Sequence record: PZ476263.1 | Source: a phage | Reading direction: 5' to 3' (one strand) | DNA length: 64,000 nucleotides | Shown here: piece by piece, positions 1 to 64,000 of the stretch | How positions within the stretch are numbered: position 1 is the stretch's first letter | Layout of the letters: each line of letters starts with the position of its first letter | Notes under the pieces: generated by a model | What the model saw: the letters and a program-made list of their open reading frames with translations, nothing else | The model's database searches: none | Told to the model about the DNA's origin: nothing | Position numbers and translations under genes: made by a program

Positions 1-220
1 GTTTATCAATACAACGAACATTTACACGATTAATTCGGTCAATCTGACAAGGCTTATATTCTCCAGTTTCTTCATTAAGAATAGATACTTGGAATCCGAT
101 TAGGTGAAGAACTTTACGAAGCGTTTTATCATCCTTTGGATCAAACTTCATGATTTTTGCACATTCCAGAATGAAATCCAGAGTTACTGCACCGTATTTA
201 ACTTCTTTCTTAAAACCCAT
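1..220 (-). CDS. hypothetical protein (N-terminal part only; gene runs off the window start)
   Basis: ATG at 220 on minus strand preceded by GAGGAG RBS; frame stays open to position 1 (MGFKKEVKYGAVTLDFILECAKIMKFDPKDD...). Confidence 0.4.
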   Translation of the reverse strand, partial: MGFKKEVKYGAVTLDFILECAKIMKFDPKDDKTLRKVLHLIGFQVSILNEETGEYKPCQIDRINRVNVRCIDK

Positions 221-307
221 AATTTTCTCCTCGACAACTCTTTAAAAGAGGGAGCTAATTGCTCCCATTCCTCGTATAATATAAAATTAACTAACCAATG
301 TCAAACA

Positions 308-1345
308 TTATTTTGCAACATTTCCAGGAATTAGTTGTCGATGCTGGACAAAACCTTTCAAGTTACCACTCCAGAAATTACCATCACGATCTACATGGGT
401 AATTCCTTCTTCCCAACTGGCAGGATCCCAAGCCACATTCACCATTGGAACATTAGGGATAAAATCTTCCTCTGTTTCAGCGATCTCTTTAGCTTGGTGT
501 TCAAAAGGAGACGCGTGTACCTTTTTACCACCCACAAGTCGAGAATAAATATCTAAAGCTTTATCTTTTGTACTGTCAAGTCGGCGATAACTTACCTGAC
601 CGCAGCAAGAAGAGGAAATTCGTAAAGCCTCTTCTTCACTAAGCATAACGGGCTTGCCATCCTCATCCTCTACATAATAACCAGAGAATACGAAACAGTC
701 ATCACCACACAATCCAATATTTTCGTAAGCATGTTCAACATATGGAGTATGCCAAACACCCTTTTCCAATTTTTCTGGATGAGAAGCATCATACGCTTCT
801 TTCATTTTCTTTGCAAGAACTTCGATTGTTGGATCTGCATCTGCATCTACACGCAACCAGAAGAAATTTTCAAACTCTGTTGCTGTAACTACCGTCTTCA
901 TCATTTGAAAAGGTTCGATCAGTCGGTTAGCAATTTGCTTATGATATCCTGCCGTTTCAAATCGTTCAGCCCATTCCGATGCAGACTCTGCCGCTTTAAC
1001 CCAAGCTTCTCGGCCTGTACAGAAAAGATTGTGAGCCAGACCATCTTCACCATCAACCCAATCATACCAAACTTTACCGTCGTGTTCCACACCATGATCT
1101 TGCATACCTGGTTTGTTAGCCCCAAATCGAACAGGCATTGCTGTGTTATTACGAACAAGCTCAATCATCTTCTTGATCGGAACTGCACGAGAAGACATTG
1201 CGTTTCGACTAAACAGTCGATGGGTCATCAACTCAGAATGAATAAAACGAGGATACGTCAATTCAAAAGTTGTGATTCGAGAATTTGTTACCGTACCAAT
1301 AGAGTCTGCAATAATTTTAACTTCAATTTGATTCAGCTTGTCCAC
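308..1345 (-). CDS. thyX: ThyX-like flavin-dependent thymidylate synthase (divergent motif THR-x7-S instead of RHR-x7-S)
   Basis: 345 aa ORF; segment FIHSELMTHRLFSRNAMSSRA matches ThyX signature region; GTG start with AGGAG RBS. Confidence 0.5.
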   Translation of the reverse strand: MDKLNQIEVKIIADSIGTVTNSRITTFELTYPRFIHSELMTHRLFSRNAMSSRAVPIKKMIELVRNNTAMPVRFGANKPGMQDHGVEHDGKVWYDWVDGEDGLAHNLFCTGREAWVKAAESASEWAERFETAGYHKQIANRLIEPFQMMKTVVTATEFENFFWLRVDADADPTIEVLAKKMKEAYDASHPEKLEKGVWHTPYVEHAYENIGLCGDDCFVFSGYYVEDEDGKPVMLSEEEALRISSSCCGQVSYRRLDSTKDKALDIYSRLVGGKKVHASPFEHQAKEIAETEEDFIPNVPMVNVAWDPASWEEGITHVDRDGNFWSGNLKGFVQHRQLIPGNVAK

Positions 1346-1348
1346 TTA

Positions 1349-1576
1349 TTACTCCTTATTCTTTTCTTTAAGTACATTCAAATTATATGGTAGATAGCCT
1401 TCTAATTCTAACCAATCACCTTTTTCATTAATATATTCTAAAGATTCAATCTTGTCACCCTTTTTCTTTAGAACATTTAAAACTTGATCAACATCAAGAG
1501 AGTTATCGGAAAGCTGAAGTTTATCATCAACATACATACCTTCCCAATCATACCCTCGGAATATTACAATTTTCAT
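1349..1576 (-). CDS. hypothetical protein
   Basis: 75 aa ORF tightly packed in minus-strand operon. Confidence 0.4.
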   Translation of the reverse strand: MKIVIFRGYDWEGMYVDDKLQLSDNSLDVDQVLNVLKKKGDKIESLEYINEKGDWLELEGYLPYNLNVLKEKNKE

Positions 1577-1758
1577 TTTAATCTCCGTATCTTATAATCA
1601 ACTGTCACATTATGCATGACTTTAAGGTACATGTCAAACACTTCTTTGCACATATCACTTCTTACCCTGAAGGAAGCAAGAATGCTTCCATTTTCAGATG
1701 ATAAGATCTCTACATACTCTCCGTACTTAACAATCCATCTTCCCTTTCCACACTTCAT
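1573..1758 (-). CDS. hypothetical protein
   Basis: 61 aa ORF, 4-nt overlap with neighbours (translational coupling). Confidence 0.35.
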   Translation of the reverse strand: MKCGKGRWIVKYGEYVEILSSENGSILASFRVRSDMCKEVFDMYLKVMHNVTVDYKIRRLK

Positions 1759-2372
1759 TGCCCCTTCCCTAAAATAAAGTCACGAATACGAAGCCAACAC
1801 ATGGTTTCCAAGTCATATTGGCAACGAGGCTCTTCTTTCTGTGTAAAAGGAGTATCGTATTTAATCTTAACAACATGATCACCAAATTGATTCAAGAATT
1901 CATTACGGTCATCGATAATGTAAGAACCTGCAACACCCGCCTTATATTTAGTAGCATAAAAACCACAACCGTCTGTTCCGCCATCAAGGTCCAACAACGG
2001 GAAATGACGTTTTAAGAAACGTACCTTACTGGAGAAGTGACCCTTCTTGCAATAAGAGACGAATCGAATCGGATGACCAGCATTATACAGATCCGTAATC
2101 GCTTGTACAGCATTTTCTATAGGCAGCATCTTATCATATAAGAAAGGATCTTCCCAATAATCATACGGCTGAATCATCTTCTTACATCGGTCAGGGAAAT
2201 AAACAGAAAGGTTATAATCAAAGTACCCCTTCTCTTCAAGATCCTTGTTCATCATCTCAGCATTTGGTTCGGTTCCATAAACCTCCGTCATCCACTTCAT
2301 CCAAGGCCAGCCAGACTCTACGATAGTAAGATCAACATCAATGATGATCGCTGGTTTATTCATAATCGGCAT
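1755..2372 (-). CDS. HAD-family 5'(3')-deoxyribonucleotidase-like phosphatase
   Basis: N-terminal IIIDVDLT (DxDxT HAD motif I); 205 aa; nucleotide-metabolism context. Confidence 0.5.
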   Translation of the reverse strand: MPIMNKPAIIIDVDLTIVESGWPWMKWMTEVYGTEPNAEMMNKDLEEKGYFDYNLSVYFPDRCKKMIQPYDYWEDPFLYDKMLPIENAVQAITDLYNAGHPIRFVSYCKKGHFSSKVRFLKRHFPLLDLDGGTDGCGFYATKYKAGVAGSYIIDDRNEFLNQFGDHVVKIKYDTPFTQKEEPRCQYDLETMCWLRIRDFILGKGQ

Positions 2373-2373
2373 A

Positions 2374-3003
2374 TTATTCCCCTTTGCTGGTCAGTTTAAT
2401 AATTTTACGTGCAGTTCCGCTAAGATCACCATTCACATTTTCAACTTCGAAGTAATTAAACTTCAGAGATGGGTCAAAATCTTCAGGAGAAAGATATCGA
2501 CGGGAATCCCCATCAAAATTCAGATACTCACCAGTCTCTTGATTTTTACGCGTTAGTTTGATCAAGTTAAAATTCCCTTTTGCAGCATTAATAACAGGAA
2601 CCGCTTCATCGGGGAAACCACCATCCGAAATAACAAAAGTAACATTGTAATCCGGCAAAGATTGTTCGATATCTACTAATTTTTTAGATAATGCGTCACC
2701 AAAAACAGATTCACCGAAGACTGGTTTTACTACATCTTCCGAAATGTGGATCAACCAGTTTCGTGCGGAAACTTGTTTACCTGCAACAATAAAATACGGC
2801 TGTGGAACTTCTTTATAATCACGATGATAAAGAGCATTCCAAAGTTCACGATTAATACCTGCTGTACGAATTGCGATATCGAACAACATCTCTTTAAATT
2901 CTACATGAATTCCAATTTCCTTCCCATGGAGATTCAAACAGATTTCTTCTGCTAATGCATCTTTACCAGACATTGCAGGACCGTTCAGATTGATAACTTT
3001 CAT
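2374..3003 (-). CDS. deoxynucleoside monophosphate kinase-like P-loop kinase
   Basis: N-terminal NLNGPAMSGKD Walker A-like loop as in T4-type dNMP kinases; 209 aa. Confidence 0.55.
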   Translation of the reverse strand: MKVINLNGPAMSGKDALAEEICLNLHGKEIGIHVEFKEMLFDIAIRTAGINRELWNALYHRDYKEVPQPYFIVAGKQVSARNWLIHISEDVVKPVFGESVFGDALSKKLVDIEQSLPDYNVTFVISDGGFPDEAVPVINAAKGNFNLIKLTRKNQETGEYLNFDGDSRRYLSPEDFDPSLKFNYFEVENVNGDLSGTARKIIKLTSKGE

Positions 3004-3091
3004 TTCTTCTCTCCTCTCTGTTGTTTAGATAAGACGTATACTACTCACTTTTAATCTTTAAGTCAATATACTTTATTAAATATTTTCACTT

Positions 3092-3118
3092 AAAGAAAAA
3101 CCGCCCCGAAGGGCGGTT
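3092..3118 (-). terminator. intrinsic terminator (UUCG tetraloop hairpin + U-run on minus strand)
   Basis: plus-strand aaagaaaaaCCGCCCcgaaGGGCGG; reverse complement gives CCGCCC-UUCG-GGGCGG followed by UUUUUCUUU; just downstream of the gene ending at 3128. Confidence 0.6.
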
Positions 3119-3127
3119 AAATCATTT

Positions 3128-4174
3128 TTAGCTTACGATATTTGCAAGCAGTTGTGCACGTTTTTCTTTCGGCAACAAGTTGACACGTCCACGGCGCTGC
3201 TGGCCTGTTTTCTTGTTACGATAACGAACGTATTTACCGAGGTTTGTATAATGGAAGCCATCTTCAACCCATTCAGACATGTCCACCAGATCGTCAGTGT
3301 ACAGATCGAAGTTCGGAAGTCGATTGTCCCAAGCCATAAGGATTTCATAAAGCTCCTGGTTAGAAAGAACATCGTACATGTTGTAGTCTTTCATTTCATC
3401 CCAAGCTTCCATATTACCTTTTAAGCATTCTGCCCAAAGCTTATGACCTGCAAACTTACCATGCTTTGATTTCTTATATTTACTACACAGCTTATCTGTC
3501 AGATATTCCAGTTTGTTGGAAGTAAATGCAAATGTTGCTTTTGCAATTTGTAGAGTGTCGATCATTCGATAATTCGAAGGCTTATCATAACCATTCAAAA
3601 TAAATCGTGCATTGATCTTCTTCATATCAAATTTCTTAATGTTGTGACCAACAACCACATCAGCATCGTCTAGCAGCGACCAAAGATCAGGCATTAATGT
3701 TGCATCGCTCTCTGATTCATAATTTTCACGAATATCACGATAGATGATCTCTTCTGAATCTGCCCATTTCGCAACGAAGGACATGATATACCAATCCGAC
3801 TGCAACTGATTAAGGCCAATGTTGTTATTCCAAAGGCTCCAGCAATGACCCAGTAGAGGCGCTGTCTCGATATCAATAAACAAGATTCGGGCACGATTAT
3901 AAGAGAATTTACGATTATGGTCTTGCAGTTTAAAGTCCACAGTGTTCTTAGCTGTGGCTGCAAACGCTTCTTGATCCGCCATGAATCGATCATATTCAGA
4001 AAGAAGATCTTGAACTGAACTTACACCCTGTTTTTCAACTTCTCGACGCAACATATTTCGAACTGTAGATTCTTGAGATTCTTTACCCAACTGTCGGGCA
4101 ACTTCACGTTGAGACATACCGTGCTTCATCAGATCCAGAACTTGCTCAACAGTAAAAGTTACTTTATTAGACAT
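3128..4174 (-). CDS. DEDDy-type 3'-5' exonuclease with N-terminal helix-turn-helix domain
   Basis: Exo motifs FIDIETAP, VVGHNIKKFDMKKI, YNMYDV; N-terminal MSQREVARQLG HTH-like segment. Confidence 0.55.
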   Translation of the reverse strand: MSNKVTFTVEQVLDLMKHGMSQREVARQLGKESQESTVRNMLRREVEKQGVSSVQDLLSEYDRFMADQEAFAATAKNTVDFKLQDHNRKFSYNRARILFIDIETAPLLGHCWSLWNNNIGLNQLQSDWYIMSFVAKWADSEEIIYRDIRENYESESDATLMPDLWSLLDDADVVVGHNIKKFDMKKINARFILNGYDKPSNYRMIDTLQIAKATFAFTSNKLEYLTDKLCSKYKKSKHGKFAGHKLWAECLKGNMEAWDEMKDYNMYDVLSNQELYEILMAWDNRLPNFDLYTDDLVDMSEWVEDGFHYTNLGKYVRYRNKKTGQQRRGRVNLLPKEKRAQLLANIVS

Positions 4175-4184
4175 TTATTACTCC

Positions 4185-4409
4185 TTATTTTGAAAATTCG
4201 ATAATATCTACAACAGCGAAGTCGCGGATTTCTTGTTTGTCTGCATCATATGCACGTAGGAACCACTGAGGACCTTTATGGTAAGGACTTTCCCCGTACC
4301 ACATGGTTGGCGCACCTAAAACTGTGCGATAACCACACTCTCCTTTCCAATTCTTATAAAAGAATCGAATAGCCGGACAATCAATTCCCGACAAAAGTTT
4401 TTCGCTCAT
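4185..4409 (-). CDS. hypothetical protein
   Basis: 74 aa ORF. Confidence 0.35.
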   Translation of the reverse strand: MSEKLLSGIDCPAIRFFYKNWKGECGYRTVLGAPTMWYGESPYHKGPQWFLRAYDADKQEIRDFAVVDIIEFSK

Positions 4410-4971
4410 ACAAATAACTCTCCTCCAGCTCTTTTATGAATGCCTTCACATAAATCTCAATCATTGTGCTCTTATCGAGATTTTCATCAATAACTACGCC
4501 GTATCTTTCTAAACCGTTTCGAGCTATTGTTTCCTTTTTTATCCGCTTAAGATATTTTTTCAAATCTGCGACAATCTCTCCGTGAAATTTATTCAATGAA
4601 TAATCTCTTTCAAGATAATCAGCCATTCTACGCAAGACTTCACTCATTGTCAAGGATGTTTTATCTTCCATGTGCTTAGACCAAAGCTTTTGCACACCAC
4701 CTTCAAAAAGGTTTATTGTGCTCCCGATAACACCCCTGACTTTACCATCAAAGTGGTCATGGTCAAGACAAGGTTTTTCCATAACCTCCCCCAGTATAGC
4801 ACAAACTCCCTGTTGGTCAAGTAAAATTTCATCACGATATTTGGAAATTTCTTTAGAACCACTTACCCAAATTTCCTTATTCAGTTTTACACGTATCGGT
4901 TTAGTTGCCTTATCCTTTGCTACGAATAATGGCTTCTTGGACCGCCTCTTCCTCGATCTGCGTGCTTGCAT
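4381..4971 (-). CDS. endonuclease VII-like Holliday junction resolvase
   Basis: CAILGEVMEKPCLDHDHFDGKVRGVIG matches T4 endo VII zinc/HxDH core (C..C...LDHDH...KVRG). Confidence 0.65.
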   Translation of the reverse strand: MQARRSRKRRSKKPLFVAKDKATKPIRVKLNKEIWVSGSKEISKYRDEILLDQQGVCAILGEVMEKPCLDHDHFDGKVRGVIGSTINLFEGGVQKLWSKHMEDKTSLTMSEVLRRMADYLERDYSLNKFHGEIVADLKKYLKRIKKETIARNGLERYGVVIDENLDKSTMIEIYVKAFIKELEESYLYERKTFVGN

Positions 4972-5572
4972 TAATTCCCTCCAAAGCCAGAGCCATTAAA
5001 AACTCCCCGTGTGTAGGAGCTTCAGGATCATCAAAGTATTGATCCATACCTTTTCGATAAAGACTTACAGGGAAATTTATATTTTCAAACAAACTATGGC
5101 CTGTGTGATCCTTATACTTGCTTGAAACACCCTCTTCAATATCTTCCAAAATGCCTCTTCCAAATTTTGAAGAGTTCAGGGCTATACGGATAAGGAAAGA
5201 ATCCTTACCTTCCTTTTTAACATTGTTCTTTATAATGCCTTCCAATGCGTGCTTATCATTTATTGCTTTTAATCCAAGCCGAGTTACGATCATTTCATCA
5301 AAATATTTTCCTTTGAGATGATTCCAGAATGACCATTGAGAGGTACAGATACTTGAGATAGTAATCTCCTTCCCACCTTGATAATCAAAAACTTTTAAAT
5401 CATACCCACCATAAGCCCTTTCGGCTTCATAACCAATATCTTCAAGAGACTTCTTTAAACGTGGGATGATATGCCCACGCTCAATAGTATTCCAGCAAAT
5501 TATTACTTTATTTACCTTTTTAAGTTTAATATCCGTTTCGCTCAAGATAACACCTCCCGATAAGAAAAGCAT
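4910..5572 (-). CDS. hypothetical protein
   Basis: 220 aa ORF; start may be downstream of the annotated one because of overlap with the next gene. Confidence 0.35.
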   Translation of the reverse strand: MLFLSGGVILSETDIKLKKVNKVIICWNTIERGHIIPRLKKSLEDIGYEAERAYGGYDLKVFDYQGGKEITISSICTSQWSFWNHLKGKYFDEMIVTRLGLKAINDKHALEGIIKNNVKKEGKDSFLIRIALNSSKFGRGILEDIEEGVSSKYKDHTGHSLFENINFPVSLYRKGMDQYFDDPEAPTHGEFLMALALEGINASTQIEEEAVQEAIIRSKG

Positions 5573-6149
5573 CTGCTAAATCTGTCGCACCACCATTCTT
5601 TCCACTTTTGGTATACCCTTTTAGGAAATCTGGTTGAAGACTTTCACAGACCTTCATCATTTCATCTTTGCCCATTTTGATCTTGACCATCTTCGTCCCT
5701 TTATCATTCATGACCTCCTGCTCTTCACCTGGCAACTTATCACGCGCCCAAGATTTAACCGAAGTTGGTGCAACAGTATGTATGTTTTGCATAGTATACC
5801 CAGAACGGAGCAGTGTCAACTGAATACAGAAAAATAATCCTGCGAGATCTCTCGTTGCATTGCCTGCGGATCCGAAACTAAGAGATTCAAGTACAATATG
5901 CTCAACTTCAAATGATACACAAAGTTCAAGGATACGTCCAGAGATATATTCCATCTGCTCAGCTGGATTTTCAAAATACATTTGCCAATCTTTCGCATTG
6001 GACGACCCTGTAGTCTTCATAACTTCCTTAAAGATCGGTTCACCATTATCAAAAATTACACAAGCGCAGGATGCCATACTCTGATCAATCGATAATAGTT
6101 TCATCTTCTTCTCCTTTTGTCTCTTCGTCAAGGTAATGGTATTGATCAA
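5526..6149 (-). CDS. RuvC-like (RNase H fold) nuclease, putative
   Basis: LLSIDQSMAS (N-terminal catalytic Asp), HIVLESLSFG, GGATDLADAFLIG resembling RuvC carboxylate motifs. Confidence 0.4.
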   Translation of the reverse strand: MINTITLTKRQKEKKMKLLSIDQSMASCACVIFDNGEPIFKEVMKTTGSSNAKDWQMYFENPAEQMEYISGRILELCVSFEVEHIVLESLSFGSAGNATRDLAGLFFCIQLTLLRSGYTMQNIHTVAPTSVKSWARDKLPGEEQEVMNDKGTKMVKIKMGKDEMMKVCESLQPDFLKGYTKSGKNGGATDLADAFLIGRCYLERNGY

Positions 6150-6411
6150 TCAGAAAAACATAGTTTTTAATTTCACCATCCATATAGACCATGAAGGTAA
6201 CGTATTTCTCGTCGTAGAATGGATCTCCTACAACATAGACCTGACATACCTTATCGATACGATTATCGTACCATTGCACTCGCCAAGGCTCTTCGATCAT
6301 AGTCCAAGGACCTTCTACCTTGTAAATCTGGCGACCAGCGCCAGTTACGATAGAGGAGCGGATCTTATCCGCTTCCATTACATCATCAAAGCTTTTAGAA
6401 AAATCTGACAT
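6085..6411 (-). CDS. hypothetical protein
   Basis: 108 aa ORF. Confidence 0.35.
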   Translation of the reverse strand: MSDFSKSFDDVMEADKIRSSIVTGAGRQIYKVEGPWTMIEEPWRVQWYDNRIDKVCQVYVVGDPFYDEKYVTFMVYMDGEIKNYVFLIDQYHYLDEETKGEEDETIID

Positions 6412-7520
6412 TAAATCCCCACACGTTTCAGAGTAGATGCTAAAGTTGTCTTATCATTTTCTGTACGCTTCATATACACGCATTGGAAAATAATAGATGC
6501 CCATTGTCCCGCTGAATATTTACGTGGAATACCCATATGATCAACGTATTCAACACCGTCAGGGAACCAAGTTTTATACTGATCAATGATCGCCATCCAC
6601 ATCGATTTTTCATCAACACAAGGAGAAATAACCTGGAAAGCAGAAGTCTCACCAAATCGAATACCCTCAAATGTCTGATAAGGCTTAACGTTATCCGCAG
6701 AATCCCCAAACAACATTTGGTAACCGAAGAATTTTTTACCCCAACCTTTCACTTTTCCTGATTCCATCCAAATATCCCCCATAGAATCATCAATAAGCCA
6801 AAGCTCAGGATGCTTCCAACTACGTTCAGTAGGATCACGCATTGTATTAAAAAGCAGTGACGGAACCTGTACCTGATCCTTATCAAAGGATGCCACAATA
6901 TGACTGAACTTACCAGTCTTTTTGTAATTTAAATATCCCTTGTATCCAAGCATAGAAAGGTAATCATCTGCCTCGATACCATCGATAACGATAGCCCCAT
7001 ACTTTTTCTGCACATATCGTCGAGTTTCTCCAAGCAGCAAAGGACGAAGAGAATCTTCACGGTTACCTTTATAGATCTCCGGTGTAGGCAATGCCAATCG
7101 GAAGTTACCGCTCCCGCCGAGAACACCAAGGCCGTTTGACGATCCAACGTGCTCAAGTAATGCGTTGATCTTTACTTTCAAGAGATGCAGACAGTTCTCT
7201 ACTGGCTCTGGAGTTTGCTTCTCTATAATTTCAAAGTCATCACGGGTCCAAGGTTTAAATTCCTTACCTTTTGCCACGGCTTTCGCTTCCATGTTGATAT
7301 TCTGATCTTTAAGCCAACCACCAACGACATTTTTCTGTCGGCCCCAAAACTCTGTTTTGTTCTTAAATTCCTTTTCTCGTCCCGTACCTTTATGCCGTGC
7401 AATGATCGTTCGTTTTTCTGCACCTGCGGCAGCTACGAAACACGTTTGATCGAGGTCTAAAGCAACAACAACGTTGTCTTCAACAATGCCTGACCAATCT
7501 TCAACTAATGGATAACCCAT
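6411..7520 (-). CDS. 5'-3' exonuclease / flap endonuclease-like protein
   Basis: VIDGIEADDYL and FGDSADNVKP resemble FEN/5'-exonuclease metal-binding motifs. Confidence 0.45.
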   Translation of the reverse strand: MGYPLVEDWSGIVEDNVVVALDLDQTCFVAAAGAEKRTIIARHKGTGREKEFKNKTEFWGRQKNVVGGWLKDQNINMEAKAVAKGKEFKPWTRDDFEIIEKQTPEPVENCLHLLKVKINALLEHVGSSNGLGVLGGSGNFRLALPTPEIYKGNREDSLRPLLLGETRRYVQKKYGAIVIDGIEADDYLSMLGYKGYLNYKKTGKFSHIVASFDKDQVQVPSLLFNTMRDPTERSWKHPELWLIDDSMGDIWMESGKVKGWGKKFFGYQMLFGDSADNVKPYQTFEGIRFGETSAFQVISPCVDEKSMWMAIIDQYKTWFPDGVEYVDHMGIPRKYSAGQWASIIFQCVYMKRTENDKTTLASTLKRVGI

Positions 7521-7699
7521 TTAATCCTCCTTAAGAAATTTTTGCAATACCTTGATAATTTTTTCGCAGCAATCTTTTTCACTAACAATGATCACGTCTG
7601 TTGAATCACCATCATTTTGTAGGATGCTGACATACTTATGACCATTCGGACTTTTTCTTATTTCAATTCGAGTATCACCATAATCTTCATATTCAAACA

Positions 7700-8209
7700 T
7701 TAAAACGCCTCCCCATAATCTTCATCATCTTGTTTAGCCTCTGGACGCTTAAATTTAAAATCCGTCCCCATGTATTCGGCAAGATAATCAATATTTAAAG
7801 ACCACTCTTTTTGACTACGCTCTCGCCATACATCAAATTCAGACTTCAAATATTCAATTGCTTCTTCACGAGTGATCCCATTAACTTTCATAAACTGACG
7901 GATCGCTCGTTCAAGTTTACCGTTCTTTTCAGCAAGACCTGGATGATGGAATTCATGACAAGGTGGACAAAGACACATCAAACCAACAAGCTTAACTTCA
8001 TCATTCTCGAATATCCAATCCTCATGACATTCTACCGGATGTTTACGTCCATTGCCACCCTGACCACCACAAATTTGACAGTGATGGTTGTGCTCTGCAT
8101 AACATTTTCGACGAACCTTGTCCCAACCTGCTTGCGTAAGATAAGAACGAAGGTTAGTATTCCAAGCTGTCTTTGGAATTACACAAATCTTGTGCTTAAT
8201 ATTTTTCAT
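7700..8209 (-). CDS. zinc-binding (HNH-like) protein, putative
   Basis: Cys/His cluster HNHHCQICGG...CHEDW...CLCPPCHEFHH. Confidence 0.3.
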   Translation of the reverse strand: MKNIKHKICVIPKTAWNTNLRSYLTQAGWDKVRRKCYAEHNHHCQICGGQGGNGRKHPVECHEDWIFENDEVKLVGLMCLCPPCHEFHHPGLAEKNGKLERAIRQFMKVNGITREEAIEYLKSEFDVWRERSQKEWSLNIDYLAEYMGTDFKFKRPEAKQDDEDYGEAF

Positions 8210-8421
8210 CAGACTTTACCCTCTTGTTTCTTGAATACGATAATGAATAACCCAAAAAGATAGAACAAAGAAACCACTAAAGACGTTACCATCGTGAATC
8301 CAATAGCATCCCGAGCATCATACCCGATACTTAATAAACTGTCAACCAAAACTGAAGGGAAGTAGTAAAGTGATGTTGTTACTATGAAAATGTAAGCTGT
8401 CATGATTGATAAGAATTTCAT
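8209..8421 (-). CDS. small membrane protein
   Basis: 70 aa, two hydrophobic helices. Confidence 0.4.
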   Translation of the reverse strand: MKFLSIMTAYIFIVTTSLYYFPSVLVDSLLSIGYDARDAIGFTMVTSLVVSLFYLFGLFIIVFKKQEGKV

Positions 8422-8430
8422 TTTATGTCC

Positions 8431-8772
8431 TCACTTGTTAACTATTGCAAGCATGTTACGCGGCATCTTGATAATGCATGAATCTTCCATATTGAACTGA
8501 TCAAGATAGTCAGATAAAACACAGTAGTGATGCCAATCATAATCACCAAAGAAGATTTCAATCTTTGTGATACGATCAATAACAGGATTATCGCCAACAA
8601 CCTTTTCTAAAAGCAACCCTTCAAAAATATATTCCTTATCTTTGTAAAATGTACAAAGCTTTGATGGGATGTTCATTGCCCAGCGATCACGATTTTCTGA
8701 GTTTTCAAATCTGAACAATCCAACATCTTCAACCATATCAACTGCACGAATTTCAAGAATGATTTCTTTCAT
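8431..8772 (-). CDS. hypothetical protein
   Basis: 113 aa ORF. Confidence 0.35.
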   Translation of the reverse strand: MKEIILEIRAVDMVEDVGLFRFENSENRDRWAMNIPSKLCTFYKDKEYIFEGLLLEKVVGDNPVIDRITKIEIFFGDYDWHHYCVLSDYLDQFNMEDSCIIKMPRNMLAIVNK

Positions 8773-9245
8773 TAGTAAAGGTCCTCAGAGTAAAGTTCTT
8801 TCCTGTCCTTAACGACTTCAGGATCGACTTGATTAGCATATGTTGCAATAATCATTGCTTCTTCACGAGTCCAATAATTTGAGTATTGGTCGATAAATCC
8901 TTGGTCGTCACCACAAACATGGCGCGACACAAGTTTACCACTAACTTGATCAATAACTTCAGCCATATCTTTAGAATAATGACGAGCACCAGGAATAACT
9001 AGTGCACCACCATCTTTTAATTTAAAACGATTAGCTGCACAAACAATTATTCGTTGAAACTTCCGATCTTCGTACCAATGAGCGATCTGCCAACAGATTT
9101 CAGGAACATTGTTCAACACATCCTCTTCAGTATATTTAGTAAAATCACCATAAGAATTCAATTTTGCAGCCAAACTTTCTGGAGTCTCGCGTTGCAATGC
9201 TTTATCCAGCAAGGCCAAACGTTCTTCAAATGTTAACTTGGTCAT
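8772..9245 (-). CDS. hypothetical protein
   Basis: 157 aa ORF. Confidence 0.35.
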
Positions 9246-9443
9246 TTAGTTTCTCCAATAGATATTTTTGAATTTTTGCATTTTCCAAAGAACTTCAAAA
9301 TACGGCATTGCATAATAAGATATACCATCTTTTGTATACTCTCCGCAGGTACTAAAGCCTTCGGGATATTTTTTAAAGATGTTACCCTTTCTGATCTCTT
9401 CTTCAAGCCACTCAGGATCCGCCCTCAAAAGTTTAAAGTACAT
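9246..9443 (-). CDS. hypothetical protein
   Basis: 65 aa ORF. Confidence 0.3.
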   Translation of the reverse strand: MYFKLLRADPEWLEEEIRKGNIFKKYPEGFSTCGEYTKDGISYYAMPYFEVLWKMQKFKNIYWRN

Positions 9444-9454
9444 AGTTCGTCTCC

Positions 9455-9658
9455 TTATCGTTTAATATACTTGGAAGGACATGATCCTGCAAGTGATTTT
9501 CTGACTTCTGCGGAATTTCTTCCATCCGAATAAACACATACCTTTTTATTACCGTCACGATACTCATCTTCTAGGCTCAAGGTTTGAGATCCCTTGCAAT
9601 TGCCAACAAAAAACAATGTCATTGTTGAAACCACTAAAGCAGCTGCTATGTTTTTCAT
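9455..9658 (-). CDS. small lipoprotein (signal peptide + lipobox)
   Basis: MKNIAAALVVSTMTLFFVGNCKGS: hydrophobic signal followed by lipobox Cys; 67 aa. Confidence 0.5.
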   Translation of the reverse strand: MKNIAAALVVSTMTLFFVGNCKGSQTLSLEDEYRDGNKKVCVYSDGRNSAEVRKSLAGSCPSKYIKR

Positions 9659-9721
9659 TTACCCTCTCCTCTTTGATTTGATGGATACATCATATTATAA
9701 AACAAACCTCGTGTCAACACA

Positions 9722-9751
9722 TAAAAACAAAAAACCACCCCAAAGGGTGGT
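9722..9751 (-). terminator. intrinsic terminator
   Basis: ACCACCC-caaa-GGGTGGT hairpin; minus strand has a U-rich run after it; lies downstream of the gene ending at 9764. Confidence 0.55.
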
Positions 9752-9763
9752 CTATTTTAAAAA

Positions 9764-10030
9764 TCATTCAGTGTAATTTACGTTCTCTTCGTTATCCTGA
9801 ATGTTATCTTTTCGTGGGTTTGGTGTCAGATCCAAATGTGCCAACTTAGTGCCTTCAGGTAAATCATTTAAGCTGTATTCCACATTAACCAGTTGACCCG
9901 TCAGTTCATCCATTTTGTTAGAGATGTAAGCTGCAATTGAACGGCCTTCAAGAGTCGCCAGGTATTTCAGTTTCTGATAAGTAGTGTCGTTGAAATCAAT
10001 ATGCATTTTTATCCCCTTTATTATTTTCAT
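9764..10030 (-). CDS. hypothetical protein
   Basis: 88 aa ORF. Confidence 0.35.
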   Translation of the reverse strand: MKIIKGIKMHIDFNDTTYQKLKYLATLEGRSIAAYISNKMDELTGQLVNVEYSLNDLPEGTKLAHLDLTPNPRKDNIQDNEENVNYTE

Positions 10031-10064
10031 TATGCCCCTATCTAAAGGGGCTTGTTAACAATTC

Positions 10065-10295
10065 TTAAGCTAAACGAACATCTTCTGGCGTTGTGTAGAA
10101 ACCATCAACAACTTCCGAGGTTTGAGTTGTAAAGTCAACGATCACATCTTCTTGACCATATTCATTTTCCAAACCAACCACGATACCTTTGTCACCGATG
10201 TTAACACCTGCCAAAAAATATTCATTGTAAATATTTTCTACGTCAGTAGGATCGAAAATTACTTCATCACCCAGTTTCAATTCGCTAAATTGCAT
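10065..10295 (-). CDS. small acidic protein
   Basis: 76 aa, strongly acidic. Confidence 0.35.
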   Translation of the reverse strand: MQFSELKLGDEVIFDPTDVENIYNEYFLAGVNIGDKGIVVGLENEYGQEDVIVDFTTQTSEVVDGFYTTPEDVRLA

Positions 10296-10657
10296 TATTC
10301 GTTGTCCTCTTCAACATCATCTTCTTCAAGATTTGCAGGATTGCTACGTCCCATCAGCAGATCAAGTTCATTGAGTTGTTCAATCTTATCTTCCAGTTCA
10401 GCACGTTTCTTCTCGGCTGCATCCTGCTTGTCGTATTCACCATTAATCAGAGTACGCAGATACTTAGGATCAATGTTCAAGTCTTCTTTAGTGATTGCAA
10501 GAATATCTTTCAGGTCTTGAGCTGCATCTTTTTGACGACGAATTGCTTCGACACCTTCTTGAATGATATTAGCCAGGCGTTTACGAGCTTCTACGTCAGA
10601 CGGCAGGGTTTTCAGCAGTTCGATTTTAGATTTAGCCATTTTTAATTTCTCCTTCAT
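10295..10657 (-). CDS. coiled-coil protein with acidic C-terminus
   Basis: 120 aa, heptad-like charged repeats, C-terminal EEDDVEEDNE. Confidence 0.35.
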   Translation of the reverse strand: MKEKLKMAKSKIELLKTLPSDVEARKRLANIIQEGVEAIRRQKDAAQDLKDILAITKEDLNIDPKYLRTLINGEYDKQDAAEKKRAELEDKIEQLNELDLLMGRSNPANLEEDDVEEDNE

Positions 10658-10702
10658 TGATTAATATAAGTTAATTATACAGATTATTTAAAACAAGTCA
10701 AC

Positions 10703-11062
10703 TTAATTTTTAAAAGTTTTTTCGATCAGGGCGATAGCTTCTTTCCAGTTAGTTTCATCAACACGAAGACTCATATAATGCTGTTCCGTGTTGTCAACCA
10801 CTTCTTCAGTAACTTCTTCAAAGAATTTAAATTCTTCAGGAAGGATCTCAAAATAATCACCGCCTCCTGAATATGCCCTTTTTATGCTGCCGTTTGGAAA
10901 AACAACTGAACAAACACTACCGTAATCATCTACTAATTCCAAAACTTCGAATTGACCACCATTGTATGCAATCTTTTGAATAAGATCCTCGTTGTGAACT
11001 GAAGCATTTTTAAAATCACGAATAGTGTCGACCTTAAGTTTATATTTCTTTCCGATTTTCAT
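10703..11062 (-). CDS. hypothetical protein
   Basis: 119 aa ORF. Confidence 0.35.
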   Translation of the reverse strand: MKIGKKYKLKVDTIRDFKNASVHNEDLIQKIAYNGGQFEVLELVDDYGSVCSVVFPNGSIKRAYSGGGDYFEILPEEFKFFEEVTEEVVDNTEQHYMSLRVDETNWKEAIALIEKTFKN

Positions 11063-11130
11063 CTTCGTTTCCTCTCTTGGTTAAGTGAGGCCATTATGCC
11101 TCACTATTGATACCTTGTCAAATCTTTATT

Positions 11131-11463
11131 TTAAAATTCTTTAAACAAGATCTGCAAGATTGGAACTTCCAATCCTAGCTCGTCAAAGTTAATATCTGAC
11201 ATAAATACCGGAATTGTTCGAGTAATGAAAGAATCCCCGCCTGTATGGACTTTGAGTACCAACATCCCTTTGTACCCCGCCTTAAATTCTTGAACAAATG
11301 GACTTAAAGCACTTACGTAGATAACATGTTTCCCATCTGCAAATTTCTTGTAACGAGTACCTTTTGCCAGACCAGAGATCGGAATACCATCAAAAGTGAT
11401 TGTCGTCATTGTTGGATCGTATGCAATAATCGGACTTGGTTTACTTTGTGATTCTGTGCTCAT
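11131..11463 (-). CDS. hypothetical protein
   Basis: 110 aa ORF. Confidence 0.35.
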   Translation of the reverse strand: MSTESQSKPSPIIAYDPTMTTITFDGIPISGLAKGTRYKKFADGKHVIYVSALSPFVQEFKAGYKGMLVLKVHTGGDSFITRTIPVFMSDINFDELGLEVPILQILFKEF

Positions 11464-11476
11464 ATATTATCTCCTC

Positions 11477-11653
11477 TTATCGAACAAACATCTTGCCTTG
11501 GTCACAATAACCATTCTTGATCCCACGCGGCGCACTCAATTCTTTAAGTGCAACACCACCACACTTACAAACTGTACTTTCACGTTCAGATATTTTACGA
11601 TTCTGATCGAACTCTTCACCACACTTAGTGCATTTATAATTATACAGCGGCAT
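11477..11653 (-). CDS. zinc-ribbon protein (CxxC...CxC), FmdB-like
   Basis: 58 aa ORF not in the track: MPLYNYKCTKCGEEFDQ...CKCGG; fills the gap between flanking genes. Confidence 0.4.
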   Translation of the reverse strand: MPLYNYKCTKCGEEFDQNRKISERESTVCKCGGVALKELSAPRGIKNGYCDQGKMFVR

Positions 11654-11656
11654 TAC

Positions 11657-12457
11657 TTAAAAACCTCCCAGCTTTGCTTCAAAATATGTCAGCGGCTTCA
11701 TGATCTTGCCATTGCAATCTTTCCAGACTACACGATTAACACCGTTGACTTTCACAACATTACCTTTAACACCAGTATATCGACCCTTGTTACGTTTTTC
11801 AATAAGATCAGATTCCAGTTGAATCATCTCTTCAAGAGCTACATCATTCTCACTGAAATAGAAGTGCTGCTTGTAAAATTCCTTGTTGAATTCTTCAACT
11901 GTAGGAATCTTAGAATCATTAGAGTCAAGGACTTCTTCAAGTGCATCAATATAATCGAAATTAAATTTACGCATGATCTCAATTGTGTTTCGAACAACGC
12001 CGTTCGCCAGTTGTTGTCCAACATAATAAGTAAGAATGCTTAAGTTGTCAAAGATGTCTGAATTTTTCTCTGTGACGTAAGGAAAAATATCATATGGTCC
12101 ATCTTTATAAGTTTCATGCAAGCTTCGAGTTTGAAAATCTGCATAAACAGAAACAACGAAAAGATCACACAGTGCATCAATGACTTCTTTACGATTATTT
12201 TTACTAATGCCGAGTTCGTAAAGCTCATTATATTCTTCTTCTACAAGCTCCCACTGAAAGAGAAGCTCGGATGTGGATAGGGCGTGTTTACCACGCGCTG
12301 CAAAATTCCAATCAATAACACGCTGTGCACATTGAGAAACTTTTTCATTTTCGTCAATCTTTAACAGACTGCTAACAAATTCTTTCTCTTTAGTGTTCAT
12401 TTCTAGGAAATCAAACATCATACTCTCCTCTTTCTTAAGTGCAGGGCCATTATACAT
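11657..12457 (-). CDS. possible MazG-like all-alpha NTP pyrophosphohydrolase
   Basis: acidic helical motifs WELVEEEYNELYELG and EVIDALCDLFVV; weak. Confidence 0.25.
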   Translation of the reverse strand: MYNGPALKKEESMMFDFLEMNTKEKEFVSSLLKIDENEKVSQCAQRVIDWNFAARGKHALSTSELLFQWELVEEEYNELYELGISKNNRKEVIDALCDLFVVSVYADFQTRSLHETYKDGPYDIFPYVTEKNSDIFDNLSILTYYVGQQLANGVVRNTIEIMRKFNFDYIDALEEVLDSNDSKIPTVEEFNKEFYKQHFYFSENDVALEEMIQLESDLIEKRNKGRYTGVKGNVVKVNGVNRVVWKDCNGKIMKPLTYFEAKLGGF

Positions 12458-12472
12458 GACCCTTTCAATAAA

Positions 12473-12952
12473 TCAATAGTTATTGTAAATATCTTTCGCT
12501 TCTTCTCGTCGAGAATCCATAAGGATCTTTTCTTTAGCCAAAGAATCTTTTTTCAACTTGGCTTTCTTGTCAGATACCTTTTTCTTGATTGCATAGTACA
12601 ATACATCTCTTTCAACGTGGTTCATCCATTCGAGATCACCATTTACAAACAAAGTATCTCTCAAAACACCAGGCCACCTCTCAAAATATGTAACCCTGCT
12701 AGGATTCATAGAATCCACCAAAGTAAATTCCACTTCCCATGTATCAGGTGCATCATCATCTGAGTCTGGATTATCCGTGTAATAACCTGTGTGGATCGTG
12801 AACCAGCCAAGGTCATTGCGAATAGATCCGATTATCTTATCAGCAGGTGCTTTAACCATAATGTACTCGTAAACTTTGCAAATCACAATGTAAATCAGTA
12901 CAAATCCGATAGTAATGAAGATCCCTACAAAATCTGACAAAAACTCAATCAT
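12473..12952 (-). CDS. membrane-anchored protein
   Basis: N-terminal TM helix FVGIFITIGFVLIYIVI; 159 aa. Confidence 0.35.
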   Translation of the reverse strand: MIEFLSDFVGIFITIGFVLIYIVICKVYEYIMVKAPADKIIGSIRNDLGWFTIHTGYYTDNPDSDDDAPDTWEVEFTLVDSMNPSRVTYFERWPGVLRDTLFVNGDLEWMNHVERDVLYYAIKKKVSDKKAKLKKDSLAKEKILMDSRREEAKDIYNNY

Positions 12953-14322
12953 TTCTTAGTCCTCTTAACCAGCGCTCGTAATGTCTCAAGAAGAGAATCG
13001 GCATGTTCAATAACTTCACCAAGGGTATTCGCTTTAGTCTTATCATGACGGATCTCAACGAACTTATAATTTAGTCGTGGTAAAAACAGAGACTTAAGAT
13101 CCTTATTCTCAGCATCTGTAATATCATTTGCCTTGATCGTGATAATCTGACCAATAAAATATTCCGGTGCTTTCTTACGTAAAGCGTCTGTCAGTCCTGA
13201 ACCTACACCAACTTCCAAAAGACCATCTCGTGTACGGCAAACAAGAGAACCGACAAGCGAAGGATCTTTTTTGTGAGGTAAGGTAGCAACAACCTCAAGA
13301 TCCACGTCGAATTCGTTCTTCAGCTTAATACCTTTCTTAGTCTTATTGTCACCCCAAGGCATGTTTGCCTCTTTCAAGACCGTACCTTCCTTCTTCTGTT
13401 GACGCATCTCGATGAAGTGGTCAATAGCCTCTTCAAGACTATCGATCTGACGACCACGGATCATCTTTAAATGAGAAGACTCATCCACATAGTTGACAAT
13501 ATTTTCAACCTGCTTACGGCGGTCTTTATATTTTTTCTTAGACTTACGTGCAATATACTCGTCCATAGAAACAACATCCCAAACAACCAAGCGTACCAAA
13601 TTAGGATCAATATTTTCAGGATCCTGGTTCAGATAGCCGTTACCGATCTCTCGTGGCTGAACTCCGTGTGGATAAGACAGATCAATAACTAAACCTTCCC
13701 CGTGCATAACAAAAGGACCATCAGAATTGGCTTTTTCTTTCAGGTTTTGCTCAAGTGAAGGAATACACCGGAAATTAAGCTCTTTCCCTGATCGTGAACG
13801 ATAAATGATCTGTTCAGGCCAAACCATAATGTCTGCATAAAGTCCGTCCATCTTCTCGTCGGAGAAAGCGCCCTCATAATCAAACTTGATCAACAGATCC
13901 TCTTTAAAAAGCGTATAACTTTGGTAAGGTGGCTCTGTGATCAGACCTTTCCACACCTTGTTTGTAAGAGTGGTCTGTACACCACAGTCGAGATCACGAT
14001 TTATAACTTTTAACAGAGTTTCCGGCTCAGAGCAAAGCTGAACAGTGTTGATCATTTCTTCACGGGCTGCATAGCCTGTAATTTTTCGACCGCAAACAAA
14101 TTTAACCAGATATCGGATCGAGTCAACAAGACTGTTATTGCCTTGGTGGAATGTTGATTCCATGACTTTCAAGCCACGGACATAAAAATTCAACTCTTTG
14201 GAATAGGTGACTTGGAATACATATTCCAGATCTTTATTATCTCGATTTGCGACCAAGATTGCTTCTTTCTCTTTTGTGGATCGGGTTGCTGCCAGTTGAT
14301 TGATAATATCTGTTACTTTCAT
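12949..14322 (-). CDS. ATP-dependent DNA ligase
   Basis: KMDG (KxDG adenylation motif I) plus EGLVIK-like segment; likely true start is ATG at 14322 with AAGGAG RBS (track ORF extends to 14430). Confidence 0.6.
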   Translation of the reverse strand: MKVTDIINQLAATRSTKEKEAILVANRDNKDLEYVFQVTYSKELNFYVRGLKVMESTFHQGNNSLVDSIRYLVKFVCGRKITGYAAREEMINTVQLCSEPETLLKVINRDLDCGVQTTLTNKVWKGLITEPPYQSYTLFKEDLLIKFDYEGAFSDEKMDGLYADIMVWPEQIIYRSRSGKELNFRCIPSLEQNLKEKANSDGPFVMHGEGLVIDLSYPHGVQPREIGNGYLNQDPENIDPNLVRLVVWDVVSMDEYIARKSKKKYKDRRKQVENIVNYVDESSHLKMIRGRQIDSLEEAIDHFIEMRQQKKEGTVLKEANMPWGDNKTKKGIKLKNEFDVDLEVVATLPHKKDPSLVGSLVCRTRDGLLEVGVGSGLTDALRKKAPEYFIGQIITIKANDITDAENKDLKSLFLPRLNYKFVEIRHDKTKANTLGEVIEHADSLLETLRALVKRTKK

Positions 14323-14332
14323 TTTGTCTCCT

Positions 14333-14656
14333 TTATTTTTTAATAACTCGAAGTCTTTTCGCCAACACCCAAGTCCCGCCTTGACTTTCAGGACGATTGA
14401 ACATTTCGATACCTTCCACTTCAACTTCATACCATTTGCGTATTTCTCCCGACTTGAGATTCATACTCAAATGTGGTGCATGAGGTTTCAATGTGCAATG
14501 CCAACCTGGTCTTATTGCAAACCCCCGTGTCGGGTGGTTCTCCGCCTCCATCCAAACATCTGGCTCAATCACCAATTTACGATTGATAAATAATGGTCCT
14601 ATTGTACCATCCTTTCTTACTCGAAACAACTTATATGCTTTGATCTTTTTAATCAT
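14333..14656 (-). CDS. hypothetical protein
   Basis: 107 aa ORF. Confidence 0.35.
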   Translation of the reverse strand: MIKKIKAYKLFRVRKDGTIGPLFINRKLVIEPDVWMEAENHPTRGFAIRPGWHCTLKPHAPHLSMNLKSGEIRKWYEVEVEGIEMFNRPESQGGTWVLAKRLRVIKK

Positions 14657-14881
14657 TTAGTTTTTCCTTTTGAGTTTTCCACACAAAGGGCCTTCTTTAT
14701 AATCAGGATTCTCTTCGAAGAATTCCTCATTCTTTAATAGCATAGCGATCATACTTTTACGCAATGTTGAAGATGCCTTCATACCACGATACCAAGCGTC
14801 AAACCAACTCTTTTTAAGTGGGCTTTTATACATCTTAGTAAAGTATTGAGGATGACTTTCATGACTGATCTTGATTCTCAT
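14657..14881 (-). CDS. hypothetical protein
   Basis: 74 aa ORF. Confidence 0.3.
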   Translation of the reverse strand: MRIKISHESHPQYFTKMYKSPLKKSWFDAWYRGMKASSTLRKSMIAMLLKNEEFFEENPDYKEGPLCGKLKRKN

Positions 14882-15330
14882 TATACATCACCTGTTGACC
14901 AAAGCAAGTAAAATTTTTCAGGGATAAAATAAAAATCTTCCACAGTACCATCCTCTCTGTTTATGTCTTCATGATAACGACACTTAACCGAATAAACACC
15001 AGGTTTCATTGCCTTAAGATCGTGCTTAGTCATACTCTCAAGAAAGTTATTTTCAAGCAAGGAAGGTGCGATATTTGGTTGTTTAATGATGCACGACTCT
15101 CCGCCGATACCTATTGCAACAATAAACTCGGCATTGTAAGGTGAATCATATACAGGTTTATCACTTTTATTTTTAAGGCAATTGATCATTCCTGCATTAA
15201 GCCATGTTTCAGACAGACTTTTTCTTTTTGACGACACGTTTCTTCTCCTTAACCTGTTCAACAGGTTTTCTCTTAGGCTTAGGTTTTGGTTTGTACGGTT
15301 CCTCAGGCTTCTGGTAAAGCCCAAGAACAA
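14881..15330 (-). CDS. hypothetical protein (start probably internal)
   Basis: 149 aa ORF overlapping the upstream gene; likely begins at a downstream Met. Confidence 0.3.
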   Translation of the reverse strand: MFLGFTRSLRNRTNQNLSLRENLLNRLRRRNVSSKRKSLSETWLNAGMINCLKNKSDKPVYDSPYNAEFIVAIGIGGESCIIKQPNIAPSLLENNFLESMTKHDLKAMKPGVYSVKCRYHEDINREDGTVEDFYFIPEKFYLLWSTGDV

Positions 15331-15637
15331 CTCTTTCTATTGCACTCATAGGAACGGTAGTCATCTTACGTCTCTCTGCGTCAGGGAGCTGTAATTCCCA
15401 CACACCCAACCAATAAGTTAAATCATCTATACGTTCCTGAACCCAAGGGTCTGGTTTCGGAATAGTTAAGAGTCTAACCAACTCTTCTTCGCATGTCAAT
15501 AGACATTCTTTAAGTTTTTCAATAGGTGTATTGAAAACAAAAGCAGTCTTATCAAAAGGCTTCTTCTCTTCTACCATTACTCCCCCTTTTCTTCTTCCCA
15601 ACCATATTTTCTCATACGCTCTTTGTATTGAGGCCAC
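15209..15637 (-). CDS. hypothetical protein with Lys/Pro-rich C-terminal tail
   Basis: C-terminal PKPKPKRKPVEQVKEKKRVVKKKK. Confidence 0.35.
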   Translation of the reverse strand: MASIQRAYEKIWLGRRKGGVMVEEKKPFDKTAFVFNTPIEKLKECLLTCEEELVRLLTIPKPDPWVQERIDDLTYWLGVWELQLPDAERRKMTTVPMSAIERVVLGLYQKPEEPYKPKPKPKRKPVEQVKEKKRVVKKKKSV

Positions 15638-15807
15638 TTCTTCTCAATCACAGCCTGTGTAATCTCCGCATCCATAGAGACATGAACGTATTCACTATAA
15701 AGCTCGTCAATGTGCTCTACAAGGTCATCGCGTCCCTCTGAACGCAAGAATGCACGGACAGTTGCAATCTTTCGCCCAAGGAGGCACTCTTTGCACTCAC
15801 AAGTCAT
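15577..15807 (-). CDS. hypothetical protein
   Basis: 76 aa ORF. Confidence 0.3.
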   Translation of the reverse strand: MTCECKECLLGRKIATVRAFLRSEGRDDLVEHIDELYSEYVHVSMDAEITQAVIEKKWPQYKERMRKYGWEEEKGE

Positions 15808-16106
15808 TCCCCCTCCTTATTTAAAATTAACATATGTTTAAATTTATTTTTTCTTGCATAGATCAAGAGACTCATATCCACACAAGCGATCCTGTCCTTA
15901 TCCCCTGCACAAACCAGAATGAAGTTATCACCGTCTTGTTCCACATTCACAACTTCGAGGTCTGTGTCATGCTTCTCAAGGAGCTTTTCAAGCCAATCAA
16001 ACTGATAGTTTAAATCCACAAGCCATTTATAGTACCGAGGCTTGCTCTGTGCCTTATAGATCTCCTCCATCTTCTCAATAACGTTATCACACATAGTCAA
16101 AGACAT
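15804..16106 (-). CDS. hypothetical protein
   Basis: 100 aa ORF. Confidence 0.35.
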   Translation of the reverse strand: MSLTMCDNVIEKMEEIYKAQSKPRYYKWLVDLNYQFDWLEKLLEKHDTDLEVVNVEQDGDNFILVCAGDKDRIACVDMSLLIYARKNKFKHMLILNKEGE

Positions 16107-16280
16107 TTCTTATCTCCCTTTGTTATTTATTGTTCTTACGGTCTTTACCAATATCTTGATTGAGGTATCTCACAAGAGAGCAACCCAACCAAATAACGGA
16201 TACCACAAATCCAATCACACATACAGTGTGAAACTCTACAGAGTTCATCCCAAAAGCCACAATGTCGTTAGTACACTCCA

Positions 16281-16589
16281 TCAGATCATCTCCAAAGTTA
16301 TTAATACATTATCCAAATCATCAGCCACAAGCTGAAGCTCAGGTTTCATAGTATCTTCCACACGATGATAAATCAAACCTTTTTCCACATATTGATTCAT
16401 CACTCCGTGATAGTTCCCCAAAATGGTGTACCAGTCACATTCGTAAACAGTCACTACACATACCTTGAGGCCAGCTTTCGCAGAGTGCCAAGCTTCACGC
16501 ATAGCTTGAAGATGACTTAATTCATTTTCTGATAACTTTTTAGATTTATTATTCAATAACATTATAAGTAATTCTCTCTTTCGTTTCAA
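16281..16589 (-). CDS. hypothetical protein (first gene of leftward early operon)
   Basis: 102 aa ORF immediately downstream of minus-strand promoter. Confidence 0.4.
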   Translation of the reverse strand: MKRKRELLIMLLNNKSKKLSENELSHLQAMREAWHSAKAGLKVCVVTVYECDWYTILGNYHGVMNQYVEKGLIYHRVEDTMKPELQLVADDLDNVLITLEMI

Positions 16590-16597
16590 TGATGTGC

Positions 16598-16626
16598 ACT
16601 ATATCTATGTAAAAATCTCATGTCAA
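16598..16626 (-). promoter_or_regulatory. sigma70-type promoter for leftward genes (-35 TTGACA, 17-bp spacer, -10 TATAGT)
   Basis: plus strand shows ACTATA (16598-16603) and TGTCAA (16621-16626), i.e. consensus hexamers on the minus strand. Confidence 0.55.
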
Positions 16627-16775
16627 TACTTTTAATTAATAAATTTTAAGATAAAATATAAAAGATCTCTAAAGATCTGTTGACTTGATCTATAGATCTA
16701 TGTTAAATATGTTAAATGTTTATAAAGATCTTGTTTTTTTTTAATGTTTTTATTATTTATTGTTTTAATAATAAT

Positions 16776-16826
16776 TATGAATGAAATGAATAATTATTAT
16801 ATAATTTATGAATGAAATGAATAAAT
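16776..16826. repeat. direct repeat pair (TTATGAATGAAATGAATAA x2) in AT-rich control region
   Basis: two near-identical ~20-nt copies separated by ~10 nt. Confidence 0.6.
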
Positions 16827-16908
16827 TATAATGTAAAGGGGTTTGGTGAGCGGCGGCGAGCCAGGGAATTCTAATATAGTATTGTATGCCTAAACGGGCA
16901 TAAAGGGT

Positions 16909-16936
16909 TTGACTTGTTAAGAAGCTCGTGTATGAT
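16909..16936 (+). promoter_or_regulatory. sigma70-type promoter for rightward early genes (-35 TTGACT, 16-bp spacer, -10 TATGAT)
   Basis: TTGACT at 16909-16914, TATGAT at 16931-16936, followed by GAAGGAGG RBS and ATG at 16967. Confidence 0.55.
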
Positions 16937-16966
16937 GGGTAACGAAGACCAGAAGGAGGTGAAGTT

Positions 16967-17353
16967 ATGTTTGATGTAAACACCTCTGTTGGGAAGAAAT
17001 CATTTGAAGATGATACATTCACCATGTTGCCTCTCCGGTGGGTTGTTGAACTCTCTGGGGAGGATTTGAAAAGGATGATACTTTTGAGGTGGAGGTTTTC
17101 ATTCTTTGCAGAGTTTGCTTCCCGACAGGGTGAACCTGTGGCTATGTGTTTTTATGAATCTCAGGTTGCGTTGTGTGAGTTGTTCCAGATGTCCAGTACA
17201 AGTCAAGCTAAGGTAAGCGCATTCCTTAAGAAGATGGAAGCTGGGGGTTACATAAGTATACAAAGAGAGAAGGTTATCATTAACGGAAAGTCGAAACCTC
17301 GGCACTATATCGTTATCAATGACCCAATCCTTAAAGAAAAGTATAACTACTGA
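16967..17353 (+). CDS. hypothetical early protein
   Basis: 128 aa ORF with strong RBS directly after promoter. Confidence 0.45.
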   Translation: MFDVNTSVGKKSFEDDTFTMLPLRWVVELSGEDLKRMILLRWRFSFFAEFASRQGEPVAMCFYESQVALCELFQMSSTSQAKVSAFLKKMEAGGYISIQREKVIINGKSKPRHYIVINDPILKEKYNY

Positions 17354-17363
17354 GGAGAAAACT

Positions 17364-17585
17364 ATGATGTTCGAAAACAATATCGATAAACCAAATTTAA
17401 AGCCTCTAGAAAGCTCTCTAGCTAAAAGAACTGAAGAGGTCGGGTGTTTGCTTACCTTTATGGCTTTTAACGCTCAGAACGTTTCTAAGGAAGTTTATAA
17501 AATTGTTGATGAATCACTGCTCCCAAAGGCAAAGGTTAATCACATGATTGAGCTAAACGAGATGCTTGATTCGTTTGTTCGTTAA
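17364..17585 (+). CDS. hypothetical early protein
   Basis: GAGGAG RBS before ATG at 17364 (track ORF starts at 17319). Confidence 0.4.
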   Translation: MMFENNIDKPNLKPLESSLAKRTEEVGCLLTFMAFNAQNVSKEVYKIVDESLLPKAKVNHMIELNEMLDSFVR

Positions 17586-17641
17586 TTGACTATCGTCCAT
17601 TATCCCAGTAAAATGAAGATATACTCTTACTTAACTGATTA

Positions 17642-17893
17642 ATGGATATGAAAAAATTTAAACTTTACTTAGACTACTGTTCTTCGGACTATACGACTGA
17701 AGAATACGCAAGCCTGACCGACAGCTACGATGAGGCATTTGAAGAAGGTAATGATGTAGCTTTCGATACAACAGGTTTTTCACTTGAGTGTTGGAAAAAG
17801 GTTGACTTTGGTAGAGGAAACAGCATATACTTCTTCTACCCCAACGAGAACGACTACTCAACTCGTTACAAAATGACTTTTATGGAGGATTAA
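17642..17893 (+). CDS. small acidic early protein
   Basis: 83 aa, acidic. Confidence 0.4.
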   Translation: MDMKKFKLYLDYCSSDYTTEEYASLTDSYDEAFEEGNDVAFDTTGFSLECWKKVDFGRGNSIYFFYPNENDYSTRYKMTFMED

Positions 17894-18109
17894 ATGAAAT
17901 TCAGTATCATTATTGATTTTGAAGTAGATGAAACCAATGAGCAGCTTTTAGAAGCACTTAACGACGAGATTCAACGTACTGGTCAAACTATCCAGGAAAA
18001 ATTTGCAACGTTCCCTCAGGCATTTTATGAAACTCTTGTTGACGATATGCAAGGTCAAGATGAAGAGTTCCCTGGTTTGGAAATTAAAGTTCGTATGATG
18101 GAGGAATAA
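17894..18109 (+). CDS. small acidic early protein (paralog of next gene)
   Basis: 71 aa; shares D.D.TN.QL...TG.T...F pattern with 18109..18327. Confidence 0.4.
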   Translation: MKFSIIIDFEVDETNEQLLEALNDEIQRTGQTIQEKFATFPQAFYETLVDDMQGQDEEFPGLEIKVRMMEE

Positions 18110-18327
18110 TGACAACTCAATCTTTAAAGTACACTTTGACACTGGACATCGACTACACAAACCCTCAGCTTGCTGAAATGGTTAAAGAGAAGATGGAAAA
18201 AACAGGTATGACTGTTGAACAGATCAAGACGAATGTTGAAAAGGAAATTTTTACAGGTTTTAACGAGCTGATCGAAAGTGACCTTAAAAACATGCCAGGT
18301 TTTTCTTTCAATGTCGAACGAGGATGA
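18109..18327 (+). CDS. small acidic early protein (paralog of previous gene)
   Basis: 72 aa; ATGA overlap with upstream gene. Confidence 0.4.
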   Translation: MTTQSLKYTLTLDIDYTNPQLAEMVKEKMEKTGMTVEQIKTNVEKEIFTGFNELIESDLKNMPGFSFNVERG

Positions 18328-18440
18328 TTAGAGATGGAAGGCCAGATCTTTTACGAATATGAAGGTTGTGACGAATACGACGGCTTCATTACATGGGGGG
18401 CGGGTTAATGGGAGAAGAAAATTGGGACGTTTAGAAAAAA

Positions 18441-18653
18441 TTGAAGATTGGTTTTACGGCGGGATCTCTGGATGCTTTGAAGATGAACACCCAGACTTCT
18501 AATTATTTTCCTCTGGAAGATAATCCTCGTAATCATGAGTGTAAAGATTACGATTGCCTATGTTATTGCTGCGGTCATCGATTTGCAGGGCCAAAGAGAA
18601 GCATAATGTGTAATCTTTGTCTTAACAAGAAGAAACCTGTTGACAATAGCTGA
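18441..18653 (+). CDS. Cys-rich small protein
   Basis: ECKDYDCLCYCCGH...CNLC. Confidence 0.35.
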   Translation: MKIGFTAGSLDALKMNTQTSNYFPLEDNPRNHECKDYDCLCYCCGHRFAGPKRSIMCNLCLNKKKPVDNS

Positions 18654-18964
18654 TTAAATATGTAAGATTATTTTGTTGCCTGAGAGATTAGTCATCTTGA
18701 AGGCTGGGTGGGCAAATATAAGTTGGAACCATTATACCACCGACGCGATTTACGCTTTTGGTTGACTGTGACTAAATGGGATGCCCAGTCCATCCTTCTT
18801 TAAAACGGGGAGCCGTCGAAGATTGTCTGATTAGTGATTTACGGATCACTATAGTTTTACTACCACGACAATCTTTTACGGTGTACCCCTTGTCATGATG
18901 ACGAGGTTTAAGGTTATCCTGTCGTTAAATATCCAAAACCTGTTACCACCCACAAGAGAATTTA

Positions 18965-19047
18965 GCGCGGGTGTATCTCAACGGTCTTCTAAACCGTCGT
19001 TAATCGAGTAATTGGAGTATGAAGGTTCGAGTCCTTCCTCCCGCGCT
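18965..19047 (+). tRNA. tRNA-like element, atypical (canonical anticodon arm with UCU and T-arm, but no canonical D-arm or encoded CCA)
   Basis: acceptor GCGCGGG/CCCGCGC; ACGGU-CUUCUAA-ACCGU anticodon hairpin; GAAGG-TTCGAGT-CCTTC T-arm. Confidence 0.35.
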
Positions 19048-19064
19048 AAGTTCTTTTAAATGCA

Positions 19065-19140
19065 GGCCCTTTAGCTCAGTGGTTAGAGCAGGCGACTCAT
19101 AATCGCTTGGTCGCTGGTTCAAGTCCGGCAAGGGCCACCA
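19065..19140 (+). tRNA. tRNA with CAT anticodon; anticodon stem and acceptor resemble enterobacterial tRNA-Ile2 (lysidine) rather than elongator Met
   Basis: GGCCCTT acceptor, GCTC/GAGC D-stem, GGCGA-CTCATAA-TCGCT anticodon arm, TTCAAGT T-loop, encoded CCA. Confidence 0.8.
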
Positions 19141-19157
19141 CTCAATAGTTTATTTAC

Positions 19158-19249
19158 AAGATCATTCAGTAATTAAGCGAATGCCGGAAGCAGAACCGGA
19201 TCAACAAATGCGTACGGGTGTCATCGCCACCTAGCAACTGAATGATCTT
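19158..19249 (+). other. long stem-loop RNA element (13-bp perfect inverted repeat flanking 66 nt), followed by U-run; possible terminator or small RNA
   Basis: AAGATCATTCAGT (19158-19170) and ACTGAATGATCTT (19237-19249); internal CCGG-aagcagaa-CCGG hairpin. Confidence 0.45.
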
Positions 19250-19332
19250 TTAAATTCTCTTAACCTCATAAAATCCTTGACATAATAAGAAATTCCTGAT
19301 AACATCTCTATATCGACTTAATTGAGGTGCTT

Positions 19333-19707
19333 ATGCCTAAAGCTGAAATCGTTACTAGAAAACGGGGTCGGCCTACTACAGAGGAAAGTATCGCTATCAA
19401 CACCGAGAAGGCGATTCTTCATGCTCGTTCAGAGTTTGCAAGACTTACTCCTCAGGCGATTAAGACTCTGGAAGGTCTACTCACTTCCGGTACAGAGAAA
19501 GTTAAAGAAACTACTGCGAAGTATATTCTTGAACAGGCTGAAAAAGCTAACAATCTGTACACGATGGAAGATAATGAGGAAGATTTAGCGGGAGGTTCAA
19601 CTTCTGCGGATTCTGATACTCATAAAGGCCCTTCTGATGTATTTAAGGATGCAATTCCTCTTACTACTCAAATCAGAGAGTATAAAATTGCAGAAGGTGA
19701 AAACTAA
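19333..19707 (+). CDS. hypothetical protein with N-terminal basic KRGRPT segment
   Basis: 124 aa from ATG at 19333. Confidence 0.4.
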   Translation: MPKAEIVTRKRGRPTTEESIAINTEKAILHARSEFARLTPQAIKTLEGLLTSGTEKVKETTAKYILEQAEKANNLYTMEDNEEDLAGGSTSADSDTHKGPSDVFKDAIPLTTQIREYKIAEGEN

Positions 19708-19728
19708 AGGCTCTTAGGGGCCTTTTAT
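19707..19728 (+). terminator. putative intrinsic terminator
   Basis: AGGCTC-ttag-GGGCCT hairpin followed by TTTTATT. Confidence 0.4.
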
Positions 19729-19946
19729 TAATAGTTCTTTTTAATGTAGTTGCTTGGTGTAATTTTTCGGCAGATGGCTGCAACCATCCTATCGATAACT
19801 CATAGTTAGTGCTGCAAACACTGGCTACCTTAAAGAGAATTTAACTCGTCGAATAAGGAAGATGCTGATCTCAAAGTGAGGTCACTTACCGCAAGGGGTG
19901 TGCATAGACTCCCGCTTCCGAATAGACTATGTGGCGAGATGTATTT

Positions 19947-20028
19947 GGGGACGTGGCAGAGCGGTCGAATGCGCCTGACTGTAAATCAGGTATCCCACAC
20001 GGTGGTTCGAATCCATCCGGCCCCACCA
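19947..20028 (+). tRNA. tRNA-Tyr (GTA)
   Basis: CCTGA-CTGTAAA-TCAGG anticodon arm, GGTGG-TTCGAAT-CCATC T-arm, acceptor CGGCCCC-A-CCA; overall like enterobacterial tRNA-Tyr. Confidence 0.75.
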
Positions 20029-20282
20029 AATTAAGAAGCAGGGTCGCTACCTGCAAGTCGTCGGACTGAGATTCCCTGAATAAGACCCGACTTTAAGGCG
20101 TACAAATGTTCGGTTTAAAGTCCCTTATCTCACAGTCGAAACGGCGCATCCTATTCAGCCGTGATGTGATGTAATCACTGACCTCTTTGAAGGATCATGG
20201 CATCCTATACAAAAAAAAAACCTGAATAATTTAGGTTTTAATGCCTGGGGGTTCGTAGCCCTATTACTAAGAGGACTTAACT

Positions 20283-20492
20283 ATGTTTACTATTAAAATT
20301 ATTGATATCGATGGAAATGAGACGGGTGTTTCAACAAGGCACTACAGATGGTACTCAAAAATGAATATTTTTGATGTGGAGGGTGGAGAATCTGTTTCTG
20401 TACCACCAAAAAGTCGTGCTTATGTAATGAATGACAAAGGAATAACCATCGGTAGATACACAAATACAGCGGATCAACGCGTTCTTAATTAA
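20283..20492 (+). CDS. hypothetical protein
   Basis: 69 aa ORF between tRNAs. Confidence 0.35.
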   Translation: MFTIKIIDIDGNETGVSTRHYRWYSKMNIFDVEGGESVSVPPKSRAYVMNDKGITIGRYTNTADQRVLN

Positions 20493-20493
20493 A

Positions 20494-20568
<75 letters not shown>

Positions 20569-20667
20569 AACACATATCCATCTGACGCGTTTATGGGGTT
20601 GACCTGATCAATCTTCTCCTAATTTCGTGTGAAGACATCATGATTGTTGGGATGGATAAACTTATTT

Positions 20668-20742
20668 TGGGGATTAGCCAAGCGGTAAGGCATCGGATTT
20701 TGATTCCGACATTCACTGGTTCGAGTCCAGTATCCCCAGCCA
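20668..20742 (+). tRNA. tRNA-Gln (TTG)
   Basis: TGGGGAT...AAGCGGTAAGG...CGGATTTTGATTCCG...GGTTCGAGTCC...CCCCAGCCA; very close to E. coli tRNA-Gln. Confidence 0.85.
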
Positions 20743-20747
20743 ATTAA

Positions 20748-20824
20748 CGGTGTGTAGCGCAGCTTGGTAGCGCATCTGGTTTGGGGCCAGAGGGCCGTTG
20801 GTTCGAATCCAACTACACCGACCA
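20748..20824 (+). tRNA. tRNA-Pro (TGG)
   Basis: CGGTGTG TAGCGCAGCTTGGTAGCGCA TCTGG-TTTGGGG-CCAGA ... GGTTCGAATCC ... CACCGACCA; very close to E. coli tRNA-Pro. Confidence 0.85.
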
Positions 20825-20871
20825 ATTTACCCTCATATAACAATAATAAATATTCTCCTCTCCTTCGCCTC

Positions 20872-20900
20872 GGCTCTCCTTTTTTGGAGGGCCTTTTTTA
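20872..20900 (+). terminator. intrinsic terminator ending the tRNA/early rightward unit
   Basis: GGCTCTCC-tttttt-GGAGGGCC followed by TTTTTTATTT. Confidence 0.6.
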
Positions 20901-20914
20901 TTTGGTCTTTCGGT

Positions 20915-20923
20915 GATAAAATA
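20915..20923 (+). promoter_or_regulatory. late-type promoter element GATAAAATA (extended -10-like TGnTAAAAT)
   Basis: gTGATAAAATAc 17 nt upstream of spanin start; same motif recurs upstream of other late operons. Confidence 0.45.
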
Positions 20924-20939
20924 CTCAAAGGAGGTAATC

Positions 20940-21302
20940 ATGCCAGATTTTAAAAAATATTTATTCATTGCTATATTCATAGTGTTCTTAATTTCATCTG
21001 CTAAGCTTTATCTTAATCATGTTGAATCAGTAGGTTACGAAAAAGGTTTCAATGTTGCTAACTCTGCTTGGGTAAAAAAGGCAGGGGAGTACAAAAAGAA
21101 AATTGACGATACATATGAAGAAAACAAGCGTCTTAACGAGGAGCTTTCCCGATCCAATCAGGAAAAGATAAAGGATGAAAAGGCAAAAGAAGAAAAAATT
21201 ACCGATATGCAGATCGAATACTACAAGTCTGAAAAAGGTAAGGATGTCTTTGACAATAATGAAATAATTGACATATACAACGAATCCTTGGGGGTAAAAT
21301 GA
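20940..21302 (+). CDS. i-spanin-like protein (N-terminal TM helix + periplasmic coiled coil)
   Basis: MPDFKKYLFIAIFIVFLISSAKLYL TM followed by charged coiled-coil; ATG at 20940 after AGGAGG RBS. Confidence 0.5.
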   Translation: MPDFKKYLFIAIFIVFLISSAKLYLNHVESVGYEKGFNVANSAWVKKAGEYKKKIDDTYEENKRLNEELSRSNQEKIKDEKAKEEKITDMQIEYYKSEKGKDVFDNNEIIDIYNESLGVK

Positions 21303-21598
21303 GAAAAATATTTATAGCTTTCTTCTTTTGCTTTTTACTTTCCGGTTGTCAATCAGCAGAAATCTGTGGCCCTACGGAAGAAGTAACTATTGAGAAGATT
21401 CTTCCTAAACCTGATCTTGAACTCCTTGTCAAAGAAAAGGAAAAGAAGCTCATCCAGAAGGGATCTACTAATGCAGACGTTGGAAAGGTCATGAGTGATA
21501 ACAATCTTCGTTCCAATCGTATAGAGCGCCGTTGGGAAGGCTTAAGGACTTACGTTTGCAACAGTTTCAAAAATATCCCTAAAGAATACTGCGATTAA
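21299..21598 (+). CDS. o-spanin-like outer-membrane lipoprotein
   Basis: signal peptide with lipobox FLLSGC; ATGA overlap with upstream i-spanin-like gene. Confidence 0.5.
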   Translation: MRKIFIAFFFCFLLSGCQSAEICGPTEEVTIEKILPKPDLELLVKEKEKKLIQKGSTNADVGKVMSDNNLRSNRIERRWEGLRTYVCNSFKNIPKEYCD

Positions 21599-21606
21599 CA
21601 TTGACA

Positions 21607-21638
21607 GGCCCTTGCTTTTATGCAAGGGCTTTATTTTT
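21607..21638 (+). terminator. intrinsic terminator
   Basis: GGCCCTTGC-ttttat-GCAAGGGCT followed by TTATTTTT. Confidence 0.6.
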
Positions 21639-21650
21639 AGTGCTTTTTGT

Positions 21651-21659
21651 GGTAATATA
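21651..21659 (+). promoter_or_regulatory. late-type promoter element GGTAATATA (variant of GATAAAATA)
   Basis: tgTGGTAATATAcc 37 nt upstream of terminase start. Confidence 0.35.
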
Positions 21660-21695
21660 CCTTTTATCGACAGAAGTCAATAGTTAAGGAGAATT

Positions 21696-22050
21696 ATGTC
21701 TGCTACATTCGCACCTGCGAGTCGCAAGCAACAAATGGTTCTCGAATCTACAGCACAGATTATGGTAATAGGTGGTGCAGCAGGATCAGGTAAATCATAC
21801 CTTTTACAGTTGATGCCTTTGCTTATTGTAAACGACCCTAAAACAGCCTGCATCATGTTTCGTCGTACTGTACCGCAGATTCGTGGACAAGGTGGCTTGT
21901 TTGACAAAGCTAAAGATATTTATAACCAGCTGCCTCCGGTAGTTAAGCCGAAGTTTAAAGAGAACGAGATGACTGCTACATTCCCTAACGGAGCAACCGT
22001 TAAGTGGCAGTCTATGCAACACGTAAGTGATAAATACGACATCCAGGGGT
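21696..22050 (+). CDS. terL: terminase large subunit, exon 1 (Walker A ATPase segment)
   Basis: IGGAAGSGKSY Walker A; frame terminates at TAA 22050-22052 inside predicted intron 1; predicted 5' splice site after U22050. Confidence 0.6.
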
Positions 22051-22960
22051 AAAAATTTCCTGCCCATCGTATCTTAATCGGTGAAACTCTGTTATAATAA
22101 GTACAGACAATACCGAGATCCATTACCTGAAATGACAGTAGGGAGATATGATGAAAAAATTTGAAATTGTTCCAAGCAAACCTGAATTTTCCGTAAGTGA
22201 AGACGGGCTGATTATGTTTACCTCTACAGGTACTATTCTTAAGCCGTATGTTGATAAGGATGGTTACCACAGGGTTAGAAATTTCTCTGCTGGAGGTAAA
22301 TCTCATTACATCGCCGTTCATCGCGCCGTTGCTGAGGTTTTTGTTAAAAACCCTAACCCAAAAGTGTTTAAGATTGTTAATCACTTGGATAATGTTAAGA
22401 GCAACAATCATAAAACCAATTTGGAATGGACAACCGAATCATTAAACCGAGTTCATGCAGTTCATGCCAACGGTACAGCATCTGTTAGAAACAATGTTAA
22501 ATTTACAGAAGGTCAAGTCAGAAAGGTGTGTGAACTTTTGAGCTTGGGCTATCGGATAGTTGATATTGTGAAACTTACAGGCGTTGATAGATTCAATGTG
22601 ATGGCAATTAGAAGCGGAAAATCTTGGGTTCAGATCTCTTGTGAGTTTGAAACTTTAAAAGTAGAAAGAAAAGATACACTGTCTGAAAAGACGATTCTTT
22701 GGATTAAAGACCAAATTAATCGCCAAAGGTCAGATGATGAAATACTTTTAATGTCGGTAAGACTTACAAAAGAAGAGCTTGAAAGAGCAAAGAAGATTAT
22801 TTCATTGATGGATTGTAACGACTAATGCTGATGAGTGTAAGCATGTAGGGCCAAGCGGTCCGAAACGATACGCCAAGGATGGAAGATATAGTCTGAACTA
22901 TATGGTGACATATAGCTGCTTAAGCAGGGTTAAGATTAGCGATCTTAATCGAACACAATG
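22051..22960 (+). mobile_element. group I intron 1 (about 910 nt) with internal HNH homing endonuclease ORF
   Basis: S element AAGATATAGTC at 22883-22893, R-like AACGACTAA at 22818-22825, P9 hairpin CTATATG-GTGA-CATATAG (GNRA loop), candidate IGS GCCC near 5' end, 3' end ...GAACACAATG. Confidence 0.6.
22148..22825 (+). CDS. intron-encoded HNH homing endonuclease
   Basis: DGYHRV...HRAVAEVF...NHLDNVKSNNHKTNLEW HNH core; lies wholly between terminase exons. Confidence 0.65.
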   Translation: MMKKFEIVPSKPEFSVSEDGLIMFTSTGTILKPYVDKDGYHRVRNFSAGGKSHYIAVHRAVAEVFVKNPNPKVFKIVNHLDNVKSNNHKTNLEWTTESLNRVHAVHANGTASVRNNVKFTEGQVRKVCELLSLGYRIVDIVKLTGVDRFNVMAIRSGKSWVQISCEFETLKVERKDTLSEKTILWIKDQINRQRSDDEILLMSVRLTKEELERAKKIISLMDCND

Positions 22961-23014
22961 TGGAATTTACATTTATAGGTGTGGACGAAGGCACTCAGTT
23001 TGAGTGGGAGCAGT
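22961..23014 (+). CDS. terL: terminase large subunit, exon 2 (54-nt micro-exon encoding Walker B-like FTFIGVDEGTQFEWEQ)
   Basis: in-frame segment between two intron cores; hydrophobic stretch + DE typical of terminase Walker B. Confidence 0.5.
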
Positions 23015-23341
23015 TAATCTAGCTGCCTCGTACAGTAATGTACGATGAGAAATTCTTGTGAATTGCTGGAAAATCCTTAGAGCTTGTAAAACTACAACAT
23101 GACCTGCAAAGGTGAGTGTGAATGTTAAAAATTTACAAGATTGGACGATCAGCCTCCAAGCCTCTTTACGAGAGGAAGGTTCAACGACTAGCCGAAAGGC
23201 GTAGATCATAAGCAAATGATGATCGAAGTGCAAGACCCCTACCTTATTGGTAGGGTGAAGATATAGTCTGATCTGCATGGTAACATGCAGCAGTGCTTGA
23301 GTGCACGGCAACGAACTTGCGATCCGTTGCGAACATAACAG
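23015..23341 (+). mobile_element. group I intron 2 (about 327 nt, ORF-less)
   Basis: IGS-like GCTGC pairing with exon GCAGU; R-like GTTCAACGACTAG 23179-23191; S AAGATATAGTC 23258-23268; P9 CTGCATG-GTAA-CATGCAG; 3' end ...GAACATAACAG. Confidence 0.55.
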
Positions 23342-24420
23342 TAGAATACATGATGTCTCGTCTTCGTTCCAGTTCTTCTTACCCTTCACGAATGGTAATT
23401 AGTTGTAACCCTGATCCTGATCATTATCTTCGTAAGATGGTTGATTGGTATCTCGATAAGGATGGTTATCCTGATCCTACAAAGGATGGAGTCATTCGAT
23501 ATTTCGTTCGAGTTGATGACCAATACATGTGGGGCGAATCAGTAGAAGAGCTTAAGAAGCGGTACGGTAAGAAATGTAAGCCTGTTTCTTTTACATTTAT
23601 ATCTTCTACTATTTACGATAACCCACCAATGCTTATTAACAACCCAGACTATCTAGCACAGCTGGAAGGTCTTAATGAGGTTGACAGAGCAAGACTGTTA
23701 CACGGCAACTGGGATGCACGTCCTCAGGGTGCTAACTATTTTAAACGTTCTTTTCTTAAAGAGGTTGATGTTCTTCCTTTAGGTGTAGATAAGGTTAGAT
23801 CATACGATAAAGCAGGAACTGAACGTTCTACAGGTAATAAAACACCTGACTTTACAGCCGGAATCGGTGTGGCGAGAGATCAGGACGGAATTTATTATCT
23901 TTTTGGCGATTATTGTGAAGAGTTTGTTGATGAAGGTGATTGGTCTACTGGCAACCTTGGTAGGTTCTGTAAGAAAGCTGGTGAACGAGATACGATCATT
24001 ATGAAACAAGCAATTCATGACGGTGATGATGTTAGAATAATATTCCCTGTTGACCCTGGTCAAGCGGGTATTGCTGAATTCACTACATCTTCCCGAGAAT
24101 TATTAAATCAAGGATTCATTGTTGAGAAAGACCCAACTCCTGGTAACAAGAAGAAGCTTGTACGCTTCTCTCCGTTTGCTAACCTTGCTCAGAACGGATT
24201 TGTTAGGATTGTTAAAAAGTCTTTCCCTTTGGATACCTATGAAGCATTAATGAAAGAGCTTGAATCTTTCAATGGTGAAAGGTCAACAGGGACACGTAAA
24301 GATGACTGGGTGGATGCTATCTCAACCGGAATAAATTTCCTTGAGAAAACAGAAATAGTCAGGGCTGTTACAATACCACGACCTTCTGCCCCAACACTTT
24401 ATTCGAAGTATCGACGATAA
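23342..24420 (+). CDS. terL: terminase large subunit, exon 3 (nuclease domain)
   Basis: continues ...EYMMSRLRSSSSYPSRMVISCNPDP...; acidic nuclease motifs DQDGIYYLFGDY, DPGQAGIA, DDWVDAISTG. Confidence 0.6.
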
Positions 24421-24429
24421 CCGAGGGGA

Positions 24430-25962
24430 ATGATTTTGAAAAATAAGAAAAGTCGTAAAACTAATGTTCGCAAAGCAACTAGCGAAGAATTAAATGTTTC
24501 TCGTCTTCGTATGAGTGAACAAGGTACTTTTGCACTGGCTAAGGTTCAGATCGAAACTGAACGAATGAAAGCCGAAGAAATTAAATGGCCTCAGCTTATC
24601 GGTACTGTTGAAGCTATGAAGCAAGATGCTACGGTAGCGACTGGCCTTGATATGCTGTATACTTTCGTAGAAAAAGCATTTAAGGATTTTAAAGTTATTC
24701 CTGGTAAATCAAAAGAATCACAGGATGCTGCCGACTTTATCACTTATTGTTTGAAGAATATGGAAGGACAAACTCTTCGCCAGTTTGCTCGTGATGCTGC
24801 AACATTTAATGAATACGGAATCTCCGTAGTAGAAAAAGTTTATACGCAGATCCTTACTGGTGAATATGCTGGCAAGTTTAAAATTAAAAATCTTGCTTTC
24901 CGACCACAAGCGTCTTTAAGTCGTAAAAATCCTCTCGTATATAGCGATGACGGTTCTAGAGTAATTGGCGTTAAACAGACCCTTACTTCTTTCAAGAATT
25001 ACACAAATAGCGTATTGGGCAATAGTTCTGGATTTATTGGTTCTCGCAACGGTGATGATGTTATCATTCCTGCAAACAAGGTTATGATCATGACCACTGG
25101 CGGATCTTCGTCTCAGGCACTAGGCGTTTCACCTCTGGTTGCTTGCTATCGACCTTGGCGTGAAAAGGTTCTGATTGAAAACTTAGAAGTTGTTGGTGCT
25201 ACAAAAGATATGGGCGGTGTTATCGAATTAAAGATACCTTCTTCCATACTTAACAAAGCTGCAATTGACCCATCAAGCTACGAAGCTGAAATGGTTCAGG
25301 GTCTAATGGCTGACGCAGCCAACGCCCACTCTGGTGAGCAATCTTTCTTTATGCTGCCTTCTGACACTAAAGATAACGCTCCTTTATACTCAATGTCTCT
25401 GAAAGGCATTGACGGTATGGGTAAACAGTACAGCACTCGTGACCTTATCAGTGATCGTAAGAAATCAATCCTTGATCGTTTGGGAGCAGGATTCCTTAAC
25501 GTGGGTAATGATGATGCTGGTTCTTATAATCTGTCTGAGTCTAAGCAAACAATCCACACTCAATTTGTACAACGTGTAAATGAAATTATTGCTGAAGCAT
25601 TAAATGAGAATTTACTCCCTCAGCTTCTGGCATTAAATGGTATTCGCCTTGAACAAAAAGAAATGCCTTTCATTAAATTCGGTCAGATTGTTGACACAGA
25701 TATGGAAGGATTCTCCAAAGCTGTACAGCGTATGGGTGCTGTAGGTTATCTGCCTAAGACTCCAGAAGTAATCAATAAGATCCTTGACGTACTTGGAATT
25801 GATTATCAGTTGGCAGAAGATATTTCTCAAGAAGACCTTATGTTGCTTCTTGGAGATAATACCAGTCGTTCAGGTGATGGCTTTGCGCCAGGTTCGACAG
25901 GAAACGGGACTGGAAAGATTAGTGCTTCAAGAGACAATTCAATTTCTAACTTAGAAAATTGA
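24430..25962 (+). CDS. portal protein (putative)
   Basis: 510 aa ORF immediately downstream of terminase; size and position typical of portal. Confidence 0.5.
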   Translation: MILKNKKSRKTNVRKATSEELNVSRLRMSEQGTFALAKVQIETERMKAEEIKWPQLIGTVEAMKQDATVATGLDMLYTFVEKAFKDFKVIPGKSKESQDAADFITYCLKNMEGQTLRQFARDAATFNEYGISVVEKVYTQILTGEYAGKFKIKNLAFRPQASLSRKNPLVYSDDGSRVIGVKQTLTSFKNYTNSVLGNSSGFIGSRNGDDVIIPANKVMIMTTGGSSSQALGVSPLVACYRPWREKVLIENLEVVGATKDMGGVIELKIPSSILNKAAIDPSSYEAEMVQGLMADAANAHSGEQSFFMLPSDTKDNAPLYSMSLKGIDGMGKQYSTRDLISDRKKSILDRLGAGFLNVGNDDAGSYNLSESKQTIHTQFVQRVNEIIAEALNENLLPQLLALNGIRLEQKEMPFIKFGQIVDTDMEGFSKAVQRMGAVGYLPKTPEVINKILDVLGIDYQLAEDISQEDLMLLLGDNTSRSGDGFAPGSTGNGTGKISASRDNSISNLEN

Positions 25963-25983
25963 TCTTTGCTTTAAATCAATCTC

Positions 25984-26601
25984 TTGCAAAACGTATCGTT
26001 CAGTGTTAAAATAAATATCACGGGAGCAATGATGGAAAACATTACTATCTCCGACCTTCCTTCACATACCTATCTGTCTCGAATTCAAAAGAGTCGGGCT
26101 GTGAAAAAGGCCAATGAGCTACTTGAAAAGGGCTTCAATAAGGAAGCCTCTATATCAGGAGCCATTGGCTCCGTTCTTATTCAAAAATCCAATCAGCAAG
26201 AAGAAATGATTTCTTATGAAATTATTTACGAACCTGATACTCCTGACCTGCATGGTCAGTGGATGAGTAAAGAAACATTAGTTAAGGCGCAACAGGATTT
26301 CAAAAAGGCTCAAGAAATAGGGGCCGTAACTGAAAACCTTTATCACTTGGTTGATACCGAAGCATTCAAGATCGTAGATCATTGGATTCAGCCAGAATTT
26401 GATGTAACTGTCGCTGCGACAGGTGAAGTCATTAAAGCAGGATCTTGGGTAGCAAAAGTTCAATATACACCTGAAGCATGGGAATTGAAAAAGGCTGGCA
26501 TCGTCGGCGGATTATCTCTTCAATGTGGCGGGATGTTGAATGAAGAAACAAATGAGCTATCCGATCTTGATTTCAGTATCGCATTGGAAGAGGAAGAATA
26601 A
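25984..26601 (+). CDS. head maturation protein (possible prohead protease); start probably at 26029
   Basis: position between portal and scaffold; GGGAG RBS before ATGATG at 26029. Confidence 0.3.
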   Translation: MQNVSFSVKINITGAMMENITISDLPSHTYLSRIQKSRAVKKANELLEKGFNKEASISGAIGSVLIQKSNQQEEMISYEIIYEPDTPDLHGQWMSKETLVKAQQDFKKAQEIGAVTENLYHLVDTEAFKIVDHWIQPEFDVTVAATGEVIKAGSWVAKVQYTPEAWELKKAGIVGGLSLQCGGMLNEETNELSDLDFSIALEEEE

Positions 26602-27686
26602 TGATTAAGACGTTGATAGAGAAAGGACGCAAGATTAAATCTCGCGGAATTGCTCTAACTCACAAAGACCAAGGTTACAGTGCTAATAATCGTCCTGTAA
26701 GCCTTCTCACCAAATCTGATATTGACCCGAATAAATTGACGGTTGATATTATCAAAACTTTAGAGCAAGTTCAGGTAACCCTGAGCATGGAAGAATTTCT
26801 TCGTAGATTCTTCGGTCTGTGGTCAGACGATGCTGAATTACTCGCAAAGATTCTGGGTTTTAAAACTGAATTTGAAGAGTATGTAGAAAATACAGACGAT
26901 CCTGATACATACGAAGAAGCTTATATTAAGCGTCATCAAGAATATATTGAAGAAAAGCTTACCACACTTTCAATTATCAACAAAGCAAAAGAAGGTGCTG
27001 ACCTTTCACTGTTGGAACGCTACGAACTAATTAAGACTCGTAAGCAATTCGAAGAAGGTTGTGCTGAACTGAATCTTGATTTTGGTGATACATCAACCTT
27101 ACGCAAGCCAGAAATTGATAAGGTAGAGAAATCTGCTGAATCTAAACCTGCAAGCTCCGCTGGAGCTACCACAACCATTAAGGAGACTCCTGTGGAAAAA
27201 GAAGTAGACGTGACTAAGTCTAAGCAATTCATTGACCTTATGAAAGCCAATGAAGCGCTGATGGCACAAGTACAGGGTATGCAAGAGACTTTCCTTGCTG
27301 CTCAAGATATCGTTAAAGCTCAAGCTGTTGCTAAACGTGAAATTGCAATCAACAAAGCTGCAAGCTTTGCATTTGTTGCTGAAGAACAGCGTGAAGCAGT
27401 TGCTGATCTGATTGAAGACCCAGCTAAAGCTACTGTTGTTGCTGTACTGGAAAAAGCCGCCGCCTCCCTGAAAGAAAAAGATGAAGCACTGGCAGCTAAA
27501 GACGCAGAAATCGAAGAGATCAAAAAATCCTTCGCTAATGGTGAAGAAACTGGTGCTGATGGTCAACTGACTGAAGTTGCTAAAGGTGCTGAAGATGCTC
27601 AAGCTCGCTTGAATCGTATTATCGCAGACCGCGCTGCTGAAATTGCTAAAGCTGCAAGTGGCACTTCTGAATTTATTAACGTCTAA
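26601..27686 (+). CDS. scaffolding protein
   Basis: 361 aa, acidic, Ala/Glu/Lys-rich predicted helical protein (AKAQAVAKREIAINKAASFAFVAEEQREAVADLIEDPAKA). Confidence 0.55.
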   Translation: MIKTLIEKGRKIKSRGIALTHKDQGYSANNRPVSLLTKSDIDPNKLTVDIIKTLEQVQVTLSMEEFLRRFFGLWSDDAELLAKILGFKTEFEEYVENTDDPDTYEEAYIKRHQEYIEEKLTTLSIINKAKEGADLSLLERYELIKTRKQFEEGCAELNLDFGDTSTLRKPEIDKVEKSAESKPASSAGATTTIKETPVEKEVDVTKSKQFIDLMKANEALMAQVQGMQETFLAAQDIVKAQAVAKREIAINKAASFAFVAEEQREAVADLIEDPAKATVVAVLEKAAASLKEKDEALAAKDAEIEEIKKSFANGEETGADGQLTEVAKGAEDAQARLNRIIADRAAEIAKAASGTSEFINV

Positions 27687-27706
27687 TTATCGAGGAAACA
27701 AATAGA

Positions 27707-28132
27707 ATGGCTAAAGCACACGTTGTAACTCTTGAAGGGAACTATTCCGATATCGTACTGGGCCGTGTTGTTGCATTTGGTGACACGGGTTGGAACTTTG
27801 AAGAAGTAGATATGGCATACACCGCTGACCTAGTGGCTGGCCTGCTGGTAGCTGCCGATGGTACTCCGGCTGCGGCTGCTGCTGATGTATACGGTGTTCT
27901 GGTTGACCGTAAAGTCCTGCCTGGTGTTACTAAGCATGATGGTGCAACCCCTATGGCTGGTGAAACCCTGCCTATGACTATCGCTGTTCGTGGTCTGACC
28001 CTGAACGCAACTAAACTGGTTTACGCTGATGGTAGCCCAATTGACGACGCTGGTAAGCTGGCTCTGTCTAAAGCTGGTAACCAAGTAACTGATCGTGTAG
28101 TAGCTACCGAATTCCTCGGCGCTATCCTGTAA
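27707..28132 (+). CDS. head decoration protein (lambda gpD-like position)
   Basis: 141 aa gene directly upstream of major capsid gene; shares its strong codon bias. Confidence 0.45.
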   Translation: MAKAHVVTLEGNYSDIVLGRVVAFGDTGWNFEEVDMAYTADLVAGLLVAADGTPAAAAADVYGVLVDRKVLPGVTKHDGATPMAGETLPMTIAVRGLTLNATKLVYADGSPIDDAGKLALSKAGNQVTDRVVATEFLGAIL

Positions 28133-28155
28133 TTATTTCGAAGGAGACATTTTAA

Positions 28156-29151
28156 ATGCAAAACGGTGATTTTCAAATTCTGGATTATACTGGCCTGATT
28201 CAAACCCTGCCGCGTGTTGATACCCTGCTGCAAAGCATGAATCTGTTCACTGAGAACTTTGGTCGTACTACTATCGCTAAAATCGAACGTCGTGATGACG
28301 GTGCTGGTCAGATCAATGCTGTTCAGCGTGGTAGCGTTCGTCAGCACCTGGGTAATGATCGTAAAAAGATCGCAAACCTGAACATCCCGTTCTTCCCTCT
28401 GGACCGTTCTATTGACCGTGCTGATATCCAGAACTTCCGTGAATTCGGTACGGATAATGCTCCGGCAACCGTAGAAGCTGAAGTTGCTCGTCACCTGGCT
28501 CGTATTCGTCGTAGCCATGCGGCACTGAAATCCAAAGCAATGTATGCTGCACTGAAGGGTACTTCTTGGTCCCCGAACGATCCGGTTTGTGATTACGACT
28601 ACTACGATGTTTGGGGTGTTACCCAGCAGACCGCCGATATCGACTTCACCGCTCTGGCGGTTGACCCGATTGAAGTTATCGAAGCTGAAGCTCGTGCTCA
28701 CATCATCGATTACGCTGGCGACAGTGGTGACAACTACGAAATCGTAGTTATGGCATCCCGTCAGTGGTTCTCTGCACTGATCGCTCACCCGCAGGTAACT
28801 GGTGCTTACTCTCAGTATCCGTCTACTCAGGAAGTTCTGCGTCGTCGTCTGGGTGGCAATGCTAACAACCGTATCTTCGAACACAAGAACGTGCTGTTCA
28901 TCGAAGATATTTCCGGTAACATCCCAGCTGGTGAAGCTTATATCTTCCCTCGTGGCATCGACCGTATGTTTGAAATCTACTACGCGCCGAGCGACACTCT
29001 GGAAGGTGCTAACCAAGTTGCACAGGAACTGTATGTATTCTTCAAAGAATCTCAGTACCTGCGTGAAGCTAAGATCGAATCTGAAACTTCCTTCCTGACA
29101 GTTAACAACCGCCCTGAGCTGGTAGTTAAGTCAACTGGTAAGTTTGAATAA
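28156..29151 (+). CDS. major capsid protein (lambda gpE-like)
   Basis: 331 aa; highly biased codon usage (CTG, CGT, GGT) typical of abundant virion protein; strong RBS; followed by terminator. Confidence 0.6.
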   Translation: MQNGDFQILDYTGLIQTLPRVDTLLQSMNLFTENFGRTTIAKIERRDDGAGQINAVQRGSVRQHLGNDRKKIANLNIPFFPLDRSIDRADIQNFREFGTDNAPATVEAEVARHLARIRRSHAALKSKAMYAALKGTSWSPNDPVCDYDYYDVWGVTQQTADIDFTALAVDPIEVIEAEARAHIIDYAGDSGDNYEIVVMASRQWFSALIAHPQVTGAYSQYPSTQEVLRRRLGGNANNRIFEHKNVLFIEDISGNIPAGEAYIFPRGIDRMFEIYYAPSDTLEGANQVAQELYVFFKESQYLREAKIESETSFLTVNNRPELVVKSTGKFE

Positions 29152-29168
29152 TTTTAATAACTATCTTA

Positions 29169-29196
29169 AAGGTCACCTTCGGGTGGCCTTTTTTAT
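29169..29196 (+). terminator. intrinsic terminator (UUCG tetraloop)
   Basis: AGGTCACC-ttcg-GGTGGCCT followed by TTTTTTATT. Confidence 0.65.
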
Positions 29197-29213
29197 TATG
29201 CCTGTACATTTTG

Positions 29214-29222
29214 GATAAAATA
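29214..29222 (+). promoter_or_regulatory. late-type promoter element GATAAAATA
   Basis: ttTGGATAAAATAgtg directly after capsid terminator. Confidence 0.4.
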
Positions 29223-29275
29223 GTGTACTATTATAAGATAGGCCCTTAATATAATCAATGACGAAGGAGTTATTA

Positions 29276-29887
29276 ATGTCTAAATCAACTCACTTAGAAA
29301 TCTTTCGAAGTGAATATCACATGCTCAAATTCTTTGGGGAATATCTTGAAAAGTTAGATGTTAATACATCTGCTCGATTGGGAGCTTTCCTTTATAGTTA
29401 TGACGGAAACTTAGTTCTGGCCCGTGGCCTTTATGATTTTCTTTCTCAAATGGAAAAAATGACTGCCTTGGGTATTGATGTTAAATCATCTACTCAGAAA
29501 GGTACTAGCTTCTTGGTATTTTTTAAAGAAAAACCAAAAGCCCCTGAAAAATTCCGTCAAGATGTTAAAAAGATTGAAGCTTTGAAAGAAGCAATTGTAG
29601 TAGCTACTCCAGCTAAAACTATGGAGGAGACTATCCTTGTTTCTACGAAAGTAGAAGAAGAGGGTAAATCTGAAGAGACTGTGGAAGTAGAAGAAAAAGT
29701 TGTTAAGTCTTCTCGTAGTCAAGAAGAAAAAGCAGAGATCTTAGCAAAAGCGGAAGAACTTCGTGATGACAGTAAGAAAGCTGCTGCAAAAGCTGCACTC
29801 GAAGCTTTCGGTATGGAACACGGTGTTTCTCTGAGCAAAGGTAAAACCTTTGATGCGATGTTGGAAGATTTAGCTGCTGCACTTTAA
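29276..29887 (+). CDS. hypothetical structural-region protein
   Basis: AAGGAG RBS before ATG at 29276; charged Lys/Glu/Ala-rich C-terminal half. Confidence 0.4.
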   Translation: MSKSTHLEIFRSEYHMLKFFGEYLEKLDVNTSARLGAFLYSYDGNLVLARGLYDFLSQMEKMTALGIDVKSSTQKGTSFLVFFKEKPKAPEKFRQDVKKIEALKEAIVVATPAKTMEETILVSTKVEEEGKSEETVEVEEKVVKSSRSQEEKAEILAKAEELRDDSKKAAAKAALEAFGMEHGVSLSKGKTFDAMLEDLAAAL

Positions 29888-29940
29888 TCCCGCCTCAAGC
29901 CCCTACTCTGGGGCTTAAATTCCTAGGAGAAATTTAATAA

Positions 29941-32900
29941 ATGTCTGAATACAATGATAAGGTCGTAGAGGCTTTTGTTACTGCCCCAGATCCTGTCGTT
30001 ACTACCAGTGGTGGTGGAGTTATTTTTAACGGTATTGAAACTCGTGATACCGTTTCTACCACTTTGGTTGGTGATGGTACTGTAACTGCGCCTCTTCAAG
30101 CACAAATTCGTGTTTCTCGTCGAGCAGGTAACGCCCTTCAGGTAGTTCAAACTGAAAGTGAACAAGGTCTGTTTGCATCGGCAGGCGAAGCTAAAGTTTC
30201 CGTATCTGCTGTCAACGTTGCAAAATATGTTACAGCTGAAGAAGCTGCAAGTCAAGGTGATGCTGCACTGGAAGGTGTTTTAGTAGAACCTGTTCACTTA
30301 ACCACCACAGCAGCAACATCTGGATTACAGATCAGTGCAGATCCTCTGACTGGTAAAAAATCTCGAATCGGTCTTGTTGTTTCACCTGCTGCCACTAACG
30401 CACTGTCTTTAGAAGAAGATGGTTTGTCTGTTAAAGTGTCTCCAGCTATTGATAACAACATTCAAGTTCGTGAAGGTGCTCTGTATGTTCCTCCGAGCAA
30501 TGCAGAAGTATCTCCTGATTCCGACAACAAGCTTGAATTACGTTCCAATGGTCTTTATGTTGCCACTGTAAAAGGTGACAAAGGCGACCAGGGTGAACAA
30601 GGCCCAGCGGGTCCTCAAGGTGAAGTAGGTCCAGAAGGTCCGCAAGGTCCGGCTGGAGAGAAGGGTGACCAAGGTGAACAAGGACCTCAAGGTGACAAAG
30701 GGGATCAGGGCGTAGCTGGTCCAGCAGGTCCACAAGGTGCTCGTGGTCCAGAAGGTCCTCGTGGTGAAACTGGCTTGGGCATTAATGTTCTGAGTTCTTT
30801 AGACTCGGAAGATCAGTTGCCTTCTGTTGTTGATTTACAGAATGGTGATACCTATGTAATCGGACAAAACTTCTTTACTGTCATCACTGAAGGTGGTGTA
30901 AAACAGTGGAGAAATATTGGTAACTTCGCAGGCCCAGAAGGTCAATCTGCATTTGAAGTTGCTGAGACTGCTGGATTTGTTGGTACTGTAGATGATTGGT
31001 TAGCAAGTCTTCGCGGTGCTGATGGTATCGGTCTTCAGCTTCTTGGCGCTCTGCGTCGTGTGGAAGACTTACCGGAAGAAGGCAACCGACAAGGCGATGC
31101 TTATATCATTCAGGAACAAATGTATGTTTGGACTGGTGATGTAGATCGTTGGCAGATTGTAGGTCAGATTGGCCCAGAAGGTCGTTCTGCTTATCAGGTT
31201 TGGTTGGCGAATGGCAATACTGGATCACAAGTTGACTTCCTTAACTCACTCAAGGGTGAAAAGGGAGATACGGGTGAGCAAGGTCCTCAGGGGGAAAGGG
31301 GCGAAGACGGTAAAAACGCAAACGCAATCAACATCCTTGGTAGTGTAGCTGATGAAGCTTCTCTTCCAGAAGGCGCTGATGCAGGTGATGCCTACCTTAT
31401 TGGGACTAACGTCTTTGTATCAGACGGCGCTGGTAACTGGGAAAATTTGGGATCTTTCCAAGGCCCACAAGGTGATCAGGGTGTTAAAGGTGACAAAGGC
31501 GATAAGGGAGACAAGGGCGATAAAGGTGATAAAGGTGATGACAACTACACCATTGCTGTTGCTAACGGTTTCGTCGGATCTGTAACTGAATACCTTGCGT
31601 CCATTAAGGGTGAGAAAGGTGATGTAGGTGCAACTGGTCCCCGTGGTCTTACTGGTCCACAGGGTGAACAGGGTCCCGTCGGTGCTGGTCTGAATATTCT
31701 CGGATCTTTCGAGGATGAGTCTGAACTGCCAACTTCTGGAATTACCGAAGGTGATGCCTACCTGATCCAAGGATTCCTTTATATCTTTACTGGAGGTTCT
31801 TTTAAGAACGTTGGTGAAGTTAAGGGTCCTAAAGGAGATCAGGGCGATGTAGGACCTGCGGGTCCACAGGGTGAGCAGGGTATTGCGGGACCACAAGGCC
31901 AGCAAGGTTTAGTTGGACCTGCGGGTCCTCAAGGCGAGACTGGTCCACAAGGCCCAGAAGGTCCAGAAGGTCCTCAAGGTCCTCAAGGAGCGCAGGGTGA
32001 AAAAGGCGATATTGGTAGTGGCCTTATTGCTCGTGGAACTGTTGAAACATCTGTGCAATTGCCTAGTGACGCTGCAATCGGTGATTTTTACGTTGTAACT
32101 TCCGAAGGTATTGGCTATGCTTGGGACGGTTCTGATTGGGTAGCCACAGGATTAGCACAAGGACCTATAGGTCCTGCTGGAGCTGATGGTGCCAAGGGTG
32201 AAAAAGGCGACAAAGGAGATCAAGGAGAAAAAGGCGACGCTGGTACAGGTCTGACTCCGAAAGGTCTTGTTGACACATCTTCTGACTTACCTTCTTCTGC
32301 TGAAGTTGGTGATTTCTACGTAGCTGCTGACACTGGTATTGGTTATGCTTGGGACGGCACTTCTTTTGTAGAGTCCGGCACTGTACGTGGACCACAAGGT
32401 GAAGCGGGTCCTCAGGGCGAAGCAGGTCCAGAAGGTCCGCAAGGCCCTCAGGGTGGAATAGGTCCCGTTGGACCAGAAGGTCCGCAAGGTATCGCTGGCC
32501 CTAAAGGGGATAAAGGTGACGTTGGTAGTGGTTTAATCCCTCGTGGAACAATCCCGACTATGGCAGACCTTCCTTTGACTGGTGAAGTTGGTGACTTTTA
32601 CGTAGCCAATGATACGGGAATCGGCTATGCCTTTAACGGGACTGCTTTTATAGAGTCTGGGGTTGCTCGCGGCCCTCAGGGCGAGAAGGGTGAAACTGGT
32701 GCAGTTGGACCGCAGGGTCCGGTTGGTGCTACTGGTGCAATTGGACCGCAGGGTCCTCAGGGTGCTCAAGGTGAACAGGGCATTCAAGGTGAACGAGGAG
32801 AAATCGGTCCTCAGGGTGAGAAAGGTGACACTGGAGAGCAGGGTCCTCAAGGGGATATCGGTCCAGGGGTTGAGATCATCGGTAAATTCGATAACTCTTC

Positions 32901-33729
32901 CGAACTTCCTTCTACTGGTCAATTAGGTCAAGGTTATCTGATCCAAGGTGATTTCTGGGGATGGACAGGTACTGCTTATGAAAACTTAGGTCGTATTCAA
33001 GGTCCTGTAGGCCCTGTAGGTCCGACTGGTAACCAAGGTCCACAAGGTCCTGTCGGTGTTAAAGGGGATAAAGGTGACCAAGGTACTTTGTGGATTGTAT
33101 TCGCAAGGGATCCTTTGGTAAGTGATGGTCGTGTCAACGACTTCTTCCTGAACTCTTCTACTTTGGAATACTTCCGTAAAACGTCTGCAACTAACTGGGC
33201 TTCCCTCGGATACTTGGGTGGTGGTAACGTTTATGATGCACCTGGGGATGGTAAAGCTTACGTCCGTCAAGATCAGGGCTGGTCTGAATTAACTTACCCT
33301 GTCAATGAAGCACCTACCGATGGCGGTGATTATGTTCGTAAGAATGGTACTTGGAGCACTCTGGTTATTCCGGTAACGGAAGCTCCGCTGGAAGGTGGAT
33401 TCTACGTCCGTGAAAACGGTGAGTGGGTGAAACTCGACAAATACGACTTGCGTGTAATTGCTTCTACTGGTGTGGTTGATGCATCTCAGGCCAACAGCTG
33501 GACTTTGGACGGAACAACCAGTAAGTCCTTGGTGATTAATAACCTTCCCGAAGGCCGAGCAATGACTCTTGTACTGAGATTCACTGGTAACGGTGGAAAC
33601 ATTACTTGGGACTCTAAGATCGCATGGTCTAATGGTACAGCACCTGTGCTGGGAGTTACCCGTACTATCCTGACTCTGTTCTGGGATGGTGAGTTCCTTA
33701 CTGGTACTCAAGCAATGACTGTTGGTTAA
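29941..33729 (+). CDS. collagen-like repeat fiber protein (1262 aa)
   Basis: multiple G-X-Y runs ([25 protein letters not shown]...) alternating with eight ~35-aa modules (LP..G..GD.Y.....G..W); C-terminal triple YVR.NG.W repeats. Confidence 0.7.
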   Translation: MSEYNDKVVEAFVTAPDPVVTTSGGGVIFNGIETRDTVSTTLVGDGTVTAPLQAQIRVSRRAGNALQVVQTESEQGLFASAGEAKVSVSAVNVAKYVTAEEAASQGDAALEGVLVEPVHLTTTAATSGLQISADPLTGKKSRIGLVVSPAATNALSLEEDGLSVKVSPAIDNNIQVREGALYVPPSNAEVSPDSDNKLELRSNGLYVATVKGDKGDQGEQGPAGPQGEVGPEGPQGPAGEKGDQGEQGPQGDKGDQGVAGPAGPQGARGPEGPRGETGLGINVLSSLDSEDQLPSVVDLQNGDTYVIGQNFFTVITEGGVKQWRNIGNFAGPEGQSAFEVAETAGFVGTVDDWLASLRGADGIGLQLLGALRRVEDLPEEGNRQGDAYIIQEQMYVWTGDVDRWQIVGQIGPEGRSAYQVWLANGNTGSQVDFLNSLKGEKGDTGEQGPQGERGEDGKNANAINILGSVADEASLPEGADAGDAYLIGTNVFVSDGAGNWENLGSFQGPQGDQGVKGDKGDKGDKGDKGDKGDDNYTIAVANGFVGSVTEYLASIKGEKGDVGATGPRGLTGPQGEQGPVGAGLNILGSFEDESELPTSGITEGDAYLIQGFLYIFTGGSFKNVGEVKGPKGDQGDVGPAGPQGEQGIAGPQGQQGLVGPAGPQGETGPQGPEGPEGPQGPQGAQGEKGDIGSGLIARGTVETSVQLPSDAAIGDFYVVTSEGIGYAWDGSDWVATGLAQGPIGPAGADGAKGEKGDKGDQGEKGDAGTGLTPKGLVDTSSDLPSSAEVGDFYVAADTGIGYAWDGTSFVESGTVRGPQGEAGPQGEAGPEGPQGPQGGIGPVGPEGPQGIAGPKGDKGDVGSGLIPRGTIPTMADLPLTGEVGDFYVANDTGIGYAFNGTAFIESGVARGPQGEKGETGAVGPQGPVGATGAIGPQGPQGAQGEQGIQGERGEIGPQGEKGDTGEQGPQGDIGPGVEIIGKFDNSSELPSTGQLGQGYLIQGDFWGWTGTAYENLGRIQGPVGPVGPTGNQGPQGPVGVKGDKGDQGTLWIVFARDPLVSDGRVNDFFLNSSTLEYFRKTSATNWASLGYLGGGNVYDAPGDGKAYVRQDQGWSELTYPVNEAPTDGGDYVRKNGTWSTLVIPVTEAPLEGGFYVRENGEWVKLDKYDLRVIASTGVVDASQANSWTLDGTTSKSLVINNLPEGRAMTLVLRFTGNGGNITWDSKIAWSNGTAPVLGVTRTILTLFWDGEFLTGTQAMTVG

Positions 33730-33739
33730 TTTTCAATAA

Positions 33740-33760
33740 GGGGGCTTCGGCCCCCATTTT
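33740..33760 (+). terminator. UUCG-tetraloop hairpin, possible terminator/attenuator
   Basis: GGGGGC-ttcg-GCCCCC followed by ATTTT then AAGGAG RBS. Confidence 0.4.
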
Positions 33761-33771
33761 AAGGAGAAGTA

Positions 33772-34407
33772 ATGAGTATTAAAATTTATGGCTGGGTTCC
33801 AATGATTCGTATGTCCGACATGCGTTATCCTGTTTACCTTTCCGACTTTAAAGCTGAATATACCAACGTATCTACCGGAAGCTTCGTCTATGAAGAGGGT
33901 ATGGCTGAATTTGGTTATTACCCTGTTCTTGATGTTGATATTCCGCAAGGTGATGTAGTTACCGAAGGAGCACCAGTTCAAGGTGAGGATGGCAAATGGT
34001 ATAAATCTTGGAACTCTCGTGACTACACCGAAGAAGAGATCGCTGATAACCTTCGTCGTCAAAAAGAACAATTAATCTACTCTGCCAAATCTAATTTCGA
34101 AAATGAAAACATGGGGGGTGTAGAAGTTGATGGTAGTTTCTATTCTGTAGATTCAAATTCACTCTCTCTTTATCATTCTATTCTCTCTGTTGCAGAAATG
34201 TCTGAAGACGACAAATTGTTCAGTCTGTTAACTTACGACAATAAGGTTATCGAACATCTCCGTTTAGATGCAATCGAACTTATTGAAGAAATAATTTCCG
34301 TGTATGTAGAAAGCTACAATAATATGACGGCTTTCATTAAAGAAGTGAATGTTGCAAAAAATATGGAAGAATTACCTTCCGTACCTGAGTCTTTCCGCAT
34401 TGCTTAA
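33772..34407 (+). CDS. hypothetical protein between fiber genes (possible fiber assembly factor)
   Basis: 211 aa ORF, acidic C-terminal half. Confidence 0.35.
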   Translation: MSIKIYGWVPMIRMSDMRYPVYLSDFKAEYTNVSTGSFVYEEGMAEFGYYPVLDVDIPQGDVVTEGAPVQGEDGKWYKSWNSRDYTEEEIADNLRRQKEQLIYSAKSNFENENMGGVEVDGSFYSVDSNSLSLYHSILSVAEMSEDDKLFSLLTYDNKVIEHLRLDAIELIEEIISVYVESYNNMTAFIKEVNVAKNMEELPSVPESFRIA

Positions 34408-34419
34408 TCGAGGTAATAT

Positions 34420-36036
<1,617 letters not shown>

Positions 36037-36074
36037 TTTAATTATAATTCACAGGGACGTGATTAGGAGATAAT

Positions 36075-37658
36075 ATGACGAATTCTGTAGTAGGTATGGC
36101 AGGTCACAATAATGGTGTATTTTATGGATACTCTCTTTATGACTTGGAGCAAAAAAGAAAGATAGCCTTTAAAGATTTAACTAAGGGTGACTCAGGGGCG
36201 AAGGGCGATAAGGGTGATCCTGGTCCAGAAGGTCCACAAGGTGATAAAGGAGATACCGGAGAGCAAGGCCCTGTAGGACCTCAAGGTCCTGCTGGTGCAC
36301 CAGGGCAACAAGGTGTGCCTGGTGAAAGAGGACCTCAAGGTCCCGAAGGCCCACAAGGCCCTCAAGGCCCAATTGGTCCCGAAGGACCAGTAGGACCAAT
36401 CGGCTCCCAAGGTCCCGAAGGTCCTAAAGGAGAGCAAGGTGAACAAGGCCCTTCTGGATCTCAAGGTCCTCAAGGATTAAAAGGGGATACAGGGGCACAA
36501 GGACCTCAAGGTCCCGTTGGACCCAGAGGAGAGACAGGTGCAACAGGACCTGTTGGACCTAAAGGGGACACAGGCCCAACAGGTCCAAAAGGAGAAACGG
36601 GTGAACAGGGACCCATTGGTCCGCAAGGACCTAAGGGTGATACAGGTCCCGTGGGTCCTGCAAGCTTAACCTTCAGAGGTTTCTATGAACCTCTTGAAGA
36701 ATACAACGAAAAGGATACAGTAGCTTATAATGGTTCTACTTATTTTGCGTTAAGAACCAGTACAGGAGCAACACCGGATATTTCTCCCGATGACTGGGCA
36801 TTACTTGCAGCTGAAGGTGCAGTTGGACCACAAGGACCTATGGGACCAGAGGGTCCGCAAGGTATCGCTGGTGCTCAAGGTCAGGAAGGCCCTATAGGAC
36901 CGCAAGGTGAACAGGGTCCGGTTGGACCTGTTGGCCCACAAGGCCCACAAGGTCCTGCGGGTCAGGAAGGAATAGAAGGCCCTCAGGGACCTCAAGGAGA
37001 AGAAGGCCCTATGGGACCTCAGGGACCACAAGGGATTGTAGGACCAACAGGTCCACAAGGCCCTCAAGGCCCCAAAGGGGACACTGGTGCAGTTGGACCA
37101 CAAGGTCCTCAAGGCCAACAAGGTCTTGATGGTCCACAAGGCCCTGCTGGTCCGCAAGGCGAAAGAGGTGTTACTGGACTAACCGGACCCCAAGGTCCCA
37201 AGGGTGATATCGGCCCTGTGGGTCCGGCTGGCCCTCAAGGTAAGGATGGTAATTCTTACACTATCTACAACTGGGGCAACATATCAACGGGCTATGGTGA
37301 GATGGTAATACCTGGTGTTACTAACACAGTATTCAGAGTGAGACGAGTAGGAACCACATTAGAATACAGTGTACTTAGTAAAGGTGGTGCGAATAGATAC
37401 CTTGACTTCCATACCATAATTCCAGCCCCCTCTACAGGGGGCGCTGTAATTATCCAATCAGGAAATACAACATTGACATCCTCCAGCTCTTTAAATGTTG
37501 TTACATCTGCACCTCCTGGTCTTGGTTTTCGACCAATATTCATCTCTTTAAAAGAGTGGGGAGATAGGGCAATAGTAACCATAGAGGTTTTCCACACAGG
37601 TAGAAGTGGAGATTCCAGTTACCCAATACATGTTCGTATGCTAACGACGAAGTATTGA
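36075..37658 (+). CDS. collagen-like fiber protein, paralog B (527 aa)
   Basis: N-terminal [25 protein letters not shown] runs, central [12 protein letters not shown] module, different C-terminal domain. Confidence 0.65.
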
Positions 37659-37662
37659 CATG

Positions 37663-37690
37663 AAAGCCACCTTCGGGTGGCTTTATTTTT
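37663..37690 (+). terminator. intrinsic terminator (UUCG tetraloop)
   Basis: AAAGCCACC-ttcg-GGTGGCTTT followed by ATTTTTAT. Confidence 0.65.
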
Positions 37691-37748
37691 ATACAAATGA
37701 CTTTCTTTTAATTTTGTGATAACATGTTTTAATACACTGGAGGATAAT

Positions 37749-38273
37749 ATGACTGATGCAGAAGTAGTACAGCTTGTTCGTAACTTTTTAGGCGGACTTA
37801 CTGAAGATGAAATGCCTGATAGCATGATTCTGTTTTTCTATAATAAATGGAAGGTTTGTTACGACTTAGAAAACAGGCCAGATCAATTTTCAATTATTCT
37901 GTACAATACCGTGCTTGATTGCGTACGTTGGCTTATTGTTCAGGAAGTTTCAAGTGGAGCTTCTGCAATTCGTGAACGATTCGAAAAAGTCGGTGATGAA
38001 ACCATATCCGTTAAATACGGGTCTAACTCTGGAAACTGGCAAGACTTCCTCGACTGGTTGACCGAACATCCTGAATATATTGATCCCTGCCTTAAGGATA
38101 ATGCCGTAGGTTCTGGGCTTGGTCTAATTATTATCGGTGGAACAAGAAAGGGGGAATTTGCAAGAGTTAAAAGAAATCGTGATTCTTTCAATGGCTTTAT
38201 GGAACCAGGTATTTTCCCTGCTGCGGGTACAAGAACTGGTGTCAAAAAGCGTAATCCTTGGATGGTCAACTAA
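37749..38273 (+). CDS. head-tail joining / neck protein (putative)
   Basis: ATG at 37749 after GGAGG RBS; position between fiber and tail genes. Confidence 0.3.
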   Translation: MTDAEVVQLVRNFLGGLTEDEMPDSMILFFYNKWKVCYDLENRPDQFSIILYNTVLDCVRWLIVQEVSSGASAIRERFEKVGDETISVKYGSNSGNWQDFLDWLTEHPEYIDPCLKDNAVGSGLGLIIIGGTRKGEFARVKRNRDSFNGFMEPGIFPAAGTRTGVKKRNPWMVN

Positions 38274-38335
38274 AGCTTTGACTTTGTTGCTTTTGCTCAT
38301 CTATTGTGGTAAAATAACTTTCATGGAGAATAACC

Positions 38336-38797
38336 GTGAAGAAAGTATCAACAATTGATTTTTCCGTCATGGACCACTATTACGACCAAATAACTGAATT
38401 GGAAGGCAAAGAAATAGAAGTAGGATTCTTTGACGAGCCTCACTATTCAGGTCTTAATATGGCAACTCTCGCCGCTATTCATGAAAACGGCTGGCACAAT
38501 CTCCCTGAACGTAATTTCATGCTTTCTACCGCTGTTCATTACAGGGGTGGACTCTATAAGAATCTTGCAAAACTTCATTCGGATATTCTCAAGCGTAAAC
38601 CTTATACTGTCGCTCTTAATAAGATCGGCAAGGATTATGCAGATAGTATCCGATTCACTATCGACCAAGGGACATTTACCAATAACCGAGTATCCTCGGA
38701 ATGGGCCAGTGTTAAGGGTTTCAGTGATGCAATGATTCACTACGGAGATCTTTACAGTTCAGCGAAGTTTAAGATTGTTGCACTAACGAAAGACTAA
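38336..38797 (+). CDS. head-tail joining / neck protein (putative)
   Basis: 153 aa, synteny. Confidence 0.3.
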   Translation: MKKVSTIDFSVMDHYYDQITELEGKEIEVGFFDEPHYSGLNMATLAAIHENGWHNLPERNFMLSTAVHYRGGLYKNLAKLHSDILKRKPYTVALNKIGKDYADSIRFTIDQGTFTNNRVSSEWASVKGFSDAMIHYGDLYSSAKFKIVALTKD

Positions 38798-38806
38798 GGG
38801 GGCTGA

Positions 38807-39247
38807 ATGTCTCGCGGATATGCATTGCTGAGGGGACGTAACCAGCTTATTCCTCGTATAGAGGTTGAAGGTCGTCGCCGTACATATAAAAAAGTAGATT
38901 TAGATGACCCGTTCGACAATGGTGGTGTGGAAATTGAATACACACCAATAACCGCTGTAGAATGTGTCATCCAACCAATCAGGGGTAAGGCTTTACGTGA
39001 TCAAAACAACCAGCTAACTGCTGCGGGTGAAGAAGATTACGATTCTTACACTGTTTATTCAGAAACTGTGCTTTATCGAGCACAGGAAGGTACGGATAAA
39101 TTATCTGATCAGTTATGGCTTCCTAACTCTGTTGGGGAGCATAGTTGGTTTACCGTTATGAAAGCTGACCCTTATCCGAGTTCAGGTACGATGCGTTATC
39201 GCTACTATCTGATTGCTGTTCCTGTAGGAACGGAGGGTGGATTATAA
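38807..39247 (+). CDS. head-tail joining / neck protein (putative)
   Basis: 146 aa, synteny. Confidence 0.3.
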   Translation: MSRGYALLRGRNQLIPRIEVEGRRRTYKKVDLDDPFDNGGVEIEYTPITAVECVIQPIRGKALRDQNNQLTAAGEEDYDSYTVYSETVLYRAQEGTDKLSDQLWLPNSVGEHSWFTVMKADPYPSSGTMRYRYYLIAVPVGTEGGL

Positions 39248-39897
39248 TGGATCAACTTCCTAATGAGTTTACCAACTCCGACGAGATTATGGGTAATCTT
39301 ACAAAGACCATCGGTCGTCTATTGAAAGACGTAACCACCTATCGTGTGGTTGAAGCTAATGAAACAATCCCTAAAGTTGAGGGACCTTTCATTCTCGTAG
39401 ATCTTACAGATTTGACCCCTCTCGATTGGGAAACAAATAGTATTGTTGAAGATGGTGTTACCCACACTGTTCACAACTACACCGCAACATATAACCTTAC
39501 GGCATATCGTGGAAAACCTCACTGGGCGTTAACTCGATTCCATCAAGCGTTAAGTTTGGCTTGGATAAGAGATAAATACTTTCCAGTTGGTTCTCCTTTT
39601 GCCTATTCGTCATCTTCATCTATTGCAAGATTAAGAATACCTCTTAATGAACAATATTATGAAAACAGGGCGAGACTGCTTGTTACATTTAACGTTACGT
39701 TCGTTGAAAGTGACTTCGGTCAGTTTGAGGACATTGAAACTATCATCATTAGCACAACGACTGACCCTGAGGGGATCGAGAACGATGCGGTTGTTGATAT
39801 CAATTTTCCACCTGGAGGTGATGTCCCTATGTTGCCACCACAACCTGAACACGAATTAACTTACATCGACACTATCGTCACTGTCAATGAAAAGTAA
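39247..39897 (+). CDS. tail completion / sheath terminator protein (putative)
   Basis: 216 aa, ATGA-type overlap with upstream gene; synteny. Confidence 0.3.
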   Translation: MDQLPNEFTNSDEIMGNLTKTIGRLLKDVTTYRVVEANETIPKVEGPFILVDLTDLTPLDWETNSIVEDGVTHTVHNYTATYNLTAYRGKPHWALTRFHQALSLAWIRDKYFPVGSPFAYSSSSSIARLRIPLNEQYYENRARLLVTFNVTFVESDFGQFEDIETIIISTTTDPEGIENDAVVDINFPPGGDVPMLPPQPEHELTYIDTIVTVNEK

Positions 39898-40007
39898 ATC
39901 CGGTTATTGATAGGCACTTGCTTATCAGTGACAAATGAGGGGCTTCGGCCCCTAATCAATTGGCACTTCCGTGCTAGTCAATAATCGTCTAGAAGCAGAG
40001 GATAAAC

Positions 40008-41423
40008 ATGGCTTATGAAGATAAGGTAGTTGACGTCGAGGTAACTCTTGGTACTCAGCCTATTGATACCGTAGGGTTCGAAACCCCGATGTTCTTAGCA
40101 GTTCATAATAACTTCCCAGAACGTGTACGTTTTTATGGATCATTGGAAAGTCTGGTAGGTGATGGTTTTGCAGTTGGTTCAGCTGCTTATCAGTTTGCCT
40201 CGAACGTATTTGCAGGTTCTTTTGCTGCAAGTCTGGTAGGTATCGGACGTATGTCTCTGGCAAGTTCTCGTGTAGATTTTACCGGAACAGTCAATGAAGA
40301 ACGCGTCGTTGTAAATATTACCATCAATGGTACTATTAAAGCAGTAACTATTTCGCTGCAAGTTGGAAACACCCCAGGTCAAGTTGCTACCGCTCTTGCA
40401 ACTGGTATTAATGATGATGTAGACCTCGCAGGTCGAGTTGTTGCTACTGTAGAAAACAGCACTGTTGTAGTGATCCAGTCTGCTGAGAAAGTTAGCATCG
40501 GGAAAGGTGAGGGCACTTATAAGATCGTAAACACCTCTGCTGAAACTGTTGCTACTGTATTGCCTCAGGTTCTGGCTGAAAACCACAACTGGTACTTCCT
40601 GTCCCATGAACAGCGTTCTGATGCAGATATCGTTGCTGCTGCCGAATTTGCTCAGGCAAACTACAAACTGCACGTTTATAACTCCAGCGATTCTGATGCA
40701 CTGGCGGCTGCTAACCAAAGCACCTCTGTCTTTGACACGCTGAAATCTTTGGGTTATAACTCCCTCGGGACCTACGACAAAGATGCAGATGTGGAATATA
40801 CCGAAGGTTCTGTAATCGGTGCAATGGCTGCAAACGATCCTTCTTACGGTGACTCTATCCACCTGAAGACAATGCCTGGTATGGCTCCTTCTACCATCTC
40901 TGAAACTCAGCGTATGAACGCATGGGGACGTAACGCAAACATTTATCGTGCAATGTACGGTACTAACAGCTATATCGAAGGTCGTACTTCCAGCGGTCAG
41001 TATGTTGACGTTATTCGCTTCTCCCACTGGCTGAAGTTCCGTATGGAAGAATCTGTATTTGGTTACATGAAGCGTCGTTCTGATCAAGGTCAGTCCATGA
41101 AGATGAGTGATGAAGATCTTCCGGTTCTGCGTTCTATCCTGTTTAACAACCCAATCAACATCGGTATTCGTAACGGTGGTATCTTGACGGGTTATGACAG
41201 TGTGAACCGTGTAAGCTACGATCCGATTATCACCATCCCACGTCGTGCTGAAATCCCGACTAACGATTTAGCTAACCGTATCCTGCGTGATGTTAAAGTT
41301 GAAGTAGTTTACAACAACTCTCTGCATTACGTCAAAATCCGCGCTGCTGTGGTTCTTGATCGTCCGGCAAATACGACTCAGAGCACCCAAGCTCCTTTCT
41401 CTAACTCTTCTGTAGGGGTGTAA
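40008..41423 (+). CDS. tail sheath protein (putative, P2 FI-like position)
   Basis: 471 aa gene followed by 160-aa tube-size gene, frameshifted chaperone pair and tape measure. Confidence 0.5.
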   Translation: MAYEDKVVDVEVTLGTQPIDTVGFETPMFLAVHNNFPERVRFYGSLESLVGDGFAVGSAAYQFASNVFAGSFAASLVGIGRMSLASSRVDFTGTVNEERVVVNITINGTIKAVTISLQVGNTPGQVATALATGINDDVDLAGRVVATVENSTVVVIQSAEKVSIGKGEGTYKIVNTSAETVATVLPQVLAENHNWYFLSHEQRSDADIVAAAEFAQANYKLHVYNSSDSDALAAANQSTSVFDTLKSLGYNSLGTYDKDADVEYTEGSVIGAMAANDPSYGDSIHLKTMPGMAPSTISETQRMNAWGRNANIYRAMYGTNSYIEGRTSSGQYVDVIRFSHWLKFRMEESVFGYMKRRSDQGQSMKMSDEDLPVLRSILFNNPINIGIRNGGILTGYDSVNRVSYDPIITIPRRAEIPTNDLANRILRDVKVEVVYNNSLHYVKIRAAVVLDRPANTTQSTQAPFSNSSVGV

Positions 41424-41426
41424 TAA

Positions 41427-41909
41427 ATGGCTTCGAATCCTAAGTTAATTAGTCTCCAGGCGTATGACCCAGCGAAAGTTCTGATCTTTATTGGTGGACA
41501 ACGTGTTTCTGGATTTGCTGCCGATACCAAGGTCGTAATTTCTCGTAACAACGACAACATCACTCCGCTGTCTGGTGTGGATGGGGAGATCAGTTCTGCA
41601 ATTGTTCGTGATAACTCTGGTGTCGTAACTATTTCTCTCCAGAACACTTCCGTTTGGAATGGTTATCTGGCACAATGGCAGTTGCAAGCTCGTGTCACCG
41701 GACTCGTGTACTTCCCAATCCAGATTGAAGGTTCTCAGGGTCTGTCTCTGAACACCTTTGGATGGGTACAACGTCAACCGGACTTGACATATGGCTCAGA
41801 AGTTGGTCAAATGGACTGGGAAATCGGTGTTGTCGATGCTCAACTGTCCGCTGATCAGATTCAGGGAGTTGCAGCTGGCATTACTGGTATTCTTGGTTTA
41901 GATCAGTAA
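41427..41909 (+). CDS. tail tube protein (putative, P2 FII-like position)
   Basis: 160 aa, immediately after sheath-size gene. Confidence 0.5.
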   Translation: MASNPKLISLQAYDPAKVLIFIGGQRVSGFAADTKVVISRNNDNITPLSGVDGEISSAIVRDNSGVVTISLQNTSVWNGYLAQWQLQARVTGLVYFPIQIEGSQGLSLNTFGWVQRQPDLTYGSEVGQMDWEIGVVDAQLSADQIQGVAAGITGILGLDQ

Positions 41910-41984
41910 TTACGTGAGCCTCAGGGATGAGGCCCTTATTCACGGTATGGAAAATATTAACTAAGTGGACACAGGAGTGTAAAC

Positions 41985-42458
41985 GTGCAAGGTTTTAAAA
42001 TTAAAAAGAGTACAGATATTATCCTTTGCGGTGGTAAACGATTCACTATTTATCATTGGTCACCTACTCAAGTGATCCGTAACATGCCTAAGATTGGTAA
42101 ACTTGTTGCTGTTCCTCTGGGAACTATGGCAGGCTCTGCAATCTCTGGTGGGCAAGATTTTCAAGACGCTGTACCAACAGCAATCCTTTACATTCTGGAT
42201 CGTATCGATGAAGGCGGTCTGGATATAATCAACCTTCTTTTAGATGGTGTTGAAGTAGATAGTATGGGTGGCCCAATCGATATCGATGAAGTGTTCGATG
42301 GTCACGTTGAAGATTTGTTTAAATTACTGGCTGAAATTATTCAAGTGAACTACGGCTGTTTTTTCGGGAAGAGCGGTTTCGGGACAATCGAAAATCTCCT
42401 TCAGAAATTTGGTCTGGTTCGGAAGGTGAACGAGCTGGATCAGACGGAAGAAGCCTGA
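41985..42458 (+). CDS. tail assembly chaperone (short form)
   Basis: 157 aa upstream of tape measure; contains slippery T_TTT_TTC near its 3' end. Confidence 0.5.
   Translation: MQGFKIKKSTDIILCGGKRFTIYHWSPTQVIRNMPKIGKLVAVPLGTMAGSAISGGQDFQDAVPTAILYILDRIDEGGLDIINLLLDGVEVDSMGGPIDIDEVFDGHVEDLFKLLAEIIQVNYGCFFGKSGFGTIENLLQKFGLVRKVNELDQTEEA
42359..42365 (+). other. candidate -1 programmed ribosomal frameshift site (T_TTT_TTC)
   Basis: heptamer in zero frame X_XXY_YYZ; -1 frame is open from here through 42727. Confidence 0.45.
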
Positions 42459-42484
42459 GGCCGCTTAGTACCGTAGAGAGGGCT

Positions 42485-42727
42485 TTGGACTACGCCAGAA
42501 GAAATTCCAGCTTGAAATGGTATGACTATCTTTATTTCCGTGTCATGGAACGCTTTAAGGGCGTTAATGAGTTATCTATCGAAAGTGGTGACATGGAGGA
42601 TCTTCTTAAAAAGAATGAATATCTTGATATTCAGGATTATCTGGAAGGTGCACAAGAGAAAGAGAAGGAATACGAGCGGCAACGTCAAGAACAAGAAGCC
42701 CTGTTAAAACGGAGAAGAGGTAAATAA
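42485..42727 (+). CDS. tail assembly chaperone frameshift extension (E+E'/GT-like) or independent small ORF
   Basis: -1 frame relative to upstream chaperone; no ATG start (TTG); continuous with the -1 frame back to the slippery site. Confidence 0.4.
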   Translation: MDYARRNSSLKWYDYLYFRVMERFKGVNELSIESGDMEDLLKKNEYLDIQDYLEGAQEKEKEYERQRQEQEALLKRRRGK

Positions 42728-42780
42728 AAAGGGCTGGGGTCGAGAGACTCCGGCCTTTATTTTTATTATGAGGAGTTAAA

Positions 42781-45213
42781 ATGGCTGTAGAAGTAATTGC
42801 TACAACAAAGAACCGTGTCATATTTGAAACTGACAAAGGGTCTTATAAAAAGGCTCGTGATGAGATAAAGAAACTCTCTAACGAGTGGAAGAAGGCATCT
42901 ACGGAAGCCACCACCACATCTAGAAACTCTCCATCTGAGGTTTACAAGAAGTCTGCAAGAGAGATGCGACTTGTAAGTAAAAGATTGGCGGAGACTAGAA
43001 AACGGGAAGAGAAGCGAGAATCGGATTACAGGATCGCACTTGCCAAAAAGGAAGCGAAAGCAAAAGAGGCGGTAGCCAAAATATCTGCTTCGAGAATAAA
43101 ACAGCAGGTAAAAAGCTTAACTGCTGCAAGCCCTGGTTCAGCAGAGATGAGAAGATTCTACCAGCAGCAAGAAAAGGCTGCAAGAGCTGCATCGCGTTCT
43201 GCAAATAGGGCTGCTACGCCATTGCCACCTTTTAATGTTCAACGTGTGGAAGCTGCAAACCAGTTACTTTCCCGTGGACAACAACAGGCAGGTTCTGGTA
43301 TTGTTGGAGATCCAAATAGTCGTTTCCGCCCTGAACTGATTGCTGCACAGAACCGAGCTATGCAACAAAGTTCTCGTAATCAGGAAAAGTTACGTAAACA
43401 GCAAACAAGGGAAGAAGAAAGGCAGAAGATCAATGCTGCAAGGGCTGCTGCAAGGGTAGATGATGTTTCTGCACAACAGCGTATTCGATTAAGTTCTAAA
43501 TATGGAAGAGGCTACGCAGGTGCTTTGGGTAAAGATTCCGAAGGAAGGGGGATTGAGGATCTTAACAGACAATTCCGCGCTGGGACATTAACATCGGGTC
43601 AATACAGACAGAGCATCCAAGCATTAGAAAGACAGTTTAGAAGTGCCCAAGCAAGTGCAGGATCGTTTTCCTCTACTTTGGGGGATATTCGTTCTGGTCT
43701 TGTAAGTGCAACAGCAGCATATAGCGTATTCGCCGCAGGTGCTTCTGTTACTAGACAAGGACAATTCTTTGAAGGTATAAACGCCACCAGTTTACTTATT
43801 TCTGACTCTGCGGAAGAAGCAGGTCAAAGGGTTAAATTTGTAAGAGAAGAAGCTTATCGTTTAGGTCTTAACTTAAAAGAGGCATCTCAAGGCTTCACTC
43901 AGTTAGCGATTTCTGCCGAAGGTCAGATTTCAAAATCTGAAACCAATGAATTGTTCAGTGCATTCTCCGAATACTCAACGGCCTTGCAGGTTGATCCTGT
44001 TAGATATCAACGTGGTATTACAGCTATCCAACAGATCCTTGGTAAAGGCCAGGTAATGGCTGAAGAACTTAAAGGTCAGTTGTCGGAAGCGATACCTGGT
44101 TCTCTTCAGGTATTCTTAAAAGCAACTCAAGAGGCTTTTAATGATTCCTCTATAGATGTTGCTAAATTCCTGAAGTTAATGGAAGATGGTGAATTAAAAG
44201 CTTCTAAAATTATACCTCTTGTTGGTAAATATTATGCTGAGGCTGCTAGAAGGGGCGGTGCTCTTGATAAAGCTCTTGAAAGCAACCGAGTAGCTTATCA
44301 ACGTCTAAACCAGACTTTTGCAGAGTTCCAGAACAGAATATTCCAGGGTGGATTTGGAGAACAATTAACCCGAGTTTTCAACAATTTAGCCACTATTTTG
44401 TCAAGTAACGGTAATGTTGCAACAACTATCGGAAGATTCTTTGGTAATGTAATCGAAGGTTTTACCGACATGGTTCTCGAAGTCCATGACAACCTGGTTC
44501 TTCTTGATCGTGTCGTTACTTACTACTTCAAGAAGATTGGTGTAGAAGGTGATACCTTGAGACAGGTTTTCGACTGGGGTTCTTATCTACTCGGTATCGG
44601 CCTGTTTATCGGGGGTCTGACTAAGGTGTTTAACATCTTAGCGAAGATCGCAGGATTGAAAGGGGCCTTAAAAGAAATCCGTGGAACTCTCGGTGGTGAC
44701 CTTGCTACTGGTGGGAAAACCGGAACAGGTGCTAACACAACGGCTTCCGGCGGCGCAGGTACTGGTGGTACTACAGGAAAAACCAGTGTCGCAGGTAGAT
44801 TCAGCCAGTTGGGCAAACTCGGTAAGTTATTTGGCCTTGGTACGCTTTATTCCGCAGGATCAGAGATTAATGACCGCTTTATTCAGAGTGGTGAAAATCG
44901 TCTTGCAAATGCTGGGGTTGATACAGAAGCTTTCAAAAACACCTATGGCGTGACTCCGCAACCTGTAGGGCTTACGGATGTATTCAGAGAACTATTTGGC
45001 GGTTCTAAGAATATCACTGTAGATACTAATGCGATAAGCACCCCATCGGGAATAAGACCTTCTGGATTCCCTCTGACCGCTCCGCAAGAGCCACCTGAAG
45101 GTAAGATCACTGTTGAGATTAAGGCTGGCGAAATTCGTCAGTACATCAAAGCAGTTGTTGATGAAGAAAATAGATTCAATATCAACTTACTTACTCAGGG
45201 CGGTAACCAATAA
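42781..45213 (+). CDS. tail tape measure protein
   Basis: 810 aa, Ala/Gln/Arg-rich helical N-terminal half, Gly-rich hydrophobic segment, position after chaperones. Confidence 0.6.
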   Translation: MAVEVIATTKNRVIFETDKGSYKKARDEIKKLSNEWKKASTEATTTSRNSPSEVYKKSAREMRLVSKRLAETRKREEKRESDYRIALAKKEAKAKEAVAKISASRIKQQVKSLTAASPGSAEMRRFYQQQEKAARAASRSANRAATPLPPFNVQRVEAANQLLSRGQQQAGSGIVGDPNSRFRPELIAAQNRAMQQSSRNQEKLRKQQTREEERQKINAARAAARVDDVSAQQRIRLSSKYGRGYAGALGKDSEGRGIEDLNRQFRAGTLTSGQYRQSIQALERQFRSAQASAGSFSSTLGDIRSGLVSATAAYSVFAAGASVTRQGQFFEGINATSLLISDSAEEAGQRVKFVREEAYRLGLNLKEASQGFTQLAISAEGQISKSETNELFSAFSEYSTALQVDPVRYQRGITAIQQILGKGQVMAEELKGQLSEAIPGSLQVFLKATQEAFNDSSIDVAKFLKLMEDGELKASKIIPLVGKYYAEAARRGGALDKALESNRVAYQRLNQTFAEFQNRIFQGGFGEQLTRVFNNLATILSSNGNVATTIGRFFGNVIEGFTDMVLEVHDNLVLLDRVVTYYFKKIGVEGDTLRQVFDWGSYLLGIGLFIGGLTKVFNILAKIAGLKGALKEIRGTLGGDLATGGKTGTGANTTASGGAGTGGTTGKTSVAGRFSQLGKLGKLFGLGTLYSAGSEINDRFIQSGENRLANAGVDTEAFKNTYGVTPQPVGLTDVFRELFGGSKNITVDTNAISTPSGIRPSGFPLTAPQEPPEGKITVEIKAGEIRQYIKAVVDEENRFNINLLTQGGNQ

Positions 45214-45217
45214 TTCA

Positions 45218-45241
45218 AGAGGGCTTCGGCCCTCTTTTTTA
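45218..45241 (+). terminator. intrinsic terminator (UUCG tetraloop)
   Basis: AGAGGGC-ttcg-GCCCTCT followed by TTTTTTA. Confidence 0.65.
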
Positions 45242-45255
45242 TTGCTCGTATTCGT

Positions 45256-45264
45256 GTTAAAATA
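45256..45264 (+). promoter_or_regulatory. late-type promoter element GTTAAAATA
   Basis: cgTGTTAAAATActg 18 nt upstream of ATG at 45282. Confidence 0.4.
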
Positions 45265-45281
45265 CTGAAAGGAGGAAACTT

Positions 45282-46157
45282 ATGGCTACTGATTTAAAAC
45301 CTGGTACGTATCAAATGGGGACATTCTCCCCTCAGCAAATTGAAGCGATAGATAAAGCTTATCGCGAAACTCAGGCCGAAGAGGCAAGACAGAAGCAAAC
45401 TGTTGATAATGCCAAACTAAGGGGTGATGTACAGTATACTCTTTTCGCTTCGGGATTGAATACCGGAAGAGCTTCTTTGCTCGAAGGTAAAAATCAGACA
45501 AACGACATTGCAGTTTTGTTTGACGTTGTGACGAGACACACCTATACAAAGGATTATAACAAAACCAGTTATGCAGTTGAGTCAAAGGCGAAAGCTTCTG
45601 ATCATGTTGTAACTCAAGACGGTAAGTTTAGCTTCTCTGCAATCATAACTGATTCTCCTCTTGTCATCAATGAGAGAAACTATATTGATGCGGATACGGA
45701 CAAAGATGCTCCTCTCCAATCCAAGCGTCCAGCAAAGGCTGTTGAAATTCTCCGTCAGATGGCAGACAATCATCAATTGGTAACTCTGGTAACGGAAGAA
45801 GACATTCTCACAAACTATGTGATAACAAACTTTACTGTTGTTCGTGAGACTGGTCAAGGGGGCAGTGTTGCAATAGATATGAGCTTAGAAGAATTCCGCT
45901 TCAAGAATATATCTAAAACAGTCCTCGGAAGAACAACCGCAGATCCTAAGAAAGCGAAGAACGTTAACTCTGGTACGAAGCAGACTGCTGAAAACGGTGC
46001 TGTATCTGATAACGCACAAGGAAAGAGACAAACACCTTACCTCGGTAAGAATGCCGCTGCAAAGGAACGTATAGAGAATGCCTTGACGGGAACTACAGAT
46101 TTCTCTGGAGAAGCAGGCAAGAAATATGAATTCGATCCTTCATCTCTGAAGAGGTAA
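45282..46157 (+). CDS. tail protein (P2 gpU-like position), putative
   Basis: 291 aa after tape measure. Confidence 0.3.
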   Translation: MATDLKPGTYQMGTFSPQQIEAIDKAYRETQAEEARQKQTVDNAKLRGDVQYTLFASGLNTGRASLLEGKNQTNDIAVLFDVVTRHTYTKDYNKTSYAVESKAKASDHVVTQDGKFSFSAIITDSPLVINERNYIDADTDKDAPLQSKRPAKAVEILRQMADNHQLVTLVTEEDILTNYVITNFTVVRETGQGGSVAIDMSLEEFRFKNISKTVLGRTTADPKKAKNVNSGTKQTAENGAVSDNAQGKRQTPYLGKNAAAKERIENALTGTTDFSGEAGKKYEFDPSSLKR

Positions 46158-46159
46158 AA

Positions 46160-46528
46160 ATGATTGACTTAGATAAGAAATACGTTAGAACTTTCGATTT
46201 TGAATTGAGTGGTTACCCTGACGAAACATTCCGTGTGGTATTGGACTCTGTAACATATGAAGTGAGATTTACTTGGAATGAAAGGGATGAATCTTGGTTC
46301 TTCTCTCTTGGAGATATCGGTGTCCCACCGACAATAACAACTAAACTCACATGTTATTCCGATATCATAGGCCCTTATCGTTATTTAGATAATGTGCCTG
46401 ATGGTAACCTTTACCTCTTTCCACTGAGAAACATTGAAACTCGTGTGGGAAGGTATAATGTTGGCCCACTTGCGGGTGTTCAAATGATCTATGCCTCGCA
46501 AGAAGAAGATGTGGAGACTATATTCTAA
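46160..46528 (+). CDS. tail/baseplate protein, putative
   Basis: 122 aa, synteny. Confidence 0.3.
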   Translation: MIDLDKKYVRTFDFELSGYPDETFRVVLDSVTYEVRFTWNERDESWFFSLGDIGVPPTITTKLTCYSDIIGPYRYLDNVPDGNLYLFPLRNIETRVGRYNVGPLAGVQMIYASQEEDVETIF

Positions 46529-47484
46529 TGAGAGCATTGGAAAGGACATATACTTTAGTTATCGGAAGACCTGTTTACATTGGTGAAAAGCCCGTCAATA
46601 TCGAGAGATATGCGAGTAACACTAACCAAGGTGAGGCATACAAGATTACAGATCTTCATATGACCTTTGAGTTGAAAAAAGATAACTCGAAGGAACCGAA
46701 TAAGGGATTTGTTAGTGTATTCAACCTTTCCGATGAAGTAGTTAACTACCTGTCTATCAACCAAAGAGAATCCTTGGCGGTTCTCTTATACGCAGGCTAC
46801 AATGGGGATGAGAAATTAATATTCTCGGGAACTATTGAATGGGTTCAAGATACCTTCAAAGACGAGACACGAGAAACAAAATTCATATTTGGAGATGGAA
46901 CTTTAAATTTAACTACTGCAACAACTGCCCGTTCTTATCGTAAAGGTACACCGACAAATCAGGTATTAAATGATCTTATTTCAGACCTGAAATTACCAAA
47001 AGGTAGAGTGGTAGATTTCGGTAATCAAACTATTCAAAACTCTATGGCTTTTACAGGATCTGCGTCTCAAAATCTTGATAACCTGGCAAAGAATACCGGA
47101 TCTACTTTCTCTGTTCAAGATGGGGCTGTGTACTGGACGAAAGAAGGCTCTCGATTCGCTAATGTAATGTTTGAAATATCTGAAGACGGTGGAATGGTTG
47201 GTGTCCCAACATTAAAACAGCCTGCGGTTTCTAAAAAGAAGAAGAAAAAGGATACTAAAGAGTCCGCGAAGACAAAAGAGAAGAATGTTAAAGAGGATGT
47301 TGGTCTTACGGTAACCACATTACTTAACGGTGCAATTCTTCCTGAGTCAACTGTGTACTTAAATACAAAGTACATAAAAGGATTTTATAAGGTGATTGAG
47401 TTAACCCATCGCGGAGGTTATGAGGGCGGCGACTGGACAACTGAATTAGGATTGGCAGAAACACGAGGGGAGTTGATAAGATAA
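46528..47484 (+). CDS. baseplate hub protein (P2 gpD-like position), putative
   Basis: 318 aa; contains internal poly-Lys tract KKKKKKDTKESAKTKEK. Confidence 0.3.
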   Translation: MRALERTYTLVIGRPVYIGEKPVNIERYASNTNQGEAYKITDLHMTFELKKDNSKEPNKGFVSVFNLSDEVVNYLSINQRESLAVLLYAGYNGDEKLIFSGTIEWVQDTFKDETRETKFIFGDGTLNLTTATTARSYRKGTPTNQVLNDLISDLKLPKGRVVDFGNQTIQNSMAFTGSASQNLDNLAKNTGSTFSVQDGAVYWTKEGSRFANVMFEISEDGGMVGVPTLKQPAVSKKKKKKDTKESAKTKEKNVKEDVGLTVTTLLNGAILPESTVYLNTKYIKGFYKVIELTHRGGYEGGDWTTELGLAETRGELIR

Positions 47485-47487
47485 ATT

Positions 47488-48228
47488 ATGGCTTATGTAG
47501 ATCGCTACGATGCTGCACTTTCTGTATTCTTTTCCAGACATATGAGAAACGTGCATACAAATATCCGAGGGAGAGTTGTAGGCGTTAACTATGCAGTACC
47601 TTCCGTAGATGTTCAACCTATGGCACAAACTCAATTTGAGAATGGTACTGTGGATAAATTCCCTGTTCTTTATGATGTGCCTATAAACTTTCCTTCAGGT
47701 GCGGGTGGAAAGGCAAGATTGACTATGCCGATCAAAGTGGGGGATATGGTCGGCGTATCTTTTTCAGAAAGAAATGAATCAGATTTTAATGATGTTACCA
47801 CCCATCAATTATTCCCAGGGTGGGCAGTCACCCAAATATTTACAGACGGAAACTCTAAGGCTTCTCACCCAGACAACGTTGTGCTTGAAAATGATAAAGG
47901 ATCATTAACTTTCACGCCCGAGGGTAAAACAACATTGAAAAACGATGTTGCTACTTTTGACGTTTCTGAAACAGGTAAGCTTAACTATACAAATGGTCCC
48001 GCCAATCTTGAAATAGACGAATCGGGAAAAATGACATTCAGCAATGGGTCTGCGAACATAATAGCAAACCCTGGTGGATTGGTAACTGTAAACGGTTGTC
48101 AAATAACCCCTTCGGGGAACGTGATAACTGCATCCGGTATTGACTTAGAGCAATTCTACAGCGAATACAGAATCCATAAACACGGTGGTGTCGAAAGAGG
48201 TGGTGATATTAGTGGAGAACCAGTATAA
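47488..48228 (+). CDS. baseplate spike protein (gpV-like), putative
   Basis: 246 aa; C-terminal repetitive Asn/Gly/Thr-rich segment (ANLEIDESGKMTFSNGSANIIANPGG); first in V-W-J-I-H-G-like series. Confidence 0.35.
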   Translation: MAYVDRYDAALSVFFSRHMRNVHTNIRGRVVGVNYAVPSVDVQPMAQTQFENGTVDKFPVLYDVPINFPSGAGGKARLTMPIKVGDMVGVSFSERNESDFNDVTTHQLFPGWAVTQIFTDGNSKASHPDNVVLENDKGSLTFTPEGKTTLKNDVATFDVSETGKLNYTNGPANLEIDESGKMTFSNGSANIIANPGGLVTVNGCQITPSGNVITASGIDLEQFYSEYRIHKHGGVERGGDISGEPV

Positions 48229-48752
48229 TGGCAACAGTATTTAAAGATTTTCTTTTAAATCCGACAACTGGGGATCTTGATTTTAGTTCTCGAACCCTTG
48301 AGGTTGTCACATCTAACCAGATGAGCTTAAGACAAAGGCTTTATATCCGTTTTGGTATCTGGCAAGGAACTTGGTATTTCGATGAAGGTATTGGATTTCC
48401 TTACGGAATGTTTATCGCTAAGAAAACCTCTAAAACAGTTCTGGACAACAGGATAAAACAAGAAGTAAGACAAGAGCCAGATGTTATCGCAATAGAAGGC
48501 TTTACTTCTTCAATTGACGTGACTAGCAGAAGTTACAAATGCTTTTTTACGGTTGTTACTTCAGAAGGGGAAGAAATAAACTTTGCATTCTTAGGGGAGG
48601 ATGCTTTCGAATACCCTACCCCGCCAGAAGGTAACGTTGAATTGTGTGGTGATGTTGGTTCATTAATCGAATTTAAGAACAAGCTTTACTATCTTATCAA
48701 CTTCAGATTACCTAAATATGGTGATTCCACTTGGGTAAATAACTGGAAATAA
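48228..48752 (+). CDS. baseplate wedge protein (gpW/gp25-like position), putative
   Basis: 174 aa; ATGG overlap with spike gene. Confidence 0.3.
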   Translation: MATVFKDFLLNPTTGDLDFSSRTLEVVTSNQMSLRQRLYIRFGIWQGTWYFDEGIGFPYGMFIAKKTSKTVLDNRIKQEVRQEPDVIAIEGFTSSIDVTSRSYKCFFTVVTSEGEEINFAFLGEDAFEYPTPPEGNVELCGDVGSLIEFKNKLYYLINFRLPKYGDSTWVNNWK

Positions 48753-48757
48753 CACAA

Positions 48758-48787
48758 GGGAGCCTAGCGCTCCCTTTTCTTTTAATT
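48758..48787 (+). terminator. intrinsic terminator
   Basis: GGGAGC-ctagc-GCTCCC followed by TTTTCTTTTAATT. Confidence 0.6.
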
Positions 48788-48800
48788 CTCGGAATATTAT

Positions 48801-48809
48801 GATAAAATA
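48801..48809 (+). promoter_or_regulatory. late-type promoter element GATAAAATA
   Basis: ttATGATAAAATAcgc 33 nt upstream of ATG at 48843. Confidence 0.4.
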
Positions 48810-48842
48810 CGCTTATCGTCTAATTTTGGAGCAGGAGGAACA

Positions 48843-50327
48843 ATGGCGTCCAATTACGGTCTAACGGGTAGTGGATTTAACCTCCCGCCGATGGAAGACT
48901 TAGTTCAGGAAACGAAGAAAACCTTTAAGAATGAATTTGGTGAGGACTTCAATACTGAAAGCAACTCCGTCGCAGACAAACTAATTTCTATTTTCAACGA
49001 ACGTGAATACCAACTTTGGCTTTTGATGGGTTCTGTATATTACGCTCAGACAATGCAAGGTGCGGAAGGTATTTACCTTGATGATCTTCTATCTAAACGC
49101 GGTATCTATCGTAACGGCAAGACTCGAAGCACAGGTCAGGTACAAATGACCATTGGGTCAACTGTTCCTTACAATATGATCTATTCCGCGACGGCTTATA
49201 CCATTGACAATGATTATCGTCTTTCTAACGATGTACAGGTAGCAGGGAACATCTTTGCTCAAGTCATTAAAGGAACTGATCTTTCTGTTGGTAGTTATCG
49301 TCTACAGATCCAGAATATTAATGATCAATCCATAAAGGTCATGACTTATCAACTAACAGCCACTTCCGGTGCGCCTGTTATCGCATTCTTCTCAGCAATC
49401 AAAGAATTTATCGTCGAAAACACGATCCTTTCCAATACGGATAAGATCATCATCGACTCTGTGGAAAATGCAATCTACATTGGTTATGATACTAACAAGA
49501 ATCTTACAGGGTTGTCAAGTCGTATCGACTTCAGAACTCAACCCATTGCAGGTAACCGAACGATAACTTTAGATGTTCGTGCAACAGAGCCTGGTCCAAT
49601 ATCTCGTGATGCTTACAGTGTACGAGGTATAAGTCCTGTCCCTGCCGACTTCCTCGATCTTACAAACCTTGTGGCGTTCACGCCTGGTTCAGATGTAGAA
49701 TCTGATAACGAATATCGACTTCGTGCAATCGATGCAGTTAATACCGGAAAGGCAACAAGAACCGCGATCTTGGCTGCATTGCTGAACAAGGTTGAAGGTA
49801 TTGAAAAGGTAAGGATCTTCGCAAACAACACTGACAAGACTAATGCACTTGGTGTCCCTCCTTACTCGTTTATGCCAGTTGTTTATGGTGGTAACACCGC
49901 AGAGATTAGTCAAGTCCTTTACGACACAATCGCAGGTTCCAATAACACTTCGGGAACTACCTTCTACAACATCACGACTGAAGATGACCAGGTGGAAACT
50001 ATTTGGCATACAAAAGCTCAGGCAAGAAGATTGAGCTTACGTATCAGCTATCGTGGAAGACCTCTTTCTGTTGTTGAAGAAACAACGATATCAAATAGCT
50101 TGATTACTGCGATAAATGGAACTATGATAGCCGGAACACTGTATAACGTACAGCTCGTGGGTACTGTTATCAGTTCTACCGCATCCTCCCGCTTTACTCA
50201 AGTTTTTGTAGAGATAAAGAACGTAGAAGAACCTGAATCTTCCTACGTGGGAACGGATGTGTCTGCGGCAGTGACAGAAGTTTTTGCATTGTCGGCAGAA
50301 AATATTGAATTCCGTCAAATAGTTTAA
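48843..50327 (+). CDS. baseplate J-like protein, putative
   Basis: 494 aa, position after gpW-like gene. Confidence 0.35.
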   Translation: MASNYGLTGSGFNLPPMEDLVQETKKTFKNEFGEDFNTESNSVADKLISIFNEREYQLWLLMGSVYYAQTMQGAEGIYLDDLLSKRGIYRNGKTRSTGQVQMTIGSTVPYNMIYSATAYTIDNDYRLSNDVQVAGNIFAQVIKGTDLSVGSYRLQIQNINDQSIKVMTYQLTATSGAPVIAFFSAIKEFIVENTILSNTDKIIIDSVENAIYIGYDTNKNLTGLSSRIDFRTQPIAGNRTITLDVRATEPGPISRDAYSVRGISPVPADFLDLTNLVAFTPGSDVESDNEYRLRAIDAVNTGKATRTAILAALLNKVEGIEKVRIFANNTDKTNALGVPPYSFMPVVYGGNTAEISQVLYDTIAGSNNTSGTTFYNITTEDDQVETIWHTKAQARRLSLRISYRGRPLSVVEETTISNSLITAINGTMIAGTLYNVQLVGTVISSTASSRFTQVFVEIKNVEEPESSYVGTDVSAAVTEVFALSAENIEFRQIV

Positions 50328-50337
50328 GGAGTTAATT

Positions 50338-50979
50338 GTGGCAGAGAACGTAGAGAAAAAAGATGTTAACCACATCCATCCTCTGCCCGATTTCGTAAAA
50401 GGCGGTATAGATTACTTACCGCCCGAGATCTTTGAAAACAAAGATAACTTGCAGAAGGTCCTTGAGATCTTTCTGAAACGTCTTGAACTCATTGATCAAA
50501 AAGCTGTTGAACTTGCAGAGATGAGAACAATAATCAATGCGGAAGGTGAGACGCTTGACGAGATCGGAAGACAAAATGGGATATTCCGTAATGGACTCAA
50601 TGACCCTGAATATCGCGCGGTAATCATCATCCTAACGGGTGTTGGTTCTAAGAGCGGCACAAGGTCAGAAATAATATCCACACTGAAGCAGCTTTTCGGT
50701 GACGAAGGTGTTACTACCTATAAGGGTAAGAACTACCGAATGGATATTAACATATTTAACACATGTGTTGAAGTTGAACTTATTCTTGACCAGATCCTCG
50801 ATATGCTTCCTTTGGTTACTCACTTGAGACTTGTGGAGCATCAAGGGTATCCCTTTGGATTTGAGGGTGACCAACAAGCTTTCGGGTGGGCATCTGTCTA
50901 TGACAGTGAAAGAACTGGTGCAGGTGGATTATCAACTTTAGTTTATGTATCTGACGAAGAAGACCCTTGGAGCTTCTAA
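50338..50979 (+). CDS. baseplate/tail protein (gpI-like position), putative
   Basis: 213 aa, synteny. Confidence 0.3.
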   Translation: MAENVEKKDVNHIHPLPDFVKGGIDYLPPEIFENKDNLQKVLEIFLKRLELIDQKAVELAEMRTIINAEGETLDEIGRQNGIFRNGLNDPEYRAVIIILTGVGSKSGTRSEIISTLKQLFGDEGVTTYKGKNYRMDINIFNTCVEVELILDQILDMLPLVTHLRLVEHQGYPFGFEGDQQAFGWASVYDSERTGAGGLSTLVYVSDEEDPWSF

Positions 50980-50991
50980 TAGGAGAATTTA

Positions 50992-52626
50992 ATGGCTATA
51001 CCAACTACGCCGATTGTTGTTTTTGCGGCACAAGATGTTAACCTTCCTGGTACTGGAAGACCAAACAAATCAAAACCTATTGATGATCTGTTGGCGAAAG
51101 GTTATGACAAGGGCCAGAAACCTGCGGCGGAAGAATTTAACTATATCCTCCACCAATCTGGAGCTTGGCTTTCTTATATCATCAATGAGAAGTTCCCCGA
51201 GGTAGAAGAGGAATATCGCAGACTAATCAACGAGCTTGAAAATCGTATTAACGAACAGATCACTATTATTCGTCAAGACGTTGCTGCGGTAAGGCAAAAC
51301 GTAATTGAATTACGTCAATACTTGGATCAACAGGTGGCGAATCTTCGTCGTGAGATTACTGCGGTTGACCAACGGGTTACTCGTTTATCTCAAGACTTGG
51401 ATGCGGCTGTTGCTAACCTTACTTCACGTATAGATGCATTGGAGCCTCGTTTAGTTCCAATTGGTGCAATCCTTACATGGGCAGGACAAACCCCGCCTGC
51501 GGGTTATTTAGAGTGTAATGGTCAGGTATACAATACGAACCAAAACCCGAAACTCTATCAAGTTTTAGGAAGAAACGTAGTTCCTGATTATCGTGGTTTG
51601 TTCCTTCGTGGATGGGCGCATGGGTCTAACGCATACGATCCTGATTCTGGTCGTGCATTGGGATCTATTCAGGGCGATGCAATCCGAAACATTACGGGCG
51701 CAATGGGATATGAAAGTATCCGTACTGACCACGGTTATCGTGAAACTGGTGCACTTTATACTCAGTACAATTCCAACAGTGGTCCAGACCATGACCGTAA
51801 AAACCCTGCGGGTGATGTACGGTTTGATGCGAGCCGTGTAGTTCCTACCGCTCCTGAGAACAGACCAAAAAACGCCGCAGTTATGTATATCATAAAAACT
51901 GATCAGGCTCAGGGTACGGGAAGTCTTTCTCCTACGTCCTTGATTACTACACCTGATACGATAACTAACCGTGTTGGATTTACTCAAGGGATTAGTGCTC
52001 AAGTTCTTCCTGCAAACTTAGCTAGTCAGTATCCGGTAACTTGGACATCACAAAACGGTAATGTTGCAACCGTGGATAGTGCAGGTAACGTAAGATTGAC
52101 CGGACCTGGTGAGACGAATATTATTGCCTCTATATCTACGGGATTGTCGGCGCAGGTTAGAATTGTATCCTATACCGCACTAACAAGTATTAGTATTGGC
52201 ACTATTCCAACCATAGAAGTTAACGGGTCTGAAGTTGTACCTATTAACAGAGTACCTGCAAACTCCAATGAACCTCTGGTTTATTCAACCAGTAATGCAA
52301 ACGTGGCAGTAGTTACCCAAGGTGGTTATGTTTCAGGTGTTGCTCCAGGGACAGCTGTTATTACTGTGCGTGGCTCTATTTCTGGCGCTCAAGCTACAAG
52401 ACAGGTAACTGTAATTCCTGCGACTGTTGTTCAAACTATCGAAGATGTTCGTTTAGGTATTGAACAGCAAACCACTATGAACGGTGACAACTACACGAGT
52501 CCAGTTCGTGCTCCGGCAGGTTGTGTTATCACAGGTGTTGTTTCTGCGGGTCTTGGTCTTAACCAAGGTTATTATAAACCAATCCAGAAGCTTATGTCCG
52601 GCGTTTGGGTGACAGTTCAAGGATAA
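50992..52626 (+). CDS. tail fiber protein with coiled-coil stalk, tail-collar-like domain and Ig-like repeats
   Basis: heptad region (RINEQITIIRQDVAAVRQNV...), PIGAILTWAG...YLECNGQ...LYQVLG...PDYRGLFLRG collar-like motif, two Big_2-like segments. Confidence 0.55.
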   Translation: MAIPTTPIVVFAAQDVNLPGTGRPNKSKPIDDLLAKGYDKGQKPAAEEFNYILHQSGAWLSYIINEKFPEVEEEYRRLINELENRINEQITIIRQDVAAVRQNVIELRQYLDQQVANLRREITAVDQRVTRLSQDLDAAVANLTSRIDALEPRLVPIGAILTWAGQTPPAGYLECNGQVYNTNQNPKLYQVLGRNVVPDYRGLFLRGWAHGSNAYDPDSGRALGSIQGDAIRNITGAMGYESIRTDHGYRETGALYTQYNSNSGPDHDRKNPAGDVRFDASRVVPTAPENRPKNAAVMYIIKTDQAQGTGSLSPTSLITTPDTITNRVGFTQGISAQVLPANLASQYPVTWTSQNGNVATVDSAGNVRLTGPGETNIIASISTGLSAQVRIVSYTALTSISIGTIPTIEVNGSEVVPINRVPANSNEPLVYSTSNANVAVVTQGGYVSGVAPGTAVITVRGSISGAQATRQVTVIPATVVQTIEDVRLGIEQQTTMNGDNYTSPVRAPAGCVITGVVSAGLGLNQGYYKPIQKLMSGVWVTVQG

Positions 52627-52631
52627 TAATC

Positions 52632-53144
52632 ATGAGAATGAATAATTTTAAAGTATACTCGCCAGAGGTTAAAGCTTTTGGTGAAGGAGTTCAATATTTT
52701 CAAGATGAAAAGGGAAGGGACTTCTATGAATCTCGTGGACTATTCAAAAAGAAATATGTAGTTTTCTTTGATGAGCACAATATAGTTCGTGGATGGGCAA
52801 AAAGTGAAGAAGTTACCCGTCTTCACCCAGGTGGTTTATCCGTTGTCGACCTGAATACCTTGCCGAAAGAATTTTCTTTACAGGATGGTGTGTGGTCATT
52901 CAATGGGAAACAGGTCGTTAAAGCCGACTATGATCCGGTATTTACCACGGAAGTAAGAAAGGCAGGTATTTTGCAAGTAATTGGGTCTGTTATCGCCCCA
53001 CTTCAAGATGCTGTTGAATTAGGAGAGGCTACGGAAGAAGAGACTGAAAAATACAATCATCTCCGCAGGATGAGAGTTAAAGTCATGCGTATTCCAGATA
53101 GCACTTGCCCCGCCGATATAGACTGGTCAGAGTTTACTGTCTAA
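52632..53144 (+). CDS. tail fiber assembly protein (gpG/Tfa-like), putative
   Basis: immediately after fiber gene; ~170 aa; C-terminal DIDWSEF. Confidence 0.4.
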   Translation: MRMNNFKVYSPEVKAFGEGVQYFQDEKGRDFYESRGLFKKKYVVFFDEHNIVRGWAKSEEVTRLHPGGLSVVDLNTLPKEFSLQDGVWSFNGKQVVKADYDPVFTTEVRKAGILQVIGSVIAPLQDAVELGEATEEETEKYNHLRRMRVKVMRIPDSTCPADIDWSEFTV

Positions 53145-53186
53145 TCTTACATTTATGTCGGGCTTCGGCCCGACTGTGGAGAATCT

Positions 53187-53519
53187 ATGATTGTTGATTT
53201 AATGGCAGTATTAAAAGCACTATGGGGCCTATTAACATTCATTCTTTTAGGTGCACTTAAGATATTTTATTCCGACTTCAAAAAATTGGAGTCCCGTCAA
53301 AGTGAACTTGAAAAGGATGTTCTGCGACTTAAAGAATCTGCGGTCACTAAGGATAGTATTGATGCGATCCTTGACCGAAAAATAAAACATATTACTGATA
53401 CCATTCAAGATATCCGCGAAGATATCACCGACATGAGAAGGGAGGCTAAGGAAGAGAACCATGCTCTTCAGCGTGATATTCGCGAATTGTTGAATAAGAT
53501 CATAGAGGGTCGTAAATGA
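53187..53519 (+). CDS. membrane-anchored coiled-coil protein
   Basis: N-terminal TM (LMAVLKALWGLLTFILLGAL) then charged coiled coil; 110 aa. Confidence 0.4.
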   Translation: MIVDLMAVLKALWGLLTFILLGALKIFYSDFKKLESRQSELEKDVLRLKESAVTKDSIDAILDRKIKHITDTIQDIREDITDMRREAKEENHALQRDIRELLNKIIEGRK

Positions 53520-53974
53520 TTACAGCCATAATATATGGCCTTTGTTTTGTAATCCTTGCAACCCGAAAAGAGAGTGGCACGAAGATGGTGGCGGGGATTT
53601 GCCTCGCCTACCTGATTATCGAAAATATAATTTTGTATTATTTCAGCGGTATGATCGTCTTTGACATTTCTCTTTATTTTAATGTCCTCTGGGCATTGGA
53701 TTCGATACTGCTTTTCACTTTAGGTTGCACAGTGAAAGGATTAAGACAAAAGCTAATAGTCGGACTCAGTATACCTTTTATGCTTGTCCAAGTGTTTGCA
53801 ATCCAATACCCAGAACTTTTCCCTCTTTGGGTGTATGAATTCGCTTTCAAGGATGCCCACAAATATTTCATAGAGGTATTTGTGTTTGTATTTTCTTGGA
53901 AGGATAATACAGTCCCTGAGTGGATCAGAACAGCCATAGTAATATTTCTGGTCTTGATTGCTCATTTGGTCTGA
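53516..53974 (+). CDS. polytopic small membrane protein
   Basis: 152 aa, 4-5 hydrophobic helices; ATGA overlap with upstream gene. Confidence 0.4.
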   Translation: MITAIIYGLCFVILATRKESGTKMVAGICLAYLIIENIILYYFSGMIVFDISLYFNVLWALDSILLFTLGCTVKGLRQKLIVGLSIPFMLVQVFAIQYPELFPLWVYEFAFKDAHKYFIEVFVFVFSWKDNTVPEWIRTAIVIFLVLIAHLV

Positions 53975-53996
53975 ACATTGATAATGAAGGTGATCC

Positions 53997-54257
53997 ATGT
54001 TAAAATTTCTGAAAGACCTAGTAACCTCCGCAATAGAACCAGATAAGGCTTCACATACGAAGTTTTGGTCCAATGTGGGTATGGCAGCTATGACTGCTGT
54101 CTTTTTATGGTATGGGTTTAATAATACATTACCAGAGTGGTACGTTTGGTTGTATGCCCCAACCGTGGTTGCTCCGCACCTGTTGAGTGACCTAATTAAC
54201 CTTCGCTGGGGATTATCTCTTAAAAAGGATAAAGACCCTTCAGACGAAAACAAGTAA
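53997..54257 (+). CDS. holin-like small membrane protein
   Basis: 86 aa, two hydrophobic segments, charged C-terminus KKDKDPSDENK. Confidence 0.35.
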   Translation: MLKFLKDLVTSAIEPDKASHTKFWSNVGMAAMTAVFLWYGFNNTLPEWYVWLYAPTVVAPHLLSDLINLRWGLSLKKDKDPSDENK

Positions 54258-54269
54258 GAGGAGACAACT

Positions 54270-57200
54270 GTGTCGTCTAATACCGATATTTTAGCTTTGC
54301 TTAATACGGAAGCGGATCAAGCTGTGGACCAAATCATTGAAGACTCTAGAAGACTTCACTTGGTGGTCAATGGTACAGGAACAGAACAAGTAGTTACTGA
54401 AGATGGTAGCCTGATTCCTACAATCCGTAAAGCAATTATTGATAATTTTTATTTCAAAACTCCACCTTTACCTTGGAGAAATGGAGGATCGGTTGTTGAG
54501 TTTAACCAACTGTATGCTTTCACCGATCTGAATGGGAATGTATCTTGGTGGTATGCTCCTGGTGCGACGAGTGCTTCTCCTGTTGTGATGAGAGATAGCC
54601 CAATCAATGATGGTAAGTTTAGACCATTCTTTGATAAAGGTAATATTCAAGACACTTACGCTCCGCTTCTTTCTCCGGCTTTCCGTGGAAACCCTACAGT
54701 ACCACTCCCTCCTGAGGGAGATTCTTCCTTTACCATTGCACCAACTGCATGGGTATCTCGCGAAATTGAAAAGGTCCGTGGTGAAATAGTTGAAGAATCT
54801 CGCGGTGAATTTCAAAACATTATTGTAAGGGACGATGCATCTCTTAAAGACCTCTACGTAAGTGGGGAAGCGATCTTTACAAGTGAGAGAATTGCTGCAT
54901 TGGATTCCGAGCTGTCGCTTAAGCGCTTAAGAATGGCAGGTCCACAAGCGGAGATGGCTTTTGAGCAAAATGGATCCTCCCCTGCTGCGGGACTTACCAA
55001 AAAGACAAATATAAAGCCTTATGAAATAACCACTGGCAGGTTCATTTCCAATACTGTGCAGGCTGACGAGATTAAAGTTGGTGATACCTCTCGTTCAGTA
55101 AACAGTTTGGATGTTGAAGGTTACATGCAGGCTGATTATTTACATCTGGAAGGTAATGCCAATAACGATGCGGAAAGACCTCAGTTAATTGTTGACGGCA
55201 TCGCAGAGATTAAAACTCTTCGCGTTATAGATACAATTGAAGGGTTGAAAGCTGACGTTGAAGGTCTAGATATTAACCCCAATAGTGTCGTAGTTGAAAG
55301 AACTTCAAGGGTAAAAGGTGCAGCAACTTTTGATTCTACCGTAAATGTATCCGGCACAACGACTTTAAATAATGTGGTTATTGAAGGTACGCTAACGGGC
55401 GCAGGGATCGGTGTTGACGGAAAAGATATTGCTCCTCGTTCAGTAAATGCGACTTCTGTAACTGTTGCACAAAATCTTAACGTAACTGGTGAGACTTTTG
55501 CAGCTGGGGATATGACTGTAAATAACCTTAGGGTTAACGGTGCACTCATCGCAGATATCGATATTGAGGGAAGTGATCTTAACTTCACCAACATTAACGT
55601 CTCAGAAAAAGCCACAATAAAAGACCTTGAAGTGACAGGAACTGTAACCGGATTTACTGTAAGTGTTGACGGAGAGGATATTTCTCCTGCAACGGTAACA
55701 ACCTCCGGCAATGTAACTGTTGGAAATAACCTTCGTGTCTCTGGCGATCTTACTGTAGATGGTGAACTGGCAATACCTGCCTTAGATACAGGAGAGATCA
55801 CTGCGGGAGATATTTCAGGTAATTCTTTAACCCTCGACGGCGATCTTACCACAGGTCCAGAGTCTACCACTCGTCTTCATAATCTCGTTGTCACAGGAAC
55901 GACCACAGGCCTCACTGTAACAGCGAATGTAGATGGACAAGACATTCTCCCATCCAGTGTCGCTACAGGCAATCTGGATGCATCTGGAGAGGTTTCAGCG
56001 GCATCTCTGTCGGTTACTGGGGCAACGCAAGTAAAAGACCTGAATATTACAGGGACTGTTACCGGATTACAGATCGATCTTTCTGACGAGGCGGTATCTG
56101 TTGATTCAATAACGGCAAGAAGAACTTCCAACTTCGCAGATATTAGTACGACAAATATCACAAATGCTGAAAAGATTACAACTCAGGATTTACAAATCCT
56201 CGGTGATCTTACAGATGCTGACGGTAACCCATTCTATGCCAATGTGACTGGTCAAGACATCTTACCTAACAGTGTTCAATCTGCAACATCTGTCCGAACT
56301 AAAACTTTACGTGTTGAAGAAACATCTCTTCTTGAAGGAACAGTTACTTTAAATAACGGATTGATTGTTACTGACGGGGACATAACTTCAACGCAAGGTA
56401 TTGCAAAGTTTAACGATGTTCAGATATTTGGTTCTTTAACAGATGCGAATGGTAATGGTATTGGCACTGTTGAAAGTATCCAAGGAAGAGATATTGCCCC
56501 TCGAAGTGTTGTGGCTCAAGTTGATGTTCAGGCCGCAGCCTTAGAAATAACAGGGCAGGCACATGTAGGTTCTTTGATTGTTGATGGAGAAACTACAACG
56601 AGCAGCATAAACATTTCAGGTATTGCAACTGCTAATGAAGTTATTGTTGACACGGTAAGGTCTGGTCAGATAACTTCAGGAAACGTAGTAATAACAAGAA
56701 CTGTAGGCTCTTCTGATCCGGCACTTGAAGTACGTGGCCCAGGGCAGATTCAAGGCGATCTCAGTGTTACTGGAACAATCTCTGGAAACATTGACCTGTC
56801 TGCCAAAGATATCAGTGTAAACTCTTTAACCTCAGCAGGAGCTATAACCGGAATATCTGTTTCTTCCAGCACTTCTGTAACTGGATTGTCTGCTACTTTT
56901 GGTGAAGATTACCCTGAAGCACCTGCCTACGGGATTACATCTTTATCTGGTGCAAACATTAATAAAAACCTTCGTGTTGGTGGTAATTTAACTGTTGTTG
57001 GGAACATCTCTGGAAACATTGATCTTAGTGGGAAGACTATCTCTCCGCAAGAGGTTGATGCAACCACGATTGGAGCTACAAATGCCAATCTGACCAACCT
57101 TACAGTTACCGGAAACCTGACTTTACCTTCAGTACCTTTGACTTCTCAAAGTCTTACGGCGGAGGGTCTTGTTAGTGCAGCTAAGTTTAGCACAACTCCA

Positions 57201-57503
57201 AAAGAAAATACAACCAGTTCTTCTACCTACATCCCTGACGGAACTACAAGCGTTTATAACGTTAACGTAGTAAACGATGTGGAAGTAAGAGCACCGTTGA
57301 ATTTGCTTACAAGTGCTAAAGGAGAATCAATTTTCCTGTTCTTCGAACAAGACTCCATCGGAGGTCATGCTGTAACCTTCGGTTCTGATTTTGTTATTCA
57401 TGGAAGTGAAACCATCAACACGGATCCTAGTTCAATAACTGTGGTAAACATGGTTTATCGTGGTAAAGGTCCTTTGATTGACGTTTTCATCACCCGTCGC
57501 TAA
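54270..57503 (+). CDS. long repetitive tail fiber protein (1077 aa)
   Basis: more than 12 tandem ~40-50 aa modules of the form G.DI.P.SV......L.V.G; Thr/Gly/Val-rich. Confidence 0.55.
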   Translation: MSSNTDILALLNTEADQAVDQIIEDSRRLHLVVNGTGTEQVVTEDGSLIPTIRKAIIDNFYFKTPPLPWRNGGSVVEFNQLYAFTDLNGNVSWWYAPGATSASPVVMRDSPINDGKFRPFFDKGNIQDTYAPLLSPAFRGNPTVPLPPEGDSSFTIAPTAWVSREIEKVRGEIVEESRGEFQNIIVRDDASLKDLYVSGEAIFTSERIAALDSELSLKRLRMAGPQAEMAFEQNGSSPAAGLTKKTNIKPYEITTGRFISNTVQADEIKVGDTSRSVNSLDVEGYMQADYLHLEGNANNDAERPQLIVDGIAEIKTLRVIDTIEGLKADVEGLDINPNSVVVERTSRVKGAATFDSTVNVSGTTTLNNVVIEGTLTGAGIGVDGKDIAPRSVNATSVTVAQNLNVTGETFAAGDMTVNNLRVNGALIADIDIEGSDLNFTNINVSEKATIKDLEVTGTVTGFTVSVDGEDISPATVTTSGNVTVGNNLRVSGDLTVDGELAIPALDTGEITAGDISGNSLTLDGDLTTGPESTTRLHNLVVTGTTTGLTVTANVDGQDILPSSVATGNLDASGEVSAASLSVTGATQVKDLNITGTVTGLQIDLSDEAVSVDSITARRTSNFADISTTNITNAEKITTQDLQILGDLTDADGNPFYANVTGQDILPNSVQSATSVRTKTLRVEETSLLEGTVTLNNGLIVTDGDITSTQGIAKFNDVQIFGSLTDANGNGIGTVESIQGRDIAPRSVVAQVDVQAAALEITGQAHVGSLIVDGETTTSSINISGIATANEVIVDTVRSGQITSGNVVITRTVGSSDPALEVRGPGQIQGDLSVTGTISGNIDLSAKDISVNSLTSAGAITGISVSSSTSVTGLSATFGEDYPEAPAYGITSLSGANINKNLRVGGNLTVVGNISGNIDLSGKTISPQEVDATTIGATNANLTNLTVTGNLTLPSVPLTSQSLTAEGLVSAAKFSTTPKENTTSSSTYIPDGTTSVYNVNVVNDVEVRAPLNLLTSAKGESIFLFFEQDSIGGHAVTFGSDFVIHGSETINTDPSSITVVNMVYRGKGPLIDVFITRR

Positions 57504-57505
57504 TA

Positions 57506-57530
57506 AAGGCCCTTCGGGGCCTTTTCTTTT
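57506..57530 (+). terminator. intrinsic terminator (UUCG tetraloop)
   Basis: AAGGCCC-ttcg-GGGCCTT followed by TTCTTTT. Confidence 0.55.
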
Positions 57531-57541
57531 AAGGAGATAAC

Positions 57542-58774
57542 ATGATCCCTTTTCCAATTATAAACTTCGGTGCAGGACCTGTAATTCCGGCTGGGGTGAA
57601 AATTAAAAATATTCTTAATAATGTTTCTGGCGGAATCTATCTTTTGCTAACAAATGGTGATCTCTATGTTGTTGGTAATCAGGGCGGAAACGGTCTAGGA
57701 AAGAACGGAACAGCAAATATATTACCTTCTGGGTGGACCCTTACAAACACAGGTGTTGAGGAAGTCTATCCTGCAAGTATTACATATGGTTCTGGTGTGT
57801 GGGTTAAGAAGAATAATAATCTTTATGAGTATACGTCATCTTCAGTATTCCCTGCCGTAGCTACTGAACTAAATAACTCCTGGAACGTATTGCCTGCATC
57901 TTATTACACAATAGGAGGGGTTAATATACTGTCCTCCGCTGTCCAGATAACTAAAAACTACGCTATTCAACCTGACGGCACAGTTTACCAATTCAAAGCC
58001 ACAGGTCCTGAAGTGGCATGGCCCGAGAAGACTAAATACATTTTCGAAAATACCTTTAACCAAGTAAGGGTTGATGTTGACGGAAGTTTAAGATACAACG
58101 GTCCCAACGGGTACGACAGGATAGATGGCACTGTTTCTGGGGCAACTACCACATTGACTTGGAAAACAATAGGCGATTCCACAGTAAGATACGTGAAGGC
58201 AAAATGTTCGAGAGGTCAAATAAGAGATCCTTCCGGCGGGACTGGTGCGGTCCCTATAGTTGCTGTCTTTGCTCAAAGAGAAGATGGAGTTTGGGAAGGA
58301 TGCGGATCTACAGGTAGAGCAGGTTCCTCGCTTGGCAATTTACAAGGACCTACCTTGGGTGTAATGACCGACGTACCTGTGGGTAGTGACCTCTATACAG
58401 GTCAGGTATCCAGTTACAGAGAGGCGAGCTTAGGTGTGAGGACTGCCCTTCAAACATATATTGTAGATAGGGTTACCAATACGTACCTTTCCTCTGGCGG
58501 ACAAGGTGGTGAAACATACTCCCTGTACAGAAACTTACCTATCGCCACAAACTCTACCACTTATGCATCTATGGATCAACAGATAATTGATGATGGTGGT
58601 GTTCTGACGATTGCGGAAGGATTTGGAGATACCTTTGGACTACTTGCTACAAATAATGGGAGTCTTTATTGGGTTGGTAAGGGTTACAGTGGTACTAACT
58701 GGCCTTCTGACTTTAATAACACCTCTACTTATTTAAGTAAGTTCAATCTTGAAGGGATAGTGATTCCTGAATAA
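57542..58774 (+). CDS. putative receptor-binding / tail protein with beta-propeller-like repeats
   Basis: 410 aa, Gly/Thr/Asn-rich, repeated G.LY.VG motifs; last gene of late unit. Confidence 0.35.
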   Translation: MIPFPIINFGAGPVIPAGVKIKNILNNVSGGIYLLLTNGDLYVVGNQGGNGLGKNGTANILPSGWTLTNTGVEEVYPASITYGSGVWVKKNNNLYEYTSSSVFPAVATELNNSWNVLPASYYTIGGVNILSSAVQITKNYAIQPDGTVYQFKATGPEVAWPEKTKYIFENTFNQVRVDVDGSLRYNGPNGYDRIDGTVSGATTTLTWKTIGDSTVRYVKAKCSRGQIRDPSGGTGAVPIVAVFAQREDGVWEGCGSTGRAGSSLGNLQGPTLGVMTDVPVGSDLYTGQVSSYREASLGVRTALQTYIVDRVTNTYLSSGGQGGETYSLYRNLPIATNSTTYASMDQQIIDDGGVLTIAEGFGDTFGLLATNNGSLYWVGKGYSGTNWPSDFNNTSTYLSKFNLEGIVIPE

Positions 58775-58778
58775 TAAA

Positions 58779-58809
58779 AAAGGCTCCCAAAAGGGAGCCT
58801 TTATTTTTA
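58779..58809. terminator. bidirectional intrinsic terminator between convergent transcription units
   Basis: AGGCTCCC-aaaa-GGGAGCCT flanked by A-run upstream and T-run downstream. Confidence 0.65.
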
Positions 58810-58819
58810 TCCTTGAATA

Positions 58820-59977
58820 TTAGAATGGAATTTCATCATCGAAATCCATCATTCCGTCTGCAACCGACATATCGATGTGACCATCTGAAATCGTAGATTG
58901 AGGAGCATCTTCTTCACTAGGCTTCAGATCCTGCTGTTTTACAGGATCCTCTACCTTGCCACCATTTCGAATCTTATCTTCCAGAGAATTAATGAATCGG
59001 AATGTTTCTTCTGTTTTCTGAATAAATGCATCAATACTTTCATTTCCCCAACGAGCAGAAAGAATACCGGACTGACCTAAACGTGCACCAAATGCATAAT
59101 CATCTAAAGATTTAAATTCATCACGTAGCTTGGCTTTAACAGAATCCATAGCTTGAAGGATCTGTTCTACGATAACACCTTTTTCCAAAACTGATTGTTC
59201 AGGGAACATAGCTTCAGAAATTGAAAGGGCATTTCCGAGGCGAATAGGTAGATCATCTTTCTTACTGCCGCCGGACTTATTGCCTGTTGAGCCGCCTGAA
59301 TTTTTAGGACCATACGCTTTAAAGTTAGTTACTTTACCTTCACCATCCCGCAGACCTGCAATTCGACCATCTTTAGCAATTTGAGCCAACTGATCATTAG
59401 AAAGAACGACAAAAACTTCTTCACCACTTTCCACTTTCACAACCACACGATTCCCATCTACCGATGTAATATCACCATAGATTTTAGTTGCCGTTGCAGA
59501 AGACGTTTGCTGGCCTTGCTGTGCTGACTGTTGGCGAGCCTCTCGTGCACCGGAAGCGTCCGTAACCTTAATCTTAGATTTCTTACCTTCAATTGATTCA
59601 CCTTGCTCACCATTAGCACGAGTAAAGACTTTCTTTGAAACAGGTAGACGAATCTTCATACCCTCTTTCAGATCAACGTAGCCACCTTCAGGATTCTTAA
59701 TCTGGAACTGATTTTCATACTTCAGATTCTTAACTTCACCTTCACCAAAAGAAATCCAAGCCTGATCTTCACCTTCTTTCAACAGAACAGAATATCGATG
59801 AGTATTGTTAATGCTCTTTTGTTGGCCTGTGCTCTTATCCTTGAATGTCGTAACTCGTGGACTGCCGTCTTCATTAATACGTTTGATAACGATTCGCTCA
59901 ATAGTACCCGCAGCGATAGAAACAGTAACATCGTTAACAGCATCGTATACAGAATTAATAACTTTAACTTCAGACAT
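58820..59977 (-). CDS. SSB-like ssDNA-binding protein (long form) with acidic C-terminal tail
   Basis: C-terminus DGMMDFDDEIPF mirrors bacterial SSB tail DFDDDIPF; Gly/Ser/Gln-rich linker. Confidence 0.45.
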   Translation of the reverse strand: MSEVKVINSVYDAVNDVTVSIAAGTIERIVIKRINEDGSPRVTTFKDKSTGQQKSINNTHRYSVLLKEGEDQAWISFGEGEVKNLKYENQFQIKNPEGGYVDLKEGMKIRLPVSKKVFTRANGEQGESIEGKKSKIKVTDASGAREARQQSAQQGQQTSSATATKIYGDITSVDGNRVVVKVESGEEVFVVLSNDQLAQIAKDGRIAGLRDGEGKVTNFKAYGPKNSGGSTGNKSGGSKKDDLPIRLGNALSISEAMFPEQSVLEKGVIVEQILQAMDSVKAKLRDEFKSLDDYAFGARLGQSGILSARWGNESIDAFIQKTEETFRFINSLEDKIRNGGKVEDPVKQQDLKPSEEDAPQSTISDGHIDMSVADGMMDFDDEIPF

Positions 59978-60055
59978 TCAAACTCTCCTTTATTGATTAC
60001 CCTTTCGGGAACAGAAACTATATTACTACTTCAAAACTTCAATTGCAACTACTTT

Positions 60056-60442
60056 TTACAAATAAACACGTTTAGTTTTAGAATCCACACCCTCAAAAAG
60101 TTCATTGATAATGTTTAAATCTTTGATAAAGCGAACAGTAAAGTCCTCATCTTTCAATGCTCGTAAACGGTCACGTTTTACAATCTTAGGTTCACCGTCA
60201 TCATAATTCAAAACATCAGTTAGATCAAAGAGAGTGATCGTAATTTTTGCGTAAGTTTCCTTATCTATTTTTTGGTTCTTGTCAATCCCATAGACTGACG
60301 CAATTTCAAGTTCGTCTGTATCTTTACTGTATACAATGTTGGTATTCATTGCATACTCTACATCAGTCCATTTTGTGATATTACGAGTTGCAGATTTAAT
60401 TTTCCAACTATCGTCTAATTCGTATTTATCAAAAACGCTCAT
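60056..60442 (-). CDS. hypothetical protein
   Basis: 128 aa ORF. Confidence 0.35.
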   Translation of the reverse strand: MSVFDKYELDDSWKIKSATRNITKWTDVEYAMNTNIVYSKDTDELEIASVYGIDKNQKIDKETYAKITITLFDLTDVLNYDDGEPKIVKRDRLRALKDEDFTVRFIKDLNIINELFEGVDSKTKRVYL

Positions 60443-60498
60443 CTTTATCTCCTTCGTTTAGGTTGAGGTAATCATCTTACCCCAACCTTTATTACCTG

Positions 60499-60942
60499 TC
60501 AATACTCTGCGCGAGGTTTAACTACACCAGCTTTAGAAATTGGAAGCTCATCTGCATCTTTACCACGAAGACTATTGATCCATTCCCGTTCTGTCATGAC
60601 ATATTCGTGGTTGTCCTCTTTTGCTAGGCGAACATAAATTTCATAAGCTGACTCTCCGACGGGTCCCATATTACCTCGATCACCTTGTGGACCAGATAAA
60701 ATCTTTTCTACCTGTGCTTTTTCAACGACAGGTTTTGATTTGTATAGCGACCAAATCAGCAGGCCAGTCCAAATAGCCAGACCCGCAAAAGGGTAAATCG
60801 ACAATACAAGTCCCAACAAAGAAAGGATTAAAATAATGTGTTTGTTAAGATGGTCCCGCTTATAAGCGATAACTACAGGAACAAACCAGATCGCCAATAC
60901 AATTAAAGACAGAAAAAGAAAAATTACTATTGCAACATCCAT
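60499..60942 (-). CDS. membrane-anchored protein carrying a short collagen-like/fiber motif
   Basis: two N-terminal TM helices then GPQGDRGNMGPVGESAYEIYV...WINSLRG, the same motif found in the 1262-aa fiber. Confidence 0.45.
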   Translation of the reverse strand: MDVAIVIFLFLSLIVLAIWFVPVVIAYKRDHLNKHIILILSLLGLVLSIYPFAGLAIWTGLLIWSLYKSKPVVEKAQVEKILSGPQGDRGNMGPVGESAYEIYVRLAKEDNHEYVMTEREWINSLRGKDADELPISKAGVVKPRAEY

Positions 60943-60957
60943 AATGACCTCCTCAGA

Positions 60958-61161
60958 TTAATCGCTTAAAGTAACAGTATCGAAAAACACATCCCGCATC
61001 CACTCTTCAGCGGGACGAATGTAATAACCAGTTTTACCTAGAGATTGGTAATATTTTAAAATCTCTTTGGCAATATCTTTAGTCAAACCTGCCGCTACAA
61101 TACAGCCACCAGGTCCAGAGACTACATGTGTTTTGTATTTATCATTTTTGTTTTTGCTCAT
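60958..61161 (-). CDS. hypothetical protein
   Basis: 67 aa ORF. Confidence 0.3.
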   Translation of the reverse strand: MSKNKNDKYKTHVVSGPGGCIVAAGLTKDIAKEILKYYQSLGKTGYYIRPAEEWMRDVFFDTVTLSD

Positions 61162-61450
61162 TATTCTCTCCCTCTAATTTTTGTTTAAGTTTTTCTGCAT
61201 CCCAACTGTATGAGCTTGGAAGCCCCATTTTAACGTCACTATCTGTAAATGTACATAAAACACCTTTTGCGTCCTGACCCCGTTTAATTATAGAACTATT
61301 ATTATAGTTCGGTTGACTTTTACAAAATTTGTGCAGACTAATAATTTCACTTGGGGTTAAGGATGGTAATTTAGAATAAGAATCTGGTTTTTCATCTTTT
61401 AAATCACAACCTGCAAGAAGAAAAATAAAAGCAACGATTAATTTTTTCAA
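61142..61450 (-). CDS. lipoprotein
   Basis: signal peptide with lipobox LLAGC; 102 aa. Confidence 0.5.
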   Translation of the reverse strand: MKKLIVAFIFLLAGCDLKDEKPDSYSKLPSLTPSEIISLHKFCKSQPNYNNSSIIKRGQDAKGVLCTFTDSDVKMGLPSSYSWDAEKLKQKLEGENNEQKQK

Positions 61451-61597
61451 TTCACGATCCTCCCCAATACTTAAACAATTCTACACATGCGATTGTTGAC
61501 AGTATGAACCATATGGCACTTACAACATTTACATACAGGAATCTACAACCTGCCATAGAAACCATTATAAAGAGGCAGACAAAAGTTTTATAATCAA

Positions 61598-62002
61598 TCA
61601 TTTCTTACTCTCCTTTTTTGATTTTTCGTCTGCATCTACCTGATCTTCCGCCAGACTAATTATCTGATAAACTGTTTCAGGGTTTTGAAGAAACTCTGTA
61701 TATTTCTTGATCCGAACTACGAGTTTTGAACGAACTTTTCTTTCTCTTTCTACTTGCTTGAAGTAATGACCCTTCTGAGTATAAGTCCACGCATAGTAAA
61801 CTGTTTTTGCACGATGGCGGGTTGATTTTAATTTCTCCGCCAGCTCCGTATACGGGTCATTATCTGTGGGACCAAAAAGAAAAATTTGTGCAAAATTCTC
61901 TTTCATAATTTGAGATTCTTCAGGTGTCAGTCGTGGACACTCTTCGGAACCGTACTTAGGACCTTTTACCATTGGTTTTTTAGGATAAACTTTACTATTC
62001 AT
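61598..62002 (-). CDS. hypothetical protein
   Basis: 134 aa ORF. Confidence 0.35.
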   Translation of the reverse strand: MNSKVYPKKPMVKGPKYGSEECPRLTPEESQIMKENFAQIFLFGPTDNDPYTELAEKLKSTRHRAKTVYYAWTYTQKGHYFKQVERERKVRSKLVVRIKKYTEFLQNPETVYQIISLAEDQVDADEKSKKESKK

Positions 62003-62077
62003 ATTAATACCTCACTCCCGTTATGTTACTTTTACTCCGATGTAAGAGGGGTATTATAACCCCTCTCGATTTATTTA

Positions 62078-62707
62078 TCAATCACAACTTGAAGAACTTG
62101 AACCGCTATCATAAGAGCTACTGTCATAAGAGCTGGATGAACTCTCATAAGATGATGAAGAAGAACTTGAAGAACAAGATCGACTAGGTTCATCGCTCGC
62201 CATAACAGCGGCATACGTTCCAATACCTCCTAAAACACCTGCTGTTAATGGTACGTCATTGTTGCTGTTGACTTGAGTTGTTCCAGATCGAGATGTCGAA
62301 TTATGGGCCTCTTTAATAAATTTACGTTTAGCCTTTGGCGGCAGTTTCTTACCTTGTGCATAAACAGGAAGGTCAACTTCTTTCAATTTCTCATCTAAAG
62401 GTTTAGCCTTTTTAGGTGGAACTTTTTCAAGCTTAGAAACTTTAACAGTTTTCTTGTCGATGTTAACTCCAACGACGACTTCATTTTCTTCCAGATCGGT
62501 TTCAAATTTTTGAATCTTCGGCTTAGTGAAACGAACACTTTCAGACTTAACATTTAAACCAACAGCTTCAACATATTCTTTTACCTTTTGGGGAGCCTGA
62601 ACATTGTTCACATACTTCCGAGAATTAATATACTCATCAACTTTTGAAGTTTCGATCTTGACAGGTACAAAAATAGATTTCACCCAAGAAAATAATTTTT
62701 TAAACAT
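62078..62707 (-). CDS. hypothetical protein with Ser-rich C-terminal tail
   Basis: C-terminal SSSSSSSSYESSSSSYDSSSYDSGSSSSS. Confidence 0.4.
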   Translation of the reverse strand: MFKKLFSWVKSIFVPVKIETSKVDEYINSRKYVNNVQAPQKVKEYVEAVGLNVKSESVRFTKPKIQKFETDLEENEVVVGVNIDKKTVKVSKLEKVPPKKAKPLDEKLKEVDLPVYAQGKKLPPKAKRKFIKEAHNSTSRSGTTQVNSNNDVPLTAGVLGGIGTYAAVMASDEPSRSCSSSSSSSSYESSSSSYDSSSYDSGSSSSSCD

Positions 62708-62739
62708 AACTTCCTCCTTTCAATTTTTAATTCGAGGCT

Positions 62740-62768
62740 ATTGTAATTCAATAGCCTTTGCTTGTCAA
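62740..62768 (-). promoter_or_regulatory. sigma70-type promoter on minus strand (-35 TTGACA, 17 bp, -10 TACAAT)
   Basis: plus strand ATTGTA (62740-62745) and TGTCAA (62763-62768); upstream of gene starting at 62707. Confidence 0.4.
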
Positions 62769-62774
62769 TAAAAT

Positions 62775-63077
62775 TTAAATACCTTCTTCATCTTTTGGTC
62801 GACATTTCTTTTCCATAGCTTTTAGATTCTTATCAGTTTCTTCTGCGAGATCACGAAGTTTTTTAGCAAGAGGTTCACCAACAACGAACCATTTCTTTAC
62901 CGCAATCTTTGTCAACTTCGATAACCAATCGGCGAAATCTTCCATACGCCAAGCTACCCAACTGATAATCGCTGCAAAAATGTTTACAAACATCAACATA
63001 AATCGATGTGGGTTAATAATGCAAAGAATAACGATAAGGGAAAACATTTTTACAAAGTTAAATACAATTTTACTCAT
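62775..63077 (-). CDS. small membrane protein
   Basis: 100 aa, two hydrophobic helices. Confidence 0.35.
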   Translation of the reverse strand: MSKIVFNFVKMFSLIVILCIINPHRFMLMFVNIFAAIISWVAWRMEDFADWLSKLTKIAVKKWFVVGEPLAKKLRDLAEETDKNLKAMEKKCRPKDEEGI

Positions 63078-63481
63078 TTATTAATAGTCTCCTTAACAGT
63101 GTTTTGAATATTCTCATCCCATATTTCAAGGTCAAAGAATTCTAAAGGGCAATCGCCAATATCGTATGAGTTTGCAGTGCAAGGTGAAACCCAATAGCCT
63201 TCAGCAACTATTGATTGTACGCCTTCTGAACTAACAACATACTCAGTTATATAGGGAACCAAGATCGGTTCTACATCACCACAACCACATCCACAACAAA
63301 AATATTGACCATTTTTCAACTCATAGAGTTTATGTGGTGGTTTGATTATCACCTCTGCTAAAGGATATTCAGAGATGATTGCATCATTATACTGTTGGCC
63401 TCGGAACTTTGCAATAAATTTTAAAAAGTTTTGCGTATGTTTTTCTTGAGCTTCGTATTTACGTAAATTATCAATATTCAT
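63074..63481 (-). CDS. Cys-rich hypothetical protein
   Basis: contains CCGCGCGD and additional Cys. Confidence 0.35.
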   Translation of the reverse strand: MNIDNLRKYEAQEKHTQNFLKFIAKFRGQQYNDAIISEYPLAEVIIKPPHKLYELKNGQYFCCGCGCGDVEPILVPYITEYVVSSEGVQSIVAEGYWVSPCTANSYDIGDCPLEFFDLEIWDENIQNTVKETINK

Positions 63482-63783
63482 TTTTCTTCCTCTTTCCCTC
63501 CAAAGATACTAAAAGCTTTACTGTAGTCAATATGACCATCCACATAATGCTGTTCTTTCAACAGGCATTTCTTGCAAATACGGGATACTCTTGTCATATT
63601 GTCGGGATCATCTATGTACCGTCCTCTTATCGTGGTGTGCATATTTTCTGTTATGACCCACTCATGATTGCAAATAGTTTGAGGGTGTTCTTTTTTCTTT
63701 TTAAAAGGCCACATGTTATTTTCCTTTCTTTGTAATGATGAGTTTAAATTTACCATACACTGAATCAGAAAACAAGACATCAA
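63478..63783 (-). CDS. Cys/His-containing hypothetical protein
   Basis: 101 aa; CNHEW...CKKC. Confidence 0.3.
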   Translation of the reverse strand: MMSCFLIQCMVNLNSSLQRKENNMWPFKKKKEHPQTICNHEWVITENMHTTIRGRYIDDPDNMTRVSRICKKCLLKEQHYVDGHIDYSKAFSIFGGKEEEK

Positions 63784-63913
63784 CTAAAGAATTATCGTCC
63801 GCTTTAACTTTAAGAAAGTTGCGATTGCCACATTGATTAATGACTTCATACTCCTTACCTTCACTAAAAAGACCCCAACCCTTAAAATTACTTTTCTCAC
63901 AGAGTAGCTTCAT
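63716..63913 (-). CDS. hypothetical protein
   Basis: 65 aa ORF. Confidence 0.3.
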   Translation of the reverse strand: MKLLCEKSNFKGWGLFSEGKEYEVINQCGNRNFLKVKADDNSLVDVLFSDSVYGKFKLIITKKGK

Positions 63914-64000
63914 ATTTTATCCCCTTCTCGTCATTTGATGTAGAGATTATAGTTCATAAAGTATGGACCTGTCAACATATTTATATAAATAAAAAGGCCA

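Follow-up and report, generated by a model that had tools for sequence, protein, structure and literature searches.

Canonical flavin-dependent thymidylate synthases (ThyX/FDTS; PF02511, TIGR02170) include T. maritima TM0449, M. tuberculosis ThyX, and PBCV-1 A674R. The flavin, folate, and uracil roles of their active-site residues have been described for the T. maritima enzyme, in which R78 stabilizes N1/C2=O of the reduced flavin (FADH-) and Y91 has been proposed as a general acid, its mutation making flavin oxidation about 1000-fold slower; R165 likewise counts as important (PMC11940539). Canonical ThyX is a homotetramer in which three subunits meet at each active site. A ThyX paralog, PolB (PDB 4P5A/4P5B), methylates UMP and dUMP in the biosynthesis of the Streptomyces antibiotic polyoxin, and its chain aligns in order over residues 68-225. 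Phages of the SPO1 type, with hmU in their DNA, carry a set of kinase, nucleotidase, and pyrophosphohydrolase enzymes comparable to the one considered here, and hypermodification pathways additionally require a 5-hmdU DNA kinase and transferases. The hmU and hypermodification pathways begin with a ThyA-family dUMP hydroxymethyltransferase (PMC8989533).

We analyzed a 64,000-nt stretch of DNA (the window) from a Vequintavirinae (rV5-like) coliphage. It encodes a 345-aa ThyX-like protein that, judged by its sequence, falls squarely within an uncharacterized and very large branch of flavin-dependent thymidylate synthases with a swapped segment order. The protein differs from canonical ThyX in segment order, replaced residues, extra invariants, and length; unlike PolB, it is permuted and belongs to a dNTP-supply operon. 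The arrangement is orthologous to that of rV5 (gp106 thymidylate synthase, NrdAB/NrdDG), with no difference of substance, and the nucleotide-metabolism complement of rV5 is exactly the same enzyme set (PMC3606486). A literature search found no assay or structure for any member of the clade, including N4 gp30, rV5 gp106, and the ICP1 enzyme, and no description of a permuted ThyX; the "thymidylate synthase" labels across the clade all rest on homology.

Operon layout and companion enzymes

Five minus-strand genes form one tightly packed operon, with intergenic distances from kinase to ThyX of 1, -4, -4, and 3 bases. The operon comprises a P-loop dNMP-kinase-like protein of 209 aa (2374..3003), a HAD-superfamily phosphatase of 205 aa that is probably a 5'(3')-deoxyribonucleotidase (NT5C-like; 1755..2372), ORFs of 61 aa (1573..1758; phrog_4903, with a 4-base overlap on each side) and 75 aa (1349..1576; phrog_19048, 3 bases from the ThyX gene) whose families are both labeled as of unknown function, and the ThyX-family gene, encoding a putative flavin-dependent thymidylate synthase (308..1345). 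The last has a GTG start codon and an upstream AAGGAG ribosome-binding site. The ThyX-like, HAD, and kinase ORFs had been listed in a preliminary description of this DNA, and all three were present on the minus strand at the positions given there. The occurrence of ThyX-like homologs in 1,035 phage records, together with the close spacing, indicates that the operon ORFs are real genes and not chance reading frames. The ThyX gene is the end of the operon, and aerobic and anaerobic ribonucleotide reductase genes immediately adjoin it; on a contig encoding an identical protein, the gene order is kinase, HAD, ThyX, NrdA, NrdB, glutaredoxin, PhoH, NrdD, and NrdG.

Matches to Pfam and phrog families supported the identities that the preliminary description had assigned to these genes (ThyX-like enzyme, HAD nucleotidase, and dNMP kinase) and to a distant MazG-like protein. 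The kinase-like protein matched phrog_139, "deoxynucleoside monophosphate kinase" (E = 1.2e-35), and carries a Walker A motif, GPAMSGKD, at residues 8-15; the P-loop and the family profile thus point to a phage dNMP kinase of the T4 gp1-like kind. It had no match in Pfam, NCBIfam, or PDB. The HAD protein (phrog_420) scored 24.6 bits against Pfam NT5C (E = 2.7e-5), just under the cutoff of 24.8, with intact motifs DVDLT (residues 12-16) and IIDD (residues 152-155), and its ortholog in the related phage UPEC06 is annotated as a 5'(3')-deoxyribonucleotidase. The minus-strand ORF at 11657..12457, a possible MazG-like nucleotide pyrophosphohydrolase, matched phrog_671, "nucleotide pyrophosphohydrolase" (E = 7.6e-18), and weakly Pfam PRA-PH (E = 0.094), and contains the acidic cluster EEEYNE...EVIDALCD. 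It lies 8.6 kb away, outside the operon, and its neighbors are replication genes. Single-sequence phmmer searches of PDB returned nothing for the ThyX-like protein, the HAD protein, the kinase, or the MazG-like ORF.

Segment order of the ThyX-like protein

The ThyX-like protein matched phrog_85, "thymidylate synthase" (E = 5.6e-107), and Pfam Thy1 (PF02511; score 39.3 bits, cutoff 24.8), with only positions 53-190 of the 191 in the Pfam profile aligned. Its score against the NCBIfam thyX equivalog TIGR02170 was far below threshold (33 bits versus a cutoff of 87.9). The AF2 model of the monomer has the ThyX three-dimensional fold, predicted with very high confidence.

The chain is rearranged. 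Residues 24-190 (776..1276, minus strand, as are all segments below) form the ThyX core and align in order with residues 61-199 of T. maritima ThyX (HMMER alignments; hhalign against the canonical ThyX profile, P = 5e-6). This core contains T41-H42-R43, S51, R53, R141 (equivalent to T. maritima R147), N160 (N169), and R165 (R174). It is interrupted by a clade-specific, beta-rich insertion at residues 75-110 (1016..1123), recognized from alignment gaps, conservation, and AF2 strands at residues 75-109, which combines an invariant G80-M81 with a length-variable part and is without counterpart in T. maritima ThyX. The canonical N-terminal segment, T. maritima residues 20-62, is found behind the core, at residues 242-286 (488..622), where hhalign and HMMER detected it. 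There, S252, H277, S279, E282, and H283 correspond to S30, H53, T55, E58, and H59, and HASPFEH (residues 277-283; 497..517) corresponds to the canonical flavin/folate loop H53-E-T-P-F-E58-H59, an intein insertion site in homologs. In canonical ThyX, the H53-bearing N-terminal helices precede the RHR core; here, the equivalent of residues 20-62 follows that of residues 61-199.

Profile-profile comparison gave two equally strong, non-collinear matches, of residues 24-190 to T. maritima 61-199 (P = 5e-6) and of residues 242-284 to T. maritima 20-60 (P = 5.2e-6), and the HMMER domains of the protein were likewise non-collinear. For the relocated segment, hhalign against a single sequence yielded a P value of 1.7e-4, with none of 200 shuffles reaching the real score, and profile against profile yielded P values of 3.3e-7 to 2.1e-10, the lowest with bacterial members added. 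In bacterial members the segment was also seen by plain BLASTP (E = 2e-7). Profile methods were needed, as nine C-terminal segments run singly against Pfam gave one weak Thy1 match (profile positions 12-56, E = 0.2). The profile-profile alignments showed no significant canonical match for residues 284-345, 1-30, or 191-240.

The protein has about 100-125 aa more than canonical ThyX, of which the T. maritima enzyme (220 aa) is an example; a broader comparison with canonical enzymes puts the difference at 40-125 aa. Its excess of about 100 aa over a typical ThyX had been reported correctly; taken as a sign of altered chemistry, that length loses its force, since alignment indicates that most of it comes from the relocated canonical N-terminal segment and from loops, not from an added domain. 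Like the threonine described below, the additional length is a hallmark of the whole subfamily and not a peculiarity of this phage.

Active-site residues and the distribution of the clade

The signature region lies in FIHSELMTHRLFSRNAMSSRA (residues 34-54), within which THRLFSRNAMSSRA (residues 41-54; 1184..1225) is the variant of the canonical RHRxxSxNxxSxRY. HMM alignment to T. maritima ThyX placed T41-H42-R43 on R78-H79-R80 and S51/R53 on S88/R90. Because T41 aligns to R78, the first signature arginine is truly a threonine, as the preliminary description had noticed. That description called RHR a dUMP-binding motif, a label that does not agree with the described role of R78 in stabilizing the reduced flavin. 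Instead of R-H-R-x7-S, the protein reads T-H-R-x7-S-S-R-A: the first arginine and the tyrosine are absent (R78 to T41, Y91 to A54), and the histidine, second arginine, serine, and last arginine are kept.

These replacements are fixed across the clade. T-H-R was present in 226 of 264 family proteins scanned and in 75 of 76 bacterial members, with T41 conserved at 96-98% and A54 at 99-100%; R78 and Y91 were invariant in 119 canonical ThyX sequences. In total, Q75, R78, E86, Y91, N163, and R165 are replaced by E, T, A, A, T, and T, respectively; at these positions conservation reaches 96% or more for T41, A54, T156, and E38 and is lower for T154 and A49. Among the retained residues, conservation is 92% or higher for the equivalents of S30, H53, E58, H59, H79, S83, N85, S88, R90, R147, N169, and R174, and 88-100% for that of R80. 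The clade also has invariants without canonical counterpart: R33, G80-M81, H135-K136-Q137, H199-x-P201, and R336. The absence of R78, Y91, and R165 together with these new invariants indicates that the active site has been remodeled, which could support altered chemistry.

R336, within Q334-H335-R336 near the C terminus (338..346, minus strand), is kept by 318 of the 320 family members, and no canonical residue can be matched to it securely. That it might be a displaced R78 in a vestigial second RHR is speculation: one BLASTP alignment placed it on T. maritima R78, and the profile alignments end at T. maritima residue 62. Position 41 and R336 do not covary, since R336 is still present in the five members whose position 41 is R or K.

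The permuted clade comprises about 4,900 clusters at 50% identity and occurs in 1,035 sequenced phages. A locus search built on a 9-sequence alignment found bacterial members at no fewer than 495 loci in representative genomes. Carriers with complete genomes include Svornostia abyssi (NZ_CP088295.1), Eremiobacterota (OY969579.1), Lustribacter (OZ255842.1), and Actinomycetes (OY970241.1). The five bacterial loci that we examined lie on complete chromosomes or large contigs, with identical hallmark residues and with gltX, glmU, msrA, rplY, rpsM, and nuoN as neighbors, and this setting among housekeeping genes fits a housekeeping thymidylate synthase. On one Saccharibacteria contig, the clade gene directly adjoins thyA and folA, which could reflect redundancy or a nonidentical function.

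Inteins were found in about 18 of 150 family representatives, at roughly five sites that all fall within active-site motifs, including HxSPFEH; insertion inside such motifs is typical of essential catalytic sites. Double-length family members were set aside as informative fusions, their extra length being HNH or LAGLIDADG inteins.

Function of the module and the question of a modified base

Taken together, fold, segment order, residue conservation, operon structure, and phyletic and genomic context make it likely that the locus is an ordinary dTMP supply module around a structurally unusual, permuted ThyX, whose purpose is not a modified base. With the canonical N-terminal helical segment and its flavin/folate contacts (T. 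maritima 20-62) moved behind the catalytic core (61-199), the protein would methylate dUMP at C5 in a flavin- and methylene-tetrahydrofolate-dependent reaction, forming dTMP. The dNMP kinase would convert dTMP to dTDP, the HAD deoxyribonucleotidase may serve pool balancing or salvage, and the operon enzymes and adjoining ribonucleotide reductases would furnish phage DNA replication with canonical dNTPs. The use of flavin and folate, the conversion of dUMP to dTMP, and the substrates named for the kinase and the nucleotidase are proposed assignments. Homologs of ThyA, canonical ThyX, and Dut were absent from the window and from the whole UPEC06 genome (nothing ThyA-like at an E value of 1 or less), leaving the permuted ThyX as the only apparent thymidylate synthase candidate in both.

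Neighborhoods in other phage groups are consistent with this assignment. The clade gene lies near nrdA in ICP1, a class II ribonucleotide reductase gene in Pakpunavirus, a dCTP deaminase gene in an N4-like phage, and a dCMP deaminase gene in roseophages. Its recurrent companions are ribonucleotide reductase and dCTP/dCMP deaminase, as in the ordinary dTTP pathway. A kinase and nucleotidase were not annotated beside it in ICP1-, Pakpunavirus-, or N4-like phages. This counts against reading kinase, nucleotidase, pyrophosphatase, and altered enzyme as a modified-pyrimidine cluster.

For the clade as a whole, we give about even odds to the reading that its members are genuine thymidylate synthases that manage without residues thought catalytically essential in canonical ThyX, and that they are the only such enzyme in entire bacterial lineages and in over 1,000 phages. 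It is unlikely that these proteins are instead ThyX paralogs whose substrate or cofactor has shifted, methylating UMP or dCMP in the manner of PolB or using another reductant or one-carbon donor, and are not strict dUMP-to-dTMP synthases. We regard as very unlikely that the clade, with its T-H-R, lost Y91, and new invariants H199, K136, and R336, runs a modified flavin-dependent C5-alkylation, which might release 5-hydroxymethyl-dUMP or use another pyrimidine nucleotide. Were this true, many phages, including the present one, and some bacteria would make an unrecognized nucleotide; a sole, genuine synthase is much more probable.

In this phage specifically, the altered ThyX might make a non-canonical pyrimidine nucleotide, such as 5-hydroxymethyl-dUMP, if the exocyclic-methylene intermediate were hydrated and not reduced. 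Phosphorylation of the product would fall to the kinase and removal of the canonical competitor to the HAD and MazG-like proteins, on the pattern of SPO1-type phages. Two features lend themselves to such a scheme, namely, the replacement of R78 and Y91, which serve flavin redox and acid-base steps, and a kinase, nucleotidase, and pyrophosphohydrolase-like protein near a dUMP-modifying enzyme, formally like the set in SPO1, ViI, and M6. We nevertheless consider it highly doubtful. T-H-R is the normal state of the clade and so does not single out the lineage of this phage as one with new chemistry; the same hallmarks are shared by over 1,000 phages of many groups and by bacterial genes that, at the loci examined, have housekeeping neighbors. 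Unlike SPO1-, ViI-, M6-, or T4-type pathways, neither the window nor the complete UPEC06 genome encodes a ThyA-family dUMP/dCMP hydroxymethylase, and UPEC06 lacks a dUTPase. No hypermodification genes (5-hmdU DNA kinase or glycosyl- or amino-acid transferases) were annotated in UPEC06 or A7_1, where most genes are "hypothetical." No kinase or nucleotidase is annotated beside the enzyme in the other groups of phages that we examined, and the MazG-like gene stands apart, among replication genes. T5, whose DNA is canonical, has genes for both a dNMP kinase and a deoxyribonucleotidase. Finally, Vequintavirinae and their relatives are reported to be "exceptionally susceptible" to restriction-modification systems (PMC8594841); a paper on phages from Danish wastewater gives no DNA-composition data for the subfamily. 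The evidence therefore points away from a modified base in this phage, which is unlikely, and the earlier suggestion that the altered ThyX hints at one is not borne out.

That the protein is a degenerate, noncatalytic ThyX relic, for example a nucleotide-binding regulator, is scarcely credible: the loss of canonical R78, Y91, and R165 and the low equivalog-model score would suit it, but about 35 positions are at least 90% conserved among phage and bacterial proteins that share only 35-50% identity overall, the motifs harbor inteins, the predicted fold has very high confidence, and the gene belongs to a translationally coupled operon.

For the present phage, these results are mostly deflationary: the locus appears to be the usual dNTP supply block of rV5-type phages and gives little cause to look for a modified base. 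Their wider meaning concerns the enzyme family, in which a very large ThyX branch has been uniformly misdescribed, with a rearranged chain order and without R78 and Y91, both central to mechanistic models. If the clade is a true thymidylate synthase, it would show which ThyX residues are dispensable, and an enzyme of interest as an antibacterial target would have a second architecture. Thymidylate synthases of phages and of phyla such as Eremiobacterota would then also be under-detected by motif filters (RHRx7S) and by equivalog models.

Rearranged architecture of the ThyX-like protein

The window comes from a Vequintavirinae (rV5-like) Escherichia myophage whose nearest records are phages A7_1 (98% identity in the ThyX-like protein) and UPEC06. 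Its ThyX-like gene (308 to 1345, minus strand) is orthologous to rV5 gp106 and unremarkable as such. The encoded motif, FIHSELMTHRLFSRNAMSSRA, bears out the THR-for-RHR substitution reported in the preliminary description: in an HMM alignment, T41-H42-R43 matched R78-H79-R80 of the canonical Thermotoga maritima enzyme (Tm).

The protein had also been described as longer than typical ThyX. The extra length is present; it consists mainly of a displaced ThyX segment and loops rather than an added domain. Pfam and NCBIfam ThyX models cover residues 19 to 191 only, starting at profile position 53 to 60, and the C-terminal ~155 residues hold invariant residues of their own (e.g., S252, H277, S279, E282, and H283). 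When a family profile was compared with PDB, Tm was matched in three non-collinear pieces, and the C-terminal part aligned with Tm native residues 19 to 61 ("LSAVRAARVSF...HGHETPFEH"). With hhalign, residues 242 to 286 aligned with Tm 20 to 62 at a score of 31.7, compared with 12.3 ± 2.6 (maximum, 24.5) for 200 shuffles. When the full-length family was set against a profile built from 119 canonical ThyX sequences, residues 24 to 190 (Tm 61 to 199; P = 5e-6) and 242 to 284 (Tm 20 to 60; P = 5.2e-6) matched with equal strength; no counterpart in that profile was detected for the N-terminal strand (1 to 23), the linker (191 to 240), or the tail (287 to 345). The C-terminal match rose to P = 2.1e-10 (97% probability) once bacterial members joined the profile, and plain BLASTP detected the relocated segment in bacterial members (E = 2e-7). 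Judged by these alignments, the apparent "extension" is a ThyX segment that has changed its place in the chain, an arrangement that we describe as a circular-permutation-like transposition.

The family occurs in 1,035 phage records (rV5-, phi92-, ICP1-, PAK_P1-, N4-, and phiCbK-like phages and others), and an exhaustive search yielded 4,935 clusters at 50% identity. Among 264 members scanned, 226 carry THR and 2 carry RHR. In an alignment of 100 sequences with 38 to 75% identity to the query, T41 was 96% conserved and A54, at the canonical Tyr91 position, was invariant. The Thr of THR and the extra length are hallmarks of the clade. The second Arg of the motif, R43 (Tm R80), is K, G, N, C, S, T, or Q in ~12% of phage or metagenome members and invariant in 68 bacterial members; R336 is kept by 318 of 320 family members.

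Active-site residues and inteins

In redox structures of Tm, S30 and S88 hydrogen-bond to flavin C4=O, H53 (held by N85) stacks on flavin and folate, R78 faces FADH- N1/C2=O, and Y91 is a proposed general acid, mutation of which slows flavin oxidation ~1000-fold (PMC11940539). The clade keeps S30 (here S252), H53 (H277), E58 (E282), H59 (H283), H79 (H42), R80 (R43), S83 (S46), N85 (N48), S88 (S51), R90 (R53), R147 (R141), N169 (N160), and R174 (R165). It replaces Q75 (E38), R78 (T41), E86 (A49), Y91 (A54), N163 (T154), and R165 (T156), all six of which are invariant among the 119 canonical sequences, a mostly Thermotogae-like sample. Clade invariants with no canonical counterpart are R33, G80-M81, H135-K136-Q137, H199-x-P201, and R336. 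We regard a permuted ThyX with shifted substrate or cofactor specificity as improbable. Open-access literature yielded no assay of any clade member, and PDB searches yielded no solved structure.

HNH or LAGLIDADG inteins interrupt ~18 of the best 150 family representatives (~12%), which reach 520 to 680 aa (homologs outside the window: P0127, P0135, P0142, P0145, P0153, P0163, P0173, P0180, P0193, P0209, P0222, P0235, P0242, P0250, P0255, P0257, and P0263). They lie at about five sites, all in conserved motifs: after H36, after THR43-45, within S51-S52, near R165-D169, and between H277 and S279. This placement supports a predicted catalytic center formed by both halves of the protein.

Operon and phage context

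The ThyX-like gene, with a GTG start and an upstream AAGGAG ribosome-binding site, is transcribed last in a minus-strand series comprising a P-loop kinase (2374 to 3003), a HAD phosphatase (1755 to 2372), and two small ORFs (1573 to 1758, then 1349 to 1576). Successive spacings of 1, -4, -4, and 3 bases indicate a translationally coupled operon. On a contig encoding an identical ThyX-like protein, the operon runs straight into nrdA, nrdB, glutaredoxin, phoH, nrdD, and nrdG, and the kinase/HAD/ThyX/nrd arrangement is the same in UPEC06. In other phage groups (ICP1, Pakpunavirus, and N4-like), no kinase or nucleotidase is annotated beside the ThyX-like gene; its association with deoxynucleotide synthesis is retained, the genes nearby including nrdA (ICP1), class II RNR (a Pakpunavirus), dCTP deaminase (an N4-like phage), and dCMP deaminase (N4-like roseophages). 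ThyA-fold proteins, dUTPases, and further copies of ThyX are absent from both the window and the complete UPEC06 genome. We read the cluster, with good though not full confidence, as a conventional dTMP/dNTP supply module centered on a ThyX of unusual structure. By family-level assignment, the kinase would carry dNMPs, dTMP included, to the next step, and trimming of dNMP pools would fall to the HAD enzyme.

The possible MazG-like NTPase at 11657 to 12457 matches phrog_671 ("nucleotide pyrophosphohydrolase"; E = 7.6e-18), with a marginal Pfam match, and lies 8.6 kb from the operon, surrounded by replication and recombination genes. That this cluster makes a modified base, a possibility raised earlier from its kinase, nucleotidase, pyrophosphatase, and altered ThyX, is very unlikely: each line of contextual evidence points away, and no enzyme of base hypermodification (such as a hydroxymethylase or glycosyltransferase) is annotated in UPEC06, where the sole DNA-modifying entries are two small DNA methyltransferases.

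Several other features were observed. A free-standing HNH homing-endonuclease gene (7700 to 8209, minus strand; phrog_5200, E = 2e-69) lies among replication genes; contig L003, of the same phage type, has other genes there, including a NADAR-domain gene, so the spot is variable. Just beyond the window's left end, the anaerobic ribonucleotide reductase gene nrdD is in two ORFs of 386 and 312 aa (L002, a second such contig, 18092 to 20434; L003, 18251 to 21038); this split, with an additional 169-aa ORF in the L003 gap, suggests an intron or homing-endonuclease insertion. Small T4-type proteins of unknown function are encoded at 10703 to 11062 (minus strand; Pfam FRD2 family, E = 7.6e-20) and 8772 to 9245 (minus strand; phrog_839, with a T4_Y16D domain in the L002 counterpart). 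Five tRNA genes (Met-CAT, Tyr-GTA, Gly-TCC, Gln-TTG, and Pro-TGG) cluster at 19065 to 20824 (plus strand), and GC content is 0.48 to 0.49 at 30001 to 38000, within the plus-strand structural/tail-fiber region, versus 0.36 to 0.42 elsewhere.

Bacterial members and significance

When one genome per prokaryotic species was scanned, at least 495 loci of the permuted type were detected, many on megabase contigs and complete chromosomes, in Eremiobacterota/Vulcanimicrobiota, Solirubrobacterales, Kineosporia, Saccharibacteria, and others (e.g., L065, the chromosome of Svornostia abyssi, one of the Solirubrobacterales; L087, a Lustribacter chromosome; L063; and L075). Of 76 bacterial proteins extracted, 75 have THR and 1 has SHR, with SSRA following the motif in all 76. 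Phage and bacterial members share an identical invariant residue set. At the five loci examined, where the protein is shorter (263 to 300 aa), the gene has housekeeping neighbors, none of them from a prophage: glutamyl-tRNA synthetase, GlmU, MsrA, ribosomal proteins L25 and S13, a TPP enzyme, and NuoN. Given this wide recurrence, these neighbors, and the residue conservation, the permuted ThyX is most simply interpreted as the thymidylate synthase of the bacteria carrying it. A second thymidylate synthase was found in the flanks (up to 6 kb each side) of only 1 of 80 loci, L058 (1293 to 3498), a 3.5-kb Candidatus Nanosynbacter (Saccharibacteria) MAG contig. There, a thyA homolog (48% identity to E. 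coli ThyA) follows the permuted gene (1293 to 2201) by 170 bp, and a convergent folA fragment comes next. These neighbors link the permuted ThyX to thymidylate metabolism; redundancy is possible.

Databases have long tagged the permuted family "thymidylate synthase," and it accounts for ~1,035 phage records versus up to 2,682 for canonical-type ThyX. We found no description of the rearranged branch in open-access text; recognizing the whole branch, from sequence comparison, as a rearranged ThyX without R78 and Y91 may be new. The permuted ThyX is of moderate relevance for ThyX enzymologists and of low relevance as an anomaly of phage biology.

Follow-up and report, generated by a model that had tools for sequence, protein, structure and literature searches.

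The window, as we call the whole stretch of 64,000 nucleotides of phage DNA that was analysed (sequence record PZ476263.1), carries in its minus-strand replication/early arm a complete open reading frame at 9455..9658, exactly where the original prediction had placed a 67-aa protein. The gene lies among those for a DNA ligase, an exonuclease, an HNH endonuclease and an EndoVII homolog, which bears out the predicted position in the early arm as well. The coding parts and signals of the locus are the following:

9455..9658, minus strand: complete ORF of 67 codons plus stop, read from the sequence; member of phrog_4641
9458..9589, minus strand: mature domain of 44 aa (S24-R67) with the invariant C41 and C60 (C-x18-C), supported by the Cys pair in 121/121 members, the AlphaFold2 model and pN/pS; predicted four-stranded β-meander
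9590..9658, minus strand: predicted signal peptide, residues 1-23 (MKN / IAAALVVSTMTLFFV / GNCKG), from hydropathy, the (-3,-1) rule and the A-x-A of the homologs
9596..9598, minus strand: codon of Cys21, the cysteine of the originally predicted lipobox, which falls in the alignment column of the family's A-x-A alanine at -3
9666..9671, minus strand: Shine-Dalgarno sequence GAGGAG, 7 nt upstream of the ATG, read from the sequence
9689..9717, minus strand: sigma-70-like promoter, TTGACA-17-TATGAT (11/12 match), conserved in loci L001-L003
9732..9753, minus strand: rho-independent terminator, hairpin and U-tract (-14.9 kcal/mol, z -2.9), closing the upstream unit (gene 9764..10030)

The product (MKNIAAALVVSTMTLFFVGNCKGSQTLSLEDEYRDGNKKVCVYSDGRNSAEVRKSLAGSCPSKYIKR) matches phrog_4641 of PHROGs v4 over its full length (E 2.1e-19, 70 bits; residues 1-66 align with positions 1-67 of the 68 in the profile); this is its sole PHROG match, and scans of Pfam (E<=1), NCBIfam and PADLOC returned none. 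Homologs of the protein numbered 20 in a single-sequence search and 252 in a profile search, and three independent metagenome contigs encode a protein identical to it. Among 16 distinct phage loci, pN/pS is about 0.17 in the mature part as compared to 0.55 in the signal region; purifying selection is focused on the mature domain. The full-length family match, the 252 homologs and the low pN/pS of the mature part establish 9455..9658 as a genuine gene, not a chance ORF. Members of phrog_4641, for example PVP-SE1 gene 119, 4MG gp232, CR3_239, P7_269 and CHUUTOTORO_00830, share with it size, signal peptide, C-x18-C β-domain and genomic slot, and differ from it at the cleavage site, which is A-x-A in them but C-K-G in the window protein and its two near-identical relatives. 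PHROGs v4 labels the family as of unknown function and the literature on two phages carrying a homolog, P7_Pc and KP12, does not mention the gene; the window protein is one more member of a phage family that is already catalogued yet uncharacterised.

The hairpin at 9753..9732 is the only terminator-like one within 4.5 kb. The gene had been described as a terminator-delimited unit of its own, which holds for its upstream border but not for its downstream one; no terminator follows 9455..9658 on its 3′ side and the next gene (9246..9443) begins 11 nt past the stop codon, so that 9455..9658 is the first gene of an operon rather than a self-contained unit. TTGACA-type promoters also lie directly upstream of the homologs in four other lineages, including the PVP-SE1-like phages, L007/L008 and L013, the last with a terminator as well; in the CR3 and phiTE group the homolog is translationally coupled to the preceding gene. 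From the gene's own promoter and those of the other lineages, early expression can reasonably be inferred. In loci L016-L020 a TTGACA-17-TATCAT promoter is found about 60 nt upstream of the start codon of the homolog; a conserved inverted repeat (GGCCCGGTG…CATCGGGTC) overlaps it, covering the spacer and the -10 region, and may be an operator or else a hairpin in the 5′ RNA. On the minus strand of the window, five sigma-70-like promoters with an 11/12 match lie between 8.3 and 12.1 kb.

The phages that encode homologs are Vequintavirinae-type myoviruses of 130-160 kb (ChuuTotoro, PVP-SE1, CR3, phiTE, 4MG, KB57), and a divergent subgroup of homologs occurs on rV5-type contigs. Throughout these phages the gene occupies the same slot, a variable island between the DNA ligase gene and the HNH/exonuclease/EndoVII/polymerase genes, and the mature domain is retained in phages of Klebsiella, Salmonella, Cronobacter, Pectobacterium, Serratia, Erwinia and E. 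coli. By these shared homologs and the shared slot, the window is classed as DNA of a Vequintavirinae-like phage. A reading as a T4-like phage, from an 81% nucleotide match to arn.2/arn.3, was ruled out by this synteny. The match stems from 8772..9245 (minus strand), a 157-aa T4_Y16D or arn.2-arn.3-like gene (phrog_839) with about 81% nucleotide identity to Dhakavirus and Tequatrovirus; since the remainder of the region has no comparable T4-like nucleotide match, recent exchange of this gene between Straboviridae and a Vequintavirinae-like phage is suggested. Also in the early arm are an HNH endonuclease gene (7700..8209, minus strand; phrog_5200, E 2e-69) and one for an FRD2-family protein (10703..11062, minus strand; Pfam PF03197, E 8e-20). 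Five tRNA genes (19065..20824, plus strand; Met-cat, Tyr-gta, Gly-tcc, Gln-ttg and Pro-tgg) separate the minus-strand early arm from the plus-strand arm with spanin, terminase and structural genes; the i-spanin (20913..21302, plus strand; phrog_4297) and o-spanin genes (21299..21598, plus strand; phrog_1267, “Rz-like spanin”) overlap by 4 nt.

A search for conserved partner genes found only two constant neighbors, both upstream, one RHH-like (88 aa) and one regulator-like; in the window, the terminator parts them from 9455..9658. The former, at 9764..10030 (minus strand; phrog_12907), has a weakly ParD/RHH-like N-terminus (E 1e-3) and is found one or two genes upstream of the homolog in nearly all syntenic phage loci examined; in the window, the terminator and the promoter both stand between the two. 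In PVP-SE1-type phages (L005 2984..3874; L013; L016-L022) the gene directly upstream encodes a true lipoprotein of 296 aa with an L-T-G-C lipobox and an SPFH/Band_7 domain (Pfam E 6e-21; phrog_200, “lipoprotein”). Another Band_7 gene is present at L038 5117..5959, and the Band_7 lipoprotein of the PVP-SE1-type phages has no match in the window by tblastn.

The N-terminus of the protein has the tripartite architecture of a signal peptide, as originally predicted, with an n-region M-K-N, an h-region of 15 residues (I4-V18; mean Kyte-Doolittle value about 2) and a c-region G-N-C-K-G; in the AlphaFold2 model of the precursor, residues 3-16 form a separate, detached helix. The von Heijne (-3,-1) rule is satisfied by C(-3)-K-G(-1)↓S24, and at the aligned site the large majority of the homologs in a 121-member alignment have A-x-A↓(S/A/T); 81 of the members have A, S or G at -1 in a fixed register, and the remaining 40 have the A-x-A shifted one residue upstream (A-F-A↓TVNTL). 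Cysteine at -3 and glycine at -1 are permitted at signal peptidase I sites, if rarer than alanine. On the strength of the rule and of the alignment to the family A-x-A, the signal peptidase I cut is most likely placed between G23 and S24. A GenBank annotator independently marked a sig_peptide feature on the homolog of PBES 02, and the UniRef name of a Yersinia homolog is “Secreted protein.”

The mature peptide is basic (pI 9.1). It contains exactly two cysteines, as does the mature part of all 121 aligned members and of all distant ones, with the C-x18-C spacing fixed; C41 and C60 are expected to form one disulfide in the periplasm. AlphaFold2 predicts the mature domain with a pLDDT of 90.7 as a four-stranded antiparallel β-meander (mature residues 2-12, 15-21, 26-32 and 40-43). 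A Foldseek search of BFVD returned uncharacterised family members only and no informative structural neighbor, and sequence profile matches in the PDB were discarded as chance β-hairpin words, such as “VYSDGR” of the CPAP G-box (E about 0.6). From these sequence features, the product is probably a secreted, soluble mini-protein of the periplasm and not a lipoprotein. The gene would open an early operon and be read from a strong sigma-70-type promoter of its own, the pre-protein would be exported via a standard Sec signal peptide, and signal peptidase I would cut after C21-K22-G23, thereby freeing a soluble, basic mini-protein of 44 residues into the periplasm, where the C41-C60 disulfide would staple the four-stranded β-meander; of these steps, we infer cleavage, disulfide formation and early timing.

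Only 24 clusters emerged when 1.84 billion representative proteins were searched exhaustively with HMMER. A broader profile detected the gene on chromosomes of Yersinia enterocolitica, Y. frederiksenii and Serratia, and a plasmid search found no copy of it. In Yersinia and Serratia the homolog, a gene for 65 aa, lies in an island inserted beside rsmI/lpoA, at whose edge it directly borders on a tyrosine integrase (about 540 aa):

Y. enterocolitica CP009456.1, 7198..9861 (L025): region in the Yersinia island
Serratia CP012096.1, 7680..9824 (L028): region in the Serratia island

The 65-aa proteins of the two genera are 69% identical to each other, as compared to 44% for the integrases, and 55-60% identical to the copies of PVP-SE1-type phages. 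The cargo of the Yersinia islands includes a type IIG restriction-modification enzyme or a DNA methylase, that of the Serratia island AbiTii and a VapE-type primase. The integrase-proximal module consists of two or three small secreted proteins with A-x-A signals (80/81 aa, 137 aa and 65 aa); the restriction-modification, AbiTii, VapE and resolvase cargo lies deeper inside the islands. The homolog is part of the conserved integrase-proximal backbone and not of the variable defence cargo, which is why its tie to defence is loose and suggestive only. Among more distant matches, two marine-type bacterial proteins (P0131, 512 aa; P0132, 522 aa) have two tandem C-x18-C domains behind MORN and PG_binding_1 regions. 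Both start with a signal peptide and have an internal, signal-peptide-like hydrophobic segment ahead of the tandem domains; such a topology seems inconsistent, and they may be fused gene calls. Two long HMMER matches, the papain-like P0136 and the BNR-repeat tail protein P0137, were dismissed as chance words, “ICIYS(D/N).”

What a protein of this kind might do in the periplasm is suggested by T4 Spackle (Sp, gp61.3), an early, exported protein of the periplasm with one disulfide that inhibits the gp5 tail lysozyme (PMC7677548). The likeness lies in the early phage gene, the export signal (cleaved in Spackle, predicted here) and the small, soluble, single-disulfide periplasmic product; the difference lies in the fold, as Spackle is an α-helical bundle of 75 aa whereas an all-β meander of 44 aa is predicted here, and no similarity between the two was found in sequence or fold. 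Spackle is the best analog for a possible mode of action, in which the protein would be a periplasmic binder or inhibitor and, at the stage of the envelope, would shield a cell that is infected or carries the island, by superinfection exclusion. Such a role, Spackle-like in location and logic but with an unrelated fold, is possible, and we put it forward tentatively. It gains indirect support from the early-type promoter in several lineages, the conserved mature domain and the islands with restriction-modification enzymes and AbiTii; protection at the periplasmic stage would be the most economical function shared by a mature surface conserved across genera, early expression and residence in islands. 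The broader idea behind the original prediction, an early, exported, envelope-directed accessory factor active in superinfection exclusion, is plausible.

A secreted periplasmic protein might equally serve other ends, as an antiholin-like regulator of lysis timing (as T4 RI), as a factor that inhibits or modulates some periplasmic enzyme of the host, for instance a peptidoglycan hydrolase or a protease, or as a “moron” contributing to host fitness, and to these roles together we assign a modest probability. They share all evidence on localisation with the reading preferred here; the copies of the domain beside MORN and peptidoglycan-binding domains in P0131 and P0132 hint at a link to the envelope or to peptidoglycan, and a place in the conserved backbone of resident islands suits a general envelope function. 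A regulator of lysis would, however, be encoded away from the lysis genes, with the spanins at 20.9-21.6 kb, and in no library searched did the protein match RI, Ivy, MliC or PliG-type inhibitors; the data at hand fit these roles and exclusion alike.

It is unlikely that the N-terminal segment stays uncleaved, as a signal anchor which would hold the β-domain on the periplasmic side of the inner membrane. Several GenBank records do call the homologs membrane proteins (“hypothetical membrane protein, 1 TM”), and C-K-G in the window protein is not the optimal A-x-A; yet the family strongly conserves the small residues at -3 and -1 in a signal region that evolves fast elsewhere, a sign that cleavage is under selection, and an h-region of about 15 residues is typical of cleaved signal peptides and not of transmembrane anchors.

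The original prediction proposed the protein as a candidate outer-membrane lipoprotein which, lipidated on Cys21, would mask the phage's own receptor after infection, as Llp and Cor do. This has become very improbable. The geometry seems suitable, as Cys21 lies directly behind the hydrophobic core; the absence of Asp at +2 would direct a lipoprotein to the outer membrane, the promoter is an early one, and the cysteine is retained in the closest relatives, P0001 and P0002. The PROSITE PS51257-type lipobox is [LVI][ASTVI][GAS]-C and calls for G, A or S at -1. The proposed lipobox (FFVGNC) reads V18-G19-N20-C21, and since Asn is not among the residues accepted at -1, the sequence does not match the PS51257-type regular expression; nor does the protein encoded by 9455..9658 match Pfam LPAM_1 at E<=1. 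As a positive control, the pattern was run on every ORF of the window. The o-spanin at 21299..21598 (…FLLSGC↓QS) both passed it and matched LPAM_1 and is, with its L-S-G-C lipobox, the only strong canonical candidate from that scan; one further ORF passed, a doubtful one of 49 aa (61452..61601, minus strand). Within the family, only three of the 121 members have a cysteine in the Cys21 column, namely the window protein and its two relatives P0001 and P0002 (93-94% identical), while the other 118 have mostly Ala there, as part of A-x-A; a single member of the 121 passes the lipobox rule, and does so at another position. The most likely reading of Cys21 is therefore that it occupies position -3 in C-K-G↓S24, and the apparent lipobox, as far as the alignment can tell, is an artefact of a lineage-specific change from Ala to Cys at the predicted signal peptidase I -3 position; it is the C-K-G substitution which creates the illusion. 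A cysteine behind a hydrophobic stretch should be taken for a lipobox only if the -1 residue fits and the family conserves it.

The T5 lipoprotein Llp resides in the inner leaflet of the outer membrane and binds FhuA (PMC9586334; bioRxiv 10.64898/2026.03.26.714494). The window protein resembles T5 Llp and T1/phi80 Cor in being a small, early, exported phage protein with a precursor of similar length, but unlike them it has neither a valid lipobox nor a conserved Cys+1, and no similarity to the Llp or Cor families was found in PHROGs or Pfam; moreover, a soluble protein of the periplasm could not take up the outer-membrane position of Llp. Had a receptor-masking lipoprotein been confirmed, it would have been a routine analog of Llp and Cor.

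One may speculate, with doubt, that the family represents a new class of Sec-secreted, single-disulfide β-mini-proteins which block the delivery of phage genomes from the periplasm, by binding of the peptidoglycan hydrolase of the tail tip or at another periplasmic step of entry; in the lytic Vequintavirinae they would act in early exclusion, in the islands of Yersinia and Serratia as captured defence against these phages. A well-conserved, strongly constrained and probably secreted mini-protein, presumably expressed early, is common to a whole subfamily in therapeutic use (rV5 and PVP-SE1 relatives) and to resident islands of Yersinia and Serratia. If it is indeed a periplasmic exclusion factor, it would join T4 Spackle as another example with a structure of its own and would be relevant to the design of phage cocktails from Vequintavirinae.

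Follow-up and report, generated by a model that had tools for sequence, protein, structure and literature searches.

The sole divergent junction of a 64-kb stretch of phage DNA (the window, meaning here the whole stretch that was analysed) holds a module of ~280 bp bracketed by two predicted divergent promoters. We consider it an even bet that replication starts here, at an initiator-dependent origin like that of lambda or of iteron plasmids, which would lie between the two promoters and overlap the operator of the gene for its own binding protein. Promoters, GATC sites, a T9 run and repeats follow one another in the same order across five genera of the Vequintavirinae, and this conserved order argues that the elements were not brought together by chance.

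The window derives from a myophage of the Vequintavirinae, an rV5-related E. coli phage. Its closest records are Escherichia phages UPEC06, LTH01, A5-4, A7_1, A73 and W70, with ~82% nucleotide identity across the region; these phages carry no genus assignment. Leftward genes, DNA ligase among them, span positions 308-16562, and rightward genes run from 16967 to ~58.8 kb: small genes come first, then five or six tRNAs, a terminase gene interrupted by group I introns, and finally structural genes. The large terminase subunit is encoded 4.7 kb downstream of the gap. An initial annotation, made from the letters of the window, had described a 377-bp gap between leftward and rightward early arms. 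The divergent junction stands, whereas "early" does not fully suit the rightward arm, in which terminase and structural genes follow after ~4 kb of small genes and tRNAs. Translation of the leftward gene most likely begins at the ATG at 16562, which yields 93 aa as in all relatives, and the gap would then measure 404 bp (16563-16966). The features listed in that annotation (two promoters, five GATC sites, the T9 run and two repeats) were all recovered at their positions, and the region can be laid out as follows.

16281-16562, minus strand: first leftward gene, 93 aa; its ATG fits the 282-nt genes annotated in UPEC06, LTH01, A5-4 and W70
16626-16598, minus strand: predicted leftward sigma-70-type promoter, TTGACA-17-TATAGT (consensus scan, 11 of 12 matches)
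16630-16840, no strand: AT-rich, easily melted (DUE-like) segment, 14% G+C over 200 bp and 9% over 16738-16837
16661-16732, no strand: five GATC sites (16664, 16674, 16687, 16695 and 16727); four of them read AGATCT, and a 5' AAA tract precedes three
16727-16766, plus strand: T-rich tract from the last GATC, with GATCTTGTTTTTT and the T9 run (sequence)
16775-16793, plus strand: direct repeat 1, TTATGAATGAAATGAATAA, exact over 19 nt and unique in the window to this pair
16806-16824, plus strand: direct repeat 2, an exact copy of TTATGAATGAAATGAATAA, 31 bp downstream of repeat 1
16838-16866, plus strand: G+C-rich block GGGGTTTGGTGAGCGGCGGCGAGCCAGGG, kept in close relatives
16870-16906, plus strand: 37-bp element TCTAATATAGTATTGTATGCCTAAACGGGCATAAAGG, containing the dyad ATGCC-N6-GGCAT (16886-16901)
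16909-16936, plus strand: predicted rightward sigma-70-type promoter, TTGACT-16-TATGAT (consensus scan, 10 of 12 matches)
16967-17353, plus strand: first rightward gene, for a 128-aa winged-helix DNA-binding protein, with the ribosome-binding site AAGGAGG at 16953-16959

The 93-aa leftward protein matches phrog_12865, a family without assigned function, and has no Pfam match. A structured RNA in the gap was considered and rejected: an Rfam search (E ≤ 1) gave no match within 16563-16966 and only tRNAs near the region, and folds of the G+C-rich block, the 37-bp element and the leader were no more stable than those of shuffled sequences (z-scores -0.6 to -1.3).

Judged by consensus, the gap is a divergent sigma-70 promoter region, in which predicted -35/-10 pairs face outward before both first genes. 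The back-to-back promoters proposed initially thus hold up in their 11 and 10 of 12 matches, and both are kept in relatives. On the leftward side, the -35 and -10 hexamers are invariant or nearly so in four relatives, and the tgtcaa element recurs in the gaps of Certrevirus, Mydovirus and Seunavirus. On the rightward side, close relatives carry TTGACA ... TAAGAT at the equal position, and almost every genus has a TTGACA after the dyad. Promoter-like sites were not in excess between 15500 and 18000 (10 found vs 8.1 in shuffles, sd 2.9); both named promoters are among the three top-scoring sites of that interval.

When aligned with four close relatives, the gap showed a mean column identity of 89%, at least as high as in the flanking genes, and both repeats and the stretch 16838-16916 were almost invariant. 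The 128-aa protein has relatives in 74 phage records. Fifteen gaps were examined among these, and in all 15 its gene is the first rightward one and stands opposite a leftward unit, across a gap of 270-680 bp. They have a common layout: leftward promoter, GATC cluster, T-rich tract, two direct repeats, a GC block (in some lineages only), one to three dyads, a TTGACA -35 and the gene. This order is kept from E. coli phages to Certrevirus, Seunavirus, Mydovirus, Henunavirus and Avunavirus despite sequence divergence, which favors the reading as an origin. So does the comparison with an ordinary divergent promoter gap in W70 (64375-64526, 152 bp), which has none of the extra elements of the module. 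A search of viral contigs for related loci returned only three.

Thermodynamic stability points the same way. In a nearest-neighbour scan, the least stable 200-bp stretch of the window starts at 16632 (-200.7 kcal/mol vs -230.1 for the next), with 14% G+C vs 27% at the next locus. The homologous tract is likewise the least stable of the complete W70 genome (-205.1 vs -233.4 kcal/mol). In rV5, the tract at 65010-65150 is the least stable of the complete genome at window sizes of 60, 100, 150 and 200 bp, with a clear margin at 100 bp (-101.7 vs -110.9) and at 150 bp and one of merely 3 kcal/mol at 200 bp. An AT-rich segment suited to be the unwinding element of an initiator-dependent origin is accordingly found at 16630-16840, and the fact that this segment and its homologues are the stability minima of the window, W70 and rV5 supports the origin reading. 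GC skew, which had been suggested as a check, was uninformative. Its minimum falls in the gap for the window (16629) and W70 (132500), whereas that of rV5 coincides with the strand switch (66689) and lies 1.4 kb away from the module. Skew tracks gene orientation and was rejected as evidence for an origin.

Within the AT-rich segment, GATCTTGTTTTTT differs by one mismatch from the oriC 13-mer consensus GATCTnTTnTTTT; such one-mismatch copies lie at 16727 (plus strand) and 16655 (minus strand), and the T9 run starts at 16734. A homologous tract, GATCTT.T.TTTT(A)TTGTTTT, is present in all genera. The direct repeats sit inside two 31-nt tandem units (16763-16793 and 16794-16824) and are identical in UPEC06, LTH01 and A5-4. 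In W70, both copies carry the same A-to-T change, and diverged copies were found in Certrevirus, SSBI34 and ChuuTotoro. Blocks related to the G+C-rich one, of the form GCGAG..CGAG, occur in Certrevirus, ABPH49 and ChuuTotoro. No further copies of the direct repeat, the dyad or TAAAGGGTTTGAC beyond chance were found in the window. Within 16563-16966, even the best match to the 9-mer DnaA box (TTATCCACA) departs from it at two positions and is absent from relatives, and scans of the gap for IHF core and Fis-like consensus sequences gave no convincing site. A DnaA-dependent origin of the oriC type was rejected, since 16563-16966 holds no cluster of DnaA boxes; the distance of these matches and the lack of an IHF core also weigh against the origin reading.

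The center of the dyad lies 15.5 bp upstream of the rightward -35. At the same position, other genera have the arms TATTCC/GGAATA, TATACCC/GGGAATA or TGTCCCC/GGGGACA, so that the arms vary between genera yet remain symmetric, which again favors the origin reading; in Pectobacterium and Cronobacter phages the symmetry is degenerate. Other genera often add a second dyad upstream and a third over the leader. Seunavirus and Mydovirus have two to three dyads, and rV5 has four. With a single dyad and two exact 19-bp direct repeats, the window has fewer sites than classical origins possess, and this counts against an origin. All six close relatives carry two copies of the 37-bp element. The second copy of W70 (68929-68965) is inverted, identical to the 37 bases of the window and 64 kb away; it follows closely on a stop codon and precedes a strong early promoter by ~130 bp. 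A second copy in the window phage would fall outside the 64-kb window. Two degenerate dyad-pattern scans of viral contigs gave scattered, apparently unrelated matches.

Several of these traits are typical of a transcriptional operator, and the main rival reading, possible if well short of an even chance, is that the region serves transcription control only. The winged-helix protein would then be an autoregulated repressor or activator that binds the dyad at about -50 and a second genomic site, while the AT-rich tract and repeats would be UP elements, bending or looping sites, or a control point for the tRNA and late unit, with no replication start. The dyad-to-(-35) distance, constant across genera, speaks for this and against an origin, as do the dyad over the 5' leader in Seunavirus, Mydovirus and Henunavirus (which have two more upstream) and the second 37-bp copy near an early promoter in close relatives. 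Moreover, the module heads the tRNA-terminase-structural unit in both gene arrangements, that of the window and that of rV5, and could control late genes instead. On the other hand, an ordinary divergent promoter gap in W70 needs just 152 bp, and control of transcription leaves the genome-wide stability minimum in three genomes unexplained.

The 128-aa protein is the candidate origin-binding protein and autoregulator. In its AlphaFold model (pLDDT 69.6), helices and strands follow one another as in a winged helix. The protein belongs to a tiny family (18 clusters among 1.84 billion representatives), and its PHROG family, phrog_8453, is without assigned function. Pfam, NCBIfam and PDB sequence searches gave sub-threshold generic matches only, with nothing in the PDB below E 0.19; no curated initiator family of Pfam or NCBIfam was reached, and there was no Rep_3 or RepA match. 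When 10 family members were compared with the PHROG collection, the named secondary matches were replication initiators or loaders only: phrog_270 (8 of 10 members, best E 2.3e-7), phrog_428 (6 of 10), phrog_186, a DnaD-like helicase loader (4 of 10, best E 1.5e-6), phrog_678, replication initiation O-like (4 of 10), and phrog_8102 (4 of 10). These matches favor an origin, and the absence of transcription-regulator families among them argues against a role in transcription alone. The window protein itself matches phrog_270 only weakly (E 0.088), and this, together with its being a single small winged helix without a helicase-recruiting domain, weighs on the other side; the C-terminal extensions of three distant family members showed no known domain. 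Control of transcription is also suggested by structure searches, which returned many transcription factors among the matches, and by the records of PcCB7V and Bas54, in which orthologues or analogues are labelled transcriptional regulators.

The clearest parallel to ori lambda was found in rV5, a phage of a different genus. No orthologue of the 128-aa protein was detectable there. Instead, rV5 has gp075, a 116-aa winged-helix protein annotated as replication initiation protein, which falls in phrog_12838 and has the secondary matches 8102, 428 and 270 in common with the 128-aa family, besides near-threshold matches to HTH_36 and DUF6945. Aligning the profile of the 128-aa family with gp075 by hhalign gave a probability of 9%, which is not significant and counts against the origin reading; the two are therefore treated as analogous, possibly as very remote relatives. 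Directly downstream of the gp075 gene lie four tandem dyads with a period of ~21 bp, three of them near-identical copies of TGTCCGTnnnACGGACA (ACTGTCCGTGATACGGACAC) and the third in the row a variant (TCTGCCCGTAATACGGACAC). Then come ~150 bp of strongly AT-rich DNA; within this tract are two GATC sites and a perfect GATCTnTTnTTTT, which occurs nowhere else in the genome. A GC-rich near-palindrome follows. On the same strand, GATC, T-rich tract and dyads come in the order seen in the window, and short strings such as ATAAAA.ATAAAAGATCT are common to both. Four dyads, AT-rich tract and near-palindrome together reproduce the layout of ori lambda, and the adjacent winged-helix gene is annotated as a replication initiator; both observations favor an origin. 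Transcription control alone fits poorly here, as the dyads lie downstream of the winged-helix gene, whose annotated promoter is ~400 bp away, and the annotation shows none next to the dyads.

Transposon data from the rV5-like phage Bas54 bear on the same pair of elements. The counterpart of gp075 is bas54_0212, and by synteny bas54_0213, a small ORF just downstream, covers the dyads. Both were classed as "Intermediate" and not as essential, with mean reads of 13.6 and 18.1, respectively, vs 135-192 for most neighbours (the exception being bas54_0215 with 78), and bas54_0212 was labelled "putative transcriptional regulator" (bioRxiv 10.1101/2025.11.20.689424). Since both have ~10-fold fewer reads than their neighbours, the protein and its sites share a fitness phenotype, and this functional link between winged-helix gene and dyad ORF favors the origin reading. 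That insertions are tolerated at all is in better agreement with transcription control. The same study found a noncoding region of ~2 kb without insertions, within 2.5 kb between flanking genes (bioRxiv 10.1101/2025.11.20.689424). It corresponds to the convergent junction at rV5 104013-106618 and may, as another origin candidate for that genus, be the main origin there, which again counts against the module. No counterpart of it was found in the window or in the corresponding part of UPEC06.

The GATC sites were evaluated separately. Nowhere else in the window are they as dense: the cluster has 5 in 70 bp and the next best 3, and 5 of 300 block shuffles of the window reached 5; for shuffles of the gap alone, P(≥5 GATC) was 0.0014. 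The homologous gap of W70 holds the densest cluster of its 137 kb (5, next 4), and 7 of 150 shuffles reached 5. GATC is over-represented overall, with 326 sites vs 235 expected in the window and 837 vs 503 expected in W70. The cluster stands at ~2.4 times the window average, so a density no higher than average, which by the initial annotation would have spoken against its reading, was not observed. The significance from a single genome is modest, and the strong argument is recurrence in independent genera: clustering is seen in most of them, and this too favors an origin. Across 45 GATC sites from 13 lineages, the preceding base is A in 43 and the following base T in only 30, and only A or T occurs at the two positions further upstream. 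The motif, WWAAGATCW, thus has a direction and is not a simple palindrome. Spacing is exactly 13 bp between three sites in the Seunaviruses PVP-SE1 and FENT2 and ranges from 8 to 42 bp in the other lineages. Between close relatives, number and spacing shift by indels (5 or 6 sites). In rV5 and the ChuuTotoro lineage, the module is retained with only one or two GATC, which makes the cluster a frequent and not an obligatory part of it.

These sites could form a methylation-sensitive switch, in which SeqA, Lrp or a phage factor would read the change from fully to hemimethylated GATC that comes with replication and re-time the leftward or rightward promoter. We consider this unlikely as the primary function, and it could coexist with an origin or with transcription control. 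Conservation of the clustering in most genera is consistent with such a switch, and so is the A at -1 in 43 of 45 sites, many with AAA: a 5' poly-A tract is reported to slow Dam, and the pap GATC sites, which read TAAAAGATCG, have such a context (PMC4417163). W70 has an annotated N6-adenine methyltransferase gene, whose product has no Pfam match, and the virion DNA of Certrevirus CB7 appears Dam-methylated (PMC7344957). Annotated adenine methyltransferases in relatives agree with a switch in general, yet, with the apparent methylation of CB7 DNA, they make the "host-Dam-sensed" control point of the initial annotation doubtful as worded. Against a switch, no regulator site or motif was identified in the gap, the number and spacing of sites drift freely, and the cluster of the window phage lies 38-110 bp upstream of the leftward -35 and over no promoter. 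The one or two GATC sites of rV5 and ChuuTotoro further indicate that the cluster is dispensable for the core function.

Quite unlikely, in our estimate, is a combination in which the module would be both an origin and a replication-coupled clock for late genes. GATC sites flanked by A-tracts would be slow methylase substrates, so that daughter DNA would stay hemi- or unmethylated after firing; SeqA or the winged-helix protein would read the methylation state and turn the rightward unit on or the leftward unit off. Phages related to rV5 are without T4-type late factors (PMC3606486). If true, the clock would amount to a methylation-based link of replication to late transcription in rV5-like phages.

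In phage P1, pac consists of two sets of TGATCA/G that flank the cleavage point. A pac site of this kind, with clustered GATC gating terminase cleavage, is very unlikely here and was rejected. The genomes of relatives are circularly permuted and packaged by headful, a sub-molar phiTE fragment might be a pac fragment (PMC3475682), and the region is 4.7 kb upstream of the terminase gene; however, no terminus is preferred among the reads of CB7 (PMC7344957), the sites read AGATCT or TGATCT and form one cluster on one side only, the locus is outside the packaging genes and neither in nor adjoining the one for small terminase, and rV5 has just two GATC. The pseudo-ToxI of phiTE, a separate escape locus of 36-nt ToxI-like repeats (PMC3475682), was judged unrelated to the gap from the length and sequence of its repeats.

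The initial annotation had wavered between an origin and a methylation-sensitive switch, and the first of these is partly borne out by the stability minimum, the dyads, the winged-helix gene and the oriC-like 13-mers. From what was directly observed, namely the anatomy and conservation of the module, its stability minimum, and the fold class and remote family affinities of the protein, we infer binding, unwinding and loading, and any role of methylation, as follows. Host RNA polymerase would fire both promoters early, and the winged-helix protein would be made. It would bind the dyad, and probably the direct repeats too, and autoregulate its own promoter. Protein binding, together with negative supercoiling between the diverging polymerases, could open the AT-rich stretch, at which the T7-like primase-helicase and the DNA polymerase of the phage would load. 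GATC sites methylated by host Dam or a phage adenine methylase may adjust melting or timing, in the way known from oriC and P1 oriR.

Neither this module nor a replication origin for the Vequintavirinae was found described in the literature searched. In the rV5 paper, GC and AT skew were tried and gave strand-switch points only (PMC3606486), and the dyad and AT-rich array of rV5, in which the gene for a "replication initiation protein" adjoins a lambda-like repeat and AT-rich array, had no mention in the literature searched. New are this instance, its subfamily-wide conservation and the tie to a minimal winged-helix protein, while elements of this kind are well known. Phages of the Vequintavirinae have been isolated widely and serve in therapy and biocontrol. 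A short, precisely bounded candidate origin with a candidate binding protein turns an open point into simple experiments, and it could be of use in phage engineering, for placing payloads away from essential cis sites and for building replicons.

Among known systems, the Dam-controlled switches of pap, agn43 and Mu mom resemble the module in that more than one GATC site, each preceded by a 5' A-tract, lies in a gap with regulatory function. They differ in that no Lrp or OxyR site was identified here, five sites stand 8-32 bp apart where the switches have two distant ones, and the phage is lytic. The primary origin of T7 and oriF/oriG of T4 also have promoters adjoining an AT-rich unwinding tract, and in relatives of the window phage the replisome is T7-like, its primase-helicase being of the gp4 type and its polymerase of family A. 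Unlike the proposed origin, T7 and T4 origins need no dedicated origin-binding protein and have no repeats, and no promoter clearly reading into the tract was found in the window's lineage.

The unwinding element of E. coli oriC has 13-mers GATCTnTTnTTTT and AGATCT ATP-DnaA boxes and is subject to SeqA sequestration. Similar to it are the GATCT-led T-rich elements of the module, with their one-mismatch copies of GATCTnTTnTTTT, the high GATC density, the perfect GATCTnTTnTTTT of rV5 and the 13-bp steps of the three GATC in Seunavirus; it differs in that the gap holds no convincing 9-mer DnaA box and the number of GATC is variable. With P1 oriR and iteron plasmids (F, pSC101, R6K) the module shares 19-bp direct repeats, an AT-rich tract with about five GATC, and an adjacent binding-protein gene whose promoter has an inverted-repeat operator. 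DnaA boxes are absent, however, only two direct repeats are present, 31 bp apart, no Rep_3 or RepA match was obtained, and the virulent phage has its own replisome.

Ori lambda consists of repeated dyad sites, an AT-rich unwinding tract and a flanking palindrome. The module departs from it in lying outside the protein gene, in its one dyad plus two direct repeats, in its GATC cluster, and in a 128-aa protein that lacks the C-terminal domain with which a helicase loader would be recruited. Like ori lambda and its O protein, it combines nearby promoters that could supply transcriptional activation with a winged-helix binding protein whose family members match the PHROG "replication initiation O-like", and the likeness is clearest in rV5, where the dyads adjoin both the AT-rich unwinding tract and the flanking near-palindrome.

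The 37-bp element that contains the dyad ATGCC-N6-GGCAT and abuts the -35 box of the rightward promoter (window 16870-16906) was found twice in all six close relatives. In W70, a close relative with a complete genome, the second copy is inverted and identical in sequence to that of the window. It is located 64 kb from the first copy, so that the two are nearly opposite each other on the 137-kb map.

W70 68929-68965 (locus L016 18929-18965), inverted: second copy of the 37-bp dyad-containing element, counterpart of window 16870-16906

This copy is flanked by a stop codon on one side and a terminator-like GC hairpin on the other, with a promoter (TTGACA-17-TAGAGT) approximately 130 bp downstream. 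The second copy in the window phage would lie beyond the 64-kb window.

The five GATC sites at 16664-16730 had been proposed in the initial annotation as part of a candidate replication origin or control region. GATC occurs more often than base composition predicts, both in the window (326 observed, 235 expected) and in the whole W70 genome (837 observed, 503 expected), which fits a phage with protected or methylated DNA rather than GATC avoidance. Within the cluster, in the stretch 16679-16716, the window carries an additional 20-30 bp relative to its closest relatives. This insert brings a promoter-like string, TTGACT-17-TTAAAT, whose spacer includes two GATC sites; the string is not conserved. 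Certreviruses of Cronobacter and Enterobacter were found to have two additional GATC sites in the 17-bp spacer of the leftward promoter.

L007 1150-1170 (CR9) and L006 1158-1175 (CR3), minus strand: leftward promoter with GATC in the spacer, TTGACAGGAGGATCATCAGATCATAGAAT

Any effect of methylation on promoter activity would have a more direct setting in these spacers than at the sites of the window.

A sixth tRNA-like match was obtained with Rfam just 5' of tRNA-Met (18967-19045; 35.8 bits, above the gathering score); ARAGORN called no tRNA at this position. The terminase large-subunit gene (21696-24420) consists of three exons separated by two intervening sequences, and the rV5 terminase gene is split in a like manner.

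21696-22058: terminase exon 1
22148-22825: 225-aa ORF in the first insert, weak NUMOD4 and HNH_3 matches
22793-22915: weak partial Rfam match
22960-23016: terminase exon 2
22986-23290: group I intron, Rfam match of 78.7 bits
23341-24417: terminase exon 3

In rV5, a phage of a different genus, a dyad array adjoins gp075, which carries the annotation 'replication initiation protein'.

rV5 64900-65320 (locus L050 1900-2320): four tandem dyad repeats and an AT-rich tract

Both the least stable duplex and the sole perfect oriC-type 13-mer of the rV5 genome fall within this region. No mention of the array was found in the literature searched. A second rV5 region lies at a convergent, not divergent, junction.

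rV5 104013-106618 (locus L053 4013-6618): noncoding stretch of 2.6 kb, 40% G+C, five GATC sites

Its counterpart in the rV5-like phage Bas54 is a region in which no transposon insertions were tolerated.

Follow-up and report, generated by a model that had tools for sequence, protein, structure and literature searches.

We analysed a stretch of phage DNA of 64,000 nucleotides (sequence record PZ476263.1), referred to below as the window. It carries two adjacent small open reading frames, A and B, on the plus strand. A first-pass annotation had described them as two neighbouring ORFs of about 71 aa, and both are indeed present, with products of 71 and 72 aa. The features of the locus are as follows.

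16909-16936, plus strand: upstream rightward sigma70-type promoter, TTGACT-16-TATGAT, in a divergent control region
17319-17585: ORF88, between ORF128 and the cassette promoter
17586-17614, plus strand: putative sigma70-type promoter of the X-A-B cassette, TTGACT, 17 nt, TAAAAT, from a consensus scan
17642-17893, plus strand: gene X, 83 aa, net charge -10, first gene of the cassette; phrog_5676, E 2.4e-22
17882-17893, plus strand: junction 12-mer ATGGAGGATTAA, the end of X, holding the ribosome-binding site of A
17894-18109, plus strand: ORF A, 71 aa, net charge -13, pI 4.05, paralogue of B
18098-18109, plus strand: junction 12-mer ATGGAGGAATAA, the end of A, holding the ribosome-binding site of B
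18109-18327, plus strand: ORF B, 72 aa, net charge -4, pI 4.67, member of phrog_28002
18359-18653, plus strand: two small ORFs, one of 47 aa ending ...EHPDF and one of 70 aa, zinc-ribbon-like, phrog_8931, E 4e-18

A megablast search with positions 16600-19000 matched the E. coli Vequintavirinae phages A7_1, A5-4, A73, W70, UPEC06 and LTH01 at about 87-91% identity, covering only 39-51% of the query. The first four belong to the genus Septuagintavirus (PMC11370258), and UPEC06 and LTH01 are unclassified relatives of that genus. The window encodes tRNA-Met, Tyr, Gly, Gln and Pro, exactly the set reported for Jab, a recently described Septuagintavirus relative (PMC13538427). Because this tRNA set and the relationship to Septuagintavirus both fit the published description of Jab, the window, which is that of a Septuagintavirus-like Vequintavirinae phage of E. 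coli, probably derives from Jab itself or a Jab-like phage.

The arrangement of the two genes is tight. The ATG of A abuts the stop codon of X and has GGAGG 5 nt upstream, and the ATG of B overlaps the stop codon of A (TAATG) and is also preceded by GGAGG. Given this abutment and overlap, we take A and B to be translationally coupled. The same five-gene arrangement occurs on three metagenomic contigs (L011-L013), and comparison with these contigs gives a dN/dS of 0.06-0.085 for A and 0.07 for B. A7_1, LTH01, UPEC06 and W70, the four E. coli phage relatives examined, likewise keep both genes. With dN/dS at about 0.07, GGAGG sites in place and stop and start codons overlapping, A and B are genuine genes under constraint, not a decayed duplicate. 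Diversifying selection was considered and rejected on the same dN/dS, which carries no arms-race signature. For X, dN/dS is 0.28. ORF88 is the fastest-evolving of the five genes, with 35% protein identity to its counterpart on the contigs and a dN/dS of 0.56; its neighbours are 81-94% identical to theirs, with dN/dS of 0.06-0.28.

A and B are also genuine tandem paralogues with collinear similarity over almost their full length. This had been proposed at first pass, and pairwise alignment bears it out. BLASTP aligns the first 35 residues (31% identity over 35 aa, E 1e-6). Smith-Waterman alignment of A1-66 with B6-69 gives a score of 73 with a single 2-residue gap, a value attained by none of 20,000 shuffles (mean 25.9, sd 4.9, maximum 57; z 9.6). 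Compared by hhalign, the profiles of A orthologues and B orthologues match over 63 columns with 96.4% probability (E 1.2e-9), and the A profile matches that of the Certrevirus B proteins at E 2.8e-6. With either A or B as query, tblastn matched both genes in every related E. coli phage.

The motif first read as D.D.TN.QL......TG.T......F stands in its core, as (D/E)-x-D-x-T-N-x-Q-L-x10-T-G-x-T, but its trailing F is out of register. A further shared element at the C-terminus, P-G-(F/L)-x3-V, had been overlooked. We aligned 16 A and B sequences, a clean set without the Certrevirus gene cerA that is described below. D15, P63, G64 and V69 (B numbering) are invariant in this alignment and N18 and G33 nearly so, and the G33-x-(T/S)35 turn between the helices is found in 15 of the 16 sequences. 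The family signature reads strand, D-x-x-N, helix, G-x-T/S, helix, P-G-(F/L)-x3-V. The family is very small: an exhaustive profile search of 1.84 billion representative proteins returned 14 family members, all of 71-83 aa.

The 12-mer ATGGAGGATTAA at the end of X is repeated as ATGGAGGAATAA exactly 216 nt, or one gene length, downstream. The recurrence is compatible with the junction of a tandem duplication as well as with convergence on a Shine-Dalgarno sequence; at the DNA level, nothing besides the 12-nt junction repeat was found as a trace of duplication. X itself was considered as a third paralogue and rejected, since hhalign E values of 0.09-0.2 against A and B indicate that it is unrelated to them.

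The pair had been placed at the head of the rightward early operon, 1 kb downstream of a strong early promoter. A and B are instead the fourth and fifth genes of the rightward cluster. The promoter in question does exist, at 16909-16936, about 960 bp from A. The site is retained in A7_1, W70, LTH01 and UPEC06, the related E. coli phages compared, and drives ORF128, a winged-helix-like protein of phrog_8453. A second promoter, at 17586-17614, is closer to A (about 280 bp upstream), sits just 5' of X and is conserved across genera. The window, Septuagintavirus and four Certrevirus phages have an identical core of this promoter, TTGACTATC...CCAGTAAAATG, within flanks that differ; in other genera, X is preceded by TTGACA-17-TAAGAT or TTGACA-17-TAAAAT. 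We read X, A and B as a short cassette with its own predicted sigma70-type promoter.

Sites of the class TTGACW-N16-18-TAWRAT are 15-fold over-represented in the window, where we count eight against 0.54 expected (8317, 9689 and 10674 on the minus strand; 16909, 17586 and 18640 on the plus strand; 60474 and 63946 on the minus strand). All eight share the direction of the local genes. This class is probably the early promoter set of the phage, used by host RNA polymerase. Since a sigma70-type promoter implies reading by the unmodified host enzyme, we infer that the X-A-B cassette is expressed early. A literature search on rV5 transcription and early promoters found no transcript data on Vequintavirinae, and the Septuagintavirus and Jab papers do not address when these genes are expressed or what they do.

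Where the leftward and rightward clusters diverge, the control region (16590-16966) has features of its own. Four AAGATCT sites fall within 70 nt (16662-16732), a tandem repeat of 31 nt occupies 16763-16824, and there are GC-rich segments that are conserved. The region adjoins ORF128 (16967-17353), whose phiTE homologue has weak HTH_Crp_2/TrmB matches. AAGATCT shows no enrichment across the window as a whole. The region is a candidate operator or origin.

To place the cassette in its wider context, homologues of X were sought by tblastn, which located them in 108 phage records from across Vequintavirinae; in PVP-SE1 the counterpart is gp92, whose annotation notes similarity to rV5 gp071. PVP-SE1 and KB57 lack A and B at this place: right after X come homologues of both small downstream ORFs (a 39-aa protein ending ...E(R/H)PD(L/F) and a CxxC...CxxC protein). 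This gene order makes A-B an insertion with clean boundaries. A and B are accessory cargo, inserted between the subfamily-wide X and the two small ORFs. The pair is missing from most Vequintavirinae and is therefore not essential.

The two paralogues differ in distribution. A is confined to the E. coli clade and falls outside all PHROG families; its orthologues share 96% identity in metagenomes and 41-44% in Septuagintavirus, UPEC06 and LTH01. B is confined to the E. coli clade and Certrevirus. It matches the phrog_28002 profile over residues 8-70 (E 2.6e-9), and all seven B-type sequences tested match it (best E 4e-48). A does not match this profile at E ≤ 0.1, so B alone is a member of phrog_28002, and A is linked to that family by profile-profile comparison only. 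The database members of phrog_28002 are Certrevirus and Septuagintavirus hypothetical proteins (phiTE_200, KaOmega gp290 and A7_1 A71_97) of the same length as B, and they occupy the same position, between the gene in the slot of A and the small downstream ORFs. Window B is 42-48% identical to most of them and 33-34% identical to those of PcCB7V and CR9. A sequence 96% identical to window B (P0004) carries the JGI name 'predicted ester cyclase', which we set aside, as no domain or family evidence supports it.

In Certrevirus, the slot of A between X and B is occupied by cerA (phrog_14656; phiTE_199 and KaOmega gp289). The cerA product shares with A its slot, a similar size (75-83 aa), its acidity and, by eye, a strand / D-x-D / helix / helix / G / strand pattern. 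Homology to window A is undetectable by hhalign (E 0.26), so cerA is not supported as an A orthologue, and its match to B is marginal (E 0.0025, 12% probability). The strong cerA scores in profile searches are circular because cerA sequences formed part of the query profile. Either cerA is an old, very diverged third paralogue, or it is an unrelated gene that was replaced by a duplicate of B in the E. coli clade.

The locus is also mosaic. The A/B stretch has 48-60% nucleotide identity to A7_1, and positions 18420-19020 have 97-100%. When 17894-18327 is compared with positions 2437-2873 of contig L011, dS is 0.27 in A and 1.64 in B, a jump that implies recombination with a breakpoint at the A/B junction or close to it.

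A tRNA cluster lies directly downstream of the cassette in every genus. Immediately 5' of tRNA-Met, we found a tRNA-like element at 18967-19045 (Rfam tRNA, 35.8 bits) that ARAGORN missed; similar sequence, also unannotated, is present in Mydovirus Klebsiella phages, in jumbo E. coli phages (A4 and Turkey5) and in a record labelled as a Listeria phage. The non-coding stretch 18801-18941 resembles the intergenic region rIII-30.9 of the T4-like phages RB51 and RB68, which carries no annotation there (81.6% identity over about 140 nt). The 47-nt core of the stretch (18895-18941) is 96-98% identical in more than 100 Tequatrovirus and Mosigvirus genomes. A strong fold is predicted for 18790-18950 (-45.6 kcal/mol, z -3.6), and this folded region matched no Rfam family. 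The stretch 18801-18941 could represent a conserved ncRNA, or else a mobile element, common to two phage subfamilies.

The setting of the cassette bears on what A and B might do. Its place 5' of the tRNA cluster would suit an accessory role unrelated to defence, in which the proteins modulate replication, transcription, translation or tRNA use, act as chaperones or adaptors for X, or are simply dispensable cargo. The coupling of the pair to the conserved X suggests a common task, strong purifying selection without diversification speaks for such a role too, and a pair that most Vequintavirinae do without is not essential. However, there is no specific pointer to any such function, and a mosaic distribution limited to certain lineages is seen more typically in host-interaction genes. 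We consider a role of this kind quite possible, if well short of probable.

Predicted structure gives some further indications. AlphaFold models of the monomers reach a pLDDT of 76.5 for A (helices 16-29 and 33-53) and 85.5 for B (helices 19-32 and 36-59), from input alignments in which two-thirds of the sequences were Certrevirus cerA; their relationship to A and B is unproven (hhalign E 0.26 and 0.0025). In both models, two helices lie between extended N- and C-terminal segments, and DSSP calls zero strands. A and B share a predicted layout. An extended N-terminus in which hydrophobic and polar residues alternate leads through D-x-x-N into helix 1; the G-x-T turn then connects to helix 2, which is long, and P-G-(F/L) precedes the extended C-terminus. 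In ribbon-helix-helix (RHH) proteins, an N-terminal beta-strand precedes two alpha-helices that are joined by a G-x-S/T/N turn, which the turn of A and B fits.

RHH was the only class to recur in structure searches, and no single match was significant. A BFVD search returned five CopG/RHH entries at E > 4, below significance, and the best structural matches of both proteins were the RHH antitoxins TacA2, KacA, MazE6 and ParD2, again with scores below significance. At the sequence level, no Pfam RHH family (RHH_1, CopG, ParD and others) was matched at E ≤ 10 in 29 members, and hhalign against CopG and Arc sequences gave non-significant values of E 0.054 and E 0.26, respectively. At its putative outward positions, the ribbon carries K/T/T/D/D (B) or K/S/I/D/E/D (A), including 2-3 Asp/Glu. 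Unlike the RHH proteins of the Arc/MetJ/CopG type and the TacA, KacA, MazE6 and ParD antitoxins, A and B are acidic and place Asp/Glu on the putative ribbon face, their helix 2 is longer (21-24 residues), and they carry the conserved P-G-(F/L)-x3-V terminal element. Because a sequence match is lacking, the ribbon face bears Asp/Glu and the proteins are acidic, we read the models as suggesting an RHH-like topology for A and B and withhold membership in RHH.

RHH repressors are common in phage early regions, which raises the question of whether A and B are DNA-binding regulators of the early operon or of a host promoter. The predicted topology and G-x-T turn would agree with this, and hhalign puts the strand and helix 1 in CopG register, though at the E of 0.054 given above. 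However, pI values of 4.05 and 4.67 and the outward ribbon residues are ill-suited to major-groove contact, the 29 members gave no Pfam RHH match, and the nearby winged-helix ORF128 is a better regulator candidate. We regard a regulatory role as distinctly doubtful.

Family searches gave few leads. Scans of A, B and X against Pfam, PHROGs, NCBIfam and PADLOC found nothing of known function, and no anti-defence, anti-restriction or mimic family was significantly matched in Pfam, PHROGs, NCBIfam or PDB. The PHROG Hdf-like antirestriction match of A was rejected as noise (E 0.036, 27 residues, 1 of 14 members). PDB profile searches returned just designed helical repeats plus a strand-helix match to SUMO that stayed below threshold, all of which were rejected as helix-turn-helix composition artefacts.

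Both proteins had been described as net negative at first pass. This holds strongly for A (-13, pI 4.05) and just mildly for B (-4, pI 4.67). At -0.18 charge per residue, A ties with the ORF at 10065-10295 as the most acidic, lowest-pI product of the 89 ORFs in the window, and its acidity is retained in its orthologues; B, at -0.056 per residue, is ordinary for this phage. The ORF at 10065-10295, on the minus strand in a leftward early-looking cluster, is a small one (76 aa, net -14, pI 4.05) and is as extreme as A.

The first-pass annotation suggested that such proteins are often host-takeover or anti-restriction factors (DNA mimics). As a mimic, the acidic surface would imitate the DNA backbone and titrate a restriction enzyme or another DNA-binding defence nuclease. 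The retained acidity of A, the early-type promoter and the accessory, mosaic nature of the cassette all speak for this idea. Against it, only A has a mimic-like charge density, and the searched libraries gave no similarity to anti-restriction or other known families beyond the single-member Hdf-like hit. Furthermore, acidity is common among early phage proteins, and 19% of window ORFs have a pI below 4.7. DNA mimicry by the pair seems unlikely.

A second defence-related explanation takes the structural matches as its starting point. A and B could be antitoxin-like decoys, in which an RHH-type core with a C-terminal tail neutralises the host toxin of an abortive-infection or toxin-antitoxin system. 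T4 Dmd neutralises a host toxin, by other means than an RHH-type decoy. The best structural matches, though below significance, are RHH antitoxins with C-terminal toxin-binding tails, and the most conserved part of the A/B family is likewise its C-terminal P-G-(F/L)-x3-V. In contrast to RHH antitoxins, A and B have no toxin gene beside them, as no toxin family was detected among the neighbours (X and the tiny ORFs). The decoy explanation also draws on phiTE, which keeps the pseudo-ToxI locus, an RNA antitoxin mimic, at a distance of 1.9 kb downstream from its B homologue; this escape locus defeats ToxIN (PMC3475682). We think it improbable that A and B act as antitoxin decoys.

In all other genera, a gene pair of the Prs family (PF14572) and the NAPRTase family lies just upstream of the cassette. 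Its domain composition equals that of NARP1 (Prs and Nampt), an NAD-reconstitution operon that counters NAD-depleting defences (bioRxiv 10.1101/2024.02.11.579819). The window lacks a Nampt gene and hence a NARP neighbour. By analogy, lineage-specific cargo in a variable slot that lies near a NARP1-like pair or pseudo-ToxI in relatives lends indirect support to a counter-defence role. Such guilt by association is weak in a region rich in tRNAs and in small ORFs of no known function.

The explanation we favour, tentatively and in the expectation that it is more probably wrong than right, is that A and B are dimeric acidic proteins that block a host protein, in counter-defence or takeover. Unmodified host RNA polymerase would read the cassette, giving early expression. 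The products would then form dimers (A2, B2 or A-B) joined by an intermolecular beta-ribbon. The models suggest dimers because both terminal segments are extended and unpaired in the monomer, as in RHH. With Asp/Glu on the outward ribbon face and acidic proteins overall, such a dimer would probably not bind DNA. Instead, it could bind and block a host protein, most plausibly a nucleic-acid-binding component of a defence or toxin system, and two diverged copies could widen the target range. The mild acidity of B, the purifying selection, the absence of Nampt from the window and the failure of sequence searches to match any known anti-defence, anti-restriction or RHH family argue against this explanation.

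A more specific form would be an acidic RHH-like homo- or heterodimer of A and B whose ribbon, instead of reading DNA, has become a decoy that neutralises a host DNA-binding defence nuclease or toxin. This version strikes us as very unlikely. If true, the decoy-ribbon dimer would represent a structural class new among phage counter-defence proteins, encoded by exchangeable cargo of the Vequintavirinae early cassette, next to NAD-reconstitution genes and pseudo-ToxI.

Vequintavirinae figure in phage therapy work, and the present gain is a clean annotation: two 'hypothetical proteins' are paralogues under selection, with promoter, boundaries and distribution defined. These definitions make A and B tractable candidates for a deletion or expression screen. 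If the pair inhibits a host defence or toxin, the list of phage counter-defence factors would gain a protein family that is new and very small, and the slot downstream of X, by NARP1-like genes and pseudo-ToxI, would be a counter-defence hotspot to mine across Vequintavirinae.

The small acidic early inhibitors and DNA mimics of phages include T7 Ocr, T4 Arn, ArdA and T7 Gp2. Like these, A and B are small, acidic, apparently early, non-essential and lineage-restricted. They differ in that neither matches a known anti-restriction family in Pfam or PHROGs and that comparable charge density is found in A only. To our knowledge, none of the four has the topology predicted for A and B. Acidic early accessory proteins form a large class in phages, to which the pair adds a new, small member.
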